A DNA stretch of 63,990 nt, the filler included, from Stramenopiles sp. TOSAG23-2 (taxonomy: Eukaryota), in assembly GCA_900128395.1 (NCBI GenBank). It is 6 parts of 6 records of this genome, joined end to end, with 100 filler letters (N's around TTAATTAATTAA, not from the genome) between each part and the next. Parts side by side here need not be neighbours in the genome. Positions count along the whole stretch, not along the records: positions 10,734 to 21,365 come from LT650003.1; 5 more parts are not named here. One strand, written 5' to 3'. Below the pieces are notes generated by a model. It ran no database searches, was not told where the DNA came from, and saw only the letters and a list, made by a program, of their open reading frames with translations. This document shows positions 1-63,990 of this stretch, one piece after another. The position numbers and the translations under genes are program-made. The stretch's first letter is position 1. Each line of letters begins with the position of its first letter.

Positions 1-188
1 AAGAGGCGGAACGAAATCAAGCGGACCCAAATCTTATCAAAAAATGAATTTCAAAAAAGGATTTTGTTATTTCATTTTTTTAAAAATAAATAATTAAATA
101 GATATATCATTTTACAAAATAATAATCGGATATTTGTATGTTAATAATATCAATAATAGGCATATTTTGATCCAATTTCGTTCCCCTT

Positions 189-1727
189 GATTTAGCAGGT
201 AGTGAAAGGTTAAAAAAAGTTGATAGGGAAGATCCAATTACCGGGGAACGAACATTAGATTCAACCATACGACGTGAATCAATGTACATCAATAAAAGTT
301 TAACTTATTTAGAACAATGTGTTGTTGCGCTTACAACAAAAGGACGTACACATATTCCATATCGGCAAACAAAATTAACCAATGTATTAAAAGATTCATT
401 AGGTGGTAATAGTAATACATTGATGGTAGCATGTGTATATGGAGAAGCAACACATATGGAAGAAACATTATCAACATTACGTTTAGCCCAACGTATGATG
501 AAAGTTGAAAATAAATCAGAAGAAATTATTACAATTGATCCATTACGACGTATTAAACAATTGGAAATGACGGTAAAATCATTGAAGCAAGAATTGATGA
601 TGCATGATGCATTGGCAGAACGTAGCGGCGTGACATATGATGATTATACACCAGAGCAAAGGCATGAAGTAGCAACAACGGTACGTGAATATTTAGATGC
701 ACCGCCAGAAACGGAGGAAGGTGTCATACAAATACAAAGTATCCGTCATGTAGTTGAAATATTCCGTGCGTTTAAATTGATTGTGAAAAATGTAGAAAGT
801 CAAACCATGGAAAAATTACGTGGCCAATTCAATTTAAGTGCAAAAGGTGACAATTTGCAAGGAACGACGCAAGATCTTGGCGGTGGAAGCAGTGTTGGTG
901 ATGGTGGTGAGGATGAAGGTGGTGAAATTGAAACTGGTGGTGGATATGCCGTAGGTGTTGCACCACAACAAGCACGTCCAGATAGAATCGATATGGGTGA
1001 TAGTCCAATGAAAAGTGATCGTTCCCCATTAAGTTCACCACAAAGTTCACCAGGGAAAGGCAAATCCAAGGCATCCACCAGCAATATTACAAAAGCATTT
1101 CAATTTGATGATAAAAATAGTGCATTTAATATATATAAAAGTAAAACTGGTTCTGCATTAAATGAAGATTTGATGAAAACAAAGACGAAATTAGTGCAAT
1201 TAAAAGCAAAAGCACGTGTTGTACGTACCAACTTGAATGATTTGAAAACGGTTATTGATAGTTTAAAAACTGGTATTGCACAAAAACGTGCTGCGTACCG
1301 TGCAATTGATGCATCGAAACAGAACGATGATGAAGATGTTGTGGATGAGGAAGAGTTTAGAATGATGAAAGAGGAACAAGATGCAAAACGTAATTACAGA
1401 AAGAATTTTAATGTCTTGAAAGAATTGAGAATGAATATTGAACAATTAACACGACAAGTACAAGCAAAACGTGCTGAATTAGTCCGTAGTTTCGATGAAT
1501 GGTATGCAACTGCTACTGGGGAAGATTTAAATGAAGGTAAAGATGGTAAAAGTGATGATCGTATGGATGAAGGTGAAATGTTTGAGAAAATGGAAATCGA
1601 TCGTGTCATGGAGGAAGATCCTGAAAGTGTTGCCTTTTTCTTAGCGCAGAAAAATTTGGATAAAGCAAGGAGGAAAGATCATGGTAAAACAGCAAGAAAT
1701 ATAAGATCAAAACGTTTGAAAAAGTAA
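189..1727 (+). CDS. KIF9: Kinesin-9 family (KIF9-like) motor protein, 5'-partial
   Basis: In-frame DLAGSER at 189, then YINKSLTYLEQ, HIPYRQTKLTNVLKDSLGG, ETLSTLRLAQRM and LKQELMMHDAL, followed by a coiled-coil tail. Sequence upstream of 189 is degenerate (in-frame TGA at 168). Confidence 0.85.
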   Translation, partial: DLAGSERLKKVDREDPITGERTLDSTIRRESMYINKSLTYLEQCVVALTTKGRTHIPYRQTKLTNVLKDSLGGNSNTLMVACVYGEATHMEETLSTLRLAQRMMKVENKSEEIITIDPLRRIKQLEMTVKSLKQELMMHDALAERSGVTYDDYTPEQRHEVATTVREYLDAPPETEEGVIQIQSIRHVVEIFRAFKLIVKNVESQTMEKLRGQFNLSAKGDNLQGTTQDLGGGSSVGDGGEDEGGEIETGGGYAVGVAPQQARPDRIDMGDSPMKSDRSPLSSPQSSPGKGKSKASTSNITKAFQFDDKNSAFNIYKSKTGSALNEDLMKTKTKLVQLKAKARVVRTNLNDLKTVIDSLKTGIAQKRAAYRAIDASKQNDDEDVVDEEEFRMMKEEQDAKRNYRKNFNVLKELRMNIEQLTRQVQAKRAELVRSFDEWYATATGEDLNEGKDGKSDDRMDEGEMFEKMEIDRVMEEDPESVAFFLAQKNLDKARRKDHGKTARNIRSKRLKK

Positions 1728-2311
1728 AAAAAAATATACGAGTACACGAGGAGCGTAAAACGAGAGAGAAAGAGAAAGGCCATCATAAATTGAGCTACAC
1801 GTAGAAAATGTTTTGTGTTTTGTGTGTGTTTAGTGCGTAGTGTGCGTGATAAAAAATATATAAAATTTACGAGTCGTATTTTTTTAAATAATGTACGTAC
1901 GTGTGTTTTATCTATTTTTTCGGTCTGTGCATCGGTATGTATGTATATTGTATGTATATTTCTTTATGTATATGTGTATATGTGTAGTTATTTTTTTTTG
2001 TTTTCATCAATGTAAAGTATTTTTTTATTTTTTTATAGAGTAAAACGTCTACCTGCTATTCTTATATTAATTTTTATTTAGTAAATAATAAAATGATAGT
2101 GTATAAATGGCAACTATAATTAAAAATTTATCATTAAAAGATGCTTTAAAAAAGGTTGATAAACTTATTGAACGTGGATATAAATGCAAGATACGTAATA
2201 TGTATTATAAAAAAAACATCTTCTACATTATTATTAATTGTTTTAAATACTAATTTTATCTAGAAAAAGTGTGGTTTTTATGTTTAGGTTTTCCGTATAT
2301 TTATAGTAAAA

Positions 2312-2662
2312 ATGGCTTCAATTGTTTCCGATCCAATACAAAACGTACAAAATATGCTTAAACAGAAGCAAGATACAATCGCTGCATTTGAAGAAGACCT
2401 ACAATTCACCATACCAATAAGAAACCTCACAAGCGATGAAAAACATCAGGAGAGTTATGCTAGATTGTACGGAAAGATGGACGAGATTCTTTACAAACTA
2501 CTAGAAGTGGATACTAAGTTGAATGTGAGATTGGGGCAAATAGAAGCAAATACTTTCATTAGAGTGGATCGTATAAAATTTCTCACATGGGTTGTTGCAT
2601 CTTTCGCTATGCTTTTTACCATTATTTTGATGCTTTCTTATCTTCAACTAAGGAATAGTTAA
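2312..2662 (+). CDS. Small hypothetical protein with coiled coil and C-terminal transmembrane segment
   Basis: 116-aa ATG ORF with hydrophobic FLTWVVASFAMLFTIILMLSYL near the C-terminus. Confidence 0.5.
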   Translation: MASIVSDPIQNVQNMLKQKQDTIAAFEEDLQFTIPIRNLTSDEKHQESYARLYGKMDEILYKLLEVDTKLNVRLGQIEANTFIRVDRIKFLTWVVASFAMLFTIILMLSYLQLRNS

Positions 2663-3169
2663 AAAGATGAATAAATTTTTTTAGGTTGTAAACGTGTTTG
2701 TTAAAGTTAGTATTATTGATTGATTAAATTAAAAATTAAAAAGGTTGGTGATTTTAGAAAGGATTGTTGGATTCATCACTATAGTACTTAATTATTGTTT
2801 AAAATAAAAAGCTAAAAAAAAAGTATAAGTTTAAATACGAAGGAAAGAATAAAAGTGGTATAACAAAGCATAATGGTCTATTTTGAGATCAATTAAAAAA
2901 AAGTTATGGTGTAATTTATGGTCTACGAAGGATACGAAGGAAATATGATAGATTTTAAGAAAAAATAAAAAAAAAATATTTCAATATTGAAAAAATATTT
3001 TTTGGTTTTAATATTGAGAAAAATATTTTTTGGTTTTAATATTTATTGATGAATATTTTTAGGATAAATTTCTTAAAATAAATTAAAATTTACGATTAAA
3101 AAAGGGTAGTCATGAAAATCAAGAACGAAAATATATTTTGGAATACTTAATTTGATCAAGTAAGGTAAA

Positions 3170-3910
3170 TAGTAAAAATCTAGTTGTGTATATACAAGTA
3201 AAATCGGAGTAGTACTCAGTATATCAATCTAATTTTTGTCTTTATAGAAGTTGATTTTGAGAGAATAAGTGATAAAACCCTAAAATCTAACGTGTATTCT
3301 CTCAAAATAAGAAGTAAAATAGTTAAATCTAGTTGTGTATATACAGGTAAAATCGTAGTAGTACTGTATATATCAATCTAATTTTTGTGTTTATAGAAGT
3401 TGATTTTGAGAGAATAAGTGATAAAACCCTACAATCTAACTTAAATTCTCTCAAAATAAGAAGTAAAATAGTTAAATCTAGTTGATGTATATATAGTTGG
3501 GATCTGAGTAGTACTCAGTATATCAATCTAATTTTTGTCTTTATAGAAGTTGATTTTGAGAGAATAAGTGATAAAACCCTAAAATCTAACGTGTATTCTC
3601 TCAAAATAAGAAGTAAAATAGTTAAATCTAGTTGTGTATATACAGGTAAAATCGTAGTAGTACTGTATATATCAATCTAATTTTTGTGTTTATAGAAGTT
3701 GATTTTGAGAGAATAAGTGATAAAACCCTACAATCTAACTTAAATTCTCTCAAAATAAGAAGTAAAATAGTTAAATCTAGTTGATGTATATATAGTTGGG
3801 ATCTGAGTAGTACTCAGTATATCAATCTAATTTTTGTCTTTATAGAAGTTGATTTTGAGAGAATATGCGGTGTATATGGTGTGTAGTAAGGTTAAGTTGT
3901 TCTCTCAAGT
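3170..3910. repeat. Tandem satellite, ~149-bp monomer, about 5 copies
   Basis: AATCTAGTTG recurs at about 3177, 3326, 3475, 3625 and 3774; variants alternate between monomers; internal inverted repeat TTTTGAGAGAAT/ATTCTCTCAAAA. Confidence 0.9.
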
Positions 3911-4232
3911 GAATATTAAAAATAAATTTTAGGTTTTAAAAAGGGTAACTAAGAAAATGAAAGCTTAATTTTAATTAAAATTGAGAGCGAATATTTTTTT
4001 ATGTAGTGGAGTTTCTAAAAATCACCAAAATATTTTGTACTAGAAAAGTGGAGTTTTTAAAAATTACCAAAATATTTACTAAAAAATCTGGAGTGTTTTG
4101 ACCACTTTTGCCGATATAACGGTAGTTAGAATTAGGGTTACTAGCTATATTCCGAAAAATGACCAACTATTCAAAAACGGTAAAGTGGGTAATTTTATTT
4201 ACCTGCTAATGAATCCAAGAATCCTAATTATG

Positions 4233-4429
4233 AATAAAAACCGGAGTACTAACCTTGGTCATTTAAGGACTTACTACATGTTGTGGTGCTGGTAACGTGT
4301 TACCAGTGCCACAACATGTACCTAACTCTAATGCTATTAGGATCCTAATGTACATTAGCAGGTGAATAGCATATGGAAATAGGCGGGGTTAGTCCTTAAA
4401 TGACCAAGGTTAGTACTCCGGTTTTTATT
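4233..4429. mobile_element. MITE-like foldback with perfect 39-bp inverted repeats and an internal hairpin
   Basis: AATAAAAACCGGAGTACTAACCTTGGTCATTTAAGGACT (4233-4271) is the exact reverse complement of 4391-4429; nested hairpin at 4275-4320; no target-site duplication seen. Confidence 0.55.
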
Positions 4430-4519
4430 AATATATGTGATATCATATAGGGAGTATCATTATATGATATGATATGCGTATATATGATATGTAATATATA
4501 AATCCACAATCCACACATT

Positions 4520-5968
4520 TTATTTTTTTCTAAACGCACCACCACCACCACCGGCACCACCACTGTCTCTCCACCAATCACTAGGTTTCTCATCAATTGC
4601 AATTGGATAATTCACTGGTTTTTGCATTTCACTTGTTACTTGAGGTGGCTCTCTAGGTGGATATGGAAAACGACGTCTTCTTGGATCAGCACAAGGATCA
4701 TCTAATGCATAAGAGCTTGCTGGTCCCATACATGGTGGGAGTGGGACGGGAGATGCTGGACGTTGACAACTAGTATCTAATGGGGAACATTTTTTTTGTG
4801 AATTGGATAAATCATGTTCACATGTTTTACCTGCCCATCCGTTCGTACATCGACATGCCATAACCGGTGGTTTTGGCGGTTCGTTATTCATGAAGGAACC
4901 TAATATTGAATTTTGTCCAAGGTCTTGTGGTATTTTTATTTCACCTTCAACGGCATTACCAATTGCATCGCCAAAGCCAGTAATACTACCACCTTTGTTT
5001 TTACCACTACCTCCTTTACTTTTGCTGCTACCACCTTTACTTTTACTACTACCACCTTTGGTTTCACTACTACCACCTTTGCTTTTACTACTACCACCTT
5101 TGCTTTTACTACTACCACCTTTGTTTTTACTACTACCAGATTTTTTCGAGCTGCTACCAGATTTTTTCGAGCTGCTACCACCACCACCACCTTTACTTGA
5201 TTTTGTTGATTGTGATTGTGAACCACCTTTTCTTGATGCAAATGCAACAGTATCTAATTCCTCTGTGGATTTTTGAGTTAATATCCTATTGTTCTTTTTC
5301 GTCTTTTCATTTATCTCTAAAAATACAAATTGTCCATTACTTCTTTCACACGTACCATGACCAGCGCATTCTTCCCCTTGTCCAGGTCCTGGAAGAGTAC
5401 CCTTAGGGCATCCATTACTTTTTACAAAATATTGCATTTTAGCTTTTGCAGCATTTTTTTGCCAAGAAGGTATGCGTTTAATGCCACCTTTTGATGAGCC
5501 ACCTTTTGATGAGCCACCTTTGCTTTTACTGCCACCTTTTGATGAGCCAGAACCTGAGCCAGAACCTAAGCCACCTTTGCCTTTGCTTCCACCTTTGCCT
5601 TTGCTTCCACCTTTGCCTTTGCTTCCGCCTTTGCTTCCACCTTTGCTTTTACTACTACCACCTTTGCTTTTACTACTACCCCCTTTGTTTTTACTACTAC
5701 CACCTTTGCTTTTACTACTACCACCTTTGCCTTTGCTTCCTCCTTTGCTTTTACTACTACCACCTTTGCCTTTGCTTCCTCCTTTGCTCTTACTTGATGT
5801 ACTTTGTGCGCCACCTTTTTGTAACATGTGGTTATTTTCAGTGTGCATATTATTGAACACATTCTGTTTTAAAAGCATTTTATTGGCAACGTTTGTACCT
5901 TCAATTTCCTCTATTAAACTATTATCTGCTGGTTGATTATTATATTTATTATTATTTGTAGGATGATG

Positions 5969-6003
<35 letters not shown>

Positions 6004-6280
6004 GATGATGTGGATGATGGTTTTTGTGCGTTGCTTTTTTTCTAATTACATTTGTATTGATATCATTATTTTTAATCAAAGGATGTACATTGTTGTTATT
6101 GTTTTGATGGTTATGATCGTTTAGACGTTTCTTTTGATTGTTGTTATTATTATTATGTTTTAAACTATATACAGATATAATCAATATATTACATATTATC
6201 AATAATAATGGAAGAAATTTATAATAATAATTCTTGTTCTTTTGAAACATGATCTTCTTGATATTCAATCTATTCTTCAT
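4520..6280 (-). CDS. Secreted Lys/Ser/Gly-repeat protein with a split EGF-like module and Cys/Pro-rich tail
   Basis: Signal-like FLPLLLIICNILIISVYS; two blocks of KGGSSKS/KGGSKG repeats; CAGHGTC and CRCTNGWAGKTC. Start at 6280 or 6250. Confidence 0.8.
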
Positions 6281-6501
6281 CTCTCTTATATATATATATA
6301 TATATTCAATCAATCAGAAAGTACGTAGTAGATAACAATTATGTTATCGAATACAATATCTATGTATCTAACTATTTATCTGTTTGTTACGACAACACCT
6401 AACATACTTCATATTTGATTAAACAATGTGATATTTATAAGAGATGCCCCTTTTCTTTATTCATTTTTAATGCATTCCTTCATTTTTTTATATATGGTTT
6501 C

Positions 6502-7102
6502 AGCAGGTGCATAGCATTGATGATCAGGATAGAAATAGGGTTCATGAATGGCAGGTACATAGCATCAATGATCGGGATAGAAATAGGGTTCATGAATGGC
6601 AGGTGCATAGGGTTCATGAATGGCAGGTGCATAGGGTTCATGAATGGCAGGTGCATAGCATTAATTATCGGGATAGAAAACAGGGTTCGTGAATGGCAGG
6701 TGCATAGCATTCATGATCGGGATAGAAACAGGGTTTGTGTATGGCAGGTGCATAGCATCAATGATTTGGATAGAAATAGGGTTCATGAATGGCAGGTGCA
6801 TAGCATCAATGACCGGGATAGAAAATAGGGTTTGTGTATGGCAGGTGCATAGCATTAATTATCGGGATAGAAACAGGGTTCGTGTATGGCAGGTGCATAG
6901 CATTAATGATAGGGATAGAAACAGGGTTCATGAATGGCAGGTGCATAGCATCAATAATTGGGATAGAAAATAGGGTTCATGTATGGCAGGTGCATAGCAT
7001 TAATGATCGGGATAGAAAATAGGGTTCGTGTATGGCAGGTGCATAGCATTAATGATTGGGATAGAAATAGGGTTCGGATATGGCAGGTGCATAGCATTAA
7101 TG
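6502..7102. repeat. 48-bp minisatellite with core GGCAGGTGCATAGCAT
   Basis: About 11 full 48-49-bp units, two 24-bp half units and a terminal partial unit; no unique spacers. Confidence 0.95.
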
Positions 7103-7570
7103 TCGCGTCGTGTGTTCGGCTACAAAATAAGGAATTACAGGATTACAGTTGCATAGCATTAAATAAATAGCAGGTAAATGGCACTATAATATTTAGTACC
7201 TTGTTATAGGCGGCACAATAGGTAATAAAATGACTCTAGAGGTTTAATTAACATGAGTACACACATCATAATAGGAGGAAGACGAGAAGACAAAAGAAAC
7301 TGATGTGAGCTGCTCCCAGTGATTGTTCCCAGCTTCACAGCTTCACAGCACTATATCCGGATCTAAATATGAGGCAGAATAATCTCAACATCATTCATCG
7401 TCGTCGTCGTCGATCTTAAATAAAATAAAAAAAAGAAGGAGGATCATCTAATTCTAATAATAATAATCAAAAGTATTACATGTTCCGAATAATAACAGAT
7501 GAATGCAAACAGAATAATAGATATAGATATATATATACCTATCTACAGTAGAAACAATCAAACCATCATC

Positions 7571-8368
7571 ATGATATACAACATACCAATTCTATCCGTA
7601 TTCGTTGTAATTATAATTAATATTATATTCTTGAATAATATACAACATGTAAATAGTCATTTATTAAGACAACAAAATGTTGATGATGAGAGTAGTGAGA
7701 ACGTACCAGCAACTTCGACCATTAATACGAAAGATGGTAGTGGTACCATATCAAGTGGACCAGCAACGGATGGGCCTATATTATCCAATGCAAAGCCAAT
7801 TGCAGGTGGACGTGGCAATTTCATGCCAGCCGTTACTTTTGAAGATACTGCATATACCAATGATTATTGGATTGGTAACGACCGTTTAATGGAATATAAA
7901 GATAAAATAAATGAAAAAGTCATAAGACCTGAAGTAGTTATTAATAACGATAACAAACCAAAAAATCCAAATTTACAAGCAAATATTGCAGCACAAAAAG
8001 CCGTCAAAGCCGTACCGGCAACACCAGTAGTCAAGAAAATATCAACACCAAAACCAGCAGTACCAACAACAACGCCAAAGAAAAAAGAAGAAGAAGAACC
8101 GAAAGTAAATAATCCAGCAGAAGCTGCTATGAAAAATACAGCACAGGAAATAACGAAACAAATGGATAACTTTGAAAAGAAAGTTGCAAAAGAAAATGCA
8201 GCTTCATTAGAAAAAATTCCAGACAATGTGAAAAAAGCAATACGAAAAAATAAACAACAAGAAAAAGCTGCAAAAGAAATTGGCCAAGCAATGGCACAAG
8301 GTGGTGCATCAGCAGCGGATAATGTGAAAAAAATAAATGAAGCCTCAAATAATCCAGGTAGAAGGTAA
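7571..8368 (+). CDS. Secreted hypothetical protein, Pro/Lys/Ala-rich with helical C-terminus
   Basis: Signal-like ILSVFVVIIINIIFL after Met 7571; long ORF with host-like codon usage. Confidence 0.75.
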   Translation: MIYNIPILSVFVVIIINIIFLNNIQHVNSHLLRQQNVDDESSENVPATSTINTKDGSGTISSGPATDGPILSNAKPIAGGRGNFMPAVTFEDTAYTNDYWIGNDRLMEYKDKINEKVIRPEVVINNDNKPKNPNLQANIAAQKAVKAVPATPVVKKISTPKPAVPTTTPKKKEEEEPKVNNPAEAAMKNTAQEITKQMDNFEKKVAKENAASLEKIPDNVKKAIRKNKQQEKAAKEIGQAMAQGGASAADNVKKINEASNNPGRR

Positions 8369-8697
8369 AAGAAGGGGGGAATTATTATTTTTAAGTGTGT
8401 TATTTTTTTTAGTGTTTTTTTTACAAAAAAATACGAGTATAAAAGTATCTGTGTCGGTCATTCTAAGAAATATTTAAATATTCTTTTTTGTGTTTTGCAA
8501 AGTAATTAAAGATAAAAATGGAGACGCTATTATATTTTTATTTTTCACACACACACACACACACCAGTTTCTCTCTAATTGATGTTGATAGACTCTCTAT
8601 CATACTACTACAGTACATAATTATATATATACGATCGTATATAGACATATCATATGATACACTAAATTATAGCCATTACACACCTTCTTTAATATAT

Positions 8698-10515
8698 TTA
8701 CTCATAATGATGTTCATGTTTCCATTTATCACGATATGCTAAAAAGCATTTTTCCACTAAATGTATTAATTGTGCAGCAGTTGGTAAATCATGTTCATCC
8801 ACCCATGCTGTATTTTCCCCAGCTGCTGCAATGCGTAACAATTGCAATTGTCCATATAAATGTTTGACACGGTCAAAATTTTCCAATGTTCCTGGACGAT
8901 CAAATTGTTCCCATAAATGTATTAATTTCAATGCGGTATGTTTTAATTGCACACCACCACTATTTACATAATTAGCAGCAACTGCACCATCATCTGAATC
9001 TTGTAAAATTGCTTTTAATGTGAAAAATGTATGTTCATTTACATGTGCACGTAATGCTGCTAATTCTGTTAATAAATATGCACTTTGCATTGGTAATGAT
9101 AAATTTCCATCATCGCTGAATTTGATTACAATTGCATGTGCTTCTTTTGCAATTTCTTCCAATAATTTAGTGCTTTCAAAGACTAATTCACGATATTTAC
9201 TTAAATCATCTAATGACCATGTGGAATCGGGTAAAATATCACCAACATGTGAACGTTCCAATTTATACCTCAATCTACCAATAAGCCTACATTTACGTGC
9301 ATCATCTATTTGCGATCGATGTGCTTCTTCTAATGCAATTTGAGTTTGTATATTATCCAACATAATGGCACGTAACAACGACAGTGTCTCTGAACCAGCT
9401 GTATCAACATTAGCAGCTTGTTCAAAATGTTTCTCTAGTTCATCAATAAGATTTTTACGTTTAGCATCTAATTGTGCCAATTGCAAATCATCATATTTAT
9501 ATTCGACTTGTACTTCTCTTAAATTTGGAAATGCTTCTTCTTTTTCATGTGTTACTCGATTCCATAATTCCTTTAATTGGTTCATTGCAAAAATACGTTC
9601 GGATGCAAGTTCTCCACCACCTTCATTTAAAACATCATCGTCTCTTGCATTATCTCTCGTATTATTATTATTATTATTAGCCATTAAATTTCCTTTCGAT
9701 AATTTTTTACTTATAGATGACCGTACGGGAGATTTGCTCCTACCACGTCCTCCACTATTATTATTGCCACCATTATTTCTATCTGGATGCAATCCTGGAT
9801 AATATATACCAAATGATTTATCTTTTTTAAATAATCTTGGTCCACGTTCCATATCCACTGTATATCCCCATGGTAATGCAACTGGTGTATTCGAATGGAT
9901 GAAAATCGATGCATTTTTCCCATTCTCAGCTCCAGTAGTAGCAGTACTATCATCAATTAATTCACCCCATGCATATATAATACCTTTATCACTTAATGCC
10001 AACGAACAATTTTTATAACATAATATATCTACAATTTTAAGTCTAGCACTGACAAACATTTTAATCACTTTTGGATTTGTTTCGTTATGATAATCCCCAT
10101 GGCCCAATTGTCCATACGAACCATTTCCCCATGTCAATACATGGCCGTGTGGATTAATAACCATAATATGATGATCTCCAGCTGCTACTCGTCTCGCACC
10201 ACCACCTGGAAGTGATGGAACTACCGTCCAAGAATCAGAATATTCTTGGGAATGTAATGGATCTTGACCTGTAAAAAACACTTGTCCAGTAACTGTCGTG
10301 ATAATTTTAAATCCATCTCCATGTGCTACATCAACTGCATATGTATATGCACCTCTATCGCTTTTAAATTTAGGTGTTTCCGGCAATCTATCTTCACTAT
10401 TGCCTATAACTTTTCCATCATCAACAACACCAAATAATATGACACCAGCATTTTTAATCTCATTCCCTTTATTATTTTTTGCTTGCATACGCCATGTACG
10501 TGCAAATTTTTTCAT
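8698..10515 (-). CDS. RCC1-repeat protein with helical C-terminal region
   Basis: VAAGDHHIMVINPHGHVLTWGNGSYGQLGHG and SLALSDKGIIYAWG are RCC1-type repeats. Confidence 0.85.
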   Translation of the reverse strand: MKKFARTWRMQAKNNKGNEIKNAGVILFGVVDDGKVIGNSEDRLPETPKFKSDRGAYTYAVDVAHGDGFKIITTVTGQVFFTGQDPLHSQEYSDSWTVVPSLPGGGARRVAAGDHHIMVINPHGHVLTWGNGSYGQLGHGDYHNETNPKVIKMFVSARLKIVDILCYKNCSLALSDKGIIYAWGELIDDSTATTGAENGKNASIFIHSNTPVALPWGYTVDMERGPRLFKKDKSFGIYYPGLHPDRNNGGNNNSGGRGRSKSPVRSSISKKLSKGNLMANNNNNNTRDNARDDDVLNEGGGELASERIFAMNQLKELWNRVTHEKEEAFPNLREVQVEYKYDDLQLAQLDAKRKNLIDELEKHFEQAANVDTAGSETLSLLRAIMLDNIQTQIALEEAHRSQIDDARKCRLIGRLRYKLERSHVGDILPDSTWSLDDLSKYRELVFESTKLLEEIAKEAHAIVIKFSDDGNLSLPMQSAYLLTELAALRAHVNEHTFFTLKAILQDSDDGAVAANYVNSGGVQLKHTALKLIHLWEQFDRPGTLENFDRVKHLYGQLQLLRIAAAGENTAWVDEHDLPTAAQLIHLVEKCFLAYRDKWKHEHHYE

Positions 10516-10633
10516 GGTGGTGATCAAGGGGGAAGGGGGGAACTACTTATATATGTAGATGTTTATTGAAGAAATGATTGGTTTACAACGTATGTATATA
10601 TATATAAATATAAATACAAATGCTGCTTGTTTT

Positions 10634-10733
10634 NNNNNNNNNNNNNNNNNNNNNNNNNNNNNNNNNNNNNNNNNNNNTTAATTAATTAANNNNNNNNNNN
10701 NNNNNNNNNNNNNNNNNNNNNNNNNNNNNNNNN
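10634..10733. other. Artificial contig spacer
   Basis: 100-nt N run with central TTAATTAATTAA six-frame stop linker. Confidence 0.99.
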
Positions 10734-11440
10734 ATGGATTCGTATGCATGTTGGTCGTCATGTGCTTCTCCGCCATTACAAAATTCCGGGACTTGGGAAG
10801 AGGGTGGTTCCAAGTGGTCATGATCCATTAATACCTGAGTACTCGACGTAGAGACCAGATTGCGGAAAGTAAGGGATATCGCTGGAGCAACAACATTATT
10901 TAACACTTGTTGAATTCGTCGAACATAGTGGGAAATCCATCGCTGTCGCGAAACCTGATAACTTCGATTATTAGGGTCCTCTGGGTACTTCAATTCTGCA
11001 AAGTACATCATTAAATGGCAACCAGATGGGTCAATAAAACCATCATAATTTATTCCAAACGTGCAGACAGTAGGACGTCCATTCTGCGTGTGGTTGACCT
11101 GTTGATATAATTCCCATAGCTCCTTTTGAGCCCGAGTAACCACATTGGATCGAAAGTTGTTCCATGCTGCTAAATATTCGGCCTTCTTCTGCTTAGCTGC
11201 ACTACAAAGGTCACGGGAAGATAAACCTGAAAAATGCACGTCAATAAAGAAATAAGCAGCACCCTTGGCGGCCATCCAACGAAGAAAATCCAATGCCGCC
11301 GTGATCCCTGTCGGAGGTCTGGACGCAGCATATCTCGCATTGTATGCATTAGTACGAGGACCATCTCCAATTAGTGGAAATTGGTGAGGAGGAAGAAACG
11401 TATTACGAACAATTAATAAATCTCCATATGCCCGATAATT
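10734..11440 (-). CDS. GC-richer orphan ORF fragment, possible PD-(D/E)XK nuclease
   Basis: Frame is open from about 11440 to the contig end with no upstream ATG; YDGFID...FAELKYP motif; composition differs from neighbours. Confidence 0.4.
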
Positions 11441-11479
11441 TATATATATATATAATTTTATTTATATTTTTATATTCCC

Positions 11480-11779
11480 TTATTTACGATGATACACTCT
11501 ATCCCCAATAAATTTTATTGCATTTCGTTTCCCCAGACGAAATGGCCTACCAAATTCTTTCAAGCAATTTGGACATTTATAATCTTTATTAGTAAAATCT
11601 TTAACAATACGTTCTTCAATACACTTCACTAATGCACCTTTTCCTCCTTTTCTATATGTATATAATTTTGTCTTACATGAGTTACAAAATATATTTATTG
11701 TTTTTACAGGCATTTTTTTTTTTGGAAGAGTGGAAAAGCTTCGACAACTTATATATTTTAAAAGTAGAAAGGATGACAT
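11480..11779 (-). CDS. Small CxxC...CxxC zinc-ribbon protein with possible mitochondrial presequence
   Basis: FCNSCKTKLYTYRKGGKGALVKC...KCPNC; N-terminal MSSFLLLKYISCRSFST lacks acidic residues. Confidence 0.75.
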   Translation of the reverse strand: MSSFLLLKYISCRSFSTLPKKKMPVKTINIFCNSCKTKLYTYRKGGKGALVKCIEERIVKDFTNKDYKCPNCLKEFGRPFRLGKRNAIKFIGDRVYHRK

Positions 11780-12926
11780 TATCTATTTATACAATCTTTA
11801 TTATGTACAATGTTAGTTTTGTTTTTTTGAATAGGTCTATTATTAATTAATATTTTTTTTGACTTGAACACAAGATTTTTATGTTTTTTCAAATTAATTT
11901 TTCTACGCTGACGTATATTATCTCTAACTTTCCTGGCTAACTCTTCAACGTTTATAATTTCTTCTGTATCCATTTGTTATTATTAGTATAATCTTATATT
12001 TACCCAAACCATCAAACAACAAATCGAGAATATTGCTTTTGGTTATACATAATTTCCTCTTGTTTCCTCATTTGCACATTTTACTTTTCACACATGTATA
12101 TATTAATATATGTACTGTAAATTCAAAATATACATATTTTTGTCTAACCAGCTATAATAACCAGCAGCTAACTGGCTAACCAGCAGCTAACCAGGCTGAA
12201 TCCATAATCTACACCTACGGTGGTATCTCTGTTCCATAACGCCAACATCCATTATGAATAGTGTTATTTTTTTTCATATTTTGACACTTTTTCCACTATT
12301 TTAAATAGGATCTTGCACTTGCAAGTCTACAGAGCATTTTTTGTAAAAAATTCTACATTTTTGCACCTTTTTATGGATATTTTTATGTTGATAAATATGT
12401 AAATTGATATTTCAGGAATATAGATAAATGATTTCATTGTAAATTATATACCTGTAATAAATAATAGACTAGAAAAAGGATAATATTAATAATTTTAAAG
12501 ATTTTATTTACTCATACCAGCCGCCAGCCAGCATAAAGAACATTATATTAATTTACGCATAATTTATTGTTTTAATTTACTCATGATAATTCCTACTCTT
12601 CAAGAATATAAAATATATATATATCTTATATGAAAAAAATATGTGAAAGTTAAAGTATAAAGAAGATATTATTGAGGTAGCTATAAAGACATATATCATA
12701 TTATATTGAACTAAGAAAAAGCAAAGAAAAAGAGAAAGTCAGTGTGAAGGTAGATAGATAACTATATATACACATACGTACATACATACATATATAATTA
12801 AATACACAATGTCAGTGTTTCCACAACAAACTGCGAATACGATTTTATGTTTGTTTATGTGGAAAATCTATTCAATTTAACTCTGCTGCTATGTGCGATG
12901 CATGCATAGCAAGTGAAGTAGATATT

Positions 12927-13235
12927 TCAGAAGGTATACCAAAACAATCGCAATTCACAACCCAATGCTAATAATGCTTTTACGACATCCACATTCCCCG
13001 ACGATGCAGCAAACATTAACGGTGTTCTACCAACATTATTACGGCGATGAATAACTTCTTTACCATCTTGATTGTTTGGATGATTGATGAATGCATGTAA
13101 ATCATTAACAGTAAAAGTTTCTTTCATAATATCTTGGAATATATTCCGTGAAATTGATATTTTATACTTTGGTTTATTACTTCGACGAGCAATTAGTATT
13201 TGCATCAATTGTTCTGGATCTATTTCATAGTCCAT
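12927..13235 (-). CDS. Ankyrin-repeat protein (first exon or truncated)
   Basis: GRTPLMFAASSGNVDVVKALLALG ankyrin consensus; ORF ends right after it. Confidence 0.65.
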   Translation of the reverse strand: MDYEIDPEQLMQILIARRSNKPKYKISISRNIFQDIMKETFTVNDLHAFINHPNNQDGKEVIHRRNNVGRTPLMFAASSGNVDVVKALLALGCELRLFWYTF

Positions 13236-13367
13236 ATCAATTGCTTGCTGCTAAATAATGTTGTTGTTGTTTGAACTTTGTTATTTCGATTTTGGGCAAC
13301 ATTGCGACAACGGAAAGCGATCTTTTATATATATACTGACATATTTATATTCAGAGAGGGAGATCTA

Positions 13368-14459
13368 TTCACACTTTAAAACTTGTTAATATCCTATAAT
13401 TGTATCTAATAAATATTATCGTCCCGTATGAAGTTGGCAACGAGTTTTTGGCTTTTTTCGTGCGCCTTAAAATTGACGGCTAAAAAATTCAGGTTTTTTT
13501 TCTACCCAAATAATTTCCCGTATGAAGTTGGCAACGAGTTTTTGGCTTTTTTCGTGCGCCTTAAAATTGACGGCTAAAAAATTCAGGTTTTTTTTCTACC
13601 CAAATAATTTCAACTTGAAAAAGCCAATTTACCTTTTGACACACACTTCAACACACACAAAAATACACTTCCTCCATATTGTAAGACAATTCCTTGAACA
13701 CGCATGCTCCATCGATATATATAAACCATATACCAACTCGAATTGTATTACAATCGACTTTGAAAAAAATCGAATATCCAATGTCATTTCGTTCAATTTT
13801 CAGTATTTAAGTGATTTCTAATTAATTTTGATAGGGTATATATTTTATTTTGTACTAATTCAATACAAAAGGTGGGTTTGGATTTAAAAACTCAAGCAAT
13901 TACATGCACACACATGTGCACTCTTATGTGTAGTTAATCAATATAAATATGCAAAATATGACTGTCTATCATTTATTCATATTCAAATGAAAATTATTAA
14001 TGCGAAAAAGTAATTATTAAGATACAGAAACTGAATAATTGAATGCCATTAAGCAAATATATCCAGAAATTTAGAATTTAAGGTGCTACTACTGAACTTG
14101 AAAATTAGAGAGAAATAAACGAAATGACATTGGATATTCGATTTTTTTCAAAGTCGATTGTAATACAATTCGAGTTGGTATATGGTTTATATGTATCGAT
14201 GGAGCATGCGTGTTCAAGGAATTGTCTTACAATATGGAGGAAGTGTATTTTTGTGTGTGTTGAAGTGTGTGTCAAAAGGTAAATTGGCTTTTTCAAGTTG
14301 AAATTATTTGGGTAGAAAAAAAAGCTGAATTATTTAGCCGTCAATTTTAAGGCAAAATTATTAGTCACGAAAAAAGCCAAAACTCGTTGCCAACTTCATA
14401 CGGGACGATAATATTTATTAGATACAATTATAGGATATTAACAAGTTTTAAAGTGTGAA
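13368..14459. mobile_element. Long-inverted-repeat (foldback-like) non-coding element
   Basis: Arm 13368-13793 is a near-identical reverse complement of 14118-14459, around a ~325-bp unique spacer; ends TTCACAC...GTGTGAA. Confidence 0.6.
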
Positions 14460-14973
14460 GGCAAAATTATTAGTCACGAAAAAAGCCAAAACTCGTTGCC
14501 AACTTCATACGGGACGATAATATCACCACACTTACTCTCACACACCGTATAATACAGTAGCTAATGTTGCTATAATAACAAAACGGTTATACCTGTATAT
14601 GTATTCGTAGTTGCTATAATATGCACACATCGTAGCTCCTAGCTCTAAGTATGTGCATACGCTCATATTTTAAGGTATGGGCTGTAGCAGGGAAGAACGA
14701 AGGGAATCGAGTAGTACCATGTGCACATGTGCACCATAACCACAGGTGGATATATTGGTAACAAGATATAATAATAATATTTAGAGGCCGAAAAGTTGCC
14801 AAAAAAAATGTTCTCTAATAATAATTTTTATTATTTTTTTTTATTCTCTTTGCACCTTTCCTTTTTTTTAAAATCGCTCTCTCTGGCTCATCCGTTTTAA
14901 CATATTTAAAAATACAAGATGTAAAAATCTTCTACTAATCGTTTTTTGTAATCCAGACACCAGAAACTCATTT

Positions 14974-15013
<40 letters not shown>

Positions 15014-15053
15014 CTCACATATAAACATTTGATTGTAAACAATCGACATTTTT

Positions 15054-17300
15054 TTAATAACCAGTAGGAGTCATGATACCACTAGGACCATTTAAACCGA
15101 CAGGTGTTGACCTCTCTGTACATTGGTATATTTCATGCACTCTTGCATCTTCATCTACTACTAATTGAGTCATACCAGTATCTCCGTCAGTGACTAAATT
15201 ATAATAATTTAATGCAATATGCAAATCATCCTTTTCATCATACCAAGATGTAATAGTTGTCTCATCTTTTGTCTTTAATATGTGTCGAATTTCAACTTTT
15301 CTTTTATCTGGAACAATATTGCAAACATATTCTCCACCAAAATTTGGGCTTTCTAATAAACCAAAAAGCGCACCACCTTGAATGGGCCATAAATGTATTT
15401 TGCTATCCCCAATAAACGTCAACGAGCTATTTATTCCCAGCCTTGATCTTACTTGCAATTCAAGCGTTGGAGCTCGGTTCTTTCCTGTAATACTAAATGT
15501 CACTTTTATTTGTGCAAACATATATTTCATCAATTTACGTGCTAGCCATGGTACACCACATTTCATAAAGTAATTATCTCGATCACCATCTATTACTGCA
15601 TGCCAATCGTACACGCCATCCAATCCTTTAAATGCTGATATGCTATTGGATGCAGGAAAGGCAAGTAAATTAGGAGAACTGTCACTGCCAGCACCTGGCG
15701 AATAAGTAACTGTTGTTGTCTCTGGTGACATTGGTGGCGCACATGCACTCAATATCCACAAACCCAAGTCTTGCTTCCTCAATCTACGACCTTCGTTTGA
15801 TTCTAAATCTTCTGTTATTTTTTTCTTTGCTTGGACTATTTCCAATACATGACTGATGGAGGATCCATGTTTCAAAAGGAACTCATCAATCAGTTGCTCA
15901 CATAGCTCTAACATATCGTCATACATTTTTTCCATATTTTGATTATTTTCAATATCTTCCCTATTTTCATGTAAAAACTTGGAAATTGCAGCTGTCATTT
16001 CATTGCTGTCAATCATATACGACGCTAAACCTTTTAAAATCGATGCATCATTTCCTTTTTTCTTATCCTCGCTATCAAAATTCAATATATCATCATTGTC
16101 ATTTGTACCGAAAGGCGACAAGTCTAAAAATTCACCTTTCAACAACCCATGTAAAAAACCTTCACCAGTTTGTTCCTCGTTTTGATTGCTACTGCTACTG
16201 CTGCCACCCTCACCATTACCATTGTTGTTATTGTTATTATTATTACTATTATTGTCATCTTGACCATCAATTTTTGTAACTGCTATTAATAAACGTTGCA
16301 ATGCATGTCGCCTTGCAGTATTTTTATCATTTCTTCGACTAAGTGGAACCCACATGTCTTCCGTTGATGGCTCTGGATTCCAGCCAAGGAATGTACCAAG
16401 TAACGCCCTTGAACTTGATATATCACCATCTCCATCACTTTCATCAAATATATTACTGTAGCTAAAATCATCATTGGTGGTACTTGTTGTCGTCGTCGTT
16501 GTCGTACTGTTCCAGTTACTCTTTTTTTTCTTAGATGATGATGATGCATTGGAACGTTTCTTTCTTTTTTTCCCTTTTGTTGCACCAGTTGTACTACCAC
16601 GTTTTCTCGGGCTTCCTTTACCATTGCTCTTTTTCCGACGTTTATTTTCACGTGCAGTTTGTGTAGCTTTGATAAAATCATCTATATCTTGTTGTGTTAC
16701 AGATAAATGCTGCTGCGCAGGCTCTTGTCCATCCTTTGCACGTTTACTACTAGATAACGTGAAATCAGATGTTTTAGACAATGCAGAGAGTGTCAAGTAT
16801 CCAAAACTTTTTACCGAAGGTGTGAATAGATATACACGAAAATTATGCGATTGATCTTTCTTATGCTTGCTCGAACGCCATCCATAATGCCAACTAGTAG
16901 GCGAAAAATAAAATGTTGTTTTAACTCTATGACTATCACTTAATCTTTCTTCGCTTATTTTTTCACTAGAAACGAACTCTTTCAATGGATCCTCGCGATC
17001 GCGTACACGTTGCCTAACGTTTTCTGCATCGTAGGTATTATTCAATACCAAGCTCAAATTGTCTGGTTCTGGTAACGGGTCGTCCCTTGTAGAAAATCTA
17101 CCGAGTACCAAGGCTTCTTCAGCTAAAAAATCTCTTGAATAAGTTGTTACTGCAACACGGTGACCACAAAAACCTTTTGCATGATGTCCAGTTGGTAAAC
17201 ATTCTGGAAAACAACGTAAATTTTTCAAGCCACCACGCTTATTGTTACGCAAGTAATGATCCCGACATAACGATTCAATATGTACTTCAAATTCTTCCAT
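15054..17300 (-). CDS. Putative transcription regulator: conserved NLRCFPEC/WHYGW domain, basic NLS-like tract, C-terminal FABP-like domain
   Basis: 748-aa ORF; N-domain shared with the adjacent paralogue; KRRKK and KGKKRKKR tracts; GVYDW...DNYFMKCGVPWLARK resembles the FABP/calycin N-terminus. Confidence 0.75.
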   Translation of the reverse strand: MEEFEVHIESLCRDHYLRNNKRGGLKNLRCFPECLPTGHHAKGFCGHRVAVTTYSRDFLAEEALVLGRFSTRDDPLPEPDNLSLVLNNTYDAENVRQRVRDREDPLKEFVSSEKISEERLSDSHRVKTTFYFSPTSWHYGWRSSKHKKDQSHNFRVYLFTPSVKSFGYLTLSALSKTSDFTLSSSKRAKDGQEPAQQHLSVTQQDIDDFIKATQTARENKRRKKSNGKGSPRKRGSTTGATKGKKRKKRSNASSSSKKKKSNWNSTTTTTTTSTTNDDFSYSNIFDESDGDGDISSSRALLGTFLGWNPEPSTEDMWVPLSRRNDKNTARRHALQRLLIAVTKIDGQDDNNSNNNNNNNNGNGEGGSSSSSNQNEEQTGEGFLHGLLKGEFLDLSPFGTNDNDDILNFDSEDKKKGNDASILKGLASYMIDSNEMTAAISKFLHENREDIENNQNMEKMYDDMLELCEQLIDEFLLKHGSSISHVLEIVQAKKKITEDLESNEGRRLRKQDLGLWILSACAPPMSPETTTVTYSPGAGSDSSPNLLAFPASNSISAFKGLDGVYDWHAVIDGDRDNYFMKCGVPWLARKLMKYMFAQIKVTFSITGKNRAPTLELQVRSRLGINSSLTFIGDSKIHLWPIQGGALFGLLESPNFGGEYVCNIVPDKRKVEIRHILKTKDETTITSWYDEKDDLHIALNYYNLVTDGDTGMTQLVVDEDARVHEIYQCTERSTPVGLNGPSGIMTPTGY

Positions 17301-18008
17301 GTTGATTTCTTTATTTGTTGGTGCGTATATTTATATATGTATATGTTGTATATATATATATTATTATGCAATATTGGTGAAGCTATATATATTATTATGC
17401 CCCGTCTTTTACTAGCTATAATAATTAAATAAATATTACGAACGTATTATTATTATAATTGTTGATATAAAAAAAGACCGATATATATATGATAGTTAGT
17501 AATAATATAAATATAAATATAAAATATTTCTTATGTTGTTCTTCTTTGTTAGTAATATATAATATGATATTCCTGTTTCAAGCTATGACTTAACTATCAT
17601 ATATTGGCCATATGTCAACATAAATCTACATGTAAATAATTTCGTATATATGTACATATATAATTCTAATAATAATAATAATAATAGCTGCATTTATTAC
17701 TAGTAGCACTCCAGCACTACCGCACTACCGACCAGGTACTGATGAGCACATGACTGATGATAATTTTTTGCAATTTTCGGTTATTCTAGTTATATAGGCC
17801 GTAATATCATTATAAGAATAAATCAGTGTTGCTTGAACTATTAATATTTCATTTAAATATTATGCTGGTCGTATAATGCTATTGAATGCTATGGAAAAAT
17901 ATTAAAATCTTAGCTATATCTCAACGCTATCGTAGATTTGGACCTTTGTCCCACGTGCGCAGTGCTACCCTCTAAAACATGCCAAAACTGTACAAAACAT
18001 GCCAAAAC

Positions 18009-18092
18009 TGTACACTTATTATAACACTATTCACTATAGTGGAAATATTCATCATTTTTTCTATATTTTCGGATATTTGCTATTTTTTCCAA
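18009..18092. repeat. ~65-80-bp non-coding block repeated at ~21287-21365
   Basis: CACTATTCACTAT...GAAATATTCATC..TTTTTCTATATTTTCGGATATTTGCTATTTTT present upstream of both paralogues. Confidence 0.85.
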
Positions 18093-18458
18093 ATATATGA
18101 AAAATAAAATTGGTATTTTAGAAAACGATAGAGTAGCACTGCGTGCGTTTTCATCCTCTAAATTTTTCCTCTGACACGTGGAATATTAATGCTATGTACC
18201 TGCTAAATTTCCCAAACCAATAAGCTTGTGGATAATGCACCAAGATCGAACTTCGCACCAATTAGTGTAAGACTGAAACAGTATCTTGGTGTCGTCCAGA
18301 AACGCTAGAGCTATATATATATTTATCGGGCATATTTACCAGCATATCACAGATAAAAAAAATCAAAATATTTTTTTATTAAAATATTTTTATATAATCA
18401 TACACGACAACTTGACCTTTTACTACTACCGCCTAACCCCGATAAATTACTACTCGTA

Positions 18459-20672
18459 CTACTGATTACGCGGCATTCCAATATCATTATTACTATTATT
18501 ACTTTGCATGTCACTAGTTATTGACGATTTTTTAAGTAGTATTTTAGTACCCTTCTGTGCACTTGGATGAAACATTTTATTTTCAGTTAAATCAGATGGC
18601 GTAGGAGATGCTTTTCCATCAAACAAACTTCTACCGTTTTTCATACTAGTAGAAGAGCTACTTTTGCTTTCACCAATACTTAAGGAATCTGGTGGACCAG
18701 CATGATTAGTACTTTGTATTGATGTATCAAAGATCGGCATTTCCGATGCCTCAAATTGAGGCGACAAACTCATACCGATTTGTGGCATTTTGTTTCCATC
18801 TTCTAGATTTATATCTGACGACGGCATTAACATCGGAGAAGCTATAAATGCGGACTCTAACGACAATAAATTATTACTACTACCACCTAATCCCGATAAA
18901 TTACTACTCGTACTACTGATACGCGGCATTCCAATATCATTAGCACTATTATTACTTTGCATGTCACTAGTTATTGACGATTTTTTAAGTAGTATTTTAG
19001 TACCCTTCTGTGCACTTGGATGAAACATTTTATTTTCAGTTAACTGGTATTTCGATAAGTATCGATTATGTAATACATTTGGATCCTGATCTTCCACATA
19101 AATATCATCGTCATGCTCACTATCACTTGGTAATGTCAGCATGGAATCCGATCTCTCATACCTTGCTTCTCTAGCAGCAGACGTATTCTGCAATAAAGAT
19201 GCGTGTGGCATTATGACGCTACTACTACCATGATCGAAGGACAATCCGTTATTAGAAGTAGTATTTTTTCCCTTCTTCTCCCTCTTCTTCTGTTTCTTTC
19301 TAGGGCTTTTGCTATTACTTTTTTTATTTTTCGCTGGACGTTTATTTTTATTTTTCTCTTTCGTTTTACTTGTACCCGATTGTTGATTATTGGACAAAAT
19401 TTTTGTGATATAAGTCGAACCTCTATTCAACAACGAATCAATTGCTATTTGAAGTTTGATACGCTTTATTTTTGGATCCTCACCACTAATTCCATCACCA
19501 TTTGTTTGGTTTAACATCGATATGGAGGATAATCCTACCTGTTTAGCTAATTTTCTTTTAATTACACTTTTTTGTATTTTCTTACGCTTCTTTGTTTCTT
19601 TACTGTTTTGCAACTCTGCACATTTTCCCGGCGTTACTGTCAAATGCTGTTGAATTGGTAATTGACCTGCCCTTGCACGTTTGCTGCTTGATAATGTAAA
19701 CGATGATGTTTGTGAGACTGCTACACATACCATTGTATCACATGCACGGATCATCATTGGGTTGTTATTACGATCTACTATGCCCTCATCGTCAGCATCA
19801 TTGGCATCTTTACTTATTGAAGATTTATCCATCATGATGTCATCTGTTTTTTTCGTTACAGTCATTGGATCATTGCTGATGCTACCATTACCAATATGAT
19901 TACTTTGCGTCGCTTTTTTCAATGCTTTCTTTGGTAATAATAAAACTACACGAAAGCAATGACGTTGATCTTTTTTATGTTTACTTGAACGCCAACCATA
20001 GTGCCAACTTGTTGGTGAAAAATGAAAAATAGTTTTATACGTAGATGTGTTTGGATTTTTCCCCCCTTCAAATTTTTCACTAGCAACGTAATCTTTCAAT
20101 GGGTCATCTCGTGTACCTATTGTTGTGTGTGTTACATTTTGTTTGGTTAGTTCACAAATTTTCTTTTCGGTTTAGATTCTGGTTCACTTTCAGACGTTGA
20201 TTCCAGGTTCAGTTCCAGGTTCAGTTTCAGTTTCAGTTCAGATTTTCAGCCAAGAGCCAGCTGCCAAGATTCTATACATAATATAGTATATATAATTTTA
20301 CTTACGTGTATTTTCAGCTAACTCAGCAATTTTCATCTCATCCCCAATCTTAAATACATCTTCATTTGTCACCATCATGTTTTTTTTCCATGTGACGAAC
20401 GAACCGACTAAAATGCTTCCATTTGGCAATGGGCGCTCGGTATTGCACGTTACGGCGACCCTATGCCCACAAAAACCTTTCGAATGATGACCGGAAGGTA
20501 GACATTCTGGAAAACAACGTAAATTCTTTAAACCACCACGTTTATTGTTACGCAAATAATGTTCCCTGCACAAAGAGTTTACGACTAAATTATACCGCGA
20601 TGAATTCAAAAGATTGGGAAAATCTATAGCAGGTGATGGTGATGTAGAATTTCTAACAGATATTTTAGACAT
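18459..20672 (-). CDS. Paralogue of the 15054-17300 gene, two exons (20672-20306, 20116-18459)
   Basis: GTAAGT donor at 20305 and TAG acceptor at 20117 give ENTRTRDDPLKDYVASE, collinear with RVRDREDPLKEFVSSE in the paralogue; 3' end disturbed by a duplication of ~18875-19043. Confidence 0.8.
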
Positions 20673-21365
20673 TTTAGTATGTGAGACTATGTAAAATATT
20701 TTTTTTCTACTATGGACGTCCACAGGAAGGGTAAAAATATAAATAATTAATCAAACAAGACAAAATACAATACAATGATTGATTAATGTAATGTTGATTT
20801 CCTTATTCTGTCCTACCTCTCTCTTTTGTATATATAATATATATGCGTAGGTATTATCTATATATGAATGCCAGTCACGGTAGTAGTAATAGTAGTTGTT
20901 GTTTTATGTCTATTCGTAAATATATTACGTTTTGGTTGCACATAGTGTGTCGCACTGTTAGTAAGTTAAATACATGTATCTATATATTTTGCCCATTATT
21001 TATTGTACAAGACAATAGCAGGACACATCATTACAATTTAAAAACTAATTGTAATACAAAATCTACCACCAGTTTTGATGCGTCAATGCGTCTAGATGAA
21101 ATCTTTTTACAAGCAAGTGCTATATCAATGCTATTTAATGTCTAATCTGGTACATGTAATCCACTCCAACCTTGTAGACTATCTGTTGACGACAGTATAC
21201 AGTATTATAACTTGTGCCCACTTGCCCACACGTGCCCAAAGTAAAAAGTAAAGATCTATAGTTTACAATACTAACCACACAAATATGTGCACTTAAGCAC
21301 TATTCACTATGGGGGAAATATTCATCGTTTTTTCTATATTTTCGGATATTTGCTATTTTTTACAA

Positions 21366-21465
21366 NNNNNNNNNNNNNNNNNNNNNNNNNNNNNNNNNNN
21401 NNNNNNNNNTTAATTAATTAANNNNNNNNNNNNNNNNNNNNNNNNNNNNNNNNNNNNNNNNNNNN
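21366..21465. other. Artificial contig spacer
   Basis: N run with TTAATTAATTAA. Confidence 0.99.
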
Positions 21466-22278
21466 TGATGGGGATAGTAGAAGAGGTAGAAGCGATAGTG
21501 TGATCAGTGTGTAAAGAGTTTGTTAAGATCGGAACCTGTGTGTGTGTGTGTGTGGGGTTTTTGTGAATAACCAAGGTTGTGAGTTAGAGAGTCTGAAGAG
21601 AGAGTAAAAAGGGGTTTGATTCTTTGATTTCTTCGGGTTGTTCCCGCAGTAAATCGTTTTAGAGGTCTGTTTATTAATTAGAAAAATATGCTTATAGTAG
21701 GAATATATTTTTTTGTCTCTCTTTAATCGCTCTACTTTCTCCTGACTTCTCATTCTTCTCAAATTCTTTTTCTGTTTCATAGTGTGGTATATTTTTTTCA
21801 TCTTGAGAAATATATGACTCTCTCTTTTACATTACAAAAATGGTCTGTTAACATTTACAATACTGTACCTACTGTCTAACATTTGGTAACGTTGATATCT
21901 CATGATCTACTGACGTAATACAAATTTAATCATAATTATCAACATAAGATGGTGTTTCAAATGTTTCTTTAATAATTTCTATTTTTTTGTATTTTTAATA
22001 ATATTGTCGTTGTGATGATCATTTTATTATTATCATGTATCTATCGATCTACTACGTATTGTGTTATATATATATGTTAATATGTACATTGTTTTAAACG
22101 TATTATACTACGTCCATTATTACTGTCGTTCGTTACCGTTCTTTAAACTTTTTCTAATTTGGTAAAGGTACCACCACCTAAACCTTGCATTTTGATTTTA
22201 TATATATATATGTTAATATGTACATTGTTTTAAACGTATTATACTACGTCCATTATTACTGTCGTTCGTTATCGTTCT

Positions 22279-22863
22279 TTAAACTTTTTCTAATTTGGTA
22301 AAGGTACCACCACCTAAACCTTGCATTTTGATTTTATATATATCTTTGTTGCTAGTATTTATTAAATATTGACAGTTGTGATGTTCCATCATACGATGTT
22401 TACCACAATATCTATGTTTGCATTTACATTCCATATCAGTTAATTTTAATTTCACTTTGCAACCATCAAACCAACAACGTTTTTTAGATTTCTTTTTTTT
22501 CTTTTTTTTTGGTTTTTTATCTTCACCATCCCCATTTGCAACGGCAGTGGCAGTAGAACTAGCATCATCAGATGCTGATGGTTTACTATCATTTTGTTCA
22601 GATTGTTTCATTATTGTTTCCTCTTTTTCTTTTTTTTTAATGTTGTTTTCAACAACATTATTTTGACTAACGTTGTCCGTTTCTTCGTCTACGTCCATTT
22701 TAACTACATTTTCATGTGTAGTTGTTGTTGTTGTTGTTGTTTGTTGTGGTTGTTGCATTGATAATTGCAATGCAGCTGCTAATATTGGATCATGTTCATC
22801 ATCATCTTCAATTGATAAATTTCTATCAATATTCGTAGGTCCTTGATCATTATGTTGTGACAT
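22279..22863 (-). CDS. AN1-type zinc finger protein with UIM-like motif
   Basis: RCWFDGCKVKLKLTDMECKCKHRYCGKHRMMEHHNC; DPILAAALQLSMQ. Confidence 0.9.
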   Translation of the reverse strand: MSQHNDQGPTNIDRNLSIEDDDEHDPILAAALQLSMQQPQQTTTTTTTTHENVVKMDVDEETDNVSQNNVVENNIKKKEKEETIMKQSEQNDSKPSASDDASSTATAVANGDGEDKKPKKKKKKKSKKRCWFDGCKVKLKLTDMECKCKHRYCGKHRMMEHHNCQYLINTSNKDIYKIKMQGLGGGTFTKLEKV

Positions 22864-24047
22864 TTTTTAGTACTATGTTTTTTTTTTGAAAGGGTATTGA
22901 AAAATGATTTAACGTAAAAAAATATAAAAAATGTGTGAATGATGAATGTATTGTTTCCAAATAAAAAAATAATATATATTTCTTCTCTCTTTTTGTTCTT
23001 GTATTCCAATGTATTGTATTAATAAAATGTGTATGACTTCTTTACCTTTTTTCTATCTCTGTATGTTTTTCCTGTTTACTTTTGTTACTATCTATGACAT
23101 ATATATCTACTCTCTTGCATTTATCCAACATATATGTCTATATATTTAAAACTATTTTTTCTATCTCTGTATGTTTTTCCTGTTTACTTTTGTTACTATC
23201 TATGACATATATATCTACTCTCTTGCATTTATCCAACATATATGTCTATATATTTAAAACTATTTACTATTGAAACTATTAGTCGTCCTGGTAAAGTAGT
23301 GCTTTGTGCCTTTTAAAACTGCGCGTGTAATGTTGGTGTACATGGTTTTAAGGTAAGGAAATCCAGAATGGTCATTGTTAAGGATATATAGTTGGAATAA
23401 TAGTAATTTAGATGATCTTTCTAAAACCTCACAATTGTACTGGATGTATACTGATTAATACAAAATACCTATATAATACGATATAATACTATTGTAATGG
23501 TAATTGGAAAGAATAATACCCATTTTACAATAGTGTATCGTTATAATTTATTGGAGGTGTATTTGTAAACCATACTGTGCGTATGGTACGTATATATAGC
23601 ATCTAATAGCATTGGTAACCGTGTGTAAATGCTACCAAATTTGTTGTGAGTGCTGTGTCATACTAGATTGATTAATATTAGATCTATTATTTTTTTATAT
23701 TTTTGAAGATAATTAATTTCCGATTTAGTATCATTTAGAGGTCCATCAATTGTTCGTTTCTTTTTCTCGTTGTTGCGCTTCGAGATCTTTCTTTGAAAGT
23801 GTAATAGAATTTATTATGGAAATGTAGATGTAAATTTATTATGTTTATATTATCCATTTGATTTATTATATATCGTATTACAGGTTCTTTAAAAACTATT
23901 TTAAATCGGCAATTCATGTATAAAATAGTATTTTATGGATCCTAACTATTTTTTTTAGTTGTGATGGTCATTGCAATAGTTATACGTTGTAATAATTCTA
24001 ATAATCATCTATCATCAAAAAACTGAACTAATATTTTGATATGGAAG

Positions 24048-24189
24048 ACCGTCTGCATTGTATTTACCTGCTAGACGAGATTTGCAATGATATTCCCATG
24101 TAGATGTATTATTCAGGAACCGTCTGAGTTGTATTTACCTGCTAGACGAGATTTGCAATGATATTCCCATGTAAATGTATTATTCAGGA
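24048..24189. repeat. ~70-bp direct repeat, two copies, containing TTTACCTGCTAG
   Basis: ACCGTCTG..TTGTATTTACCTGCTAGACGAGATTTGCAATGATATTCCCATGTA.ATGTATTATTCAGGA twice with few mismatches. Confidence 0.85.
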
Positions 24190-24673
24190 TGAGATCTTTT
24201 AACAACAACACAGCTCACAGCAGCATCATAGCAAACCCAATTGCTGATATATAGGTATATTCATTCTTCTTTAGTATACAATAAGTACACAATATTCTTC
24301 ACGGAAGAACGTTACACGACGACGATCTTCTATATGACAAAACTCATAAACTCATGCACATATATATATATATAATAGATATGGACATACATATTAAAAG
24401 TGTTAAATCATTCAGTAAAGTTGTAATAATCAACAACAAGGGATACTGTGCATTACGCTGTATATTAATATTCATATATACTAGTAATAATATACTACAT
24501 ACACAAGATATCCCCTGGTTTCAATCTCATTTTCATCATCAACTGTTCACTTCAATACAAGATATCATATATAATAATAATAATAATAATAATTCGGGAC
24601 AATTATAGCTCACCTAAGAAATCATATCTAATAATAATAATAATAATTTCGGAACGACCGACCTTCGACAATT

Positions 24674-25498
24674 ATGCCACGTTACATCCCACAAAGACCA
24701 TATTCCGATAAATATACTGGATTGCCTGGTATGTTATCCGCTATTGCAAATGAAGGGGAACATTTTCGTTTAACGAAAACATCACGTTTACAAAATATGG
24801 AAGCACGTGAAATTGTTAAAAATCAACATTTAATTGATCATCCAGCTGGTAAAGAAGGTAGACATGTTACAAATTCACAAGTTGTATCATATGATTCACC
24901 ACGTTTTATGAAAAGTCCAAAACATACATTATATTCCAAACCATCTAGAAAAGAACAAATACGTATGAATCATCGTCGTAATAATAATAATAATAATAAT
25001 AATACATCAAGAAGAGTTGTAAGCTCGATATCAAAAGATGCACCAGATACATTTAAAGTTAATTATGTACCTACTACAACAATTTCAAACAATGTAAAAT
25101 ATAATGATATTGTACCAACACCATTGCAAGTAATACATCAATTAATACCAAAAACAAAAGATCCATGGTTATTAAAAGATAAAGAACGTTTTGGTGTAGT
25201 ACCATCACCACGACGTCCGGAAATGTATAATGATATGGAAAATGAAGTCAATATGACATTTGGACATGCAGAAAAAATACATGAATTGGAACATGAATTA
25301 TTAAATAAAAGTAAACGTGCATGGAGATGGATTATACATCGTAAACCTGGTGAATTATCACGTGATAATTTAATCGATGAAGAATTAGAGGCTGCATTAA
25401 TTGATAATTTATATGATTTAGCACAACAACCATATGTATGTATGATCGTTGTATATATATATTGAATAATATCATTTTCATAAACTAACAATTATTAT

Positions 25499-25530
<32 letters not shown>

Positions 25531-25692
25531 TCGCTATAAAATATTTCGATACAGGGTGGGAATTTAAATAAATTTGTAAAACATGTTGCAAAAGCAAGAG
25601 GACCAGTAACGGAACAAAATTCATGGCCAATGGAAGTACGTTTACATTTTTTACGTGCCAAGAAAAAATGTTTATACACCCTATACACATAG
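24674..25692 (+). CDS. Hypothetical protein, two exons (24674-25435, 25555-25692)
   Basis: GTATGT donor at 25436, CTAAC branch-like site, CAG acceptor at 25554; phase-0 splice continues GGNLNKFVKHVAKARG...YT*. Confidence 0.7.
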
Positions 25693-25900
25693 ACATTAAC
25701 CGTGTACAAATTTACGCACACATAATTTGTTTAATTTTTTGTTTTTAAAAATGTGTCGTTTTTTTTATTACCGCCGCGTTAATGCGTTAATATTTTTACT
25801 CGTAATATTTTTATCACACGGCGCGAGATATTCTTTTGCCAATTAAATCTCTCTTTATTACAACTCGTTTTTATATTTTTATTTTAAAAATGTTATATGT

Positions 25901-26616
25901 TCACTCCAAATGTTCCATTCCACGTCGTTCTTTTGCTGATTTAACAATTTCTTTTACATATGATAAACGATGGTCACCTTTTAACATACGTACTAATGGT
26001 GTTGGCTGTGTTTTACGTTTACGATTATCACGTGTTAATTTAGATGTTGGTTTTTCTTCACAACGTTTATATATACCAAGTACTTTTTTATTATATTTAA
26101 TTGTTTTTGTTTCATATAATTTACGTGGTGGTACTAATCGTTGATTTATTGGAGACGATGATGATGGATGAATAATAATATATGGTTCTTGTGGTTGTAT
26201 TTTCAAATCATGATTTCTTACCTTCGTATTGTATTTTATTAATGGCGAATGTATATGTTTATCCATTATATTTTTATTATTATTAAAATTGTTGTTGTTG
26301 TTGTTGTTATCATCACCTCCTTGCCGCCTTTTATTACGTATACGTTTTGGGGAAATTGCTTCAACACGTTGTTGTGGTGATAATATTGTTTTTTTTGTAT
26401 CTTGATCATGATATTCATCATCTTCCATATGAAATGATTGGTTTAAATCATCATTTACAATGTTGATAACATGAATCGTTTCATGATTTGTTAATTTGTT
26501 GATATTATTATTATTATTATCACGATTAATAAAATGAAATGGTGTATTAATATTCGATATCATTTTATTATATAATAATTCATTTTCATTTGTTTGTTGT
26601 TGTTGTTCTTGTTGTG

Positions 26617-26648
<32 letters not shown>

Positions 26649-27226
26649 CGTTTTTCATGAATGCGTTTTGGTGATTTTGCTACAATACCTGTAGTAGTAG
26701 TAGTAGTTGGATGTATTGACATCCTTGGTATACCATCCATATGATTATTATTACTTGTAGTATTTATCTTGATAGATGTTTGTGGTGATTTTAATCGATC
26801 CAATGGTGATGATGGTATTATTTGTTCATGATAATATATTGGATTTCTTAAATTTCTTAATTTATAATGTTGTAAACGTTTTTTTGCATATGAATTTGGT
26901 GTAGATGTTGTTCCTGTTGTTGTAGTTGGCGATTGTTTTGGTGATAATATACGTGCAGATGGTATACTACTATATTGTTGTCCTTGTTTTGGTTTTTTAA
27001 TTGTTTGTATTGATGGTTGATGTTGTACATGCAATGGTATGGATGATAATTGGTTTAATTTTAATATGTTATTATTATTATTATTATTGTTGTTTAATGT
27101 AATCGATTGAAAGGTTGGTGGATATAATAATGTATTTGTATGTATTGCTTTATGCGCACGTTGTATCGCTTTTTCTGCATTGTATATTGATGGATGTACT
27201 GGTTTTGGTTTACGTGGTGTTGGCAT
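25901..27226 (-). CDS. Hypothetical low-complexity (Asn/Gln/Thr, SP-rich) protein
   Basis: 441-aa ATG ORF with host-typical poly-Asn tracts. Confidence 0.65.
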
Positions 27227-28227
27227 TTTGTTTGTGTAAAGATGATGCCAACTTGGTTATTTATCTTTGCAATTATATACCAGAAAACCTCCCACCACAA
27301 AATGATGAATAATAATAATATTACGTAAATATATATATTATATATTATATCAAAATTGAATCAAACAATGAATGAAAAATAAAATAATTGCTTCTTTTTC
27401 TGTCGTCGTTGTCGTCTACACTATTATATGGATACAGTATATAGCTATAATGAAATGTATATTTACATCACACCCAGATCACACACTCTGGCATGTACGC
27501 ACAGTTCATATATAGTATATGTACACATTTCTTACAGTTAGATATATATTTGCAATTTGCAATGTGCAATGATGTGTCCATCATATTCGATCTCCCTGTA
27601 CTGTAGTATTTACATGCTATTATACTCACAAGGTACATAGCATTGATACATCCAATACCCGATCTTCTCGATCCCCATATTATATATTATATTCTTCGCT
27701 GCGCTGATATTTCAACATATGGGCTGTAGCAGGGAAGAACAAAGGGAATCGAGTACCCCTATAACTCCGTACTCACATAAATTATTGATCCCCATCATCT
27801 ATAATGCTATTTGTATGTTAAAACCTATGATCGCTGGTTAGATAGGTATATTATCCCACATTGCACTATACGTATAAGTCATAAGTCCGTCATCAATCTG
27901 AAATAAGAAGAAGTTATTAAAAAAAAAAAGGATACCACCACAGACCACAGACGACAGGTGAAGGAAGTACCAAATGAATTAATAGAAGAGATGGGAGATC
28001 GACAATGTGAAGATATATATATAGATATATATATACATACATATATACGGCGGTGAATTATTATATTATTATCAGCATCAATATATATAGTTGGCATAAA
28101 TTACCAACATATTCACACATTTTTAAGATAAATTATTATATTATTATCAGCATCAATATATATAGTTGGCATAAATTACCAACATATTCACATTTTTTTA
28201 AGATAATTTTATAATCAATATATAACC

Positions 28228-29521
28228 ATGACCACATCGTTGCCAACATATGAAGAGATATTAAATGTATGGTTTCATGAAAAATATACAGATAAACCAT
28301 TTTCTAAATTATGGTTTACTACACCAAATTCAACAAATCAAATCAACGCAGTAAGTTTACTTCACAATATATATATATATATATATATTCACAATTTACT
28401 AACAATACTCAATCCCTTTTTTTATTTTTTTTTAATTCCCCACACAGGATCAATATATCAAAGAAAATTATACTACCATATTAAATGTTATTGAAAATGA
28501 TATTCAGATCATAAACGACAACAATAACAATACCTCAACAACACAAATCATTGATGAATGGAAAAAACAACCAATATCATATGTTGCATTAATTATAATA
28601 TTAGATCAATTCAGTCGTCATATTTATCGTAATAATAATAATAATAAACAACAACAATTACAAATAAATGATTTATTTGCATTATCATTAACAAATGAAT
28701 TTATCAATACGTTAAAATGGTATAAATATGTACCAATATTATATCAAATATTTAGTACCATGCCATTACGTCATCACAAACCAACAACTATCAATAATTT
28801 AAATTTTGTATTAAATATGTGTACAAAATATAAAAATACAAATGATTTAAATCATCGTGTATTAATGAAATTTGAGAAACAAACTATAAGACGTTTAGAA
28901 AGTTTACAAGATAAAGAAAAAGCATTAAATGCATTATCGATATTAGAAAATGAATATCGTAAAACAGATGAAACAAATATATATCATGAAAAATTAATAA
29001 AATTAGTTGATTTATTTTTACATGAATATATATTTCCTAGTAGTAATGATAATAATAATAATTCAAATGAAATATTAAATGAAAAAGAAATAATTGAACG
29101 TACATTAATAATATCATTATCAGGTGGTGTTGATTCAATGGTATTATGTAAAATATTAAATGTATTAGCAAAGAAATATAATCATTTACAAGAATATTAT
29201 GCAACAAATAATAATAATAATAATATGAAGAAGAAAAATAAGAAACAACATGTACGTAAAAAACGTAAAATATCAACAACATTAACAACACCAAAATATA
29301 AAATAAATGTTATTGCATTACATGTTAATTATAATAATCGTGTTGAAAGTATTGATGAAGCAAATTATTTACAAAAATGGTGTAAAGATCATGATATTGA
29401 ATTATTAATTGAATCATTTACTGATATTAAACGTGGTATTACACCACGTGATGTATATGAAAAAGAAACAAGAAATCGACGTTATCAATTTTATAAAGAT
29501 GTTTTAGAACATAAATATCAC

Positions 29522-29555
<34 letters not shown>

Positions 29556-30816
29556 TTGGTAATGGAAGTAGTAGCACTAGTAGTAGTAATAACAACAACA
29601 GCAACAACACTACTACTACTACTACTACCACCACCGCCAATAATAATAATAATAATAATATATTATACAATGCAACTATAATAATAATAATAATAATATT
29701 GGTAATGGAAGTAGTAGCACTAGTAGTAGTAACAACAACAACACTACTACTACTACCACCACCAATAATAATAATAATAATAATAATAATATATTATACA
29801 ATGCAACTGGTATCTTTTTTGGACATCATCAAGGTGATGTACAAGAAAATGTTATAAGTAATACAATGAAAGGTAGTAATTTATTGAATTTATCTGGTAT
29901 GCATTCATGTAGTACAAATAATAATAATAATAATAATATATTATACAATGCAACTGGTATCTTTTTTGGACATCATCAAGGTGATGTACAAGAAAATGTT
30001 ATAAGTAATACAATGAAAGGTAGTAATTTATTGAATTTGTCTGGTATGTATTCATGTAGTACAGTGAATAATGTATTAATATATCGACCATTATTATCAA
30101 TTAATAAAAATTTAATCATACAATTTGCAAAAAAATATGGTATACCATATTTTCTAGATACAACACCAACATGGAGTAATCGTGGTAAAATGCGTAATCA
30201 ATTAATACCATTATGTCAAGATATGTTTGGTTCCGGTGTATTATTAAAATTATCACAAATGGCAAATCAATCAAGTGAAATATCAAATGTATTAAATCAA
30301 ACATTATTTCATAAATTTAAAAAAAAAATACATATTATTAAACAATATGATATTGTTAGTATTGAGATTGATGTACCACGTGTTAGTAGTAATAATAATA
30401 AAAATAATGATGATATGGATGATATGAATTTTGTTAATATGCCATTATTTTTTTGGCGTACTATGTTAAGTGATTTATGTCATAGTCAAGGATGGCCGAT
30501 GATTGGCAATAAAGCATTAAATGAAATGTTAATATGGTTTAAACGTGGTAAAAGTAGTTGGATACCAGTGAAAAAAACAATGCCAACTTTATATCATCAA
30601 GGTATATTATATATGTTTAATGGTAATTTATTTTTTAAGAATAATAATAAAAAAGATGTTGATAATGATGATGATGATAAGAAAGAAAAACGTTCTGTAA
30701 TATCAATTGAATCCAATCGTATATTAAATATATTTAATGGTAGTTATGTTGTTCGTAACTTTATACATGTTGTTTTGAAGACATTGGAGGTGGTGGACGA
30801 GGTGGTGAACAAGTAA
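28228..30816 (+). CDS. tilS: DUF924-like domain fused to tRNA(Ile)-lysidine synthase-like PP-loop ATPase; intron 28351-28447; frame broken by internal duplications at ~29520-30060
   Basis: Spliced N-terminus EILNVWF...LWF...ALIIILDQFSRHIYR...MPLRH; then SLSGGVDSMVL, HVNYNNR, RNRRYQFY, GHHQGDVQEN, YRPLL, DTTPTWSNRGKMRNQLIP. Confidence 0.85.
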
Positions 30817-31417
30817 AACGTGCGGGTTGTGTGTATTATAGCAGCACGCCCACATCCATTTTAAATAATATATATATATCATAAAAATATTGAGAGTTGA
30901 TGGTTGATGAGGAATTATATAAAAATGCGTAATATAATTTCATACTCTAGAAATTTGTTGTATGCATATGATACGAAAATATTTGTTTTTATTAAATAAA
31001 TCATGTACTTTTTTAACTTTTTACTCGCGTAGATTTTTAATTTTTAACCCCGCACCCGCACACCGCGCCGCACAGACATTTTTTTACGTAATTTTTATTC
31101 ACACACACATTGTCACGACCCCTGCCCCCTGCGCTGTAATTGCATTAATGCATAATTTTACTTTTCCTCTGTTTTTTCTAATTTTTCCACCCCCCACATC
31201 CCACCAAACACACCTTTTTTTTCATTTATTTATTATATTTAATTCATTTATTATTATTAATAATTAATTCACCACCATCTTCTTCTCCTCTCTGCTCCTC
31301 TCTAGTCGAGTGCCTCCTGGCCTCGCCGCTTTATCACTATACTGCTCCTCTGCACATCTTGTGCTGTGCTGCTGTGCTGCTCATTCTTAGACTACACACT
31401 GTGCTGTGCTGCCAATA

Positions 31418-31710
31418 TATTAGAAGGTGCATAGCAATAGATGATACAACATGTGTGTGCTATCTCGATACTATTGTATTAGAAGGTGCATAGCAACAGA
31501 TGCAACATGTGTGTGCTATCTCCATACTATTGTATTAGAAGGTGCATAGCAACAGATACAACATGTGTGTGCTATCTCGATACTATTGTATTAGCAGGTG
31601 CATAGCAATAGATATACAACATGTGTCTGCTATCTCCATGCTATTGTATTAGCAGTGGATTTACAACATGTGTGTGCTATCTCCATACTATTGTATTAGC
31701 AGGTGCATAG
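31418..31710. repeat. ~56-bp minisatellite, about 5 copies, core TATTAG(A/C)AGGTGCATAGCA
   Basis: Units start near 31418, 31477, 31533, 31589, 31647 (internally deleted) and 31694 (partial). Confidence 0.9.
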
Positions 31711-32077
31711 TGGGGGGGAATCGAGATGAAATCATTTTTGCCGTTTTGATAGGAAGTGTATACTTGTTAGTGATCTATTATTTCTATAGAAATCACGTCC
31801 CAATTTTTCCATCCTTTTCAATGCTATGCACCTGCTAATATAATAGCATTGACACAGGAAGGGATACAAGCGTCAATTGTTTCACAGTGTGTGTAAGAAT
31901 CTAATAAAAAAGCTACTATCATATAACTGTAGCCTGTAGCTACTAATCTAACTAACAGTGATGGGTGAAATTAAAATGGTGAAATGTTAATATGTTTTAA
32001 TGTGTGTCTGTATTTATTTATTTATATATAGGGATATTGTAGTTGGTAGTATATAAATATATATATATTAATTATTA

Positions 32078-32177
32078 NNNNNNNNNNNNNNNNNNNNNNN
32101 NNNNNNNNNNNNNNNNNNNNNTTAATTAATTAANNNNNNNNNNNNNNNNNNNNNNNNNNNNNNNNNNNNNNNNNNNN
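32078..32177. other. Artificial contig spacer
   Basis: N run with TTAATTAATTAA. Confidence 0.99.
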
Positions 32178-32927
32178 ACTCATTTTTTTAGGTATCGTAT
32201 CAAATACATCTAAATACGACTGAAAATTTACAGCATTTTTAAGTATTTTAATAAAAATTAGCAATAATTTCTTTGCCAAAATTTTTTAACAAAATAATAC
32301 CAATGCTATTCATATAGTATTTTGATAATTCTCTTCTTCTTTTTCCTTTCTTTTTTTCTTTCTCTTTTTTCCCCTTATTTTCGTCCTGCACACGCCTTCG
32401 GCGTGTCTCCTTTCCCCTTCTTCATATATGGTGCAGCCCTACCAGAAGAGAAGAATTTTGTGAAGGACTGAAGACTGAGAAAGAGCTGATGGTATGCCTA
32501 TGCTATAATATTAACCAAAACATGATGAATGAAAATTTTACAATTTTTTTTGCCATTATCATCGGCCATGCCTGGCCCAGCTGGCCCAGGGCTGTGGGCA
32601 TGCTGGCATGGGGGAAAAATTATAACCGTTTTGCACTTTTATACTATTAATATACCACAGAGTACCTGATAAACGAATGGCACTTTGCTTGAACATTTTT
32701 TTTTTTTACGAGATGCATATTTTCGGATATTATCAGATTAAATAATTTAATTTTTCAAGTTATTTGTCGTTTTCGTCATTTAAATAGTAATATCATCAGT
32801 TTTGAAATGATATTTTTCACTCAAAATTTTACTAAAATCAGTGATGACATTTTTGGAATTTATATGTCGATATTTTTTCGATCTGAAAAAAAAAATGTTC
32901 AAGCATACTGCCATTCATTTCCTGAGT

Positions 32928-32965
32928 ATATACAGTATGGCAGCTGTCGCTGCCATACTGTATAT
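32928..32965. other. Perfect 17-bp hairpin with 4-nt loop
   Basis: ATATACAGTATGGCAGC-TGTC-GCTGCCATACTGTATAT. Confidence 0.8.
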
Positions 32966-33263
32966 GCGAATAGCATAGCGGGGTTTCCTGAGTAACCACA
33001 GAGCAGTCTTAGTCTATAAATAATACATATATAGCACTATGATAGTATTACTGTATAATTACATATCCTCCGGGCTCCTCTGTGCTGGAAAAATACATAT
33101 ATATATTTGTACAATTATATAATTTGGAATTGTGAGAACAGAGAAATATATATAGAGAAAGAAAGATTATAATACAAACAACAACAAAACATACAATTGA
33201 TTTAAGAATATTATATATATATATATATATTTATACAAAAGATATAAAGTTATAAGAAGAAAT

Positions 33264-34088
33264 ATGGGATGTAAATGTTGTGTACCAGCAGCAATGAAAG
33301 TATTGCCTGGAGATATTTTACCAAATTTGCCAGAAAATATCATACATATAAACGAGTCTACATCAAAAGAGCAAAGGGAAGAGTTTGAACAAGTAATTGC
33401 CAAGTCATTTTGTGGAACAACAAAAACATCACCAGAGGCAATGATTGGTTGGTTTTTTGAAGGGGGTAAACCAGGAGTGAATCCAACTGATCCGTTGAAA
33501 GAAGATCCATCGCCAGCGCGAGAAAATTTCTGTTTAGTTGGACTTGCTAAATTTTCCGTAGCAACTGTTTTAAGACATGGTGGGTGTTATGCTTTGCTTG
33601 ACTCTTCGGGAAAAATTGTTGGTGCCACTAGCTTTTTCCCACCAAGCAAGAAACCAATTTATAAAATGGGTATGTGCGAATTTATTTGGGTAGCAAACCA
33701 ATTAGGTGGTATGAATGCTTTGCCTAAAGAAGTGACTTCAGGAGATTCCTGTAAAAGAGGAGAGATTATTGAAAAAGTGACGCAAAAATGTCACTCGGAA
33801 TGTATACAAGGAGAACATCTTTATGTACAAGTTATGGCTATTTTGCCAGGGGAACAAGGCAAAGGTTATGGTAGGAAACTGATGGAATTCCTGAATGCTG
33901 CGGCTGATAATATGGGAGTACCATCTTATTTGGAATGTTCAAGCGTACGAAATGTTAATTTTTATGAAAAGAATGGTTATAAAGTAATAAAAGACTATGA
34001 ATTAAAATATAAAGATGATGTATTTAAACCTGATGGTGTTGAGAAAGGTATACGTGCCATGGTACGGACAGTTGGAGGAGGTGATTAA
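33264..34088 (+). CDS. GNAT-family N-acetyltransferase
   Basis: HLYVQVMAILPGEQGKGYGRKLM (motif A) and YLECSSVRNVNFYEKNGY (motif B); N-terminal MGCKCC. Confidence 0.9.
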   Translation: MGCKCCVPAAMKVLPGDILPNLPENIIHINESTSKEQREEFEQVIAKSFCGTTKTSPEAMIGWFFEGGKPGVNPTDPLKEDPSPARENFCLVGLAKFSVATVLRHGGCYALLDSSGKIVGATSFFPPSKKPIYKMGMCEFIWVANQLGGMNALPKEVTSGDSCKRGEIIEKVTQKCHSECIQGEHLYVQVMAILPGEQGKGYGRKLMEFLNAAADNMGVPSYLECSSVRNVNFYEKNGYKVIKDYELKYKDDVFKPDGVEKGIRAMVRTVGGGD

Positions 34089-34725
34089 AGGATGTGGATA
34101 TGTATAAGGAGACGTGCAAAGTACTACGAACTCGTAATATAACAAGGTCATGAAAGGTAAATTGTTGTGTTTAAAGTAAATGTTTTATTATTTAAAAAAA
34201 GAAATTTTGATAGTTGATGGATTGAGAGATAATATTTTATTTTCTCCAACAAAAAGGTGGTTGATAACATGATAAACCTCATTAGTAATTTCTGAGAGTC
34301 ATTGATGCGCCCATTTTATACCGATTAGACATTTTCATATCTTTACTTTTGGCTCCAGTCGTAATACTCTTTTGAAAGTAATGGTTTATTATGAGTAGAG
34401 AGAGAAATACAAAAATCAAAAACACGTAAAAAAGCATTTTTACTCCTCAAGTGCTCAATTTATTTTTAAAAAAAAAATTTAATATCCTCCTTCTCTCTCT
34501 CTCTCTTTTTCAAATAATGTTCCCGTATTGCTTCAACCTCATTTACGATTTTTAATTTGAAGTACTCTCGCATAGATGTGTAATAACAAAATAGCACTAA
34601 ATAGCATTAGCACCTCGCATAAAAAGAGCTTCAAAACACACCACACATCATAATCTTTTTTTCTTATTTATTTTTATAATTCACATTTTGTACAAAATTA
34701 AAATATATATTTTAATGTGCGTGTG

Positions 34726-35190
34726 ATGAATGGTAAGAAAAATAATAATGAGAGTTCGAAACAAAAGAATGAAGATGGTGGTGCGGGTAGTAAAAAATCT
34801 ACTTCAACGCATTTAAGTATTGAAGAAAGAACAGCAAAACGTCTTGATGAAGTACGTTCTGAAGATACAAAATCGAAAAAAGAAGAAGGTAAAAAACAAA
34901 GGAAAATGCCACATCCTCCAAAAGATGATGTAAAAAAAGAAGATAACAATAAGGAGAAGGTAAAGGAATCGAAAATATCAAAAGTAGAAGGAACGAAAGA
35001 AACAAAAAAAGAGAAGAAAAATGAAGAAAGTAAATCAAAAAACGATAATAAAAATGAAGATAATAATGCTAAAAAAGGAGATGCAGCAGATGAAAAGAAA
35101 AAAAGAGTTCGAAAAAATTTAGCAAAAATGAAGACAGCATCAAATGTAGTTGTAAAAGCAAAAAAGAATAAGGGTTGTGTCATTAGTTAA
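34726..35190 (+). CDS. Lys/Glu-rich protein ending in a polybasic tract and CaaX box
   Basis: Ends KAKKNKGCVIS*; start uncertain, could be a terminal exon. Confidence 0.65.
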   Translation: MNGKKNNNESSKQKNEDGGAGSKKSTSTHLSIEERTAKRLDEVRSEDTKSKKEEGKKQRKMPHPPKDDVKKEDNNKEKVKESKISKVEGTKETKKEKKNEESKSKNDNKNEDNNAKKGDAADEKKKRVRKNLAKMKTASNVVVKAKKNKGCVIS

Positions 35191-35472
35191 AAAGGGGGTG
35201 GGAGAGACTAGGAAGAGTCTGTGTGTGTGTGTGTTTATAAAAGTCATTGATCTTTGATTTCTTGTATAGCTTTCGTGCTGTATGTATGATGTGTCTCTAT
35301 AACAGTTAATTTTGGTAATTTTCATTTTGGAAGAAAAGAGTCAAACAAATTTAGCAGCCAATTAATATACCCAGGTAAACATATTAATATTAATATACGA
35401 TTTAAACTCTCATAATCATTTTATACTTTCTCCTCCTCCTCGCTCTCAAAATACACTCTCTAAATACATCAT

Positions 35473-36183
35473 TTATTTAGCTTCTTGTTGAACTGATTCA
35501 GATGCAAGTTTTTCAGCTGCTTTTGTTGCTTCCTCTTCTGCTGCTTTTGTAGCATCTTCAGTTGCTTTTGCTTCTAATGCAGCTTTTTTTTCACCTTCTT
35601 CTGTTGCTGCTTCAGCTGCTGCATGTGCTTCTGCTAATGCTTCAGCCTCTTTTTTTAACTCTTCTTGTCGTCTTTGTTCTACTGCTTTCGCTGATTCTTC
35701 AGCTGCGGCTTTTTCTGCTGCTAAACGACGGCTTTCTTCCGCTTGTGCAGCTGCGGCTTGTGCTTGTGCTGCATCAGCTTGTGCTTGCGCAGCAATTTCT
35801 TCAGCGGTTGGTTGTACAACTTCTGCTGTTACCTCAGGAGTTTTTGGAGGTGTTGGTGCTTTTTTGGGTGTTTCAGCTGGACATGAACGAAACATATCTC
35901 TCATAGCAAAACAACCTGATTGACATGCATTGGTCGTAGTTGGTCTAGGAGTTGGTTGACTTGCACATGCACCATGACAATTTGCATTCTGTTTGCCCCT
36001 AATTGCTACTCTACACCCTGTCATACATGCGTTGTAAATAGTTGGCATAGGCCTTGCACGTCGAAAGGATCCGCATATTTGTGATTTGCATTCGTTTCGT
36101 GTACCAACTGCACACTTTGCCATAACATTGATATAACTACAGGTTAATGTTAAGCATAATAGGAAGAATGTTTTAGATATCAT
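35473..36183 (-). CDS. Secreted protein with Cys-rich duplicated module and Ala/Glu coiled coil
   Basis: Signal MISKTFFLLCLTLTCS; RPMPTIYNACMTGC and RPTTTNACQSGC. Confidence 0.8.
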   Translation of the reverse strand: MISKTFFLLCLTLTCSYINVMAKCAVGTRNECKSQICGSFRRARPMPTIYNACMTGCRVAIRGKQNANCHGACASQPTPRPTTTNACQSGCFAMRDMFRSCPAETPKKAPTPPKTPEVTAEVVQPTAEEIAAQAQADAAQAQAAAAQAEESRRLAAEKAAAEESAKAVEQRRQEELKKEAEALAEAHAAAEAATEEGEKKAALEAKATEDATKAAEEEATKAAEKLASESVQQEAK

Positions 36184-37130
36184 GTTTCTTTATATTATTA
36201 TTTCTATTGATAATTTACTTTTGTATATATATATGTGTGTGTATAAATTGATCGGTATGGTATGGTATGTTATGTTTTTTTTGTTGTTCTTTGATATAAC
36301 ATATATGTATATATATACATGAGAGAGAGATACACAGTTATTAATACGTGTTGTTGTTTAAAATTATTTAATATAAGTCTGTATTTTTTTAAAAAAAGAT
36401 ATAGCATGGGAATACAACTAAAATGTTAATCCAATTCAAAAAAAAAAAAACACTTTGGTGGTAAAATATAAATATCTTATACAATAAACAACCAATCAGA
36501 GATGATAATGATGTTGCCATATGGAATGGTATTGACTTGTTATTGAAGGTAATGGTATGTTTTTTCGTATAGTTATCTGTCTTTTTCCTATATTATAGTT
36601 TTTCAGAGGCGTAATGGCATAATAGTATAAGTACAGTATATTTTGAAAAATGGTGTATAAAAATGCTAAAATGCTGTAACCATCAACATCTAAAACCAAG
36701 CGTGCGGTCTCGAGTTTCTTTTCAATAGTACATAATTTCATATACTTATATCTCCCTATCAACTTCAAAAATCGTTAACTTTCTTTTAACACTGCACATT
36801 ATTGAAATTATAATAAATGTTTCGAAATTTCAGTTCAGATTACTATGGAAATACAATGGAAACTCGAAATTTTTTTATTTCAAAACATAGAATTTTCAAT
36901 CAAAAAAGTGATTAGATAAAAGTAATATCGATATGAACAAAGGTAAAATGTAAATTGCTATATATATACACATTCTATATTTAACGTTCTAGTCTATATA
37001 TATTTGATATATTGAAAATAGTTTATATTTACGAATAATAATACATTCGAAGCAACAAAGAAGTATATACTTATTTAAAAAAAAAAAATCATTCATAAAA
37101 AATAATTACAAAGGAAAAACAAGAAAAAAA

Positions 37131-38393
37131 ATGGCAACAGGTGAAAATATTGGTATGATGGAAGGTGCTTTTTTCGTTGGAAGAAAAGCAATACTTGATT
37201 GGTTAAATGAACTTTTGAAAACAAATTTAACAAAGATTGAGGAAACGTGTAGTGGTGCGATTGCATGTCAACTTTGCGATGCATTGTATGGTCCAGAATC
37301 TCGTAAAGTACCAATGCATAAAGTGAAATGGGATTGTAAAGCTGATTTTGAATACACCCAAAATTATAAAATTTTACAAGATGTTTTTCAAAAAGTCGGT
37401 GTAAACAAAGTCATTCCAGTTGCTCAATTGATACGCGGTAAATACCAAGATAATTTGGAATTCATGCAATGGTTCAAACGTTTTTTCGAATTGAATTATA
37501 GTGGCATGCCAGAAGATTACGATGCAATCAAACGACGTGCAAAAGGCAAAGGTGTTGCTACGTTTGATAAACGTATGGCATCGAAACCAAAATCGAAACC
37601 AAGGCGTGGACATGGTAGTTCAGCAACTTCACGACGTCCAACACGTACTGCTGGAAGTCGTGTTAATAGTAACAACAGTAAGCGTTCATCAACTGGTAAT
37701 AGTGACAAGAGCAACAACAACAACAACAACAATGGAACATCTAGTAGATCTGGAAATAGTCGTTCTAGTACTGGTCGCAGTAGCAATAACGGCAGTGATC
37801 GTACAACAAAAGGAAGACCACAACAAAAAGAAAATAGGAGAACAAATACACATTCTAATAATAAAAGAAGTAGTGCAATGAATGCGCAACTTGTGGCAAA
37901 AAATGAAGAATTAACGTCTGAAAATACAACATTGTTAACCACGGTAACTGGTTTGGAAAAAGAACGTGATTTTTATTTTGGCAAATTAAGAGATGTTGAA
38001 ATATTAATACAAAATTTAACTGAAAATGATACAGAACCAACCAAAGAAGTTAAAGGATTATGCGATTCTATTTTAAAAATATTATATGCAACAGAAGAAG
38101 ATTTTACAACTGGCGGTGGTGGCGATGATGATGAGGATGCAGAAGAAGAAGAAGAAGAAGTAGCAGCTGTAGTAGAAGAAAATAATGGTGCTAGTCAAAA
38201 AGTACAAATGAAAGATGACGATGATATTGCTACGACTAATGTAAATGTTGAATCAAAAATGGAAGTCACTGCGCCTGTGGTTAAATCACCTACACCATTG
38301 CCTGGTCCAACACAAAATGTGAATGAAACAAAAGTAGTTGAACAAGAAGATGATGAAGGTTTAGGTTTGGATGAAGGTGTTGAGACGTTTTAG
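37131..38393 (+). CDS. EB1: Microtubule plus-end binding protein EB1 (RP/EB family)
   Basis: CH domain (FVGRKAILDWLN...YQDNLEFMQWFK), EBH domain LEKERDFYFGKLRDVEI...ILYATEE, acidic tail ending ETF. Confidence 0.97.
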   Translation: MATGENIGMMEGAFFVGRKAILDWLNELLKTNLTKIEETCSGAIACQLCDALYGPESRKVPMHKVKWDCKADFEYTQNYKILQDVFQKVGVNKVIPVAQLIRGKYQDNLEFMQWFKRFFELNYSGMPEDYDAIKRRAKGKGVATFDKRMASKPKSKPRRGHGSSATSRRPTRTAGSRVNSNNSKRSSTGNSDKSNNNNNNNGTSSRSGNSRSSTGRSSNNGSDRTTKGRPQQKENRRTNTHSNNKRSSAMNAQLVAKNEELTSENTTLLTTVTGLEKERDFYFGKLRDVEILIQNLTENDTEPTKEVKGLCDSILKILYATEEDFTTGGGGDDDEDAEEEEEEVAAVVEENNGASQKVQMKDDDDIATTNVNVESKMEVTAPVVKSPTPLPGPTQNVNETKVVEQEDDEGLGLDEGVETF

Positions 38394-38859
38394 AACTGGC
38401 TGCCTGAGGTTTGTGGAACGAAGTGTATTTCCAATATCAATAATTGTTTTGGTGTTGATTGAGATGTTATTGTATGACATGAAACAAAATATCATCTTGT
38501 AAAACAATGATATATATATTATAGATGATGAAGGTGTTGAGACGTTTTAATATGTACATTATGGGAACGAAGTGTCGTATATATTGCATGCCCGGCATGT
38601 GCCGAGAATGCATGTGTGTTGTTTCTACTCTAGAGTGTTTGTGTAAAAAGTTTACGTAAAAAATACTCTACATGTGTGATGTAATAGTTTATATAGTATA
38701 TTATATATATATGTGGAGAGGAGGAGATTAATGCGTATCCGACGTTCACACAATATTACTAAACCGGGTGTGAAGTGTTCTTTTTTTTTATTTTTTTAAA
38801 AAGTCTTTTTACTTCTATTTTTACTTTACATCTCTCTCTCATATATATATATCATACAT

Positions 38860-39219
38860 TCAATCATTATCATTTTCATCGTTTTTGTTTATATTTATTA
38901 TTCCACTTTTATTAGTATTCACGTTCCTTCCTTCGTTTTCATATTTTACACTCATATTATTTGATTTATCAATTATACGCCTAAGTTTCCAAGATAGAAA
39001 CCCACGTTTTTCTTTATAACATTTCCAAAAATTTTGATTATCTTCATAGCAAAATCCACTACGTAATAAATTAATACCACCATTTTCAATACATTTTAAA
39101 TATTTATTATGTTCTGCAGCACATGCTTCTAATGCCAATTGTTTTTGTTGTTCTAATTCTTCATCGGATAGATGTTTAACAGCATTGTATCCTTCTTTCG
39201 TTGGGACATCATCCTCCAT
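38860..39219 (-). CDS. Twin Cx9C (CHCH) protein, probably mitochondrial intermembrane space
   Basis: CAAEHNKYLKC and CYEDNQNFWKC. Confidence 0.8.
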   Translation of the reverse strand: MEDDVPTKEGYNAVKHLSDEELEQQKQLALEACAAEHNKYLKCIENGGINLLRSGFCYEDNQNFWKCYKEKRGFLSWKLRRIIDKSNNMSVKYENEGRNVNTNKSGIININKNDENDND

Positions 39220-39543
39220 GGTTTGATTGTATATATATATATATAAGACGTTGTATTTTGATATTTTTGTTCGTGTGTTTTGTTTTCCTGGTATTATCGA
39301 TATGTAGAGTAGTTCAATGTATTTTAATATAAAAATAATAAAAAACTAAGAAATTATTTTTATATATCATCATATTCGAAGAAAGGAAAAAAAAGAAAAA
39401 TTGTTCTTTGTTAAATATATGTATATATATATATTCAATCCAATATGCATGCAATTTCTCTTTTTCTCTCTCTTTGCACCCGTAATAATATTTGTATTAT
39501 TATGATTACATCTCTTCTCGTCATTTTTTTGTTTTTATTATTA

Positions 39544-39876
39544 TTATACTTTTTTTGCTGCTAAATATTCTTGTGCTTCTTTTAATTTTTCATTATCTTT
39601 TAAATCTTCATCTTCTGCAAAATCTTCAATAAATAATTCAAGATCTTCCAATGCTGTATCGTAACGACTTTGGCAATCAGGGATCATCGATTCGGTTTCT
39701 TGTAATACTTGTTTTTGTTTGTTAATGTACGCTTGCTCTCCATTTTCCGCTTCTAATTTTGCAATCTTTTCTTTTTGTTTTTCCGCTTCTTTGACATAAC
39801 TTGCTGTTTCTTTTTCAATTCTTTTAACAGACGATAATTTAATACGTAATTGTTTTTGATTTTCTGTTTCTGGCAT
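39544..39876 (-). CDS. TBCA: Tubulin-specific chaperone A
   Basis: QLRIKLSSVKRIEKE...KQKQVLQETESMIPDCQSR; 110 aa. Confidence 0.95.
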   Translation of the reverse strand: MPETENQKQLRIKLSSVKRIEKETASYVKEAEKQKEKIAKLEAENGEQAYINKQKQVLQETESMIPDCQSRYDTALEDLELFIEDFAEDEDLKDNEKLKEAQEYLAAKKV

Positions 39877-41155
39877 GTTTAATTTGTTTCTTTAAAAATC
39901 GATCGTTATTATTAGAAAAGTGTATATGTATGTTTGGTGTTTTTTTTTTGTTTTCTTTGTATAAAAATTATAAATAAATATATAGATAGTCGTCTATATA
40001 TATACTAATTATAATTTATTTTGTACACGTTGTCAATTTATCTAATACTCTATTGTATATATCTACGTATGTACATATGTATATATTCATTGTTGGTTAA
40101 ATTTGGTAGTTTTTGATGTTAATTTACAATTATTACCATTTTATATATAAATATCCGATTATTATCGTGTATTATGTAGGGTATATAATATAGTAATAGT
40201 ATTGATTTATGGTATTATTTTTATGGTATATAAATCTAATATACAAACTACGATGAAAAGTGGTGGTCTCCACGTCTCCACCACACACCACGGATAAAAA
40301 AAAAACAACAAAAGGGGATAGCACTATCATAGCATTGAGAATCATTCACAAAGGAAGAGATAAGTAAAACCAGTATAAATGAAATAAAGTGCTAAAAATG
40401 TAATGATGTACAGTGTTATTTATTAATACAATGATGTGTAGGTTGTAACGATGTGACCGATCTGTGAAATTAGTGATAAACTGTCGCTCTTTTTTTGCAC
40501 TTCCCATCACTTCCCAAGAAGCACCAAATCGAAAAAAAAAATATAGTGTAGTACGCCTAGTATATGAAAAATTACAAATAACTTAAAAATAGGAAACTTT
40601 ATCAAATAATATAATAGAATACAATACAATAATTAAGGGACAACATACCTCTTGTTGGTCCTTTAATCACGTTTCCTCCCCCGCGAAATGGGATCGTAGA
40701 CAGTGCTGTGTCCATTGTAAATATATTCTAGCATAGTAGTACGCTTAAAACCAATAGCATAGACACAGGGGGTGTTATTTTCATTTTCGGATGTGGATTT
40801 GCTTTGAGAGTACCCAGAGCACCAGAGTACAATAATAAAAAAAAAAGTTTGATTTTTACTAACTTCAATAATAGTAAATTGAAAATGAAGAATTGAATTG
40901 CAACACATAAGTAAATGAATCAAAGAAGGTGGGGATAAAATAAAAATTACTATTTGTGTATAACGGAATAATTGCCGTTACTATTATCTGCCGTTGTTAG
41001 TGGCAGTAGTGCTGTTGGTGCGTCAAGTGTACCACGCGTGTTTATACGTTTTGTATACACTTTCGACGTGCACCTTTCTTTATAATTTTACGTTAGCTAT
41101 AAAGTGTCAAGTATTAGTGACATAGTCGTCTGTACTAAGGTATATAAATATTGGC

Positions 41156-42511
41156 ATGGGAGGGACAGACTCCAAAACATCGTCGTCGCAGGCAGAAGAA
41201 GACCAGATAACATCAAATTCCCTTCAACTCGGGGACATAGTTATCATTTATCTCACTTTAATACGCAATGTACCAAGTGATTTTGATTTACATATATTTC
41301 TTATAATACAATCATATGCCGGGCTATCGTTTACAATATCTTCTGTTAATAATCATTTACACCGTGGTGGGCAAGATGAAAATACTTTGTACCATCAATT
41401 GAAAAGATGTGTACCGTTTAAAAGGAATGTCGTACCAACGTCAATAGCAATCACAACAACTTCTCACGACCAAGGGTGGTGTGACAATGGGCACGATGGT
41501 TCAAGAATGGGAAGTCATACCTATTTTCAACTCCAAATAAATCATAAAAATAGCTCTGACAATACACTTTTAAAAGCATACAATCGTGTTATGGTGCATC
41601 GTAACATTCGTGCCAGCCGTGAATTTGATACAGAAACAAAAGTGTACAAAGAGTTAAGAATGGATGTGAAGCATCATCCATGGTATGTAGTAAAACAAAA
41701 TGAAATGAAAGAATTTATTGTTGAAAAAGTAAATTCCGATAACAATAATACTAGTAGTAATGACAATCAATCAGCATCATTATATTACAATCCTCAAACA
41801 TTAATATGTATCAACCCCTCTGAAACAGCACGAACGTACAGCACCGTTTTTGACAATGATCAAATCGGTAGGGGACATGCAAGATCAATGTTGGAATCGC
41901 ACCAAGCGTGGTCTGCGCAGCACAACGATAAAGAGCAATGGATGGTGATTGATTTAGGAATGGAAGCAAATGTTCAAGGTGTCGTTATCTCTGGTCGTGG
42001 GAAATCTTGTAAAAATCAATCTGTTACTGAAATTGCAGTAGAACTTTCATGTGATAAGACAAGTTGGGTAGAAGTTGGAGAGTATCAATGTGAAACATTT
42101 AATGAAAATGAATTGAAATTCGTTTCATTGGATTTTAATGATATGAAATCTTCTTCAAATATGGATTACCGTTACGTAAAAATACGCCCGTTGCAATGGA
42201 AGCAACATATATCAATGCGTGCCGGTGTTGTTATTAACAATGTTACCTCACCAATATTAAATTTAATGTTGAAACAAAACAAAGCGACGGTTAATTTAAG
42301 AAAGGAAAGAGAATGCCCAGTGTATATGTTGAAGTCTGTTATTTTAGCCGGAAAGAAAAGAGGGGAGGATGATGAAGAATTTGAAGTGCAATTGTATTCC
42401 AGGTCCCATTACCCAGGATGGAGAAACAACGTGCAAAATGCAACTATTGAAATCGAGTTTGAACCGGATATGTATAAAATGATTGAACATCCACTTGGAA
42501 CGGCACATTAA
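41156..42511 (+). CDS. F5/8 type C (discoidin) domain protein with possible N-myristoylation
   Basis: AWSAQHNDKEQWMVIDLG...GVVISGR...RYVKIRPLQWKQHISMRAGV; N-terminus MGGTDS. Confidence 0.85.
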   Translation: MGGTDSKTSSSQAEEDQITSNSLQLGDIVIIYLTLIRNVPSDFDLHIFLIIQSYAGLSFTISSVNNHLHRGGQDENTLYHQLKRCVPFKRNVVPTSIAITTTSHDQGWCDNGHDGSRMGSHTYFQLQINHKNSSDNTLLKAYNRVMVHRNIRASREFDTETKVYKELRMDVKHHPWYVVKQNEMKEFIVEKVNSDNNNTSSNDNQSASLYYNPQTLICINPSETARTYSTVFDNDQIGRGHARSMLESHQAWSAQHNDKEQWMVIDLGMEANVQGVVISGRGKSCKNQSVTEIAVELSCDKTSWVEVGEYQCETFNENELKFVSLDFNDMKSSSNMDYRYVKIRPLQWKQHISMRAGVVINNVTSPILNLMLKQNKATVNLRKERECPVYMLKSVILAGKKRGEDDEEFEVQLYSRSHYPGWRNNVQNATIEIEFEPDMYKMIEHPLGTAH

Positions 42512-42762
42512 CAAAACATATTGACAGGAATGGTGAGTGGGTTTTGGTTTTCAAATAAATTTTTTAAATCTCTTTTAGTATTTTGTATATATATATGTAT
42601 ACTCTATCCGGGTATACCAGCCATAATAATTTACGAATATATTTTTTTTTTAATTTTTTTATATAAATAATATATTACTATCCCCGATAATATAGTATAA
42701 AAAATATAATTAAATCACTTTTAGGTACTGATTTCTTCTTTCGCAGGTACTGTTGACAGTAC

Positions 42763-42862
42763 NNNNNNNNNNNNNNNNNNNNNNNNNNNNNNNNNNNNNN
42801 NNNNNNTTAATTAATTAANNNNNNNNNNNNNNNNNNNNNNNNNNNNNNNNNNNNNNNNNNNN
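42763..42862. other. Artificial contig spacer
   Basis: N run with TTAATTAATTAA. Confidence 0.99.
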
Positions 42863-42875
42863 AAAGTAGGAATTG

Positions 42876-44240
42876 TCATGGGTATGCCATATCATTAGAA
42901 ATAAAATAACATTTCACATGATTTGTATAGATCAATCTCGATTTTGTTTTCTTATTGTTATTATTGTAGTTGTTGTTATTATTATTCTTACGTTTCAACA
43001 ATTCTTCTTGTTTATTTGTATTATTCATTTTTTTTGTATGTAAAACCTTTAAAATATCATGATAACTATTAATACTATTCTTCTTGGTAAGATTGTCTTC
43101 AGTAATCCCCGATAACATAACATACAAATTTTCATCTAAACAATATACACCATCATCAATAATTAAAGGTTCAGTCGCATGTATACCAAGAATACATCGA
43201 AGTTTTTGTACATCAATACTATCAACAGCATGTAGCTTCCATCTATTTTTAATTGCTGCTTTTAAAATATTGTTAATGATTTCATGTTTCTCATCATTTA
43301 GTTGTGAATAAATACAATGAATAGGTTTCATTTGTTGTATTGCATAAATTTGAAATTTATTTTCACTTGTTAAGACAGCATCACTACCAGGACTATCAAA
43401 ATGAAAATAAATATTGCCATCATATCTATTTTTTACACCACAATTGCGTAAAAGTTGAAAACTACCAGATGGAGTATTATTAGGATGCGATGATGATTGC
43501 AATGATCTATTTGTAATCGTTGATTGAGGTTGACAACGGCAAAACATAAATTTAAAAATTTTAAATTGTCGTGGCATCAAAGATACATTGTCAATAGAAA
43601 ATCTTGTACATCCTTTGTTAGATCTTTCACTCGAAATTCTATCATCTCGCAACGCTATTGAATAAAAGGCACTATCAACATAATTCTCAGATTTATTTGC
43701 ATTTACAACATCAAAACGAAATTCAAGATCCCCATGTCCCATAATTGGAAACGGACTTTTATTCCATATTTTAAGATTCAAAAATGCCTCTCCAATAATA
43801 TCTTCATTTCTCAACACTTCAGTGTGAATATCAATCGAACTTTCAACCATTGTTTCTAATGCTTTATTCATTTGTATCACAGCTGCTACTCCTTGTTTTA
43901 CACTATGTGATATTTCTTGAACCGCATGGTTAAATGCATTCCCCATGTTGGATACATTTGTAGCTAAATTTGAAAACATAGGTGTTGGTGGTGTTGAATT
44001 AGATGTTACTAGAGTATCTTTTTTAGTTTGTTTTGGTGATGTTAAATTTTTTTTCATTTTCTTTTTTTCACTTTCTCCAATAATTTGTATATGGTTGTTA
44101 TCATTGTTATCACTTTGTTTTCTTTTTTGTTTATTCATCGTATTATTATCGTAGTTCTCATTATTATTATAATTATTATATATATCTACGTTTCTGACAA
44201 TTCTTCTTTTATACCAAACTGGGGATATAACACACAACAA
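42876..44240 (-). CDS. Hypothetical protein (start uncertain)
   Basis: 454-codon open frame with globular-looking central region; no family recognised. Confidence 0.65.
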   Translation of the reverse strand: MLCVISPVWYKRRIVRNVDIYNNYNNNENYDNNTMNKQKRKQSDNNDNNHIQIIGESEKKKMKKNLTSPKQTKKDTLVTSNSTPPTPMFSNLATNVSNMGNAFNHAVQEISHSVKQGVAAVIQMNKALETMVESSIDIHTEVLRNEDIIGEAFLNLKIWNKSPFPIMGHGDLEFRFDVVNANKSENYVDSAFYSIALRDDRISSERSNKGCTRFSIDNVSLMPRQFKIFKFMFCRCQPQSTITNRSLQSSSHPNNTPSGSFQLLRNCGVKNRYDGNIYFHFDSPGSDAVLTSENKFQIYAIQQMKPIHCIYSQLNDEKHEIINNILKAAIKNRWKLHAVDSIDVQKLRCILGIHATEPLIIDDGVYCLDENLYVMLSGITEDNLTKKNSINSYHDILKVLHTKKMNNTNKQEELLKRKNNNNNNYNNNNKKTKSRLIYTNHVKCYFISNDMAYP

Positions 44241-44620
44241 TAATCTACATATGTATAATTTAAATTAGTCTAATAAAAAAAATAATATTATTATAAAAAA
44301 AAAAGTGGAGGAAGAAGAATGCCAGAATGTGGTGCTTTTTATTTGTGATTTCGTATGATCGTATGAATCTGTATTAGTATGATTTTATAGCCTTGTGCTA
44401 TTCTGATCCTATAAAAATAGAATATATTCCTTAAAGTTATAATTATATATATATAGTTTTAATGGTTATGACATATAATATTAAGTATTTTTAAAATTAA
44501 AAAATATTTATGAAAGCTAAAACAACTAGAAACAGATCTGTCTCTCTGTGTATATCTAACGATAAATAATTTGTATGCGCGTACATTTGCTTGTATAGAA
44601 ATATATATGCAAAAGTAAAG

Positions 44621-47600
44621 ATGGAGGGTGAGATTATTGATACACTGGAAAAAGAAGAGGAACAACAGGAGGTTGTAGAACTGCCTGGTGTTACTGCATT
44701 GAAAATATTAGGGAAAACAAACCATTCATCCATATACGCAAATAATGGAAAAGTTGCTGACGAAAATGATAGTAATATTAAAACGAGAAAAAATATGGAT
44801 AATAATGTCAACAATAAATACATGCTAGATGCTTTATTAAATGCAGTTGGTATATCGGATGATGTTATAAATAAGCAAAACGAGGATGATATGAAGGCAA
44901 AGAAGAAAGAAGATGCCAATAATAGTAAGCCACCTATTTTCCCACCAAATACGTTTAATAGTTTATTACCAATACCAACAGCAAACGACAATATAGCAAC
45001 AATGAATAACGAGTATGTATTATTAAATAATAAACACATAAGTCTAAATAATGAAAGCAACGATGATGAAGGTAGCGATGCTTGTAGTGATTGGGGAGAA
45101 GATACAAATGTAAATTCAACAGCAATGAAAATTTTTGATAGTGACAGTAATACTGCTAATGGCAATAATAATAATAATAATAATAATAATAAAGGTACTG
45201 CTATTCGAAGTGATAATAATAATAACAACAACAATGATAAAGATAGTGAAGTTATAACAATAGGTGTAACTCCGCGGCAAAAGAAAGAAACAAATACATC
45301 TATAGCAAATGAAGAAAAAACGATGGATAGGGACATTAATACAAATGAAGAAAAAGTAGATGTTAATAATAATAATGATCGTGGAGCCAACGACAAAAAT
45401 AACAGCAGCAACGATAATAATAAACTGAATAATCTGCTTCAAGCTTTACAACAGTTACCTGGTATTGCTTCACCAGACGAAGCAAGAAATTGGGGACCTG
45501 TACCGTGGGGTCGATTTAGTAACAATAATATGAAAATTAAGAAAACAGCGCCTGCATGGTCGTTTCCATTGTTACAAACTCCTTTGTCATCACCGGAGCC
45601 AATACGGACAAATTTATTAAACCCCTCCATAATAGCGTCAAGAGAAGCAGTAAGGCGCAGAGCCATCATTTTTTCACCATTAAACGTAGATCCACGAAAT
45701 AATAAAAACAATGAAGCTTTAAGAAAATATCCTCGTGTTGCATATGATTGGCGTGAAGCCCAAGAATCAACGACAAATGCCGTATCTGCCGCTCCTAAAT
45801 CTCCAAAAAGTAAAAATGGAAATTATTCTAATTTAAAATTTGATTCACGCTTTGAATGTGGCAATTTATTACGTGCTGTGCAAATTGCTCCGTACGAATA
45901 CGATTTATTTGTACGTGCTGATGTAAATACGAAAAGTTACATGCAATGGTGGTATTTTGCTGTAAAGAATACACACACTCCTAATTGGAAAGATTTAGCA
46001 GTGCAAAAAGCAAATAGGCGAAAAGAGCAAGCATGGGGCGGTGTGAATAGTAGTGGTGTAAACATAGGAAATATTAATCGTGGTAGCAGCAGAGAACCAA
46101 CATCGCTTGGAGTAAATCCAAGTGGCAGCGTTACAATCAAATTTAATATTGTTAATTTATGTAAACCAGATAGTATGTATAATAAAGGTATGCAACCAAT
46201 ATTATATTCATGTTTTGAAGCTGAAAATGCGGGTATAGGATGGAGACGAGCTGGATCGGATATATGTTATTTTGGTAATCAATACGCCCGGGTAGATTCA
46301 AAAGGAAATCATTACACGCTGACATTTAAAATAACATTTCAAAATCCAAACGATACGGTATTATTAGCACATTCCCCACCGTACACATATACAGATAACT
46401 TAAGGCATATGAAAGAATTAACAAAAAATCGAGGAAAATGTATACGAAGAAGCGTATTATGCAAAACATTGGCAGAACGTCAATGTGATTTGTTGACTAT
46501 TACTGATTTTGAAGAGCCGGAAGACCCTAAGCGACGAAGAAGAGCTATAGTAATGACGGCGAGGGTACATCCCGGGGAAACACCTGCTAGTTGGATTATG
46601 AAAGGATTTTTAGATTTTGTGACAGGTACAAGCGCAGCAGCAAAATTGTTACGTACAATGTTTGTCTTTAAAGTTGTACCTATGTTAAATCCAGATGGAG
46701 TTTTTTATGGAAATAATCGTTGCAATCTATCTGGAGTTGATTTAAATAGACAATGGGCATATCCAAGTCCTTTGAGGCATCCAACTATTTATCATACAAA
46801 AAACATGATTCGTGAATTGCGAACGATAAGGCCGGTAGTCTTATATTTAGATATACATGCACATAGTCGAAAAAATAATATATTTATGTACGGTGTTGAA
46901 GACAAAAATAGGCCAACACCTAGTCGACGGATTGTACCATTATTAATGTCAAAAGGTTTATTTTCTCATAAATATTTTTCCTACCGTGATTGTCATTTCA
47001 AAGTGACACCAGGACGAGAATCCACTGCTAGAGTTGTCGTAGCGAGAGAATTGCATGTAGCAAATAGCTACACCGTTGAATCTACATATTGTGGTTCAAA
47101 CCAAGGCCCATTAGCTGGTAAACAATTTAATGTTGGCCACTGGGAATTATTTGGTATGGGAATGGCAGATACAATGTTGCAGATGTACCATACTGATGGC
47201 GATAAAAGGTCACATGTCCAAAAATGTTTAGCATTGTTACAAGCTTCGCTATATCATCGTAGTTCAGGTAGTAGCAATACAAGAAGGCAACAACGAGAAG
47301 ATGAAGCTGCGGAAAAAGCATTGGCATTGATCCTTGAGAATAATCCTGGCACAAATGGTGAAAATGTTGAAAGTTTAATTATCGATAAAGCGTCGAATGA
47401 TTTTAATTTTCAAAATTTAAAAGGAATGGGAGATAAGCTTGGTTTAGGAGTAGGGAAAGTAACAACGATGACACCGCAAAGGCGTTCATCAGACTCGTTT
47501 TTGTATACCACTTTTCAAGAACAGAAATTTATACAAGCAGCTGAATTTGAAGATTTTGAAATATACCAAGAAGTGTTTTCACCAAACGTACCAAAAGAGG

Positions 47601-49108
47601 AAACGAAGAAAGATTCCCGCAATCGTAGGAAAAATGCTAGAAATCTACATACCAACGGAAGGCACGCGACAATACGTAATAGTAGTAACAATAAACATTG
47701 TAAACAAGGCAATGCAAAAAAAAAGAAATGCAGCGATAATGGTAAAAAGGGTAATAATAATACTAATAATAACAACAACAGTAACAGCAATAGTAGTAGC
47801 AGCAGCAGTATTGAAAAATTAAATGTGGATGATACCAGTAGTAATGACGGACTGGATGATGATAGCAATGGTAATAAGAACAATTCTAACACATTGGGCG
47901 TAAAAAAAGTTTTTGGAAATAGTGGTAAAATAATTTATCCATCTGAAAAGCAACGTTTCGATAATAAGAGAAGTGATAGTAATAATACATATAATAATGA
48001 CGAGAAAAAAAATGCGGATAAATCTAAAATTATGTATGCATCTTCGAATAAACAAGATAACAAAGAATTGATGGTGAAAAAACGCGATATACAAATGCAA
48101 GTACCAGGTGATACGGGTATGAACTTTGTAGTTCCTCCATATAAACCGTTGAAATTAAAGCGATCGTCGAATTTTGGCAACATTTTGCATAATTTGCGTA
48201 CATCGACTAGACGTACATCATCCGCACCAAACAATAGCCATAATGATGATGCAAGTGGTAAAAACATAGCAATCGAAGGAATGCTAATTTCAGATGGTGA
48301 AATGAGTACTCATCAAGTGTATAATGAAGCTTATAATGGCACGGTTAATAAAGAGAAAAATTTAATACCTTTGCGCATGCCACAAATTGGTTTTGTACAA
48401 GAAAAAACACCTACAAACATGTTGATGGTCGATAATAATAATGATAACAAGAACAATGGTGCCGGAACCGATGCTAATAATTTAGGAAATATGAATATGC
48501 ATGATCAGGATGTAGCCAAAGTAGCTAGGCAACCAGCTATAAGGACGAAGATAAAACGTTCAAGGCGTGCAAGACGTCGCGGGAATAACAAACAGCGGGT
48601 TAATTCAAAGCGCCGAAGTGGGGGGTCAAGTGGTAGAAGTAAAAATAATCCAAGAACAACGGCACAAGATATTAAACGTATGCTCAAATCAAAGTTACAA
48701 AGTGGTCGCAAAAATAAGAGAAAAAATAGCAGCAAGCACAGTAGTGGTGGTTTGAATAACAATAATTTGCGTTTTAATAATAACAATCGACATCAACGTA
48801 ATCATCATACTTCTGGGTCTATGAATGGCAATGGAGGTGGTGGCGACGATGCAATCTTTTTGCCATCAGTTGGACATGCCGTTAGCCATGCAAACCCAAG
48901 AAAATTTATGAATCATAATCATAATATCGGTGGTGGTGGTGAATTGACACCATTATCTCCTAATCGCGCCTCACAAAAAAATAAACCTTCCTCCAATCGA
49001 GTACGTGGATTCATTTTTGATAGTAAAGGTACACGAGGAAGAGTATATCGTAATTACAATGATTTGCCTAATTTCAGCCCAGTTCGATCTCGTCCTGCAT
49101 TTACATGA
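44621..49108 (+). CDS. Cytosolic carboxypeptidase (M14D, CCP/AGBL tubulin deglutamylase family)
   Basis: FDSRFECGNL, QWWYF, PYTY, ARVHPGETPASW, PMLNPDGV, GNNRC, DLNRQW, DIHAHS, SYTVE. Confidence 0.95.
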   Translation: MEGEIIDTLEKEEEQQEVVELPGVTALKILGKTNHSSIYANNGKVADENDSNIKTRKNMDNNVNNKYMLDALLNAVGISDDVINKQNEDDMKAKKKEDANNSKPPIFPPNTFNSLLPIPTANDNIATMNNEYVLLNNKHISLNNESNDDEGSDACSDWGEDTNVNSTAMKIFDSDSNTANGNNNNNNNNNKGTAIRSDNNNNNNNDKDSEVITIGVTPRQKKETNTSIANEEKTMDRDINTNEEKVDVNNNNDRGANDKNNSSNDNNKLNNLLQALQQLPGIASPDEARNWGPVPWGRFSNNNMKIKKTAPAWSFPLLQTPLSSPEPIRTNLLNPSIIASREAVRRRAIIFSPLNVDPRNNKNNEALRKYPRVAYDWREAQESTTNAVSAAPKSPKSKNGNYSNLKFDSRFECGNLLRAVQIAPYEYDLFVRADVNTKSYMQWWYFAVKNTHTPNWKDLAVQKANRRKEQAWGGVNSSGVNIGNINRGSSREPTSLGVNPSGSVTIKFNIVNLCKPDSMYNKGMQPILYSCFEAENAGIGWRRAGSDICYFGNQYARVDSKGNHYTLTFKITFQNPNDTVLLAHSPPYTYTDNLRHMKELTKNRGKCIRRSVLCKTLAERQCDLLTITDFEEPEDPKRRRRAIVMTARVHPGETPASWIMKGFLDFVTGTSAAAKLLRTMFVFKVVPMLNPDGVFYGNNRCNLSGVDLNRQWAYPSPLRHPTIYHTKNMIRELRTIRPVVLYLDIHAHSRKNNIFMYGVEDKNRPTPSRRIVPLLMSKGLFSHKYFSYRDCHFKVTPGRESTARVVVARELHVANSYTVESTYCGSNQGPLAGKQFNVGHWELFGMGMADTMLQMYHTDGDKRSHVQKCLALLQASLYHRSSGSSNTRRQQREDEAAEKALALILENNPGTNGENVESLIIDKASNDFNFQNLKGMGDKLGLGVGKVTTMTPQRRSSDSFLYTTFQEQKFIQAAEFEDFEIYQEVFSPNVPKEETKKDSRNRRKNARNLHTNGRHATIRNSSNNKHCKQGNAKKKKCSDNGKKGNNNTNNNNNSNSNSSSSSSIEKLNVDDTSSNDGLDDDSNGNKNNSNTLGVKKVFGNSGKIIYPSEKQRFDNKRSDSNNTYNNDEKKNADKSKIMYASSNKQDNKELMVKKRDIQMQVPGDTGMNFVVPPYKPLKLKRSSNFGNILHNLRTSTRRTSSAPNNSHNDDASGKNIAIEGMLISDGEMSTHQVYNEAYNGTVNKEKNLIPLRMPQIGFVQEKTPTNMLMVDNNNDNKNNGAGTDANNLGNMNMHDQDVAKVARQPAIRTKIKRSRRARRRGNNKQRVNSKRRSGGSSGRSKNNPRTTAQDIKRMLKSKLQSGRKNKRKNSSKHSSGGLNNNNLRFNNNNRHQRNHHTSGSMNGNGGGGDDAIFLPSVGHAVSHANPRKFMNHNHNIGGGGELTPLSPNRASQKNKPSSNRVRGFIFDSKGTRGRVYRNYNDLPNFSPVRSRPAFT

Positions 49109-50078
49109 AATAATGATATATTGGTATGTGTATAAATATAATGTTACGTGATGAAGCGTTGTATATATATGAAGAGGTACATGTATATATATGTATATAT
49201 ATATATATATATATATTGCCGTCCTGCATTTACATGAAATAATGATATATTGGTATGTGTATAAATATAATGTTACGTGATGAAGCGTTGTATATATATG
49301 AAGAGGTACATGTATATATATGTATATATATATATATATATATATTGTATGCTGTCGAATAATGGGACTTCAAAGCACTATTACATTAACAGATATATAT
49401 GGCTTAAAAAGCTTTAACTGTATTCAGTCTTGACGATGTATTATTAGTTCGTGTGATAAAAACTTATGTATTTTGTGTGTAAAGTTTCTCCTTCAGTATA
49501 GTGCTATACAGGGGGATACTTGAAGTAATTACTGTACCCTATTAAAAATTACAGCTAGTGAGTTATCCTACATGTACTTTAACTTTAACTTAGGTAAGGA
49601 ATACTGCAACTATGCTTAAACCCTTAAAACCTAATGAAAATCAGAAAATTCTATGTCTTACGTGAAAAATGAATGGAAAAAAATAAAAATAAAAGATACT
49701 ATTAGATCGAGTTAATATAATATTACGAGGTATTATACATACATATTCATCATAGATATCATTATTATACATATTAGTACATTAATTTTCATTTTGATAA
49801 ATATTTAATAACTAACATATAGGATACCAAGAAATATAGTGCGTACGTACGTACATACATATATATATATATACGTGTAATAATAATAATTTAAATATAT
49901 AGCATACAACATGTCAGATTTTCCATATCAAACTCAATATTTGACTGTAGTTGTTGTTGGTGCATCAGGTGACTTAGCAAAGAAAAAAACATATCCGTCT
50001 TTGTTTCAACTTTATTGCCAAAAGTATTTACCATATATATACGTGTAATAATAATAATTTAAATATATAGCATACAAC

Positions 50079-51572
50079 ATGTCAGATTTTCCATATCAAA
50101 CTCAATATTTGACTGTAGTTGTTGTTGGTGCATCAGGTGACTTAGCAAAGAAAAAAACATATCCGTCTTTGTTTCAACTTTATTGCCAAAAGTATTTACC
50201 GGCATCCACTTCATTTAGTGTAGTTGGTTATGCAAGGAGTGAATATACGGATGAAAGTTTTCGAGAGAAAATGCGTGAGGCTATTACCGGGAAAGGGGTT
50301 GATGCTAAAATTGATGATTTTTTAAAGAATTGTCGATATCAACGCGGTACAGCTTACAATGATGTTGATGCGTGGAAACAATTACATCAAGACCAAGTAA
50401 AAATCGAAGGTGGGGGTGTTGCAAATCGTTTATTTTATTTTGCGATCCCTCCCGAACAATTTGCGCCAAGTGCACAAGCTATTACGGAAGCAGCACAGAC
50501 TAGCACAGGATGGAATCGTTTCATCGTGGAAAAACCATTTGGTATAGATCTAGAAAGTTCAAATCAATTAGCCGAAGATTTAGCAGCAGTATTGGAAGAA
50601 GAGCAAATATATCGTATTGATCATTATTTAGGCAAGGAGATGGTCCAAAATCTAATGGTACTACGCTTTGCAAATATTTTCCTTGCACCTTTGTGGAATC
50701 GTGATTACATCAAGTCTGTTACCATTTTATTCAAAGAAGATATTGGTTGTGAAGGGCGTGGTGGATATTTTGATCCAGCTGGAATCATACGAGATGTACA
50801 GCAAAACCATTTATTGCAAATTTTATCCATCGTTGCCATGGAACCACCAGTAAAAGTAACAGGTCCAGGAGCAGGTGAATTTATACGTGATGAAAAAGTA
50901 AAATTATTGAAATGTATACCTGAATTGACGGTTGATAATGTTATTCTTGGCCAGTTTGTTGCTGGTAATGGAGAGCCAGGTTACTTGGATGATGAAACAT
51001 GTAACAATGAATATTGTCCAACATATGCACTGACCAAATTCCAAATTAACAATGCACGATGGGCTGGCGTGCCATTTATAATGGCAAGTGGCAAAGCATT
51101 GGATGAACGTAAAGGTGAAGTGAGAATTCAATTTAAAAATCCACCTGGAGTTGAAACCATGTTTGATGATGGCCAAGGAAATGGCGAACGTAACGAATTA
51201 ATAATTAGGATACAGCCTGGGGAAGCGGTAACAATGAATTTAAATATGAAAACACCTGGTTTTACAAACGCACCAGTAGTCAGTAATATGGATTTATTGT
51301 ATGATAATAAATTTCCAACCTTATCGAAAGAAATACCAGATGCATATACAAGATTGATTTTAGATGTATTGAGGGATAATAGTTCAGCATTTGTACGGGA
51401 TGATGAATTAGAGGCTGCATGGACCATTTTTACGCCATTGTTACATGCATTAGAAAGTGATAGTCATAAACGTTTGCCAATTAAGTACCCATTTGGAAGT
51501 ACCGGACCAAAAGAAGCAATGGATTATTTAAATACATTGTATAGTTCACCTGAAACAATGGCGAGATTGTAA
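50079..51572 (+). CDS. G6PD: Glucose-6-phosphate 1-dehydrogenase
   Basis: [43 protein letters not shown]. Confidence 0.98.
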   Translation: MSDFPYQTQYLTVVVVGASGDLAKKKTYPSLFQLYCQKYLPASTSFSVVGYARSEYTDESFREKMREAITGKGVDAKIDDFLKNCRYQRGTAYNDVDAWKQLHQDQVKIEGGGVANRLFYFAIPPEQFAPSAQAITEAAQTSTGWNRFIVEKPFGIDLESSNQLAEDLAAVLEEEQIYRIDHYLGKEMVQNLMVLRFANIFLAPLWNRDYIKSVTILFKEDIGCEGRGGYFDPAGIIRDVQQNHLLQILSIVAMEPPVKVTGPGAGEFIRDEKVKLLKCIPELTVDNVILGQFVAGNGEPGYLDDETCNNEYCPTYALTKFQINNARWAGVPFIMASGKALDERKGEVRIQFKNPPGVETMFDDGQGNGERNELIIRIQPGEAVTMNLNMKTPGFTNAPVVSNMDLLYDNKFPTLSKEIPDAYTRLILDVLRDNSSAFVRDDELEAAWTIFTPLLHALESDSHKRLPIKYPFGSTGPKEAMDYLNTLYSSPETMARL

Positions 51573-52323
51573 ATTATGTTATATCGTATCTCAGGCTACC
51601 GGACCAAAAGAAGCAATGGATTATTTAAATAAATTGTATAGTTCACCTGAAACAATGGCGAGATTGTAAATTATGTTATATCGTATCTCAGGCATGTTTA
51701 TAAAAAATTCTCTTAATTTATAAAATTTAAAGATTTTATTTTACTCATAAAGTATATAATATATATATATGTAAACACTAACAATAATTGATAGTAATAA
51801 TCTGTTATATATATACATCATCATATATACGGAGTATATATAGCTAGTTGTCTAATTTTAATAAACACAACACAAAAATATATGCGTGTCGTGATTTTTT
51901 GAACGACAACAATGCTCGAAATTATAGTATGATAATTAATGATAATAGTGTGATAGTAATAGTAAAATATTATAATATGACTAGTCTGCGTCGTCAGACT
52001 CTTTCTCGTGTAATATTATTCAAATATTTGGTTTATTAAAAGATATGGCGCTGTTTGCCTGGTTTGTGTATATTTTCTTTTCAAAAAACATAGCAGCTTT
52101 TTAATATAAATAATATGAAAGTAGGAATTGTCATGGGTATGCCATATCATTAGAAATAAAATGATGGTTAAAATTTAAGTTGTATCATAATAATTTTACT
52201 TCCCATGGTAAATGATACTGATGCTCAATTACTCAATCTCAAAAATAATATTCTATCCTACGATAGTGAAGCTCTAACACACGTCTGCAAACTAATACTC
52301 CACAAGCACGCGAATAGTGGTTT

Positions 52324-52571
52324 CCATCCTTCCCTGCGCACTCGTTGAACGCGCTGGACGTCGGGTTCATTCAAAAACGGCGAGGAATAAAAAATAAAAA
52401 AATACGCGTATACTAAATTAGTGGGTGTCCTTTTTAAATACACGCTCCATCCTTCCCTGCGCACTCGTTGAACGCGCTGGACGTCGGGTTCATTCAAAAA
52501 CGGCGAGGAATAAAAAATAAAAAAATACGCGTATACTAAATTAGTGGGTGTCCTTTTTAAATACACGCTCC
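52324..52571. repeat. ~125-bp GC-richer tandem duplication
   Basis: CCATCCTTCCCTGCGCACTCG...AAATACACGCTC occurs twice, differing only in an A run. Confidence 0.85.
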
Positions 52572-52737
52572 TCCGAATTATTATTCCGTCGTATTGTATT
52601 GTGTGTGTGGGTACTTTTTTAATTTACATGGTCTCACATGTGCGCATAGACATAAAGTCTCCTATTTTTTTTGTCACACATATGTACAAACATGTCCACT
52701 TTTTTTTGGAACTCCTCTCTGCATTACATCATATTCA

Positions 52738-53160
52738 TCAAGGTATTAATTTTGATGATTTTTGTAAAGTGATAGCCTGGACCTCCAGGTCATTATTTAT
52801 TGTTGATTGTATTGGATTTAATTTTATTTTCTTCATCGTGATTGTTGAATTGGTAGATTGTTGCTTTCGTTTATTATTGTTATTATTAATGATATACAAT
52901 AATGATTTGTCTTCACTGCATTTAATTCGCTTTGGAAAATGGTTTTCATTATAATCAAGTTTAATAGTGTTTTTGTTTTTCATTTGGTTTACATAGTTGG
53001 TATTATTATCTTCTGAATTCAATATTGGTCGAAAAGTTGGAAAGAACATTTTATGTGCCTTGGTTGTATTTCTTTTTCCTTTTGTTTGATCATCTTTCCT
53101 TTTTATCATCGTGCGGTATATAATACTTCCATTTTCAACATCAAATGTTACCATTGACAT
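52738..53160 (-). CDS. Hypothetical basic protein
   Basis: 140-aa ATG ORF, no recognised motif. Confidence 0.35.
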   Translation of the reverse strand: MSMVTFDVENGSIIYRTMIKRKDDQTKGKRNTTKAHKMFFPTFRPILNSEDNNTNYVNQMKNKNTIKLDYNENHFPKRIKCSEDKSLLYIINNNNNKRKQQSTNSTITMKKIKLNPIQSTINNDLEVQAITLQKSSKLIP

Positions 53161-53441
53161 GTTATCGTGTATACAATTAATACATATATATGTATGTATA
53201 TGTTGATTATATCAAAGGTATTGTATAAATGATACAACTTATGCAATTCAAAAAGTCACGGCAATTTTTTTAATAAATTTGATGTCTTTTTTAAAAAAAA
53301 ATTATGAAATGATAAGAAAAAGATAGCAAAATAACTATAACAACTCTAATTAGTTCAATATGTAAATGTATGATACAACACGTTATCCGATTATTTAATT
53401 GAATTGCATATAATAAACGTTGTTTTTCTTTTCCATATATA

Positions 53442-53541
53442 NNNNNNNNNNNNNNNNNNNNNNNNNNNNNNNNNNNNNNNNNNNNTTAATTAATTAANNN
53501 NNNNNNNNNNNNNNNNNNNNNNNNNNNNNNNNNNNNNNNNN
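53442..53541. other. Artificial contig spacer
   Basis: N run with TTAATTAATTAA. Confidence 0.99.
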
Positions 53542-54364
53542 AAAAGACTACTATACTTGATAGGGTTTGCAGCCAATACAGGCAATAGCTCCATCTTGCA
53601 CACCTTTTAAGAAGATTTGAACCAACATTTGTTATTTTTTATATAGAATAATATAATAAACAAAAGATATATTGAATATTGAACATATACCTGTTACTAC
53701 AAAGATCAAAGTAATCAAAGAAAGAAGTAAAGTATAGCTGTTTACATCGTTTGGATTCGTTACATTTGTATTTATCACTTTATTCATTACTTTATTAAAT
53801 ATATACAATGAAGTGTAACGATAGTCCAATGAAAGATCAATTGGATTCAAGTGGTAGTCACTCTCCAGCACAAGACTTCATCAACCTTTGGCAAAGTGGC
53901 GCTTGTGATGAAGCAGCACACTCTTTTTTTTCTTTTTTGTTTTCGTCATGTTGGTTTGCACGTTTGCACGTCACGGTTTGCTGGTTTGCACGTTTGTGAA
54001 GAAATTTTTGTATGATGATAAATTTTTTAGCCTGGCCGAGTTTTTTTTAAGGTACAACAAAAAAAAAAGCACCACACAGGTACCAGCCCGGCCAGGTATT
54101 AATACCTCGTAAAGGTGCAAAAATCTTAAAAAAACAAAAAAGATTTATACTTACACTGGTATAAATGCAAATTGATGAAGAAAAACAACAACAACAATTA
54201 TTATTTCATTATTTATTATTATTTTTGAAAATACATATGGGAATAAATAGTAATGTATAACATATTGGAACCTTCTATTGTATATTATTATTATTATATA
54301 TAGTAACATATTGGAATCTGCCATTGTACAATATTATTGTAATTATTGTATACATATAAATAAG

Positions 54365-55984
54365 ATGAATTACAAAATTATTGTTGTCTATTTATTACTA
54401 TTATTGATAAGCGTAACATTTGCAAATGGAAATCAACAGAAAAAAAAACCAACGAATTTTTTAATATTATTAGCAGATGATCTTGGTTATGGTGATTTAT
54501 CTGCATATGGTCATCCAACTAGTGAAACGGATAATTTAGATCGTTTAGCATCTGAAGGTATGAAGTTTACACAGTTTTACAGTGCATCTCCAGTATGTAG
54601 TCCCTCACGTGCAGCAGTTGTTACCGGTAGACTGCCAGCAAGAAATGGTGTTTATTGCAAAAATAACACGGAACCTTGTACTGACCCTACTCAATCAGAT
54701 TGTTGTAATGGTGTTTTTGTACCTGGATTTCCTGGCGGCTTGCCAAAAAGTGAAGTCACTTTTGCACGTGCTTTAAAAGATAACAAATGGAATGGTGTTA
54801 CTGGCCTTATTGGAAAGTGGCATTTGGGTATGGATGAATACATGCCAACAAAACATGGCTTTGATTATTATTATGGCGTTCCACATGGTCTAGGGGCATG
54901 CCCATGTTCCTATTGTTTTGCTGGTGATCAAACGTGTTCAATTAAATGTTCTCCCACTTTTGCTCCATGTCCAGTTTTTGAAAATGAAAAGATTGTTCAA
55001 CAACCAGCTAATTTATTAACATTAGCATCTCAATATGTAGGAAAAGCAAATGAATTTATGTCAAACGCTGTCAACAATGGACAACCATTTCTTTTGCATT
55101 ATTGTTCGCATCACACTCACTCTCCCCAGTTTGCTGGAGTTGATACAACAAATAAAACTCGTCGTGGTCGTTTTGGAGATAGTTTAGCAGAATTTGATCA
55201 TTCAGTTGGTGAAATGATTGCAATGTTAAAAAAGTTAGACGTTTTGGATAATACACTCATCTGGATGTCATCTGATAATGGTCCCTCATTGAGAAATGAA
55301 ATTAGAGGAGGCAATGCTGGTTTATTAAGATGTGGAAAAGGAACAACGTATGAAGGTGGAATGCGAGTGCCAGGGATTATAAGATGGCCTGCAGGTGGTA
55401 TTGAATCTGGATCAATATGTAGAGAAGTTGTATCAACGTTAGATATTTTCCCAACGATTCTAAACATTGCTAATGATGATATTAATAAGAATAATAAGAA
55501 TATGCCATCAACATTATCATCTGCAATATTAGATGGCTTTGATATTTCCACCATGTTACATTCATCTTGTAATAGCGGCCCTGGTTTCCGTAATGGAAAG
55601 TTGATATATTATCCACAATTTGCAAGAAAAGATCGTGGATTGTTTGCTGTACGATCTGGAAGCACTAAAGTTCATTTTCATACGCGTGGATCTTTGCAAA
55701 GTGGACCACAAAATCCAGACATCACTTGTCGACCAACTGCAAATTTTAGTACACCAAATCCACCATTGAGCTATGATTTAGATTTGGATCCTTCGGAATG
55801 GTATGAATTAACCGGCGAAGCAGCGGAAGGTGCAATAGAAAAAGGTAAAGACGATATGAAGAAGCATTTAGAAAGAATGAATTGGTATCCATATCCTATG
55901 TTAAATAACGGATCGTTTAATCCAGCATTATGGCCTTGTGCAAAACCTGGTTGTACACCATTTCCAAGTTGTTGTGTGACATAA
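54365..55984 (+). CDS. ARSA: Arylsulfatase A-like formylglycine-dependent sulfatase, secreted or lysosomal
   Basis: Signal peptide; LADDLGYGD, CSPSRAAVVTGR, GKWHLG, SDNG, GKGTTYEGGMR; ARSA-like C-terminus PCAKPGCTPFPSCC. Confidence 0.92.
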   Translation: MNYKIIVVYLLLLLISVTFANGNQQKKKPTNFLILLADDLGYGDLSAYGHPTSETDNLDRLASEGMKFTQFYSASPVCSPSRAAVVTGRLPARNGVYCKNNTEPCTDPTQSDCCNGVFVPGFPGGLPKSEVTFARALKDNKWNGVTGLIGKWHLGMDEYMPTKHGFDYYYGVPHGLGACPCSYCFAGDQTCSIKCSPTFAPCPVFENEKIVQQPANLLTLASQYVGKANEFMSNAVNNGQPFLLHYCSHHTHSPQFAGVDTTNKTRRGRFGDSLAEFDHSVGEMIAMLKKLDVLDNTLIWMSSDNGPSLRNEIRGGNAGLLRCGKGTTYEGGMRVPGIIRWPAGGIESGSICREVVSTLDIFPTILNIANDDINKNNKNMPSTLSSAILDGFDISTMLHSSCNSGPGFRNGKLIYYPQFARKDRGLFAVRSGSTKVHFHTRGSLQSGPQNPDITCRPTANFSTPNPPLSYDLDLDPSEWYELTGEAAEGAIEKGKDDMKKHLERMNWYPYPMLNNGSFNPALWPCAKPGCTPFPSCCVT

Positions 55985-56139
55985 AGAGAGAGAGAGAAGA
56001 GTAAAAAATATTTCGTGTTTCTTAAATAATGTGTATATGCGGAATAAAAAATACGAAAGCGTAATATAATTCTCTGGTATGATACGACTTCGTACATCTC
56101 ACATTTATTTTCATACACACTACACCTCTTCTCTCTCAC

Positions 56140-58830
56140 TTAAAATGATATAGTACCCGATGTACCAATAGTTTTTACACCCGATTTTGTTTGTTTAACA
56201 TTTTTACCATCAACAACTTCAAACATTGTAACATATACTTGAGTGAAAGTATGTGCATCGCCTTTGAAGGATCCACCAACTTTCCATGATAATGTTTTAC
56301 TTTTATCGCTCCATTCATATGTAGTTGTTTTAATTGTACTAGTACTACCACTTTCATAATCCAACGTTTCACCATCATCCTCTACGAATACGAATGAACC
56401 ATCAGCACCACTGTATACTTGCACTTCTAATGCGCCTCCTGGTAATGCATCTGAATATTGTACCACTGGAGCAAGAGGTATGACTCCACCTGCTAATACA
56501 AATGTTGGTATCGTATCCAATGCAACATTGTTATAATATTGTGTATTGGATCCAGAGTAAACATAGTTACCAGCTGCATCAGCTACGCCATTAAATACAT
56601 ACCATGTACCTTCAGGGAAATATACACGAGAAGCATTGTCTTGACTTGTTACAGGTGCAACCATTAAATGATCACCATCCATCCATTGAGAAGTCAATTC
56701 AGAAACTGTCGCATCAGTTGGAAATTCCATTAATAAAGGTCTCATCATTGGTTTTCCTACACCACTTTCCAAAATAGTTGAATCGTACATATGATGTGCT
56801 AGACTGTAATGGTATGGAATCAATTGATATCGCAAATTCATTGATTTCCTCATAGAGTCTTGTGCATCACTTGGATAATTAAATGGGAAATGCGCAGTGT
56901 TGCCTAATTTACTGTGCACTCTCATTATTGGAATAAATGCACTAACTTGGTACCAACGGGATAACAATAATGCACTTACATCACCACCATTAAAGCCGCC
57001 TGTGTCGCATGTAATATATGCAGTTCCTGCTAATTCCCAATTCAATACATATCCAGGCGTTGCAACTAATGCATCCCATGTCACTGGAACATCACCAGTC
57101 CATGTTAAAGACCCTTGACGTTGCATACCAGGTGAATAAGAACGATTAATAGTCCAAAAACGTTTCTTTTTGTCAAATTTTGCCAACATAGTTTGCTCCG
57201 CTTCGTTCCAATGGTAAAAGTTAAAATACGAACTTTCCCCTTCATCATTCCACCAAAAATCGACACCATCGGATAAAAAGTGTGACATTTGCGATGCATA
57301 CCATTCCCTAACTTCCGGGATGCTGTAATTTAAATCACGCGCATTATATGCACTACCAGTACCTGCCTTTGGATCGACTAACCAACCTTTTGATTTTGCC
57401 ATGGTTAACAATGCAGAATTACCAAGTCTTGGTTTTCTAATACCACCAAAACGTAAATTTAATTCAGAATGATAGGTTTTCAATTGATCAGTCGGTTGTG
57501 GGAATATGATGGAATTGTAATCAAAATCTTTAAATGATGGAGACCCTTGATCTGGTAAATTATAATCTGGTTCTGGGGTGTACCATTCAAAATCAGAAAT
57601 CCATGCATCGATTGGATAATTACCAGAACGAAATTCTTTCAATGTATTTAATACCGTATTAGAATCTTTCCAGCCCCAACGACATGCTAAGAAACCAAAT
57701 GCGTAACGTGGTGGAATAGCTGGGCGTCCAATTAAATCCCAATATTTAGATATCCCATCGCCCATATCATTTGATGGAATCAAATATAAATTGGCCACTG
57801 CACCAGTGATACTCCATTGTACTAAATTATTATTGTAATAATCCCATGAGGCAGGATATTGAGAATAATCATTTTCATTGAAATTTTCCAAACTAACACC
57901 CAATGCGCTGTAACCATCCGTTGAATAATAATGTGGCACGTAAAATTGTGTATTACTAACAGATGGATTGGAATTAGTACGAGTCAATGTATTGGCATCG
58001 TTACCACCACTTCCACTACCATATAAAGATGCACTTAAGCTAGAGCCTAAATTAATACTTAACGTATTTTGTGGTGGTGGTGGTGGTGTAATTTTACCTC
58101 CAACGGTACGGTATTGAGCATTATGCGTTGAATGAACATTTTCCATTAACCAACAATTTTTACCATCCGGTGATTCATGACCTTTCGAAGCAAAGATCCA
58201 TGTGTTACAATTGGTATTATTGTTACATGTTTCACAACATGATTTTTGGTCATTCACATATAATCCATCTGGGAAATCTGGAACACGGTCACCAGACGAT
58301 ACATCACTATTTGGTAAAGGTGAATGACATAAATCTGTATTATCAATTTTATGATTATCCTGACTTTTTTGTATCGAAGTGATACCACGCAATGTACGTT
58401 GTTGCTGTATTTCGCTTGACGATGTATATTCCGATAAATCATCGGTCCATGTAATTTTTTTACCACTACTATCTAACATTTGAAAATGATTTGTTGTAGG
58501 GTCAATTTCAATGGATCCAAAAGAGGTTTTAATACCAGTATATTTACCATCGCTTACTTTTTGAAATGGTGCATTTTCTGTATGCTCTGCAACCATAACA
58601 GTATCTATTTTGCCAGCTTGCACGGAAGTATCGTATGAAATAGATATACGAAAAGCGGATTTACCTTCAACTGCTAACTCTACAGTATGATTATTTTGTA
58701 CATTTACAACAATTCCGTCTTCATTTTCTTGTACAATAAATTGTTCCAATGATGATGTTGATGAAGATATTGTTGTAGCATTTGCTATGCAACATACAAA
58801 CGATAGAAAAAAAATCGTTGTTACTTTCAT
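56140..58830 (-). CDS. Glycoside hydrolase family 31 with inserted PAN/apple-like module
   Basis: Signal peptide; GRPAIPPRYAFG, FWWNDEGE (nucleophile), WTGDV (acid/base), CDTGGF, RWYQ, MRVH, LRYQLIPY, MRPLLMEFP. Confidence 0.95.
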   Translation of the reverse strand: MKVTTIFFLSFVCCIANATTISSSTSSLEQFIVQENEDGIVVNVQNNHTVELAVEGKSAFRISISYDTSVQAGKIDTVMVAEHTENAPFQKVSDGKYTGIKTSFGSIEIDPTTNHFQMLDSSGKKITWTDDLSEYTSSSEIQQQRTLRGITSIQKSQDNHKIDNTDLCHSPLPNSDVSSGDRVPDFPDGLYVNDQKSCCETCNNNTNCNTWIFASKGHESPDGKNCWLMENVHSTHNAQYRTVGGKITPPPPPQNTLSINLGSSLSASLYGSGSGGNDANTLTRTNSNPSVSNTQFYVPHYYSTDGYSALGVSLENFNENDYSQYPASWDYYNNNLVQWSITGAVANLYLIPSNDMGDGISKYWDLIGRPAIPPRYAFGFLACRWGWKDSNTVLNTLKEFRSGNYPIDAWISDFEWYTPEPDYNLPDQGSPSFKDFDYNSIIFPQPTDQLKTYHSELNLRFGGIRKPRLGNSALLTMAKSKGWLVDPKAGTGSAYNARDLNYSIPEVREWYASQMSHFLSDGVDFWWNDEGESSYFNFYHWNEAEQTMLAKFDKKKRFWTINRSYSPGMQRQGSLTWTGDVPVTWDALVATPGYVLNWELAGTAYITCDTGGFNGGDVSALLLSRWYQVSAFIPIMRVHSKLGNTAHFPFNYPSDAQDSMRKSMNLRYQLIPYHYSLAHHMYDSTILESGVGKPMMRPLLMEFPTDATVSELTSQWMDGDHLMVAPVTSQDNASRVYFPEGTWYVFNGVADAAGNYVYSGSNTQYYNNVALDTIPTFVLAGGVIPLAPVVQYSDALPGGALEVQVYSGADGSFVFVEDDGETLDYESGSTSTIKTTTYEWSDKSKTLSWKVGGSFKGDAHTFTQVYVTMFEVVDGKNVKQTKSGVKTIGTSGTISF

Positions 58831-59513
58831 GATTATATCTATATATATGATTAATTAATTAATGACGATACTGGATATTAAAACAATATGTATGTTGTTT
58901 CTCTATTCTCACACTGTATTCCTGACCAGGCTGAGGTTCTGCTGAATCTAAAACATAAATCCGGTGGTACGTGCGTACGCGTGCATAGCTATATGTACTA
59001 TACAATAAATATTATGGTGATGACGTATACCGCGATCAACATGTTGATCTGTAAGCAGTTGCGTAATAGAGGCCGATTTTCTGGTCAAAATTCAAAGAAT
59101 TTATAAATAAGACTTTTATCTCCCCGCCTATCAACAGAAACTTAGTATTATAACGAAATAAGATGTATTTCACATGATCTATTTTTATATAGATTTCTAC
59201 TTGAGTGGGAAATTAGAATAGTCGTCTACTGTTAGAATACGTGATCGACGATCTGTCCACCGCCGTGCCAAAAAAAGATACTTGCCTTGCTTGGTATAAA
59301 TAATAAATAAAGACGAAGGTGCGAAGAAGAAAAAAGAAATGACCAAACAACAAATGAAGTAGTTATAACGAAAAGTTAAAGCTTATATACGACAAACGCA
59401 CATACGACATTTGATATACAGTATTTGTAATAAACAATCACAATCATACAGAATAACAATACAAAGCAAGATACATATTTTAATACGTGTATATTTACTT
59501 TTAACAAAGAGAA

Positions 59514-61757
59514 ATGAAGAAATCGAAAATATTTATATTAATATGTACATTATCTATTTTAATTATATTATGTGTAATATCAGCTCAACCACTACCAAAA
59601 CAAAAAAACAAGGTAGTGCCGCCGCCTGAAAAGCAATTAAATCCATTAAATATTATATACATCCTAGCTGATGACCTAGGTTATGCAGATATTACTAGTA
59701 CAGGTACCAAATATTTAAATGAATCATATCGTATATACACGGAAAATATTGATCAGCTGTTAACCAAAAACAGTATCTCAATGGACAATTTTTATGTACA
59801 GCCTGTTTGTTCACCTACAAGAGCTGCTTTGATGACAGGAAGATACCCACACCGTGTTGGAATACCATTTGCATTTGCCGGGACGTCGTTAATTAAACTG
59901 CCAACAAATATACCAACCTTACCAAAGGCCTTGAAAGAACGCAACTATAAAACACATTTGATAGGCAAGTGGCACTTAGGAGCATCAAAAAAAAGTGCAC
60001 ATCCTTTGTCGAACGGGTTTGATAGTTTCTTTGGAAATAAAGGGGCACAAATAGACCAATATTCTCACATTGCATTTGATACAGATTTTGTATATGATGT
60101 AGAGAATAAAAACGGGGAGCCAGCAAAAAATACAATAGGTGAATATTACACTGATTTATTAATAAAGGAAAGCGTTGAAACAATTAAAAAACATGTTAAA
60201 ACAAGTCCAAAACAACCTTTCTATTTGCAACTATCACATGCTGCAGTTCACGATCCATTACCAATTTCACCGAAGAAGTATATGGATAAATGCAAAAATA
60301 TTGATCAATACAAGCATTATGATAGATATCGTTATTGTGGATTAGTACAAGGGGTTGATGCATCCGTAGGTGAAATAACAAAGGTATTAAAAAAATTGAA
60401 TATTGATAAAAGTACGTTGATTATATTTTCATCTGACAATGGGGGTGTTTTGAATTCCGGGGCATTGAATGTACCATATGCTGCTGGTAAAGGTGGTCCA
60501 TATGAAGGCGGTGTACGTTCCATTGGATATATAAAAGGTTTGAAAGAAATTTTTTCACAAAATAATAGATTAAGGAAAAAAGGTTGTCCAAAAGTGTTTG
60601 ATGCAAAACGTACGTCATCGTATGATGGAAAATTTCATATTGTCGATGTTTTTCAAACTTTACTTGAAATTGTAGATGTTTACTATGACTTCAAAGATGC
60701 ACCAACATTTAAAGAATCAACAATGGATTCTATTTCACAATACAAAGCTATTTGCCAGAATGGAATTGCACCTCCACGTACATCTGTTTTACTAGCACAT
60801 AAGCCATTAAATGACTATTGCTATCCATCGAAAGATAAAATTTGTAAACCTATAGATCAATATCCAATAGCTGAAAGTTCATACCTTGATGGTGATTGGA
60901 AAGTCATTATTGGTGTTTCGCAATACAATTTAATCAACGATCGACCAGATCCATTTTTACTTGAATGGTTGTGTGTGAAGGGGCTAGAAAATTTACCATG
61001 GGCAAGGACGGAGGATAATTTTGTTATCAATGGTTTATGTGGTGCCGCATTGTATTACATGCCAAGTCTTCCAATAGGTTTAAATTTAGCTAGTAATCTT
61101 GGTTCTATGAGGAAATCGAAAAGTTGTGAAATATTCAATTTGAAGAATGATCCAGGGGAACAAGATCCTATTAATTGTGAATGTTTATGGAATAATGCGC
61201 ATACAAAGGAAATGTATGAAACGAAAACATTTTGGAATGTTACTGATGGTAATAATTGCGATACGAATTTAATAGATACAACAACGATTGCAATTGGTAA
61301 AAAGCTTTTAAAAGACATGTTCAAATCAATCTTCCCAAAAATGAATATGTACGATACTATGCTTCATATGAAGCAATCGACTATTAAATATAGCAAACCG
61401 CCAATATTTCATCCAAAGTTCAATACAACAATAAATTTTGCATCATCTTGGTTAAATGAAGATGAGACATATGAAACGAAACAAATGGTTCCTGCAATTA
61501 AATATGTATTAGCACAATGGTTATTATCATTAGTTGTTATTTTTATTTTATTGCCCATATTCCTTATATATCAATTATTGAAATGTATGTGTTGTAACAA
61601 AACAAATGTTAAGAGCAATAGTGAAACGAAAAATAAAAATAAGACAACAACTGTTACGACAAAACGTAATAAAACTACTGCGGCTGGAAACACTAGAAAA
61701 CCAACACGTGCAAAAAGTAAGGGTAAGAAGAAGAAATCGAATAAGAAGACGGATTAG
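59514..61757 (+). CDS. Arylsulfatase B/I/J-like sulfatase with C-terminal transmembrane anchor
   Basis: Signal peptide; LADDLGY, QPVCSPTRAALMTGRYP, GKWHLG, SDNGG, YEGGVR; TM WLLSLVVIFILLPIFLIY followed by CMCC and a basic tail. Confidence 0.92.
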   Translation: MKKSKIFILICTLSILIILCVISAQPLPKQKNKVVPPPEKQLNPLNIIYILADDLGYADITSTGTKYLNESYRIYTENIDQLLTKNSISMDNFYVQPVCSPTRAALMTGRYPHRVGIPFAFAGTSLIKLPTNIPTLPKALKERNYKTHLIGKWHLGASKKSAHPLSNGFDSFFGNKGAQIDQYSHIAFDTDFVYDVENKNGEPAKNTIGEYYTDLLIKESVETIKKHVKTSPKQPFYLQLSHAAVHDPLPISPKKYMDKCKNIDQYKHYDRYRYCGLVQGVDASVGEITKVLKKLNIDKSTLIIFSSDNGGVLNSGALNVPYAAGKGGPYEGGVRSIGYIKGLKEIFSQNNRLRKKGCPKVFDAKRTSSYDGKFHIVDVFQTLLEIVDVYYDFKDAPTFKESTMDSISQYKAICQNGIAPPRTSVLLAHKPLNDYCYPSKDKICKPIDQYPIAESSYLDGDWKVIIGVSQYNLINDRPDPFLLEWLCVKGLENLPWARTEDNFVINGLCGAALYYMPSLPIGLNLASNLGSMRKSKSCEIFNLKNDPGEQDPINCECLWNNAHTKEMYETKTFWNVTDGNNCDTNLIDTTTIAIGKKLLKDMFKSIFPKMNMYDTMLHMKQSTIKYSKPPIFHPKFNTTINFASSWLNEDETYETKQMVPAIKYVLAQWLLSLVVIFILLPIFLIYQLLKCMCCNKTNVKSNSETKNKNKTTTVTTKRNKTTAAGNTRKPTRAKSKGKKKKSNKKTD

Positions 61758-62018
61758 AAAGAGGATAATGCATGAGTTATGTGTGTGTGTTGTTATGTAT
61801 TTTTGAAAATTTTATATTTAAGAACAGTCGTATATATATTAAAAATTTGTATACACATTTTTGTGATGTGTGTAAACATTTATATGATACTCGTACGAAA
61901 AGTATATTACACATATATTTTTAAAAATAATTACGCTTCGTGTATACCTTTTAATATATCATATTATACTCGTAATAATATTTATTTTTTACTCCCCCCC
62001 TTATATTATTAAATTTTA

Positions 62019-63990
62019 TTATTCATAATCACTATCATCCTCCTCATCTTCCTCCTCAATCATCTCACTTGCAGACCACGCATCATCTGATTCCCCATCT
62101 GACACTTGCTCTTTGTAAGTTACTACAGACATTCTTGCTTTTCTTTGTGGTCTATTACTACGTTTTGGCACAACTGGGGCTAATATTGTTTCACTTTTAG
62201 CTTCGTTATCTACATTACTATTTTCCCCACCGGAAACATGATGATTCATTTCATCGTCATCATCATCATCATCATCATTATCACCCATCATTAAATCATC
62301 AAGTTCATCTGCTAGACGCTCTTCTTCACTCTCGTCAGTTTCTTCCTCTTCATATCGTTCTAAAAGTTTAATACAACGTTTGTGTTTCTTATCTTCCGCA
62401 AAACTCAAAGCGGTATTACCATCTTTATCGTCATGGTAGGTTTCAACACCCTTTTCCAAAAGAAATTTGACTACTGATACATTATCATTATATACAGCCT
62501 CCATTAATGGGGTTGTTTGGTCGTTATCAATAGCATTGATATTTAAATTATTACTACTATGAAATTCGTTAAATAAAAATTTAACAAATCGTATGTTGCC
62601 ATTTCTACATGCAGTGTGAAAAATGGTAGATCCACCAACATCATTCTTTGCATTAATATCAATAGTAGTATTAACACCTTCCTCATTTTCTTCTTTATTC
62701 AAAGTTACTATTGCTTTACCTAATGCTAATTTATTCATATTAACTGCAAGTTTAAGAATTTCAAATGCACCAGTTTCCGTCAATGTCAAAACTTTTTCTA
62801 GTGTAGTAGTGTAATACGTCCATGTATCTTCCAAACCTTCGGTTGCAATTTTAGTGTCAATGGCACTGATAAATTTATCGCAAATTGTTTTGTTGTATTT
62901 GTTGGTAAATTTTTCAACACTTTCGTTATATTTGTTTTCTTCTTCTTTTATTCTATCTTCTTCTTCTTGTTCCTTACGATGAATGTCTTCAACAAATGAT
63001 TTCATTTCTTTATCCTCTTGAGCTAGTTTTAAGCTTTCTTTATTTTCTTCATTGAATTTCAATGTTTCCATATCTTTTTCTGATAATGTTAAAATATCGT
63101 AAACTTGTGTTTGACGTTTAAATTTTTTTTCAATTCTTTTAAATAGACTCTCATCATTGAAATTGAATTTTTGTAAAAATGCCTTTAATATTGATTTTCG
63201 CAAAATTTGTTTACTAGTATTACCGACAGATTTACCATTTTCATTGATAAACGTAGTAAATGCATCTTGGTTTTTATTGTCGGGACTATCATCCTTACTT
63301 TCTTTTTCAATCTTATCGGCGTTTTCCATATTATTCAAAAAATCAATTACATCTTTTGCATACATTTTTTTCATAGTTACACTTTCATTTTCCAATTCCT
63401 CAACAGTTGCTGTACCATTCAATTTTAATGTTTTAGATACAAAGTAAATTAATTTTTTTCCTTTTGCATCTATACATTCAGGTAATACATTGAAATTTAG
63501 AAACTCAATATTCATGTCTTTCAATGTTGTTGGTTTTTTCTTTGTTTTTGGTGGTTTTGGTGGTGCTAATTCTTTTGCTTCAGCAAGTTCTGTAATATCC
63601 TTATTCTCTACGCGTGTTGGGAGTTTCTTTGAAGCTGCTAATATTGCATTATATTTACTCTTTTTTTTTCTTCTTTTCTTCATTGTCTTAATTAAAAATG
63701 AAATTCCTTTCGCTTTACTAATTTCTTTGCCTAAATTTTTCATTTGTAAATGATGTAATTGTTCATAGATTTTAGAATTTACGATAACAATTTTGTCATC
63801 ATTTTCTTGTTTTGTAACATGTGTTTCTTCTACAAGATGTACCATTTCATTAACTTTTGCATTAAGAATATCACGTACAAGATTTTCGTTTTCCTGTTTT
63901 AAGTGATCAATTATTTCCGTTTGATTTTGGATTTGTTTGCTCAATGCTTCTGCTTTATTATTATGTTTCATCCATTCTTCTTTCTCTCGA
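62019..63990 (-). CDS. Ankyrin-repeat protein with coiled coils and acidic tail, 5'-partial
   Basis: GSTIFHTACRNGNIRFVKFL, TTPLMEAVYNDNVSVVKFLLEKG, GNTALSFA; frame open to the window end. Confidence 0.88.
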   Translation of the reverse strand, partial: REKEEWMKHNNKAEALSKQIQNQTEIIDHLKQENENLVRDILNAKVNEMVHLVEETHVTKQENDDKIVIVNSKIYEQLHHLQMKNLGKEISKAKGISFLIKTMKKRRKKKSKYNAILAASKKLPTRVENKDITELAEAKELAPPKPPKTKKKPTTLKDMNIEFLNFNVLPECIDAKGKKLIYFVSKTLKLNGTATVEELENESVTMKKMYAKDVIDFLNNMENADKIEKESKDDSPDNKNQDAFTTFINENGKSVGNTSKQILRKSILKAFLQKFNFNDESLFKRIEKKFKRQTQVYDILTLSEKDMETLKFNEENKESLKLAQEDKEMKSFVEDIHRKEQEEEDRIKEEENKYNESVEKFTNKYNKTICDKFISAIDTKIATEGLEDTWTYYTTTLEKVLTLTETGAFEILKLAVNMNKLALGKAIVTLNKEENEEGVNTTIDINAKNDVGGSTIFHTACRNGNIRFVKFLFNEFHSSNNLNINAIDNDQTTPLMEAVYNDNVSVVKFLLEKGVETYHDDKDGNTALSFAEDKKHKRCIKLLERYEEEETDESEEERLADELDDLMMGDNDDDDDDDDEMNHHVSGGENSNVDNEAKSETILAPVVPKRSNRPQRKARMSVVTYKEQVSDGESDDAWSASEMIEEEDEEDDSDYE

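Follow-up and report, generated by a model that had tools for sequence, protein, structure and literature searches.

Gene 1 and gene 2, two neighbouring genes of the marine protist Stramenopiles sp. TOSAG23-2, belong to a large uncharacterised family in which, according to structure models, an NF-kB-shaped DNA-binding domain is probably joined to an FABP-like pocket. We consider the chances about evenly balanced that gene 1 encodes a ligand-responsive nuclear regulator contained in a single polypeptide and representing a widespread uncharacterised eukaryotic family; for this protein we infer binding of DNA, metal, and ligand as well as coupling between them.

Gene structure and transcription

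The initial annotation had placed two adjacent genes on the same strand, and both are present on the minus strand of the window (the whole stretch of DNA analysed, 63,990 nucleotides with filler). Their features are as follows.

15054-17300, minus strand: gene 1 CDS, single exon, 748 aa; stop codon 15054-15056
16716-17300, minus strand: gene 1 N-domain, aa 1-195, all-beta, basic
16521-16652, minus strand: gene 1 basic NLS-like tract, aa 217-260, RENKRRKK...KGKKRKKR...SKKKK, in a low-confidence linker
15795-16073, minus strand: gene 1 middle domain, aa 410-502, acidic helical bundle, tentatively BART-like
15096-15635, minus strand: gene 1 C-domain, aa 556-735, predicted FABP-like 10-stranded barrel
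18459-20672, minus strand: gene 2, 674 aa when spliced, one terminal stop, one intron
20306-20672, minus strand: gene 2 exon 1, aa 1-122 and first base of codon 123; N-terminal leader and first half of the N-domain
20117-20305, minus strand: gene 2 intron, 189 nt, GTAAGT...TAG, phase 1
18459-20116, minus strand: gene 2 exon 2; second half of the N-domain, basic tracts, Ser/Asn-rich tail
19641-20603, minus strand: gene 2 N-domain, aa 24-281 after splicing (coordinates include the intron)
18420-19043, minus strand: direct duplication at the gene 2 3' end, copies 18420-18590 and 18874-19043

Gene 1 is laid out as N-domain, basic linker, helical middle domain, and FABP-like C-domain. An AlphaFold2 model built from 82 family sequences is confident for the three domains, and in the linker pLDDT is below 50 starting at aa 229. 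The middle domain is a third folded domain that the initial description overlooked. An identical 748-aa protein (P0197) is found in a public protein collection, and a full-length orthologue (P0198, 678 aa) aligns with aa 1-728 of gene 1 (E 8.5e-252).

For gene 2, the position and strand initially given were right, but the gene is not uninterrupted. Its exact 189-nt splice joint, with ends reading CT..AC on the plus strand, was detected in RNA contigs of all four runs (X1, X2, X3, and X10, from four studies). RNA contigs cover both gene bodies (15029-17383 for gene 1, 20303-20664 for gene 2 exon 1) and leave the intergenic spacer nearly empty; no minus-strand ORF of at least 60 aa was found in the spacer (17300-18459). 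A 12-nt tandem repeat lies inside the intron. The copies of the 3' duplication are 96-98% identical, spaced by 453/454 nt, and repeat a 40-aa segment (LTENKMFHPS...); the 1-nt offset between them gives rise to the present stop codon of gene 2.

A conserved basic domain shared by both genes

A conserved domain followed by divergence had been proposed for the two proteins, and this was borne out. Spliced gene 2 and gene 1 share 52% identity over 153 aa of the N-domain (E 3e-60, jackhmmer and BLAST), rising to 65% over gene 1 aa 4-71 (E 4e-32) and 64% over aa 102-156 (E 2e-20), and no similarity was detectable downstream of it. The shared domain is N-terminal, approximately 190 aa long, and basic (median pI 9.41; pI above 8 in 133 of 137 domains); in gene 2 its last hairpin carries a 67-aa insert (aa 184-250). 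Conserved residues include Y16, R18, N19, N20, K26, R29, C30, F31, P32, C34, H39, F44, C45, and G46, followed by W137, H138, Y139, W141, H152, and F180. In the family alignment C30, H39, and C45 never vary and C34 hardly does, a set that would fit a zinc site; a CCHC (Cys3-His) metal site is possible.

Basic tracts, also noted initially in both proteins, were found at aa 217-260 of gene 1 and at aa 295-302 and 375-406 of gene 2. Of 125 family proteins, 105 have a K/R cluster (at least 4 K/R in 6 residues) close to where the N-domain ends. Low-complexity proteins of protists often have basic tracts, which counts against the nuclear regulator reading.

Predicted Rel/velvet-like fold of the N-domain

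The initial annotation had suggested a beta-sandwich of DNA-binding type. When the N-domain model was compared with known structures, RHD and velvet domains occupied the top eight of the 17 matches listed, and a characterised non-DNA-binding family was not what the domain matched. We regard it as a putative DNA-binding domain with a predicted Rel/velvet-like fold. The LAG1 DNA-binding (Rel-like) family is also among the protein-atlas neighbours (0.78), which provides an independent weak lead.

Searches by sequence did not link the N-domain to RHD, velvet, or any protein of solved structure, which counts against this reading. Neither gene product matched a Pfam family at E ≤ 1, and RHD and Velvet were absent from the 25 most frequent of 89 families matched by 82 members at E ≤ 10. 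An N-domain-only profile searched against PDB sequences yielded 8 matches at E ≤ 10 (best E 0.94), none of them RHD. Assignment to the Rel homology domain (RHD_DNA_bind, PF00554) by sequence was rejected, there being no Pfam match and no RHD recognition-loop motif, whose place is taken by Y-x-R-N-N-K-x-x-G-x-K-N-x-R-C-F-P. The RHD-N of NF-kB p52/p50/p65, c-Rel, and NFAT5/TonEBP has no sequence similarity to the N-domain and lacks its invariant C/C/H/C set. In RHD proteins an IPT/TIG dimerisation domain directly follows the N-subdomain, whereas this family has none: no TIG Pfam match was obtained, and aa 195 of gene 1 is followed by a helix and a disordered basic linker, with no beta domain before aa 556. 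The family is found in stramenopiles and a chytrid assembly, not in animals. Velvet (PF11754) was likewise rejected, with no Pfam match; the conserved motifs of velvet domains (VosA, VelB, and VeA) differ from those of the N-domain, and velvet proteins, unlike this family, are not known to carry FABP-like or BART-like domains. In the part available to us, a study surveying non-fungal velvet proteins (PMC10845976) contains neither "oomycete" nor "protist".

The N-domain had been called unnamed, which holds for the Pfam release searched but possibly not for a newer one. A protein-atlas cluster with PF28397 on 50% of its members (score 0.88, 177 shared features) suggests that the domain may bear the name DG1062_N in Pfam 38.1. 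Membership in an already named family, i.e., PF28397 and/or the CudA-like/STAT-type DNA-binding domains of Amoebozoa, has in our view somewhat less than an even chance; the domain would then not be unnamed, and our finding would add a member to a family already catalogued. However, an atlas score below 0.9 is a lead only, and no paper combining "DG1062" with "Dictyostelium" was found in our literature search. Even if this assignment is correct, the name says nothing about function, and the FABP-like partner would lack a description as before.

A predicted FABP-like barrel at the C-terminus

A 10-stranded calycin barrel had been anticipated for the C-domain, and it was modelled as such: strand A, two lid helices (574-580 and 585-594), and then nine strands, an arrangement that in the model corresponds to the FABP fold (a 10-stranded antiparallel beta-barrel with a helix-turn-helix lid between strands A and B). 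Sequence evidence does not place it among FABPs: Pfam gave no lipocalin/FABP match for gene 1 at E ≤ 1 and none within the 25 families listed for the 82 members at E ≤ 10, and FABPs made up 23 of 29 matches of the family profile to PDB sequences with a best E of only 0.025. Identity to FABP1-9, CRBP, CRABP, myelin P2, LBP-8, UnaG, and NanoLuc is 7-16%. The C-domain is also larger (about 180 aa versus about 130 aa for FABP-fold proteins) because strands I and J are longer and a 19-aa insert (aa 638-656) lies between strands E and F. Moreover, it forms the C-terminal part of a 600-1000-aa protein, whereas FABPs are free-standing carriers.

Calycins characteristically carry a G-x-W motif near the N-terminus, and their last strand contains a conserved basic residue. 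The family consensus of the C-domain contains G.W (G in at least 90% and W in at least 70% of sequences) and A.R near the C-terminus; gene 1 reads G562-V-Y564, with Y in place of the motif W and W566 two residues further. A lid motif, "G.P....K", is conserved, and the loop at aa 639-658, which we take to be the position of the FABP ligand portal, is identical in gene 1, P0001, and P0198, suggesting a functional pocket or gate. Luciferases and heat-soluble proteins also adopt the FABP fold without sensing ligands, which counts against a sensor reading. The protein could instead be a nucleic-acid- or chromatin-associated nuclear factor whose barrel is a structural or protein-interaction module without ligand and whose N-domain might bind RNA or histones. 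We consider this unlikely, since barrel and lid helices are kept in very distant members together with the lid motif and the loop.

Family distribution and partner domains

Relatives of the N-domain comprise 613 representatives (E ≤ 1e-3), and no publication on this family was found in our literature search. The FABP-like domain had been thought to be a special fusion of gene 1; instead, it belongs to the standard equipment of the family, being present in 40-41 of the best 150 N-domain relatives and, among representatives of at least 580 aa, in 39 of 58 (30 of 58 with the middle domain as well). Fused proteins come from oomycetes, labyrinthulids, and a chytrid assembly, among others. Gene 2, which has neither a middle domain nor a C-domain and no Pfam match, is a tandem paralogue of derived form that has lost the sensor half. 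The proteins P0005 and P0008 are 335-350 aa long with 21 and 8 cluster members, respectively. In some other members the N-domain is accompanied by modules associated with chromatin or DNA: P0010 contains zf-CW (E 1.9e-15), and P0034 contains three Myb repeats together with an AP2 below threshold, although P0034 could be a merged gene model.

The middle domain and a possible trafficking role

The middle domain, located between the putative DNA-binding domain and the putative sensor, is acidic across the family (median pI 4.7). It may resemble the BART-like domains of ARL2BP/BART and BARTL1 (CFAP36), on weak evidence. Its helical-bundle structural matches fall well below the tool's caution level for helical folds (about 13) and only one member reached, barely, the gathering score of ARL2_Bind_BART (PF11527). 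A BART-like domain combined with a lipid-binding fold would also be compatible with a cytoplasmic lipid-handling or trafficking adaptor, in which the barrel carries lipid or lipidated cargo, the bundle docks an Arl-type small GTPase, and the basic beta-sandwich binds acidic membranes or protein in a C2/Ig-like manner. We consider such an adaptor unlikely. Besides the poor helical matches, neither C2 domains nor lipid-binding Ig-like chaperones occur among the 17 structural matches headed by RHD/velvet, the N-domain is followed by a strong K/R cluster in most proteins, partner domains elsewhere are nuclear (zf-CW and Myb), and N-only paralogues such as gene 2, as well as the short proteins P0005 and P0008, make little sense as lipid carriers.

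Proposed mechanism and implications

For the ligand-responsive nuclear regulator, we propose that the Rel-homology/velvet-like beta-sandwich, stiffened by the probable Cys3-His metal site, would bind DNA, with the invariant Y-x-R-N-N-K...K-N-x-R loop and the W-H-Y-G-W strand as the probable contacts, and that the basic tract behind it may serve as the nuclear localisation signal (NLS). The FABP-like barrel would take up a hydrophobic small molecule, for instance a fatty acid or a retinoid-like or tetrapyrrole-like compound, and its occupancy might be relayed via the acidic middle bundle. This bundle may cover the basic DNA-binding domain or the NLS, or recruit a partner. Nuclear entry or DNA binding would thereby come under ligand control. 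Gene 2 would act independently of the ligand, or else pair or compete with gene 1. More tentatively, and with some doubt, these proteins may be ancient one-component ligand-gated transcription factors in which a zinc-stabilised Rel/velvet-like domain is firmly coupled, via a BART-like helical transducer, to an FABP-fold sensor. Their range would span stramenopiles and early fungi and probably also haptophytes and dinoflagellates, and N-only paralogues such as gene 2 would be partners or antagonists that do not respond to ligand. On this reading, Rel-like DNA-binding domains would exist outside opisthokonts and Amoebozoa, and the family would provide the first case of a transcription factor with an integral FABP-fold ligand sensor, the equivalent among protists of nuclear receptors.

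How marine protists, oomycetes, and labyrinthulids regulate their genes has been poorly charted, and transcription-factor censuses of these organisms rely on Pfam domains that are blind to this family, making it a clear annotation target (three domains, two without a model in the release searched). If our proposal is correct, at least 613 representative clusters of unannotated proteins would become candidate transcription factors, and Rel/velvet-type folds would be much wider and older in distribution than thought. The FABP fold would acquire a new role, as a sensor integral to a transcription factor, and this would offer a directly testable route coupling lipid or pigment status to gene expression, including in oomycete and chytrid pathogens of plants and animals.

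Comparison with known systems

Nuclear receptors also couple a DNA-binding module to a hydrophobic-ligand pocket, so that lipid could control transcription, but the similarity is by analogy only: neither zf-C4 nor the helical ligand-binding domain gave a Pfam match at E ≤ 1 in either gene product, the gene 1 model has beta folds at both ends, and the predicted DNA-binding and sensor folds both differ from those of nuclear receptors. The VtrA/VtrC bile-salt receptor of Vibrio parahaemolyticus has a barrel formed jointly by VtrA and VtrC. A lipid-type ligand is reported to control a transcription activator through a calycin/lipocalin-like barrel in this system (PMC4933562), which by analogy would work alike. 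However, VtrA/VtrC is bacterial, membrane-bound, made of two polypeptides, and equipped with a winged-helix DNA-binding domain, and it is no homologue in any of the senses tested. The animal proteins FABP4, FABP5, and CRABP2 move into the nucleus once they have bound ligand, which they deliver to a receptor (PPAR/RAR). This route employs a separate carrier, whereas in gene 1 the carrier fold would be part of the factor itself.

Structure and transcript coverage of the two genes

The two paralogous genes lie in AT-rich, eukaryotic DNA (GC 0.23-0.38 across the window), and the other genes of the window are ordinary nuclear ones (KIF9-type kinesin, RCC1, EB1, G6PD, sulfatases, and GH31). Gene 1 encodes an N-terminal domain (N-domain), a helical middle domain, and a C-terminal domain (C-domain), and gene 2 encodes the N-domain followed by basic tracts and a Ser/Asn-rich tail. 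The following models were obtained:

15054-17300, minus strand: gene 1, uninterrupted open reading frame of 748 aa
20306-20672, minus strand: gene 2 exon 1, with start at 20672 and a frame reaching GTAAGT at 20305
20117-20305, minus strand: gene 2 intron, 189 nt, phase 1, with GTAAGT at 20305 and TAG at 20119-20117
18459-20116, minus strand: gene 2 exon 2, in which the homologous frame is regained after TAG at 20119-20117
22279-22863, minus strand: small gene adjacent to gene 2, whose 194-aa product bears an AN1-type zinc finger at its C-terminus (E 2.1e-9) besides a poly-Thr run and a K-rich tract

The last of these is an ordinary gene of the stress-associated-protein type and shows no evident connection with genes 1 and 2. 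Once spliced, the gene 2 coding sequence runs to 674 codons, and its only stop is the terminal one. The splice joint was found exactly in contigs of all four RNA runs (four studies, three metatranscriptomic and one labelled transcriptomic), with 189 nt skipped, CT..AC on the plus strand, and a longest flank of 245 nt. RNA contigs of the four runs cover gene 1 at 15029-17383 and gene 2 at 18561-20664, and cover of the intergenic spacer (17443-18497) is almost nil. Since these data are contigs, depth and transcript ends are not readable from them, and for gene 1, which has no intron, presence in an RNA library is no proof of transcription. Extra gene 2 exons that might encode a lost sensor were sought in 17301-18458 and rejected, as this region has no minus-strand open reading frame of at least 60 aa and almost no RNA cover.

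The 3' part of gene 2 contains a direct duplication of 171 nt (18420-18590 and 18874-19043, 96-98% identical, spacing 453/454 nt), by which a 40-aa segment is repeated and in which a 1-nt offset between the halves makes the present stop codon. In three runs the RNA contigs are interrupted at 18561 and 19043, near the limits of this repeat, so the assembly may be collapsed or expanded here. Contigs of one oligo-dT RNA run (X10) alone join 14822-14855, just downstream of gene 1, to 19307-19362, 15808, and 16561-16578; these joins reach inside both genes, are bridged by T/C-rich filler, and have flanks as short as 20-22 nt. They resemble chimeras formed at a T/C-rich stretch, either in the library or during assembly. 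An (AC)18 microsatellite (14975-15010) lies 44 nt downstream of the gene 1 stop codon, and a 12-nt tandem repeat of about three copies (20201-20241) lies within the gene 2 intron. Elsewhere, an open frame at 28436-29857 (plus strand) matches DUF924 at aa 4-138 and a PP-loop ATP-binding domain at aa 286-360, which may be a fusion or exons of two genes read through, and four long open frames have no Pfam match at E<=1e-5 (44570-49108, plus strand, 1512 aa; 4520-6313, minus strand, 597 aa; 25901-27256, minus strand, 451 aa; 42876-44264, minus strand, 462 aa).

A conserved basic domain common to both genes

The initial annotation described two same-strand genes that share a strongly conserved domain, diverge completely after it, and carry basic tracts resembling nuclear localization signals, and each of these points was confirmed. 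Gene 1 aa 4-71 is 65% identical to gene 2 exon 1 (E 4e-32) and aa 102-156 are 64% identical to exon 2 (E 2e-20). The spliced gene 2 product, in which a 67-aa insert (aa 184-250) splits the last hairpin of the domain, is 52% identical to gene 1 over 153 aa (E 3e-60). No other part of the two proteins aligns, and K/R-rich tracts follow the N-domain in both.

When 1.84 billion representatives were searched by phmmer with gene 1 aa 1-200, 613 relatives reached E<=1e-3, of which 214 also reached E<=1e-10 and 6 reached E<=1e-30; the best 150 of the 613 were used for the family analyses. In two alignments, one of 82 members (A1) and one of 32 members that are mostly N-only (A2), the residues Y16, R18, N19, N20, G24, K26, N27, R29, C30, F31, P32, C34, H39, G43, F44, C45, G46, W137, H138, Y139, W141, H152, and F180 are invariant or nearly so, and the consensus reads YQRNNKRxGxKNLRCFPxC...GH...GFCG ... 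GWHYGW.SNKH.....H ... SP.F.LFCRRR.R. The C-x3-C-x4-H-x5-C set suggests, from its sequence pattern, a metal site. The basic character of the domain holds across the family (median pI 9.41 and median net charge +9, with pI >8 in 133 of 137 domains), and 105 of 125 proteins have a cluster of at least four K/R in six residues at the end of the domain or immediately after it.

The domain had been called unnamed. Pfam searches agree with this, since neither the gene 1 nor the gene 2 protein has a match even at E<=1, but an ESM atlas search with the N-domain, which gave 0.91 to an unnamed Oomycota cluster and 0.78 to LAG1 DNA-binding (Rel-like) proteins, also gave 0.88 (177 shared features) to a cluster of 'DG1062 N-terminal domain-containing protein', half of whose members carry PF28397 (DG1062_N). 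This model belongs to Pfam 38.1 and is seemingly absent from the Pfam copy searched. If DG1062_N is the N-domain, the domain is catalogued, though its function is unexplained; a literature search for 'DG1062' matched DOI strings only and gave nothing with Dictyostelium. Pfam scans of 41, 48, and 82 family proteins placed no model over the N- or C-domain, with RHD, velvet, and lipocalin absent among the families listed, and at E<=10 neither RHD nor Velvet was listed for the 82 members. The best match of an N-only profile to PDB sequences had E 0.94, and 17 of 50 VIA rows fell on gene 1 aa 1-~200.

Predicted folds of the gene 1 protein

AlphaFold2 modelling of gene 1 on A1 gave a mean pLDDT of 70.4 with three confident blocks, separated by linkers with pLDDT <50 (aa 229-304, 352-408, and 505-547).

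Confident blocks in the predicted gene 1 model (pLDDT as 10-residue block means)
aa 1-190: N-domain; all beta; pLDDT mostly 85-96
aa 410-502: middle domain; helices; pLDDT 79-94
aa 556-735: C-domain; strand, two helices, nine strands; pLDDT 72-92 with a dip to 59 at aa 641-650

The earlier proposal of an FABP-like barrel was upheld by the predicted C-domain model, for which Foldseek against PDB returned 63 matches at E<=1e-3 (best E 1.2e-4). Ranks 1-50 are all FABP-fold proteins (TM to target 0.63-0.79), and the matches include FABP3, 4, 5, 7, and 9, myelin P2, CRBP, LBP-8, UnaG, and NanoLuc. Comparison of the A1 profile with PDB sequences gave 29 matches at E<=1, with a best E of only 0.025; 23 of the 29 are FABP, CRABP, or ReP1-NCXSQ, and the alignment of these with profile positions 384-511 begins at their N-terminal residues. 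The family consensus has G.W at the start and A.R at the end of the domain, gene 1 itself having Y instead of W. A 19-aa insert (aa 638-656) lies between strands E and F and contains the stretch PIQGGALFGLLESPNFGGEY, identical in gene 1 and its relatives P0001 and P0198. Since the E-F turn of FABPs is part of the ligand portal, this insert may act as a gate. An AlphaFold2 model of the C-domain from single sequence was unusable (mean pLDDT 34), and the best atlas scores for this domain (0.81-0.80) were at chance level, one neighbour cluster labelled nanoluciferase being discounted. Prediction of an N-domain homodimer, made without family alignment or controls, scored 0.00, which weighs neither for nor against a dimer.

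Distribution and history of the C-domain

The fusion of the conserved domain to an FABP-like domain was found as initially annotated, but it is not private to gene 1. With gene 1 aa 531-748 as seed, a local jackhmmer search recovered the C-domain from 41 of the best 150 N-domain representatives, and a second, laxer run from 40, which marks it as family equipment. Among the 58 representatives of at least 580 aa, 39 have the C-domain, 32 the middle domain, and 30 both; among the 92 shorter ones, many of which are fragments from short contigs, only one carries these domains. N-only forms such as gene 2 are nevertheless real, because 21 cluster members of P0005 and 8 of P0008, on contigs of up to 470 kb, are complete proteins of 335-350 aa. 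A word-indexed search with the C-domain alone returned only two fragments, P0001 (74% identity) and P0002.

Close full-length orthologues of gene 1 are P0198 (678 aa, E 8.5e-252 over aa 1-728), P0200, P0201, and P0004. Family members come from oomycetes (Achlya hypogyna, Thraustotheca clavata, and Peronospora farinosa), Labyrinthulomycetes (Mucochytrium quahogii and Aplanochytrium stocchinoi), and a chytrid assembly (Batrachochytrium salamandrivorans, KAH9259346.1, on a 457-kb contig); a further NCBI member, CAK8998408.1, is merged with a Ku80 model. All named-source proteins are annotated as 'hypothetical' or 'uncharacterized'. The taxid in the MMETSP header of P0134 points to a basidiomycete, which is probably due to a truncated or wrong field, and was left out of account. 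Saprolegnian proteins contain two or three N-domains in each chain. P0023 (A. hypogyna, 1075 aa), P0025 (T. clavata, 1471 aa), and P0199 (1301 aa) have 2-3 complete copies about 350-500 residues apart, with spacers unrecognised by the C-domain and middle-domain profiles. These chains could be tandem repeats of the whole unit in which the sensor halves have diverged, or they could be merged gene models.

A maximum likelihood tree of 43 N-domains from 39 proteins, hand-picked from 179 proteins with a near-complete domain, pairs gene 1 with P0198 (support 97/90) and unites gene 1, P0198, gene 2, P0003, P0200, P0201, and P0004 in one clade (91/96), within which the placement of gene 2 is weak (80/41). 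P0003 (from a 1173-nt contig) is probably cut short, and all full-length members except gene 2 carry the C-domain. Therefore, the simplest history is a tandem duplication, after which gene 2 would have lost the middle and C-domains.

Proposed function and comparison with known systems

Beyond the observed gene structures, splicing, family-wide architecture, and charge pattern, and the folds predicted with good confidence, we infer a set of biochemical activities. The N-domain would be a basic Rel/velvet-like DNA-binding domain, probably metal-stabilised, the basic tract a nuclear localization signal, the middle domain an acidic helical transducer, and the C-domain an FABP-type ligand pocket whose occupancy would control nuclear access or DNA binding; gene 2 would encode a ligand-blind paralogue. 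The BART-like character tentatively assigned to the middle domain and the flagellate distribution of the family keep a different function in view, that of a cytoplasmic Arl-linked lipid-trafficking adaptor, which is the main rival and which we consider quite unlikely. Partners of the N-domain in other proteins, few as the cases are, point to the nucleus. P0010 (a 756-aa protein from a transcript assembly) combines the N-domain with zf-CW (E 1.9e-15) and with repeats rich in Cys. P0034, which might be a merged gene model, contains three repeats of Myb (E 7e-33), and its AP2 match stays below threshold (29.7 bits against a cut-off of 33.3). P0211 has a precomputed PF03457. In P0010 and P0018 (1057 aa), at least four repeats of C-x2-C-G-G-x-x-I-C-x-H-K-R-x-R-S-x-C-K-x-C, uncovered by the Pfam copy searched, precede the N-domain and are possibly an unnamed zinc-finger repeat. 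Among 48 scanned proteins that are N-domain-only or otherwise lack the C-domain, 45 had no Pfam match, the third matching protein being P0005 with a sub-threshold low-complexity match. A nuclear protein without any ligand is a further reading, which we regard as unlikely.

We found no paper that describes the N-domain family or reports a DNA-binding domain fused to one of FABP fold. In the available part of a velvet survey beyond fungi, 'oomycete' and 'protist' have no occurrences (PMC10845976), and the available part of a P. infestans transcription-factor census has nothing on the N-domain family (PMC11267843). Gene 1 may encode a transcription factor that is coupled to a ligand and built on a Rel-like scaffold, with an undescribed domain combination in a large family. 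At the level of predicted folds, its product resembles RHD-N or velvet plus FABP, but none of the sequence tests run assigns it to RHD, velvet, or FABP, and unlike RHD proteins it has no IPT domain. By analogy, a functional likeness to nuclear receptors may be proposed, and the protein would resemble an FABP-to-PPAR delivery route brought together in a single chain.
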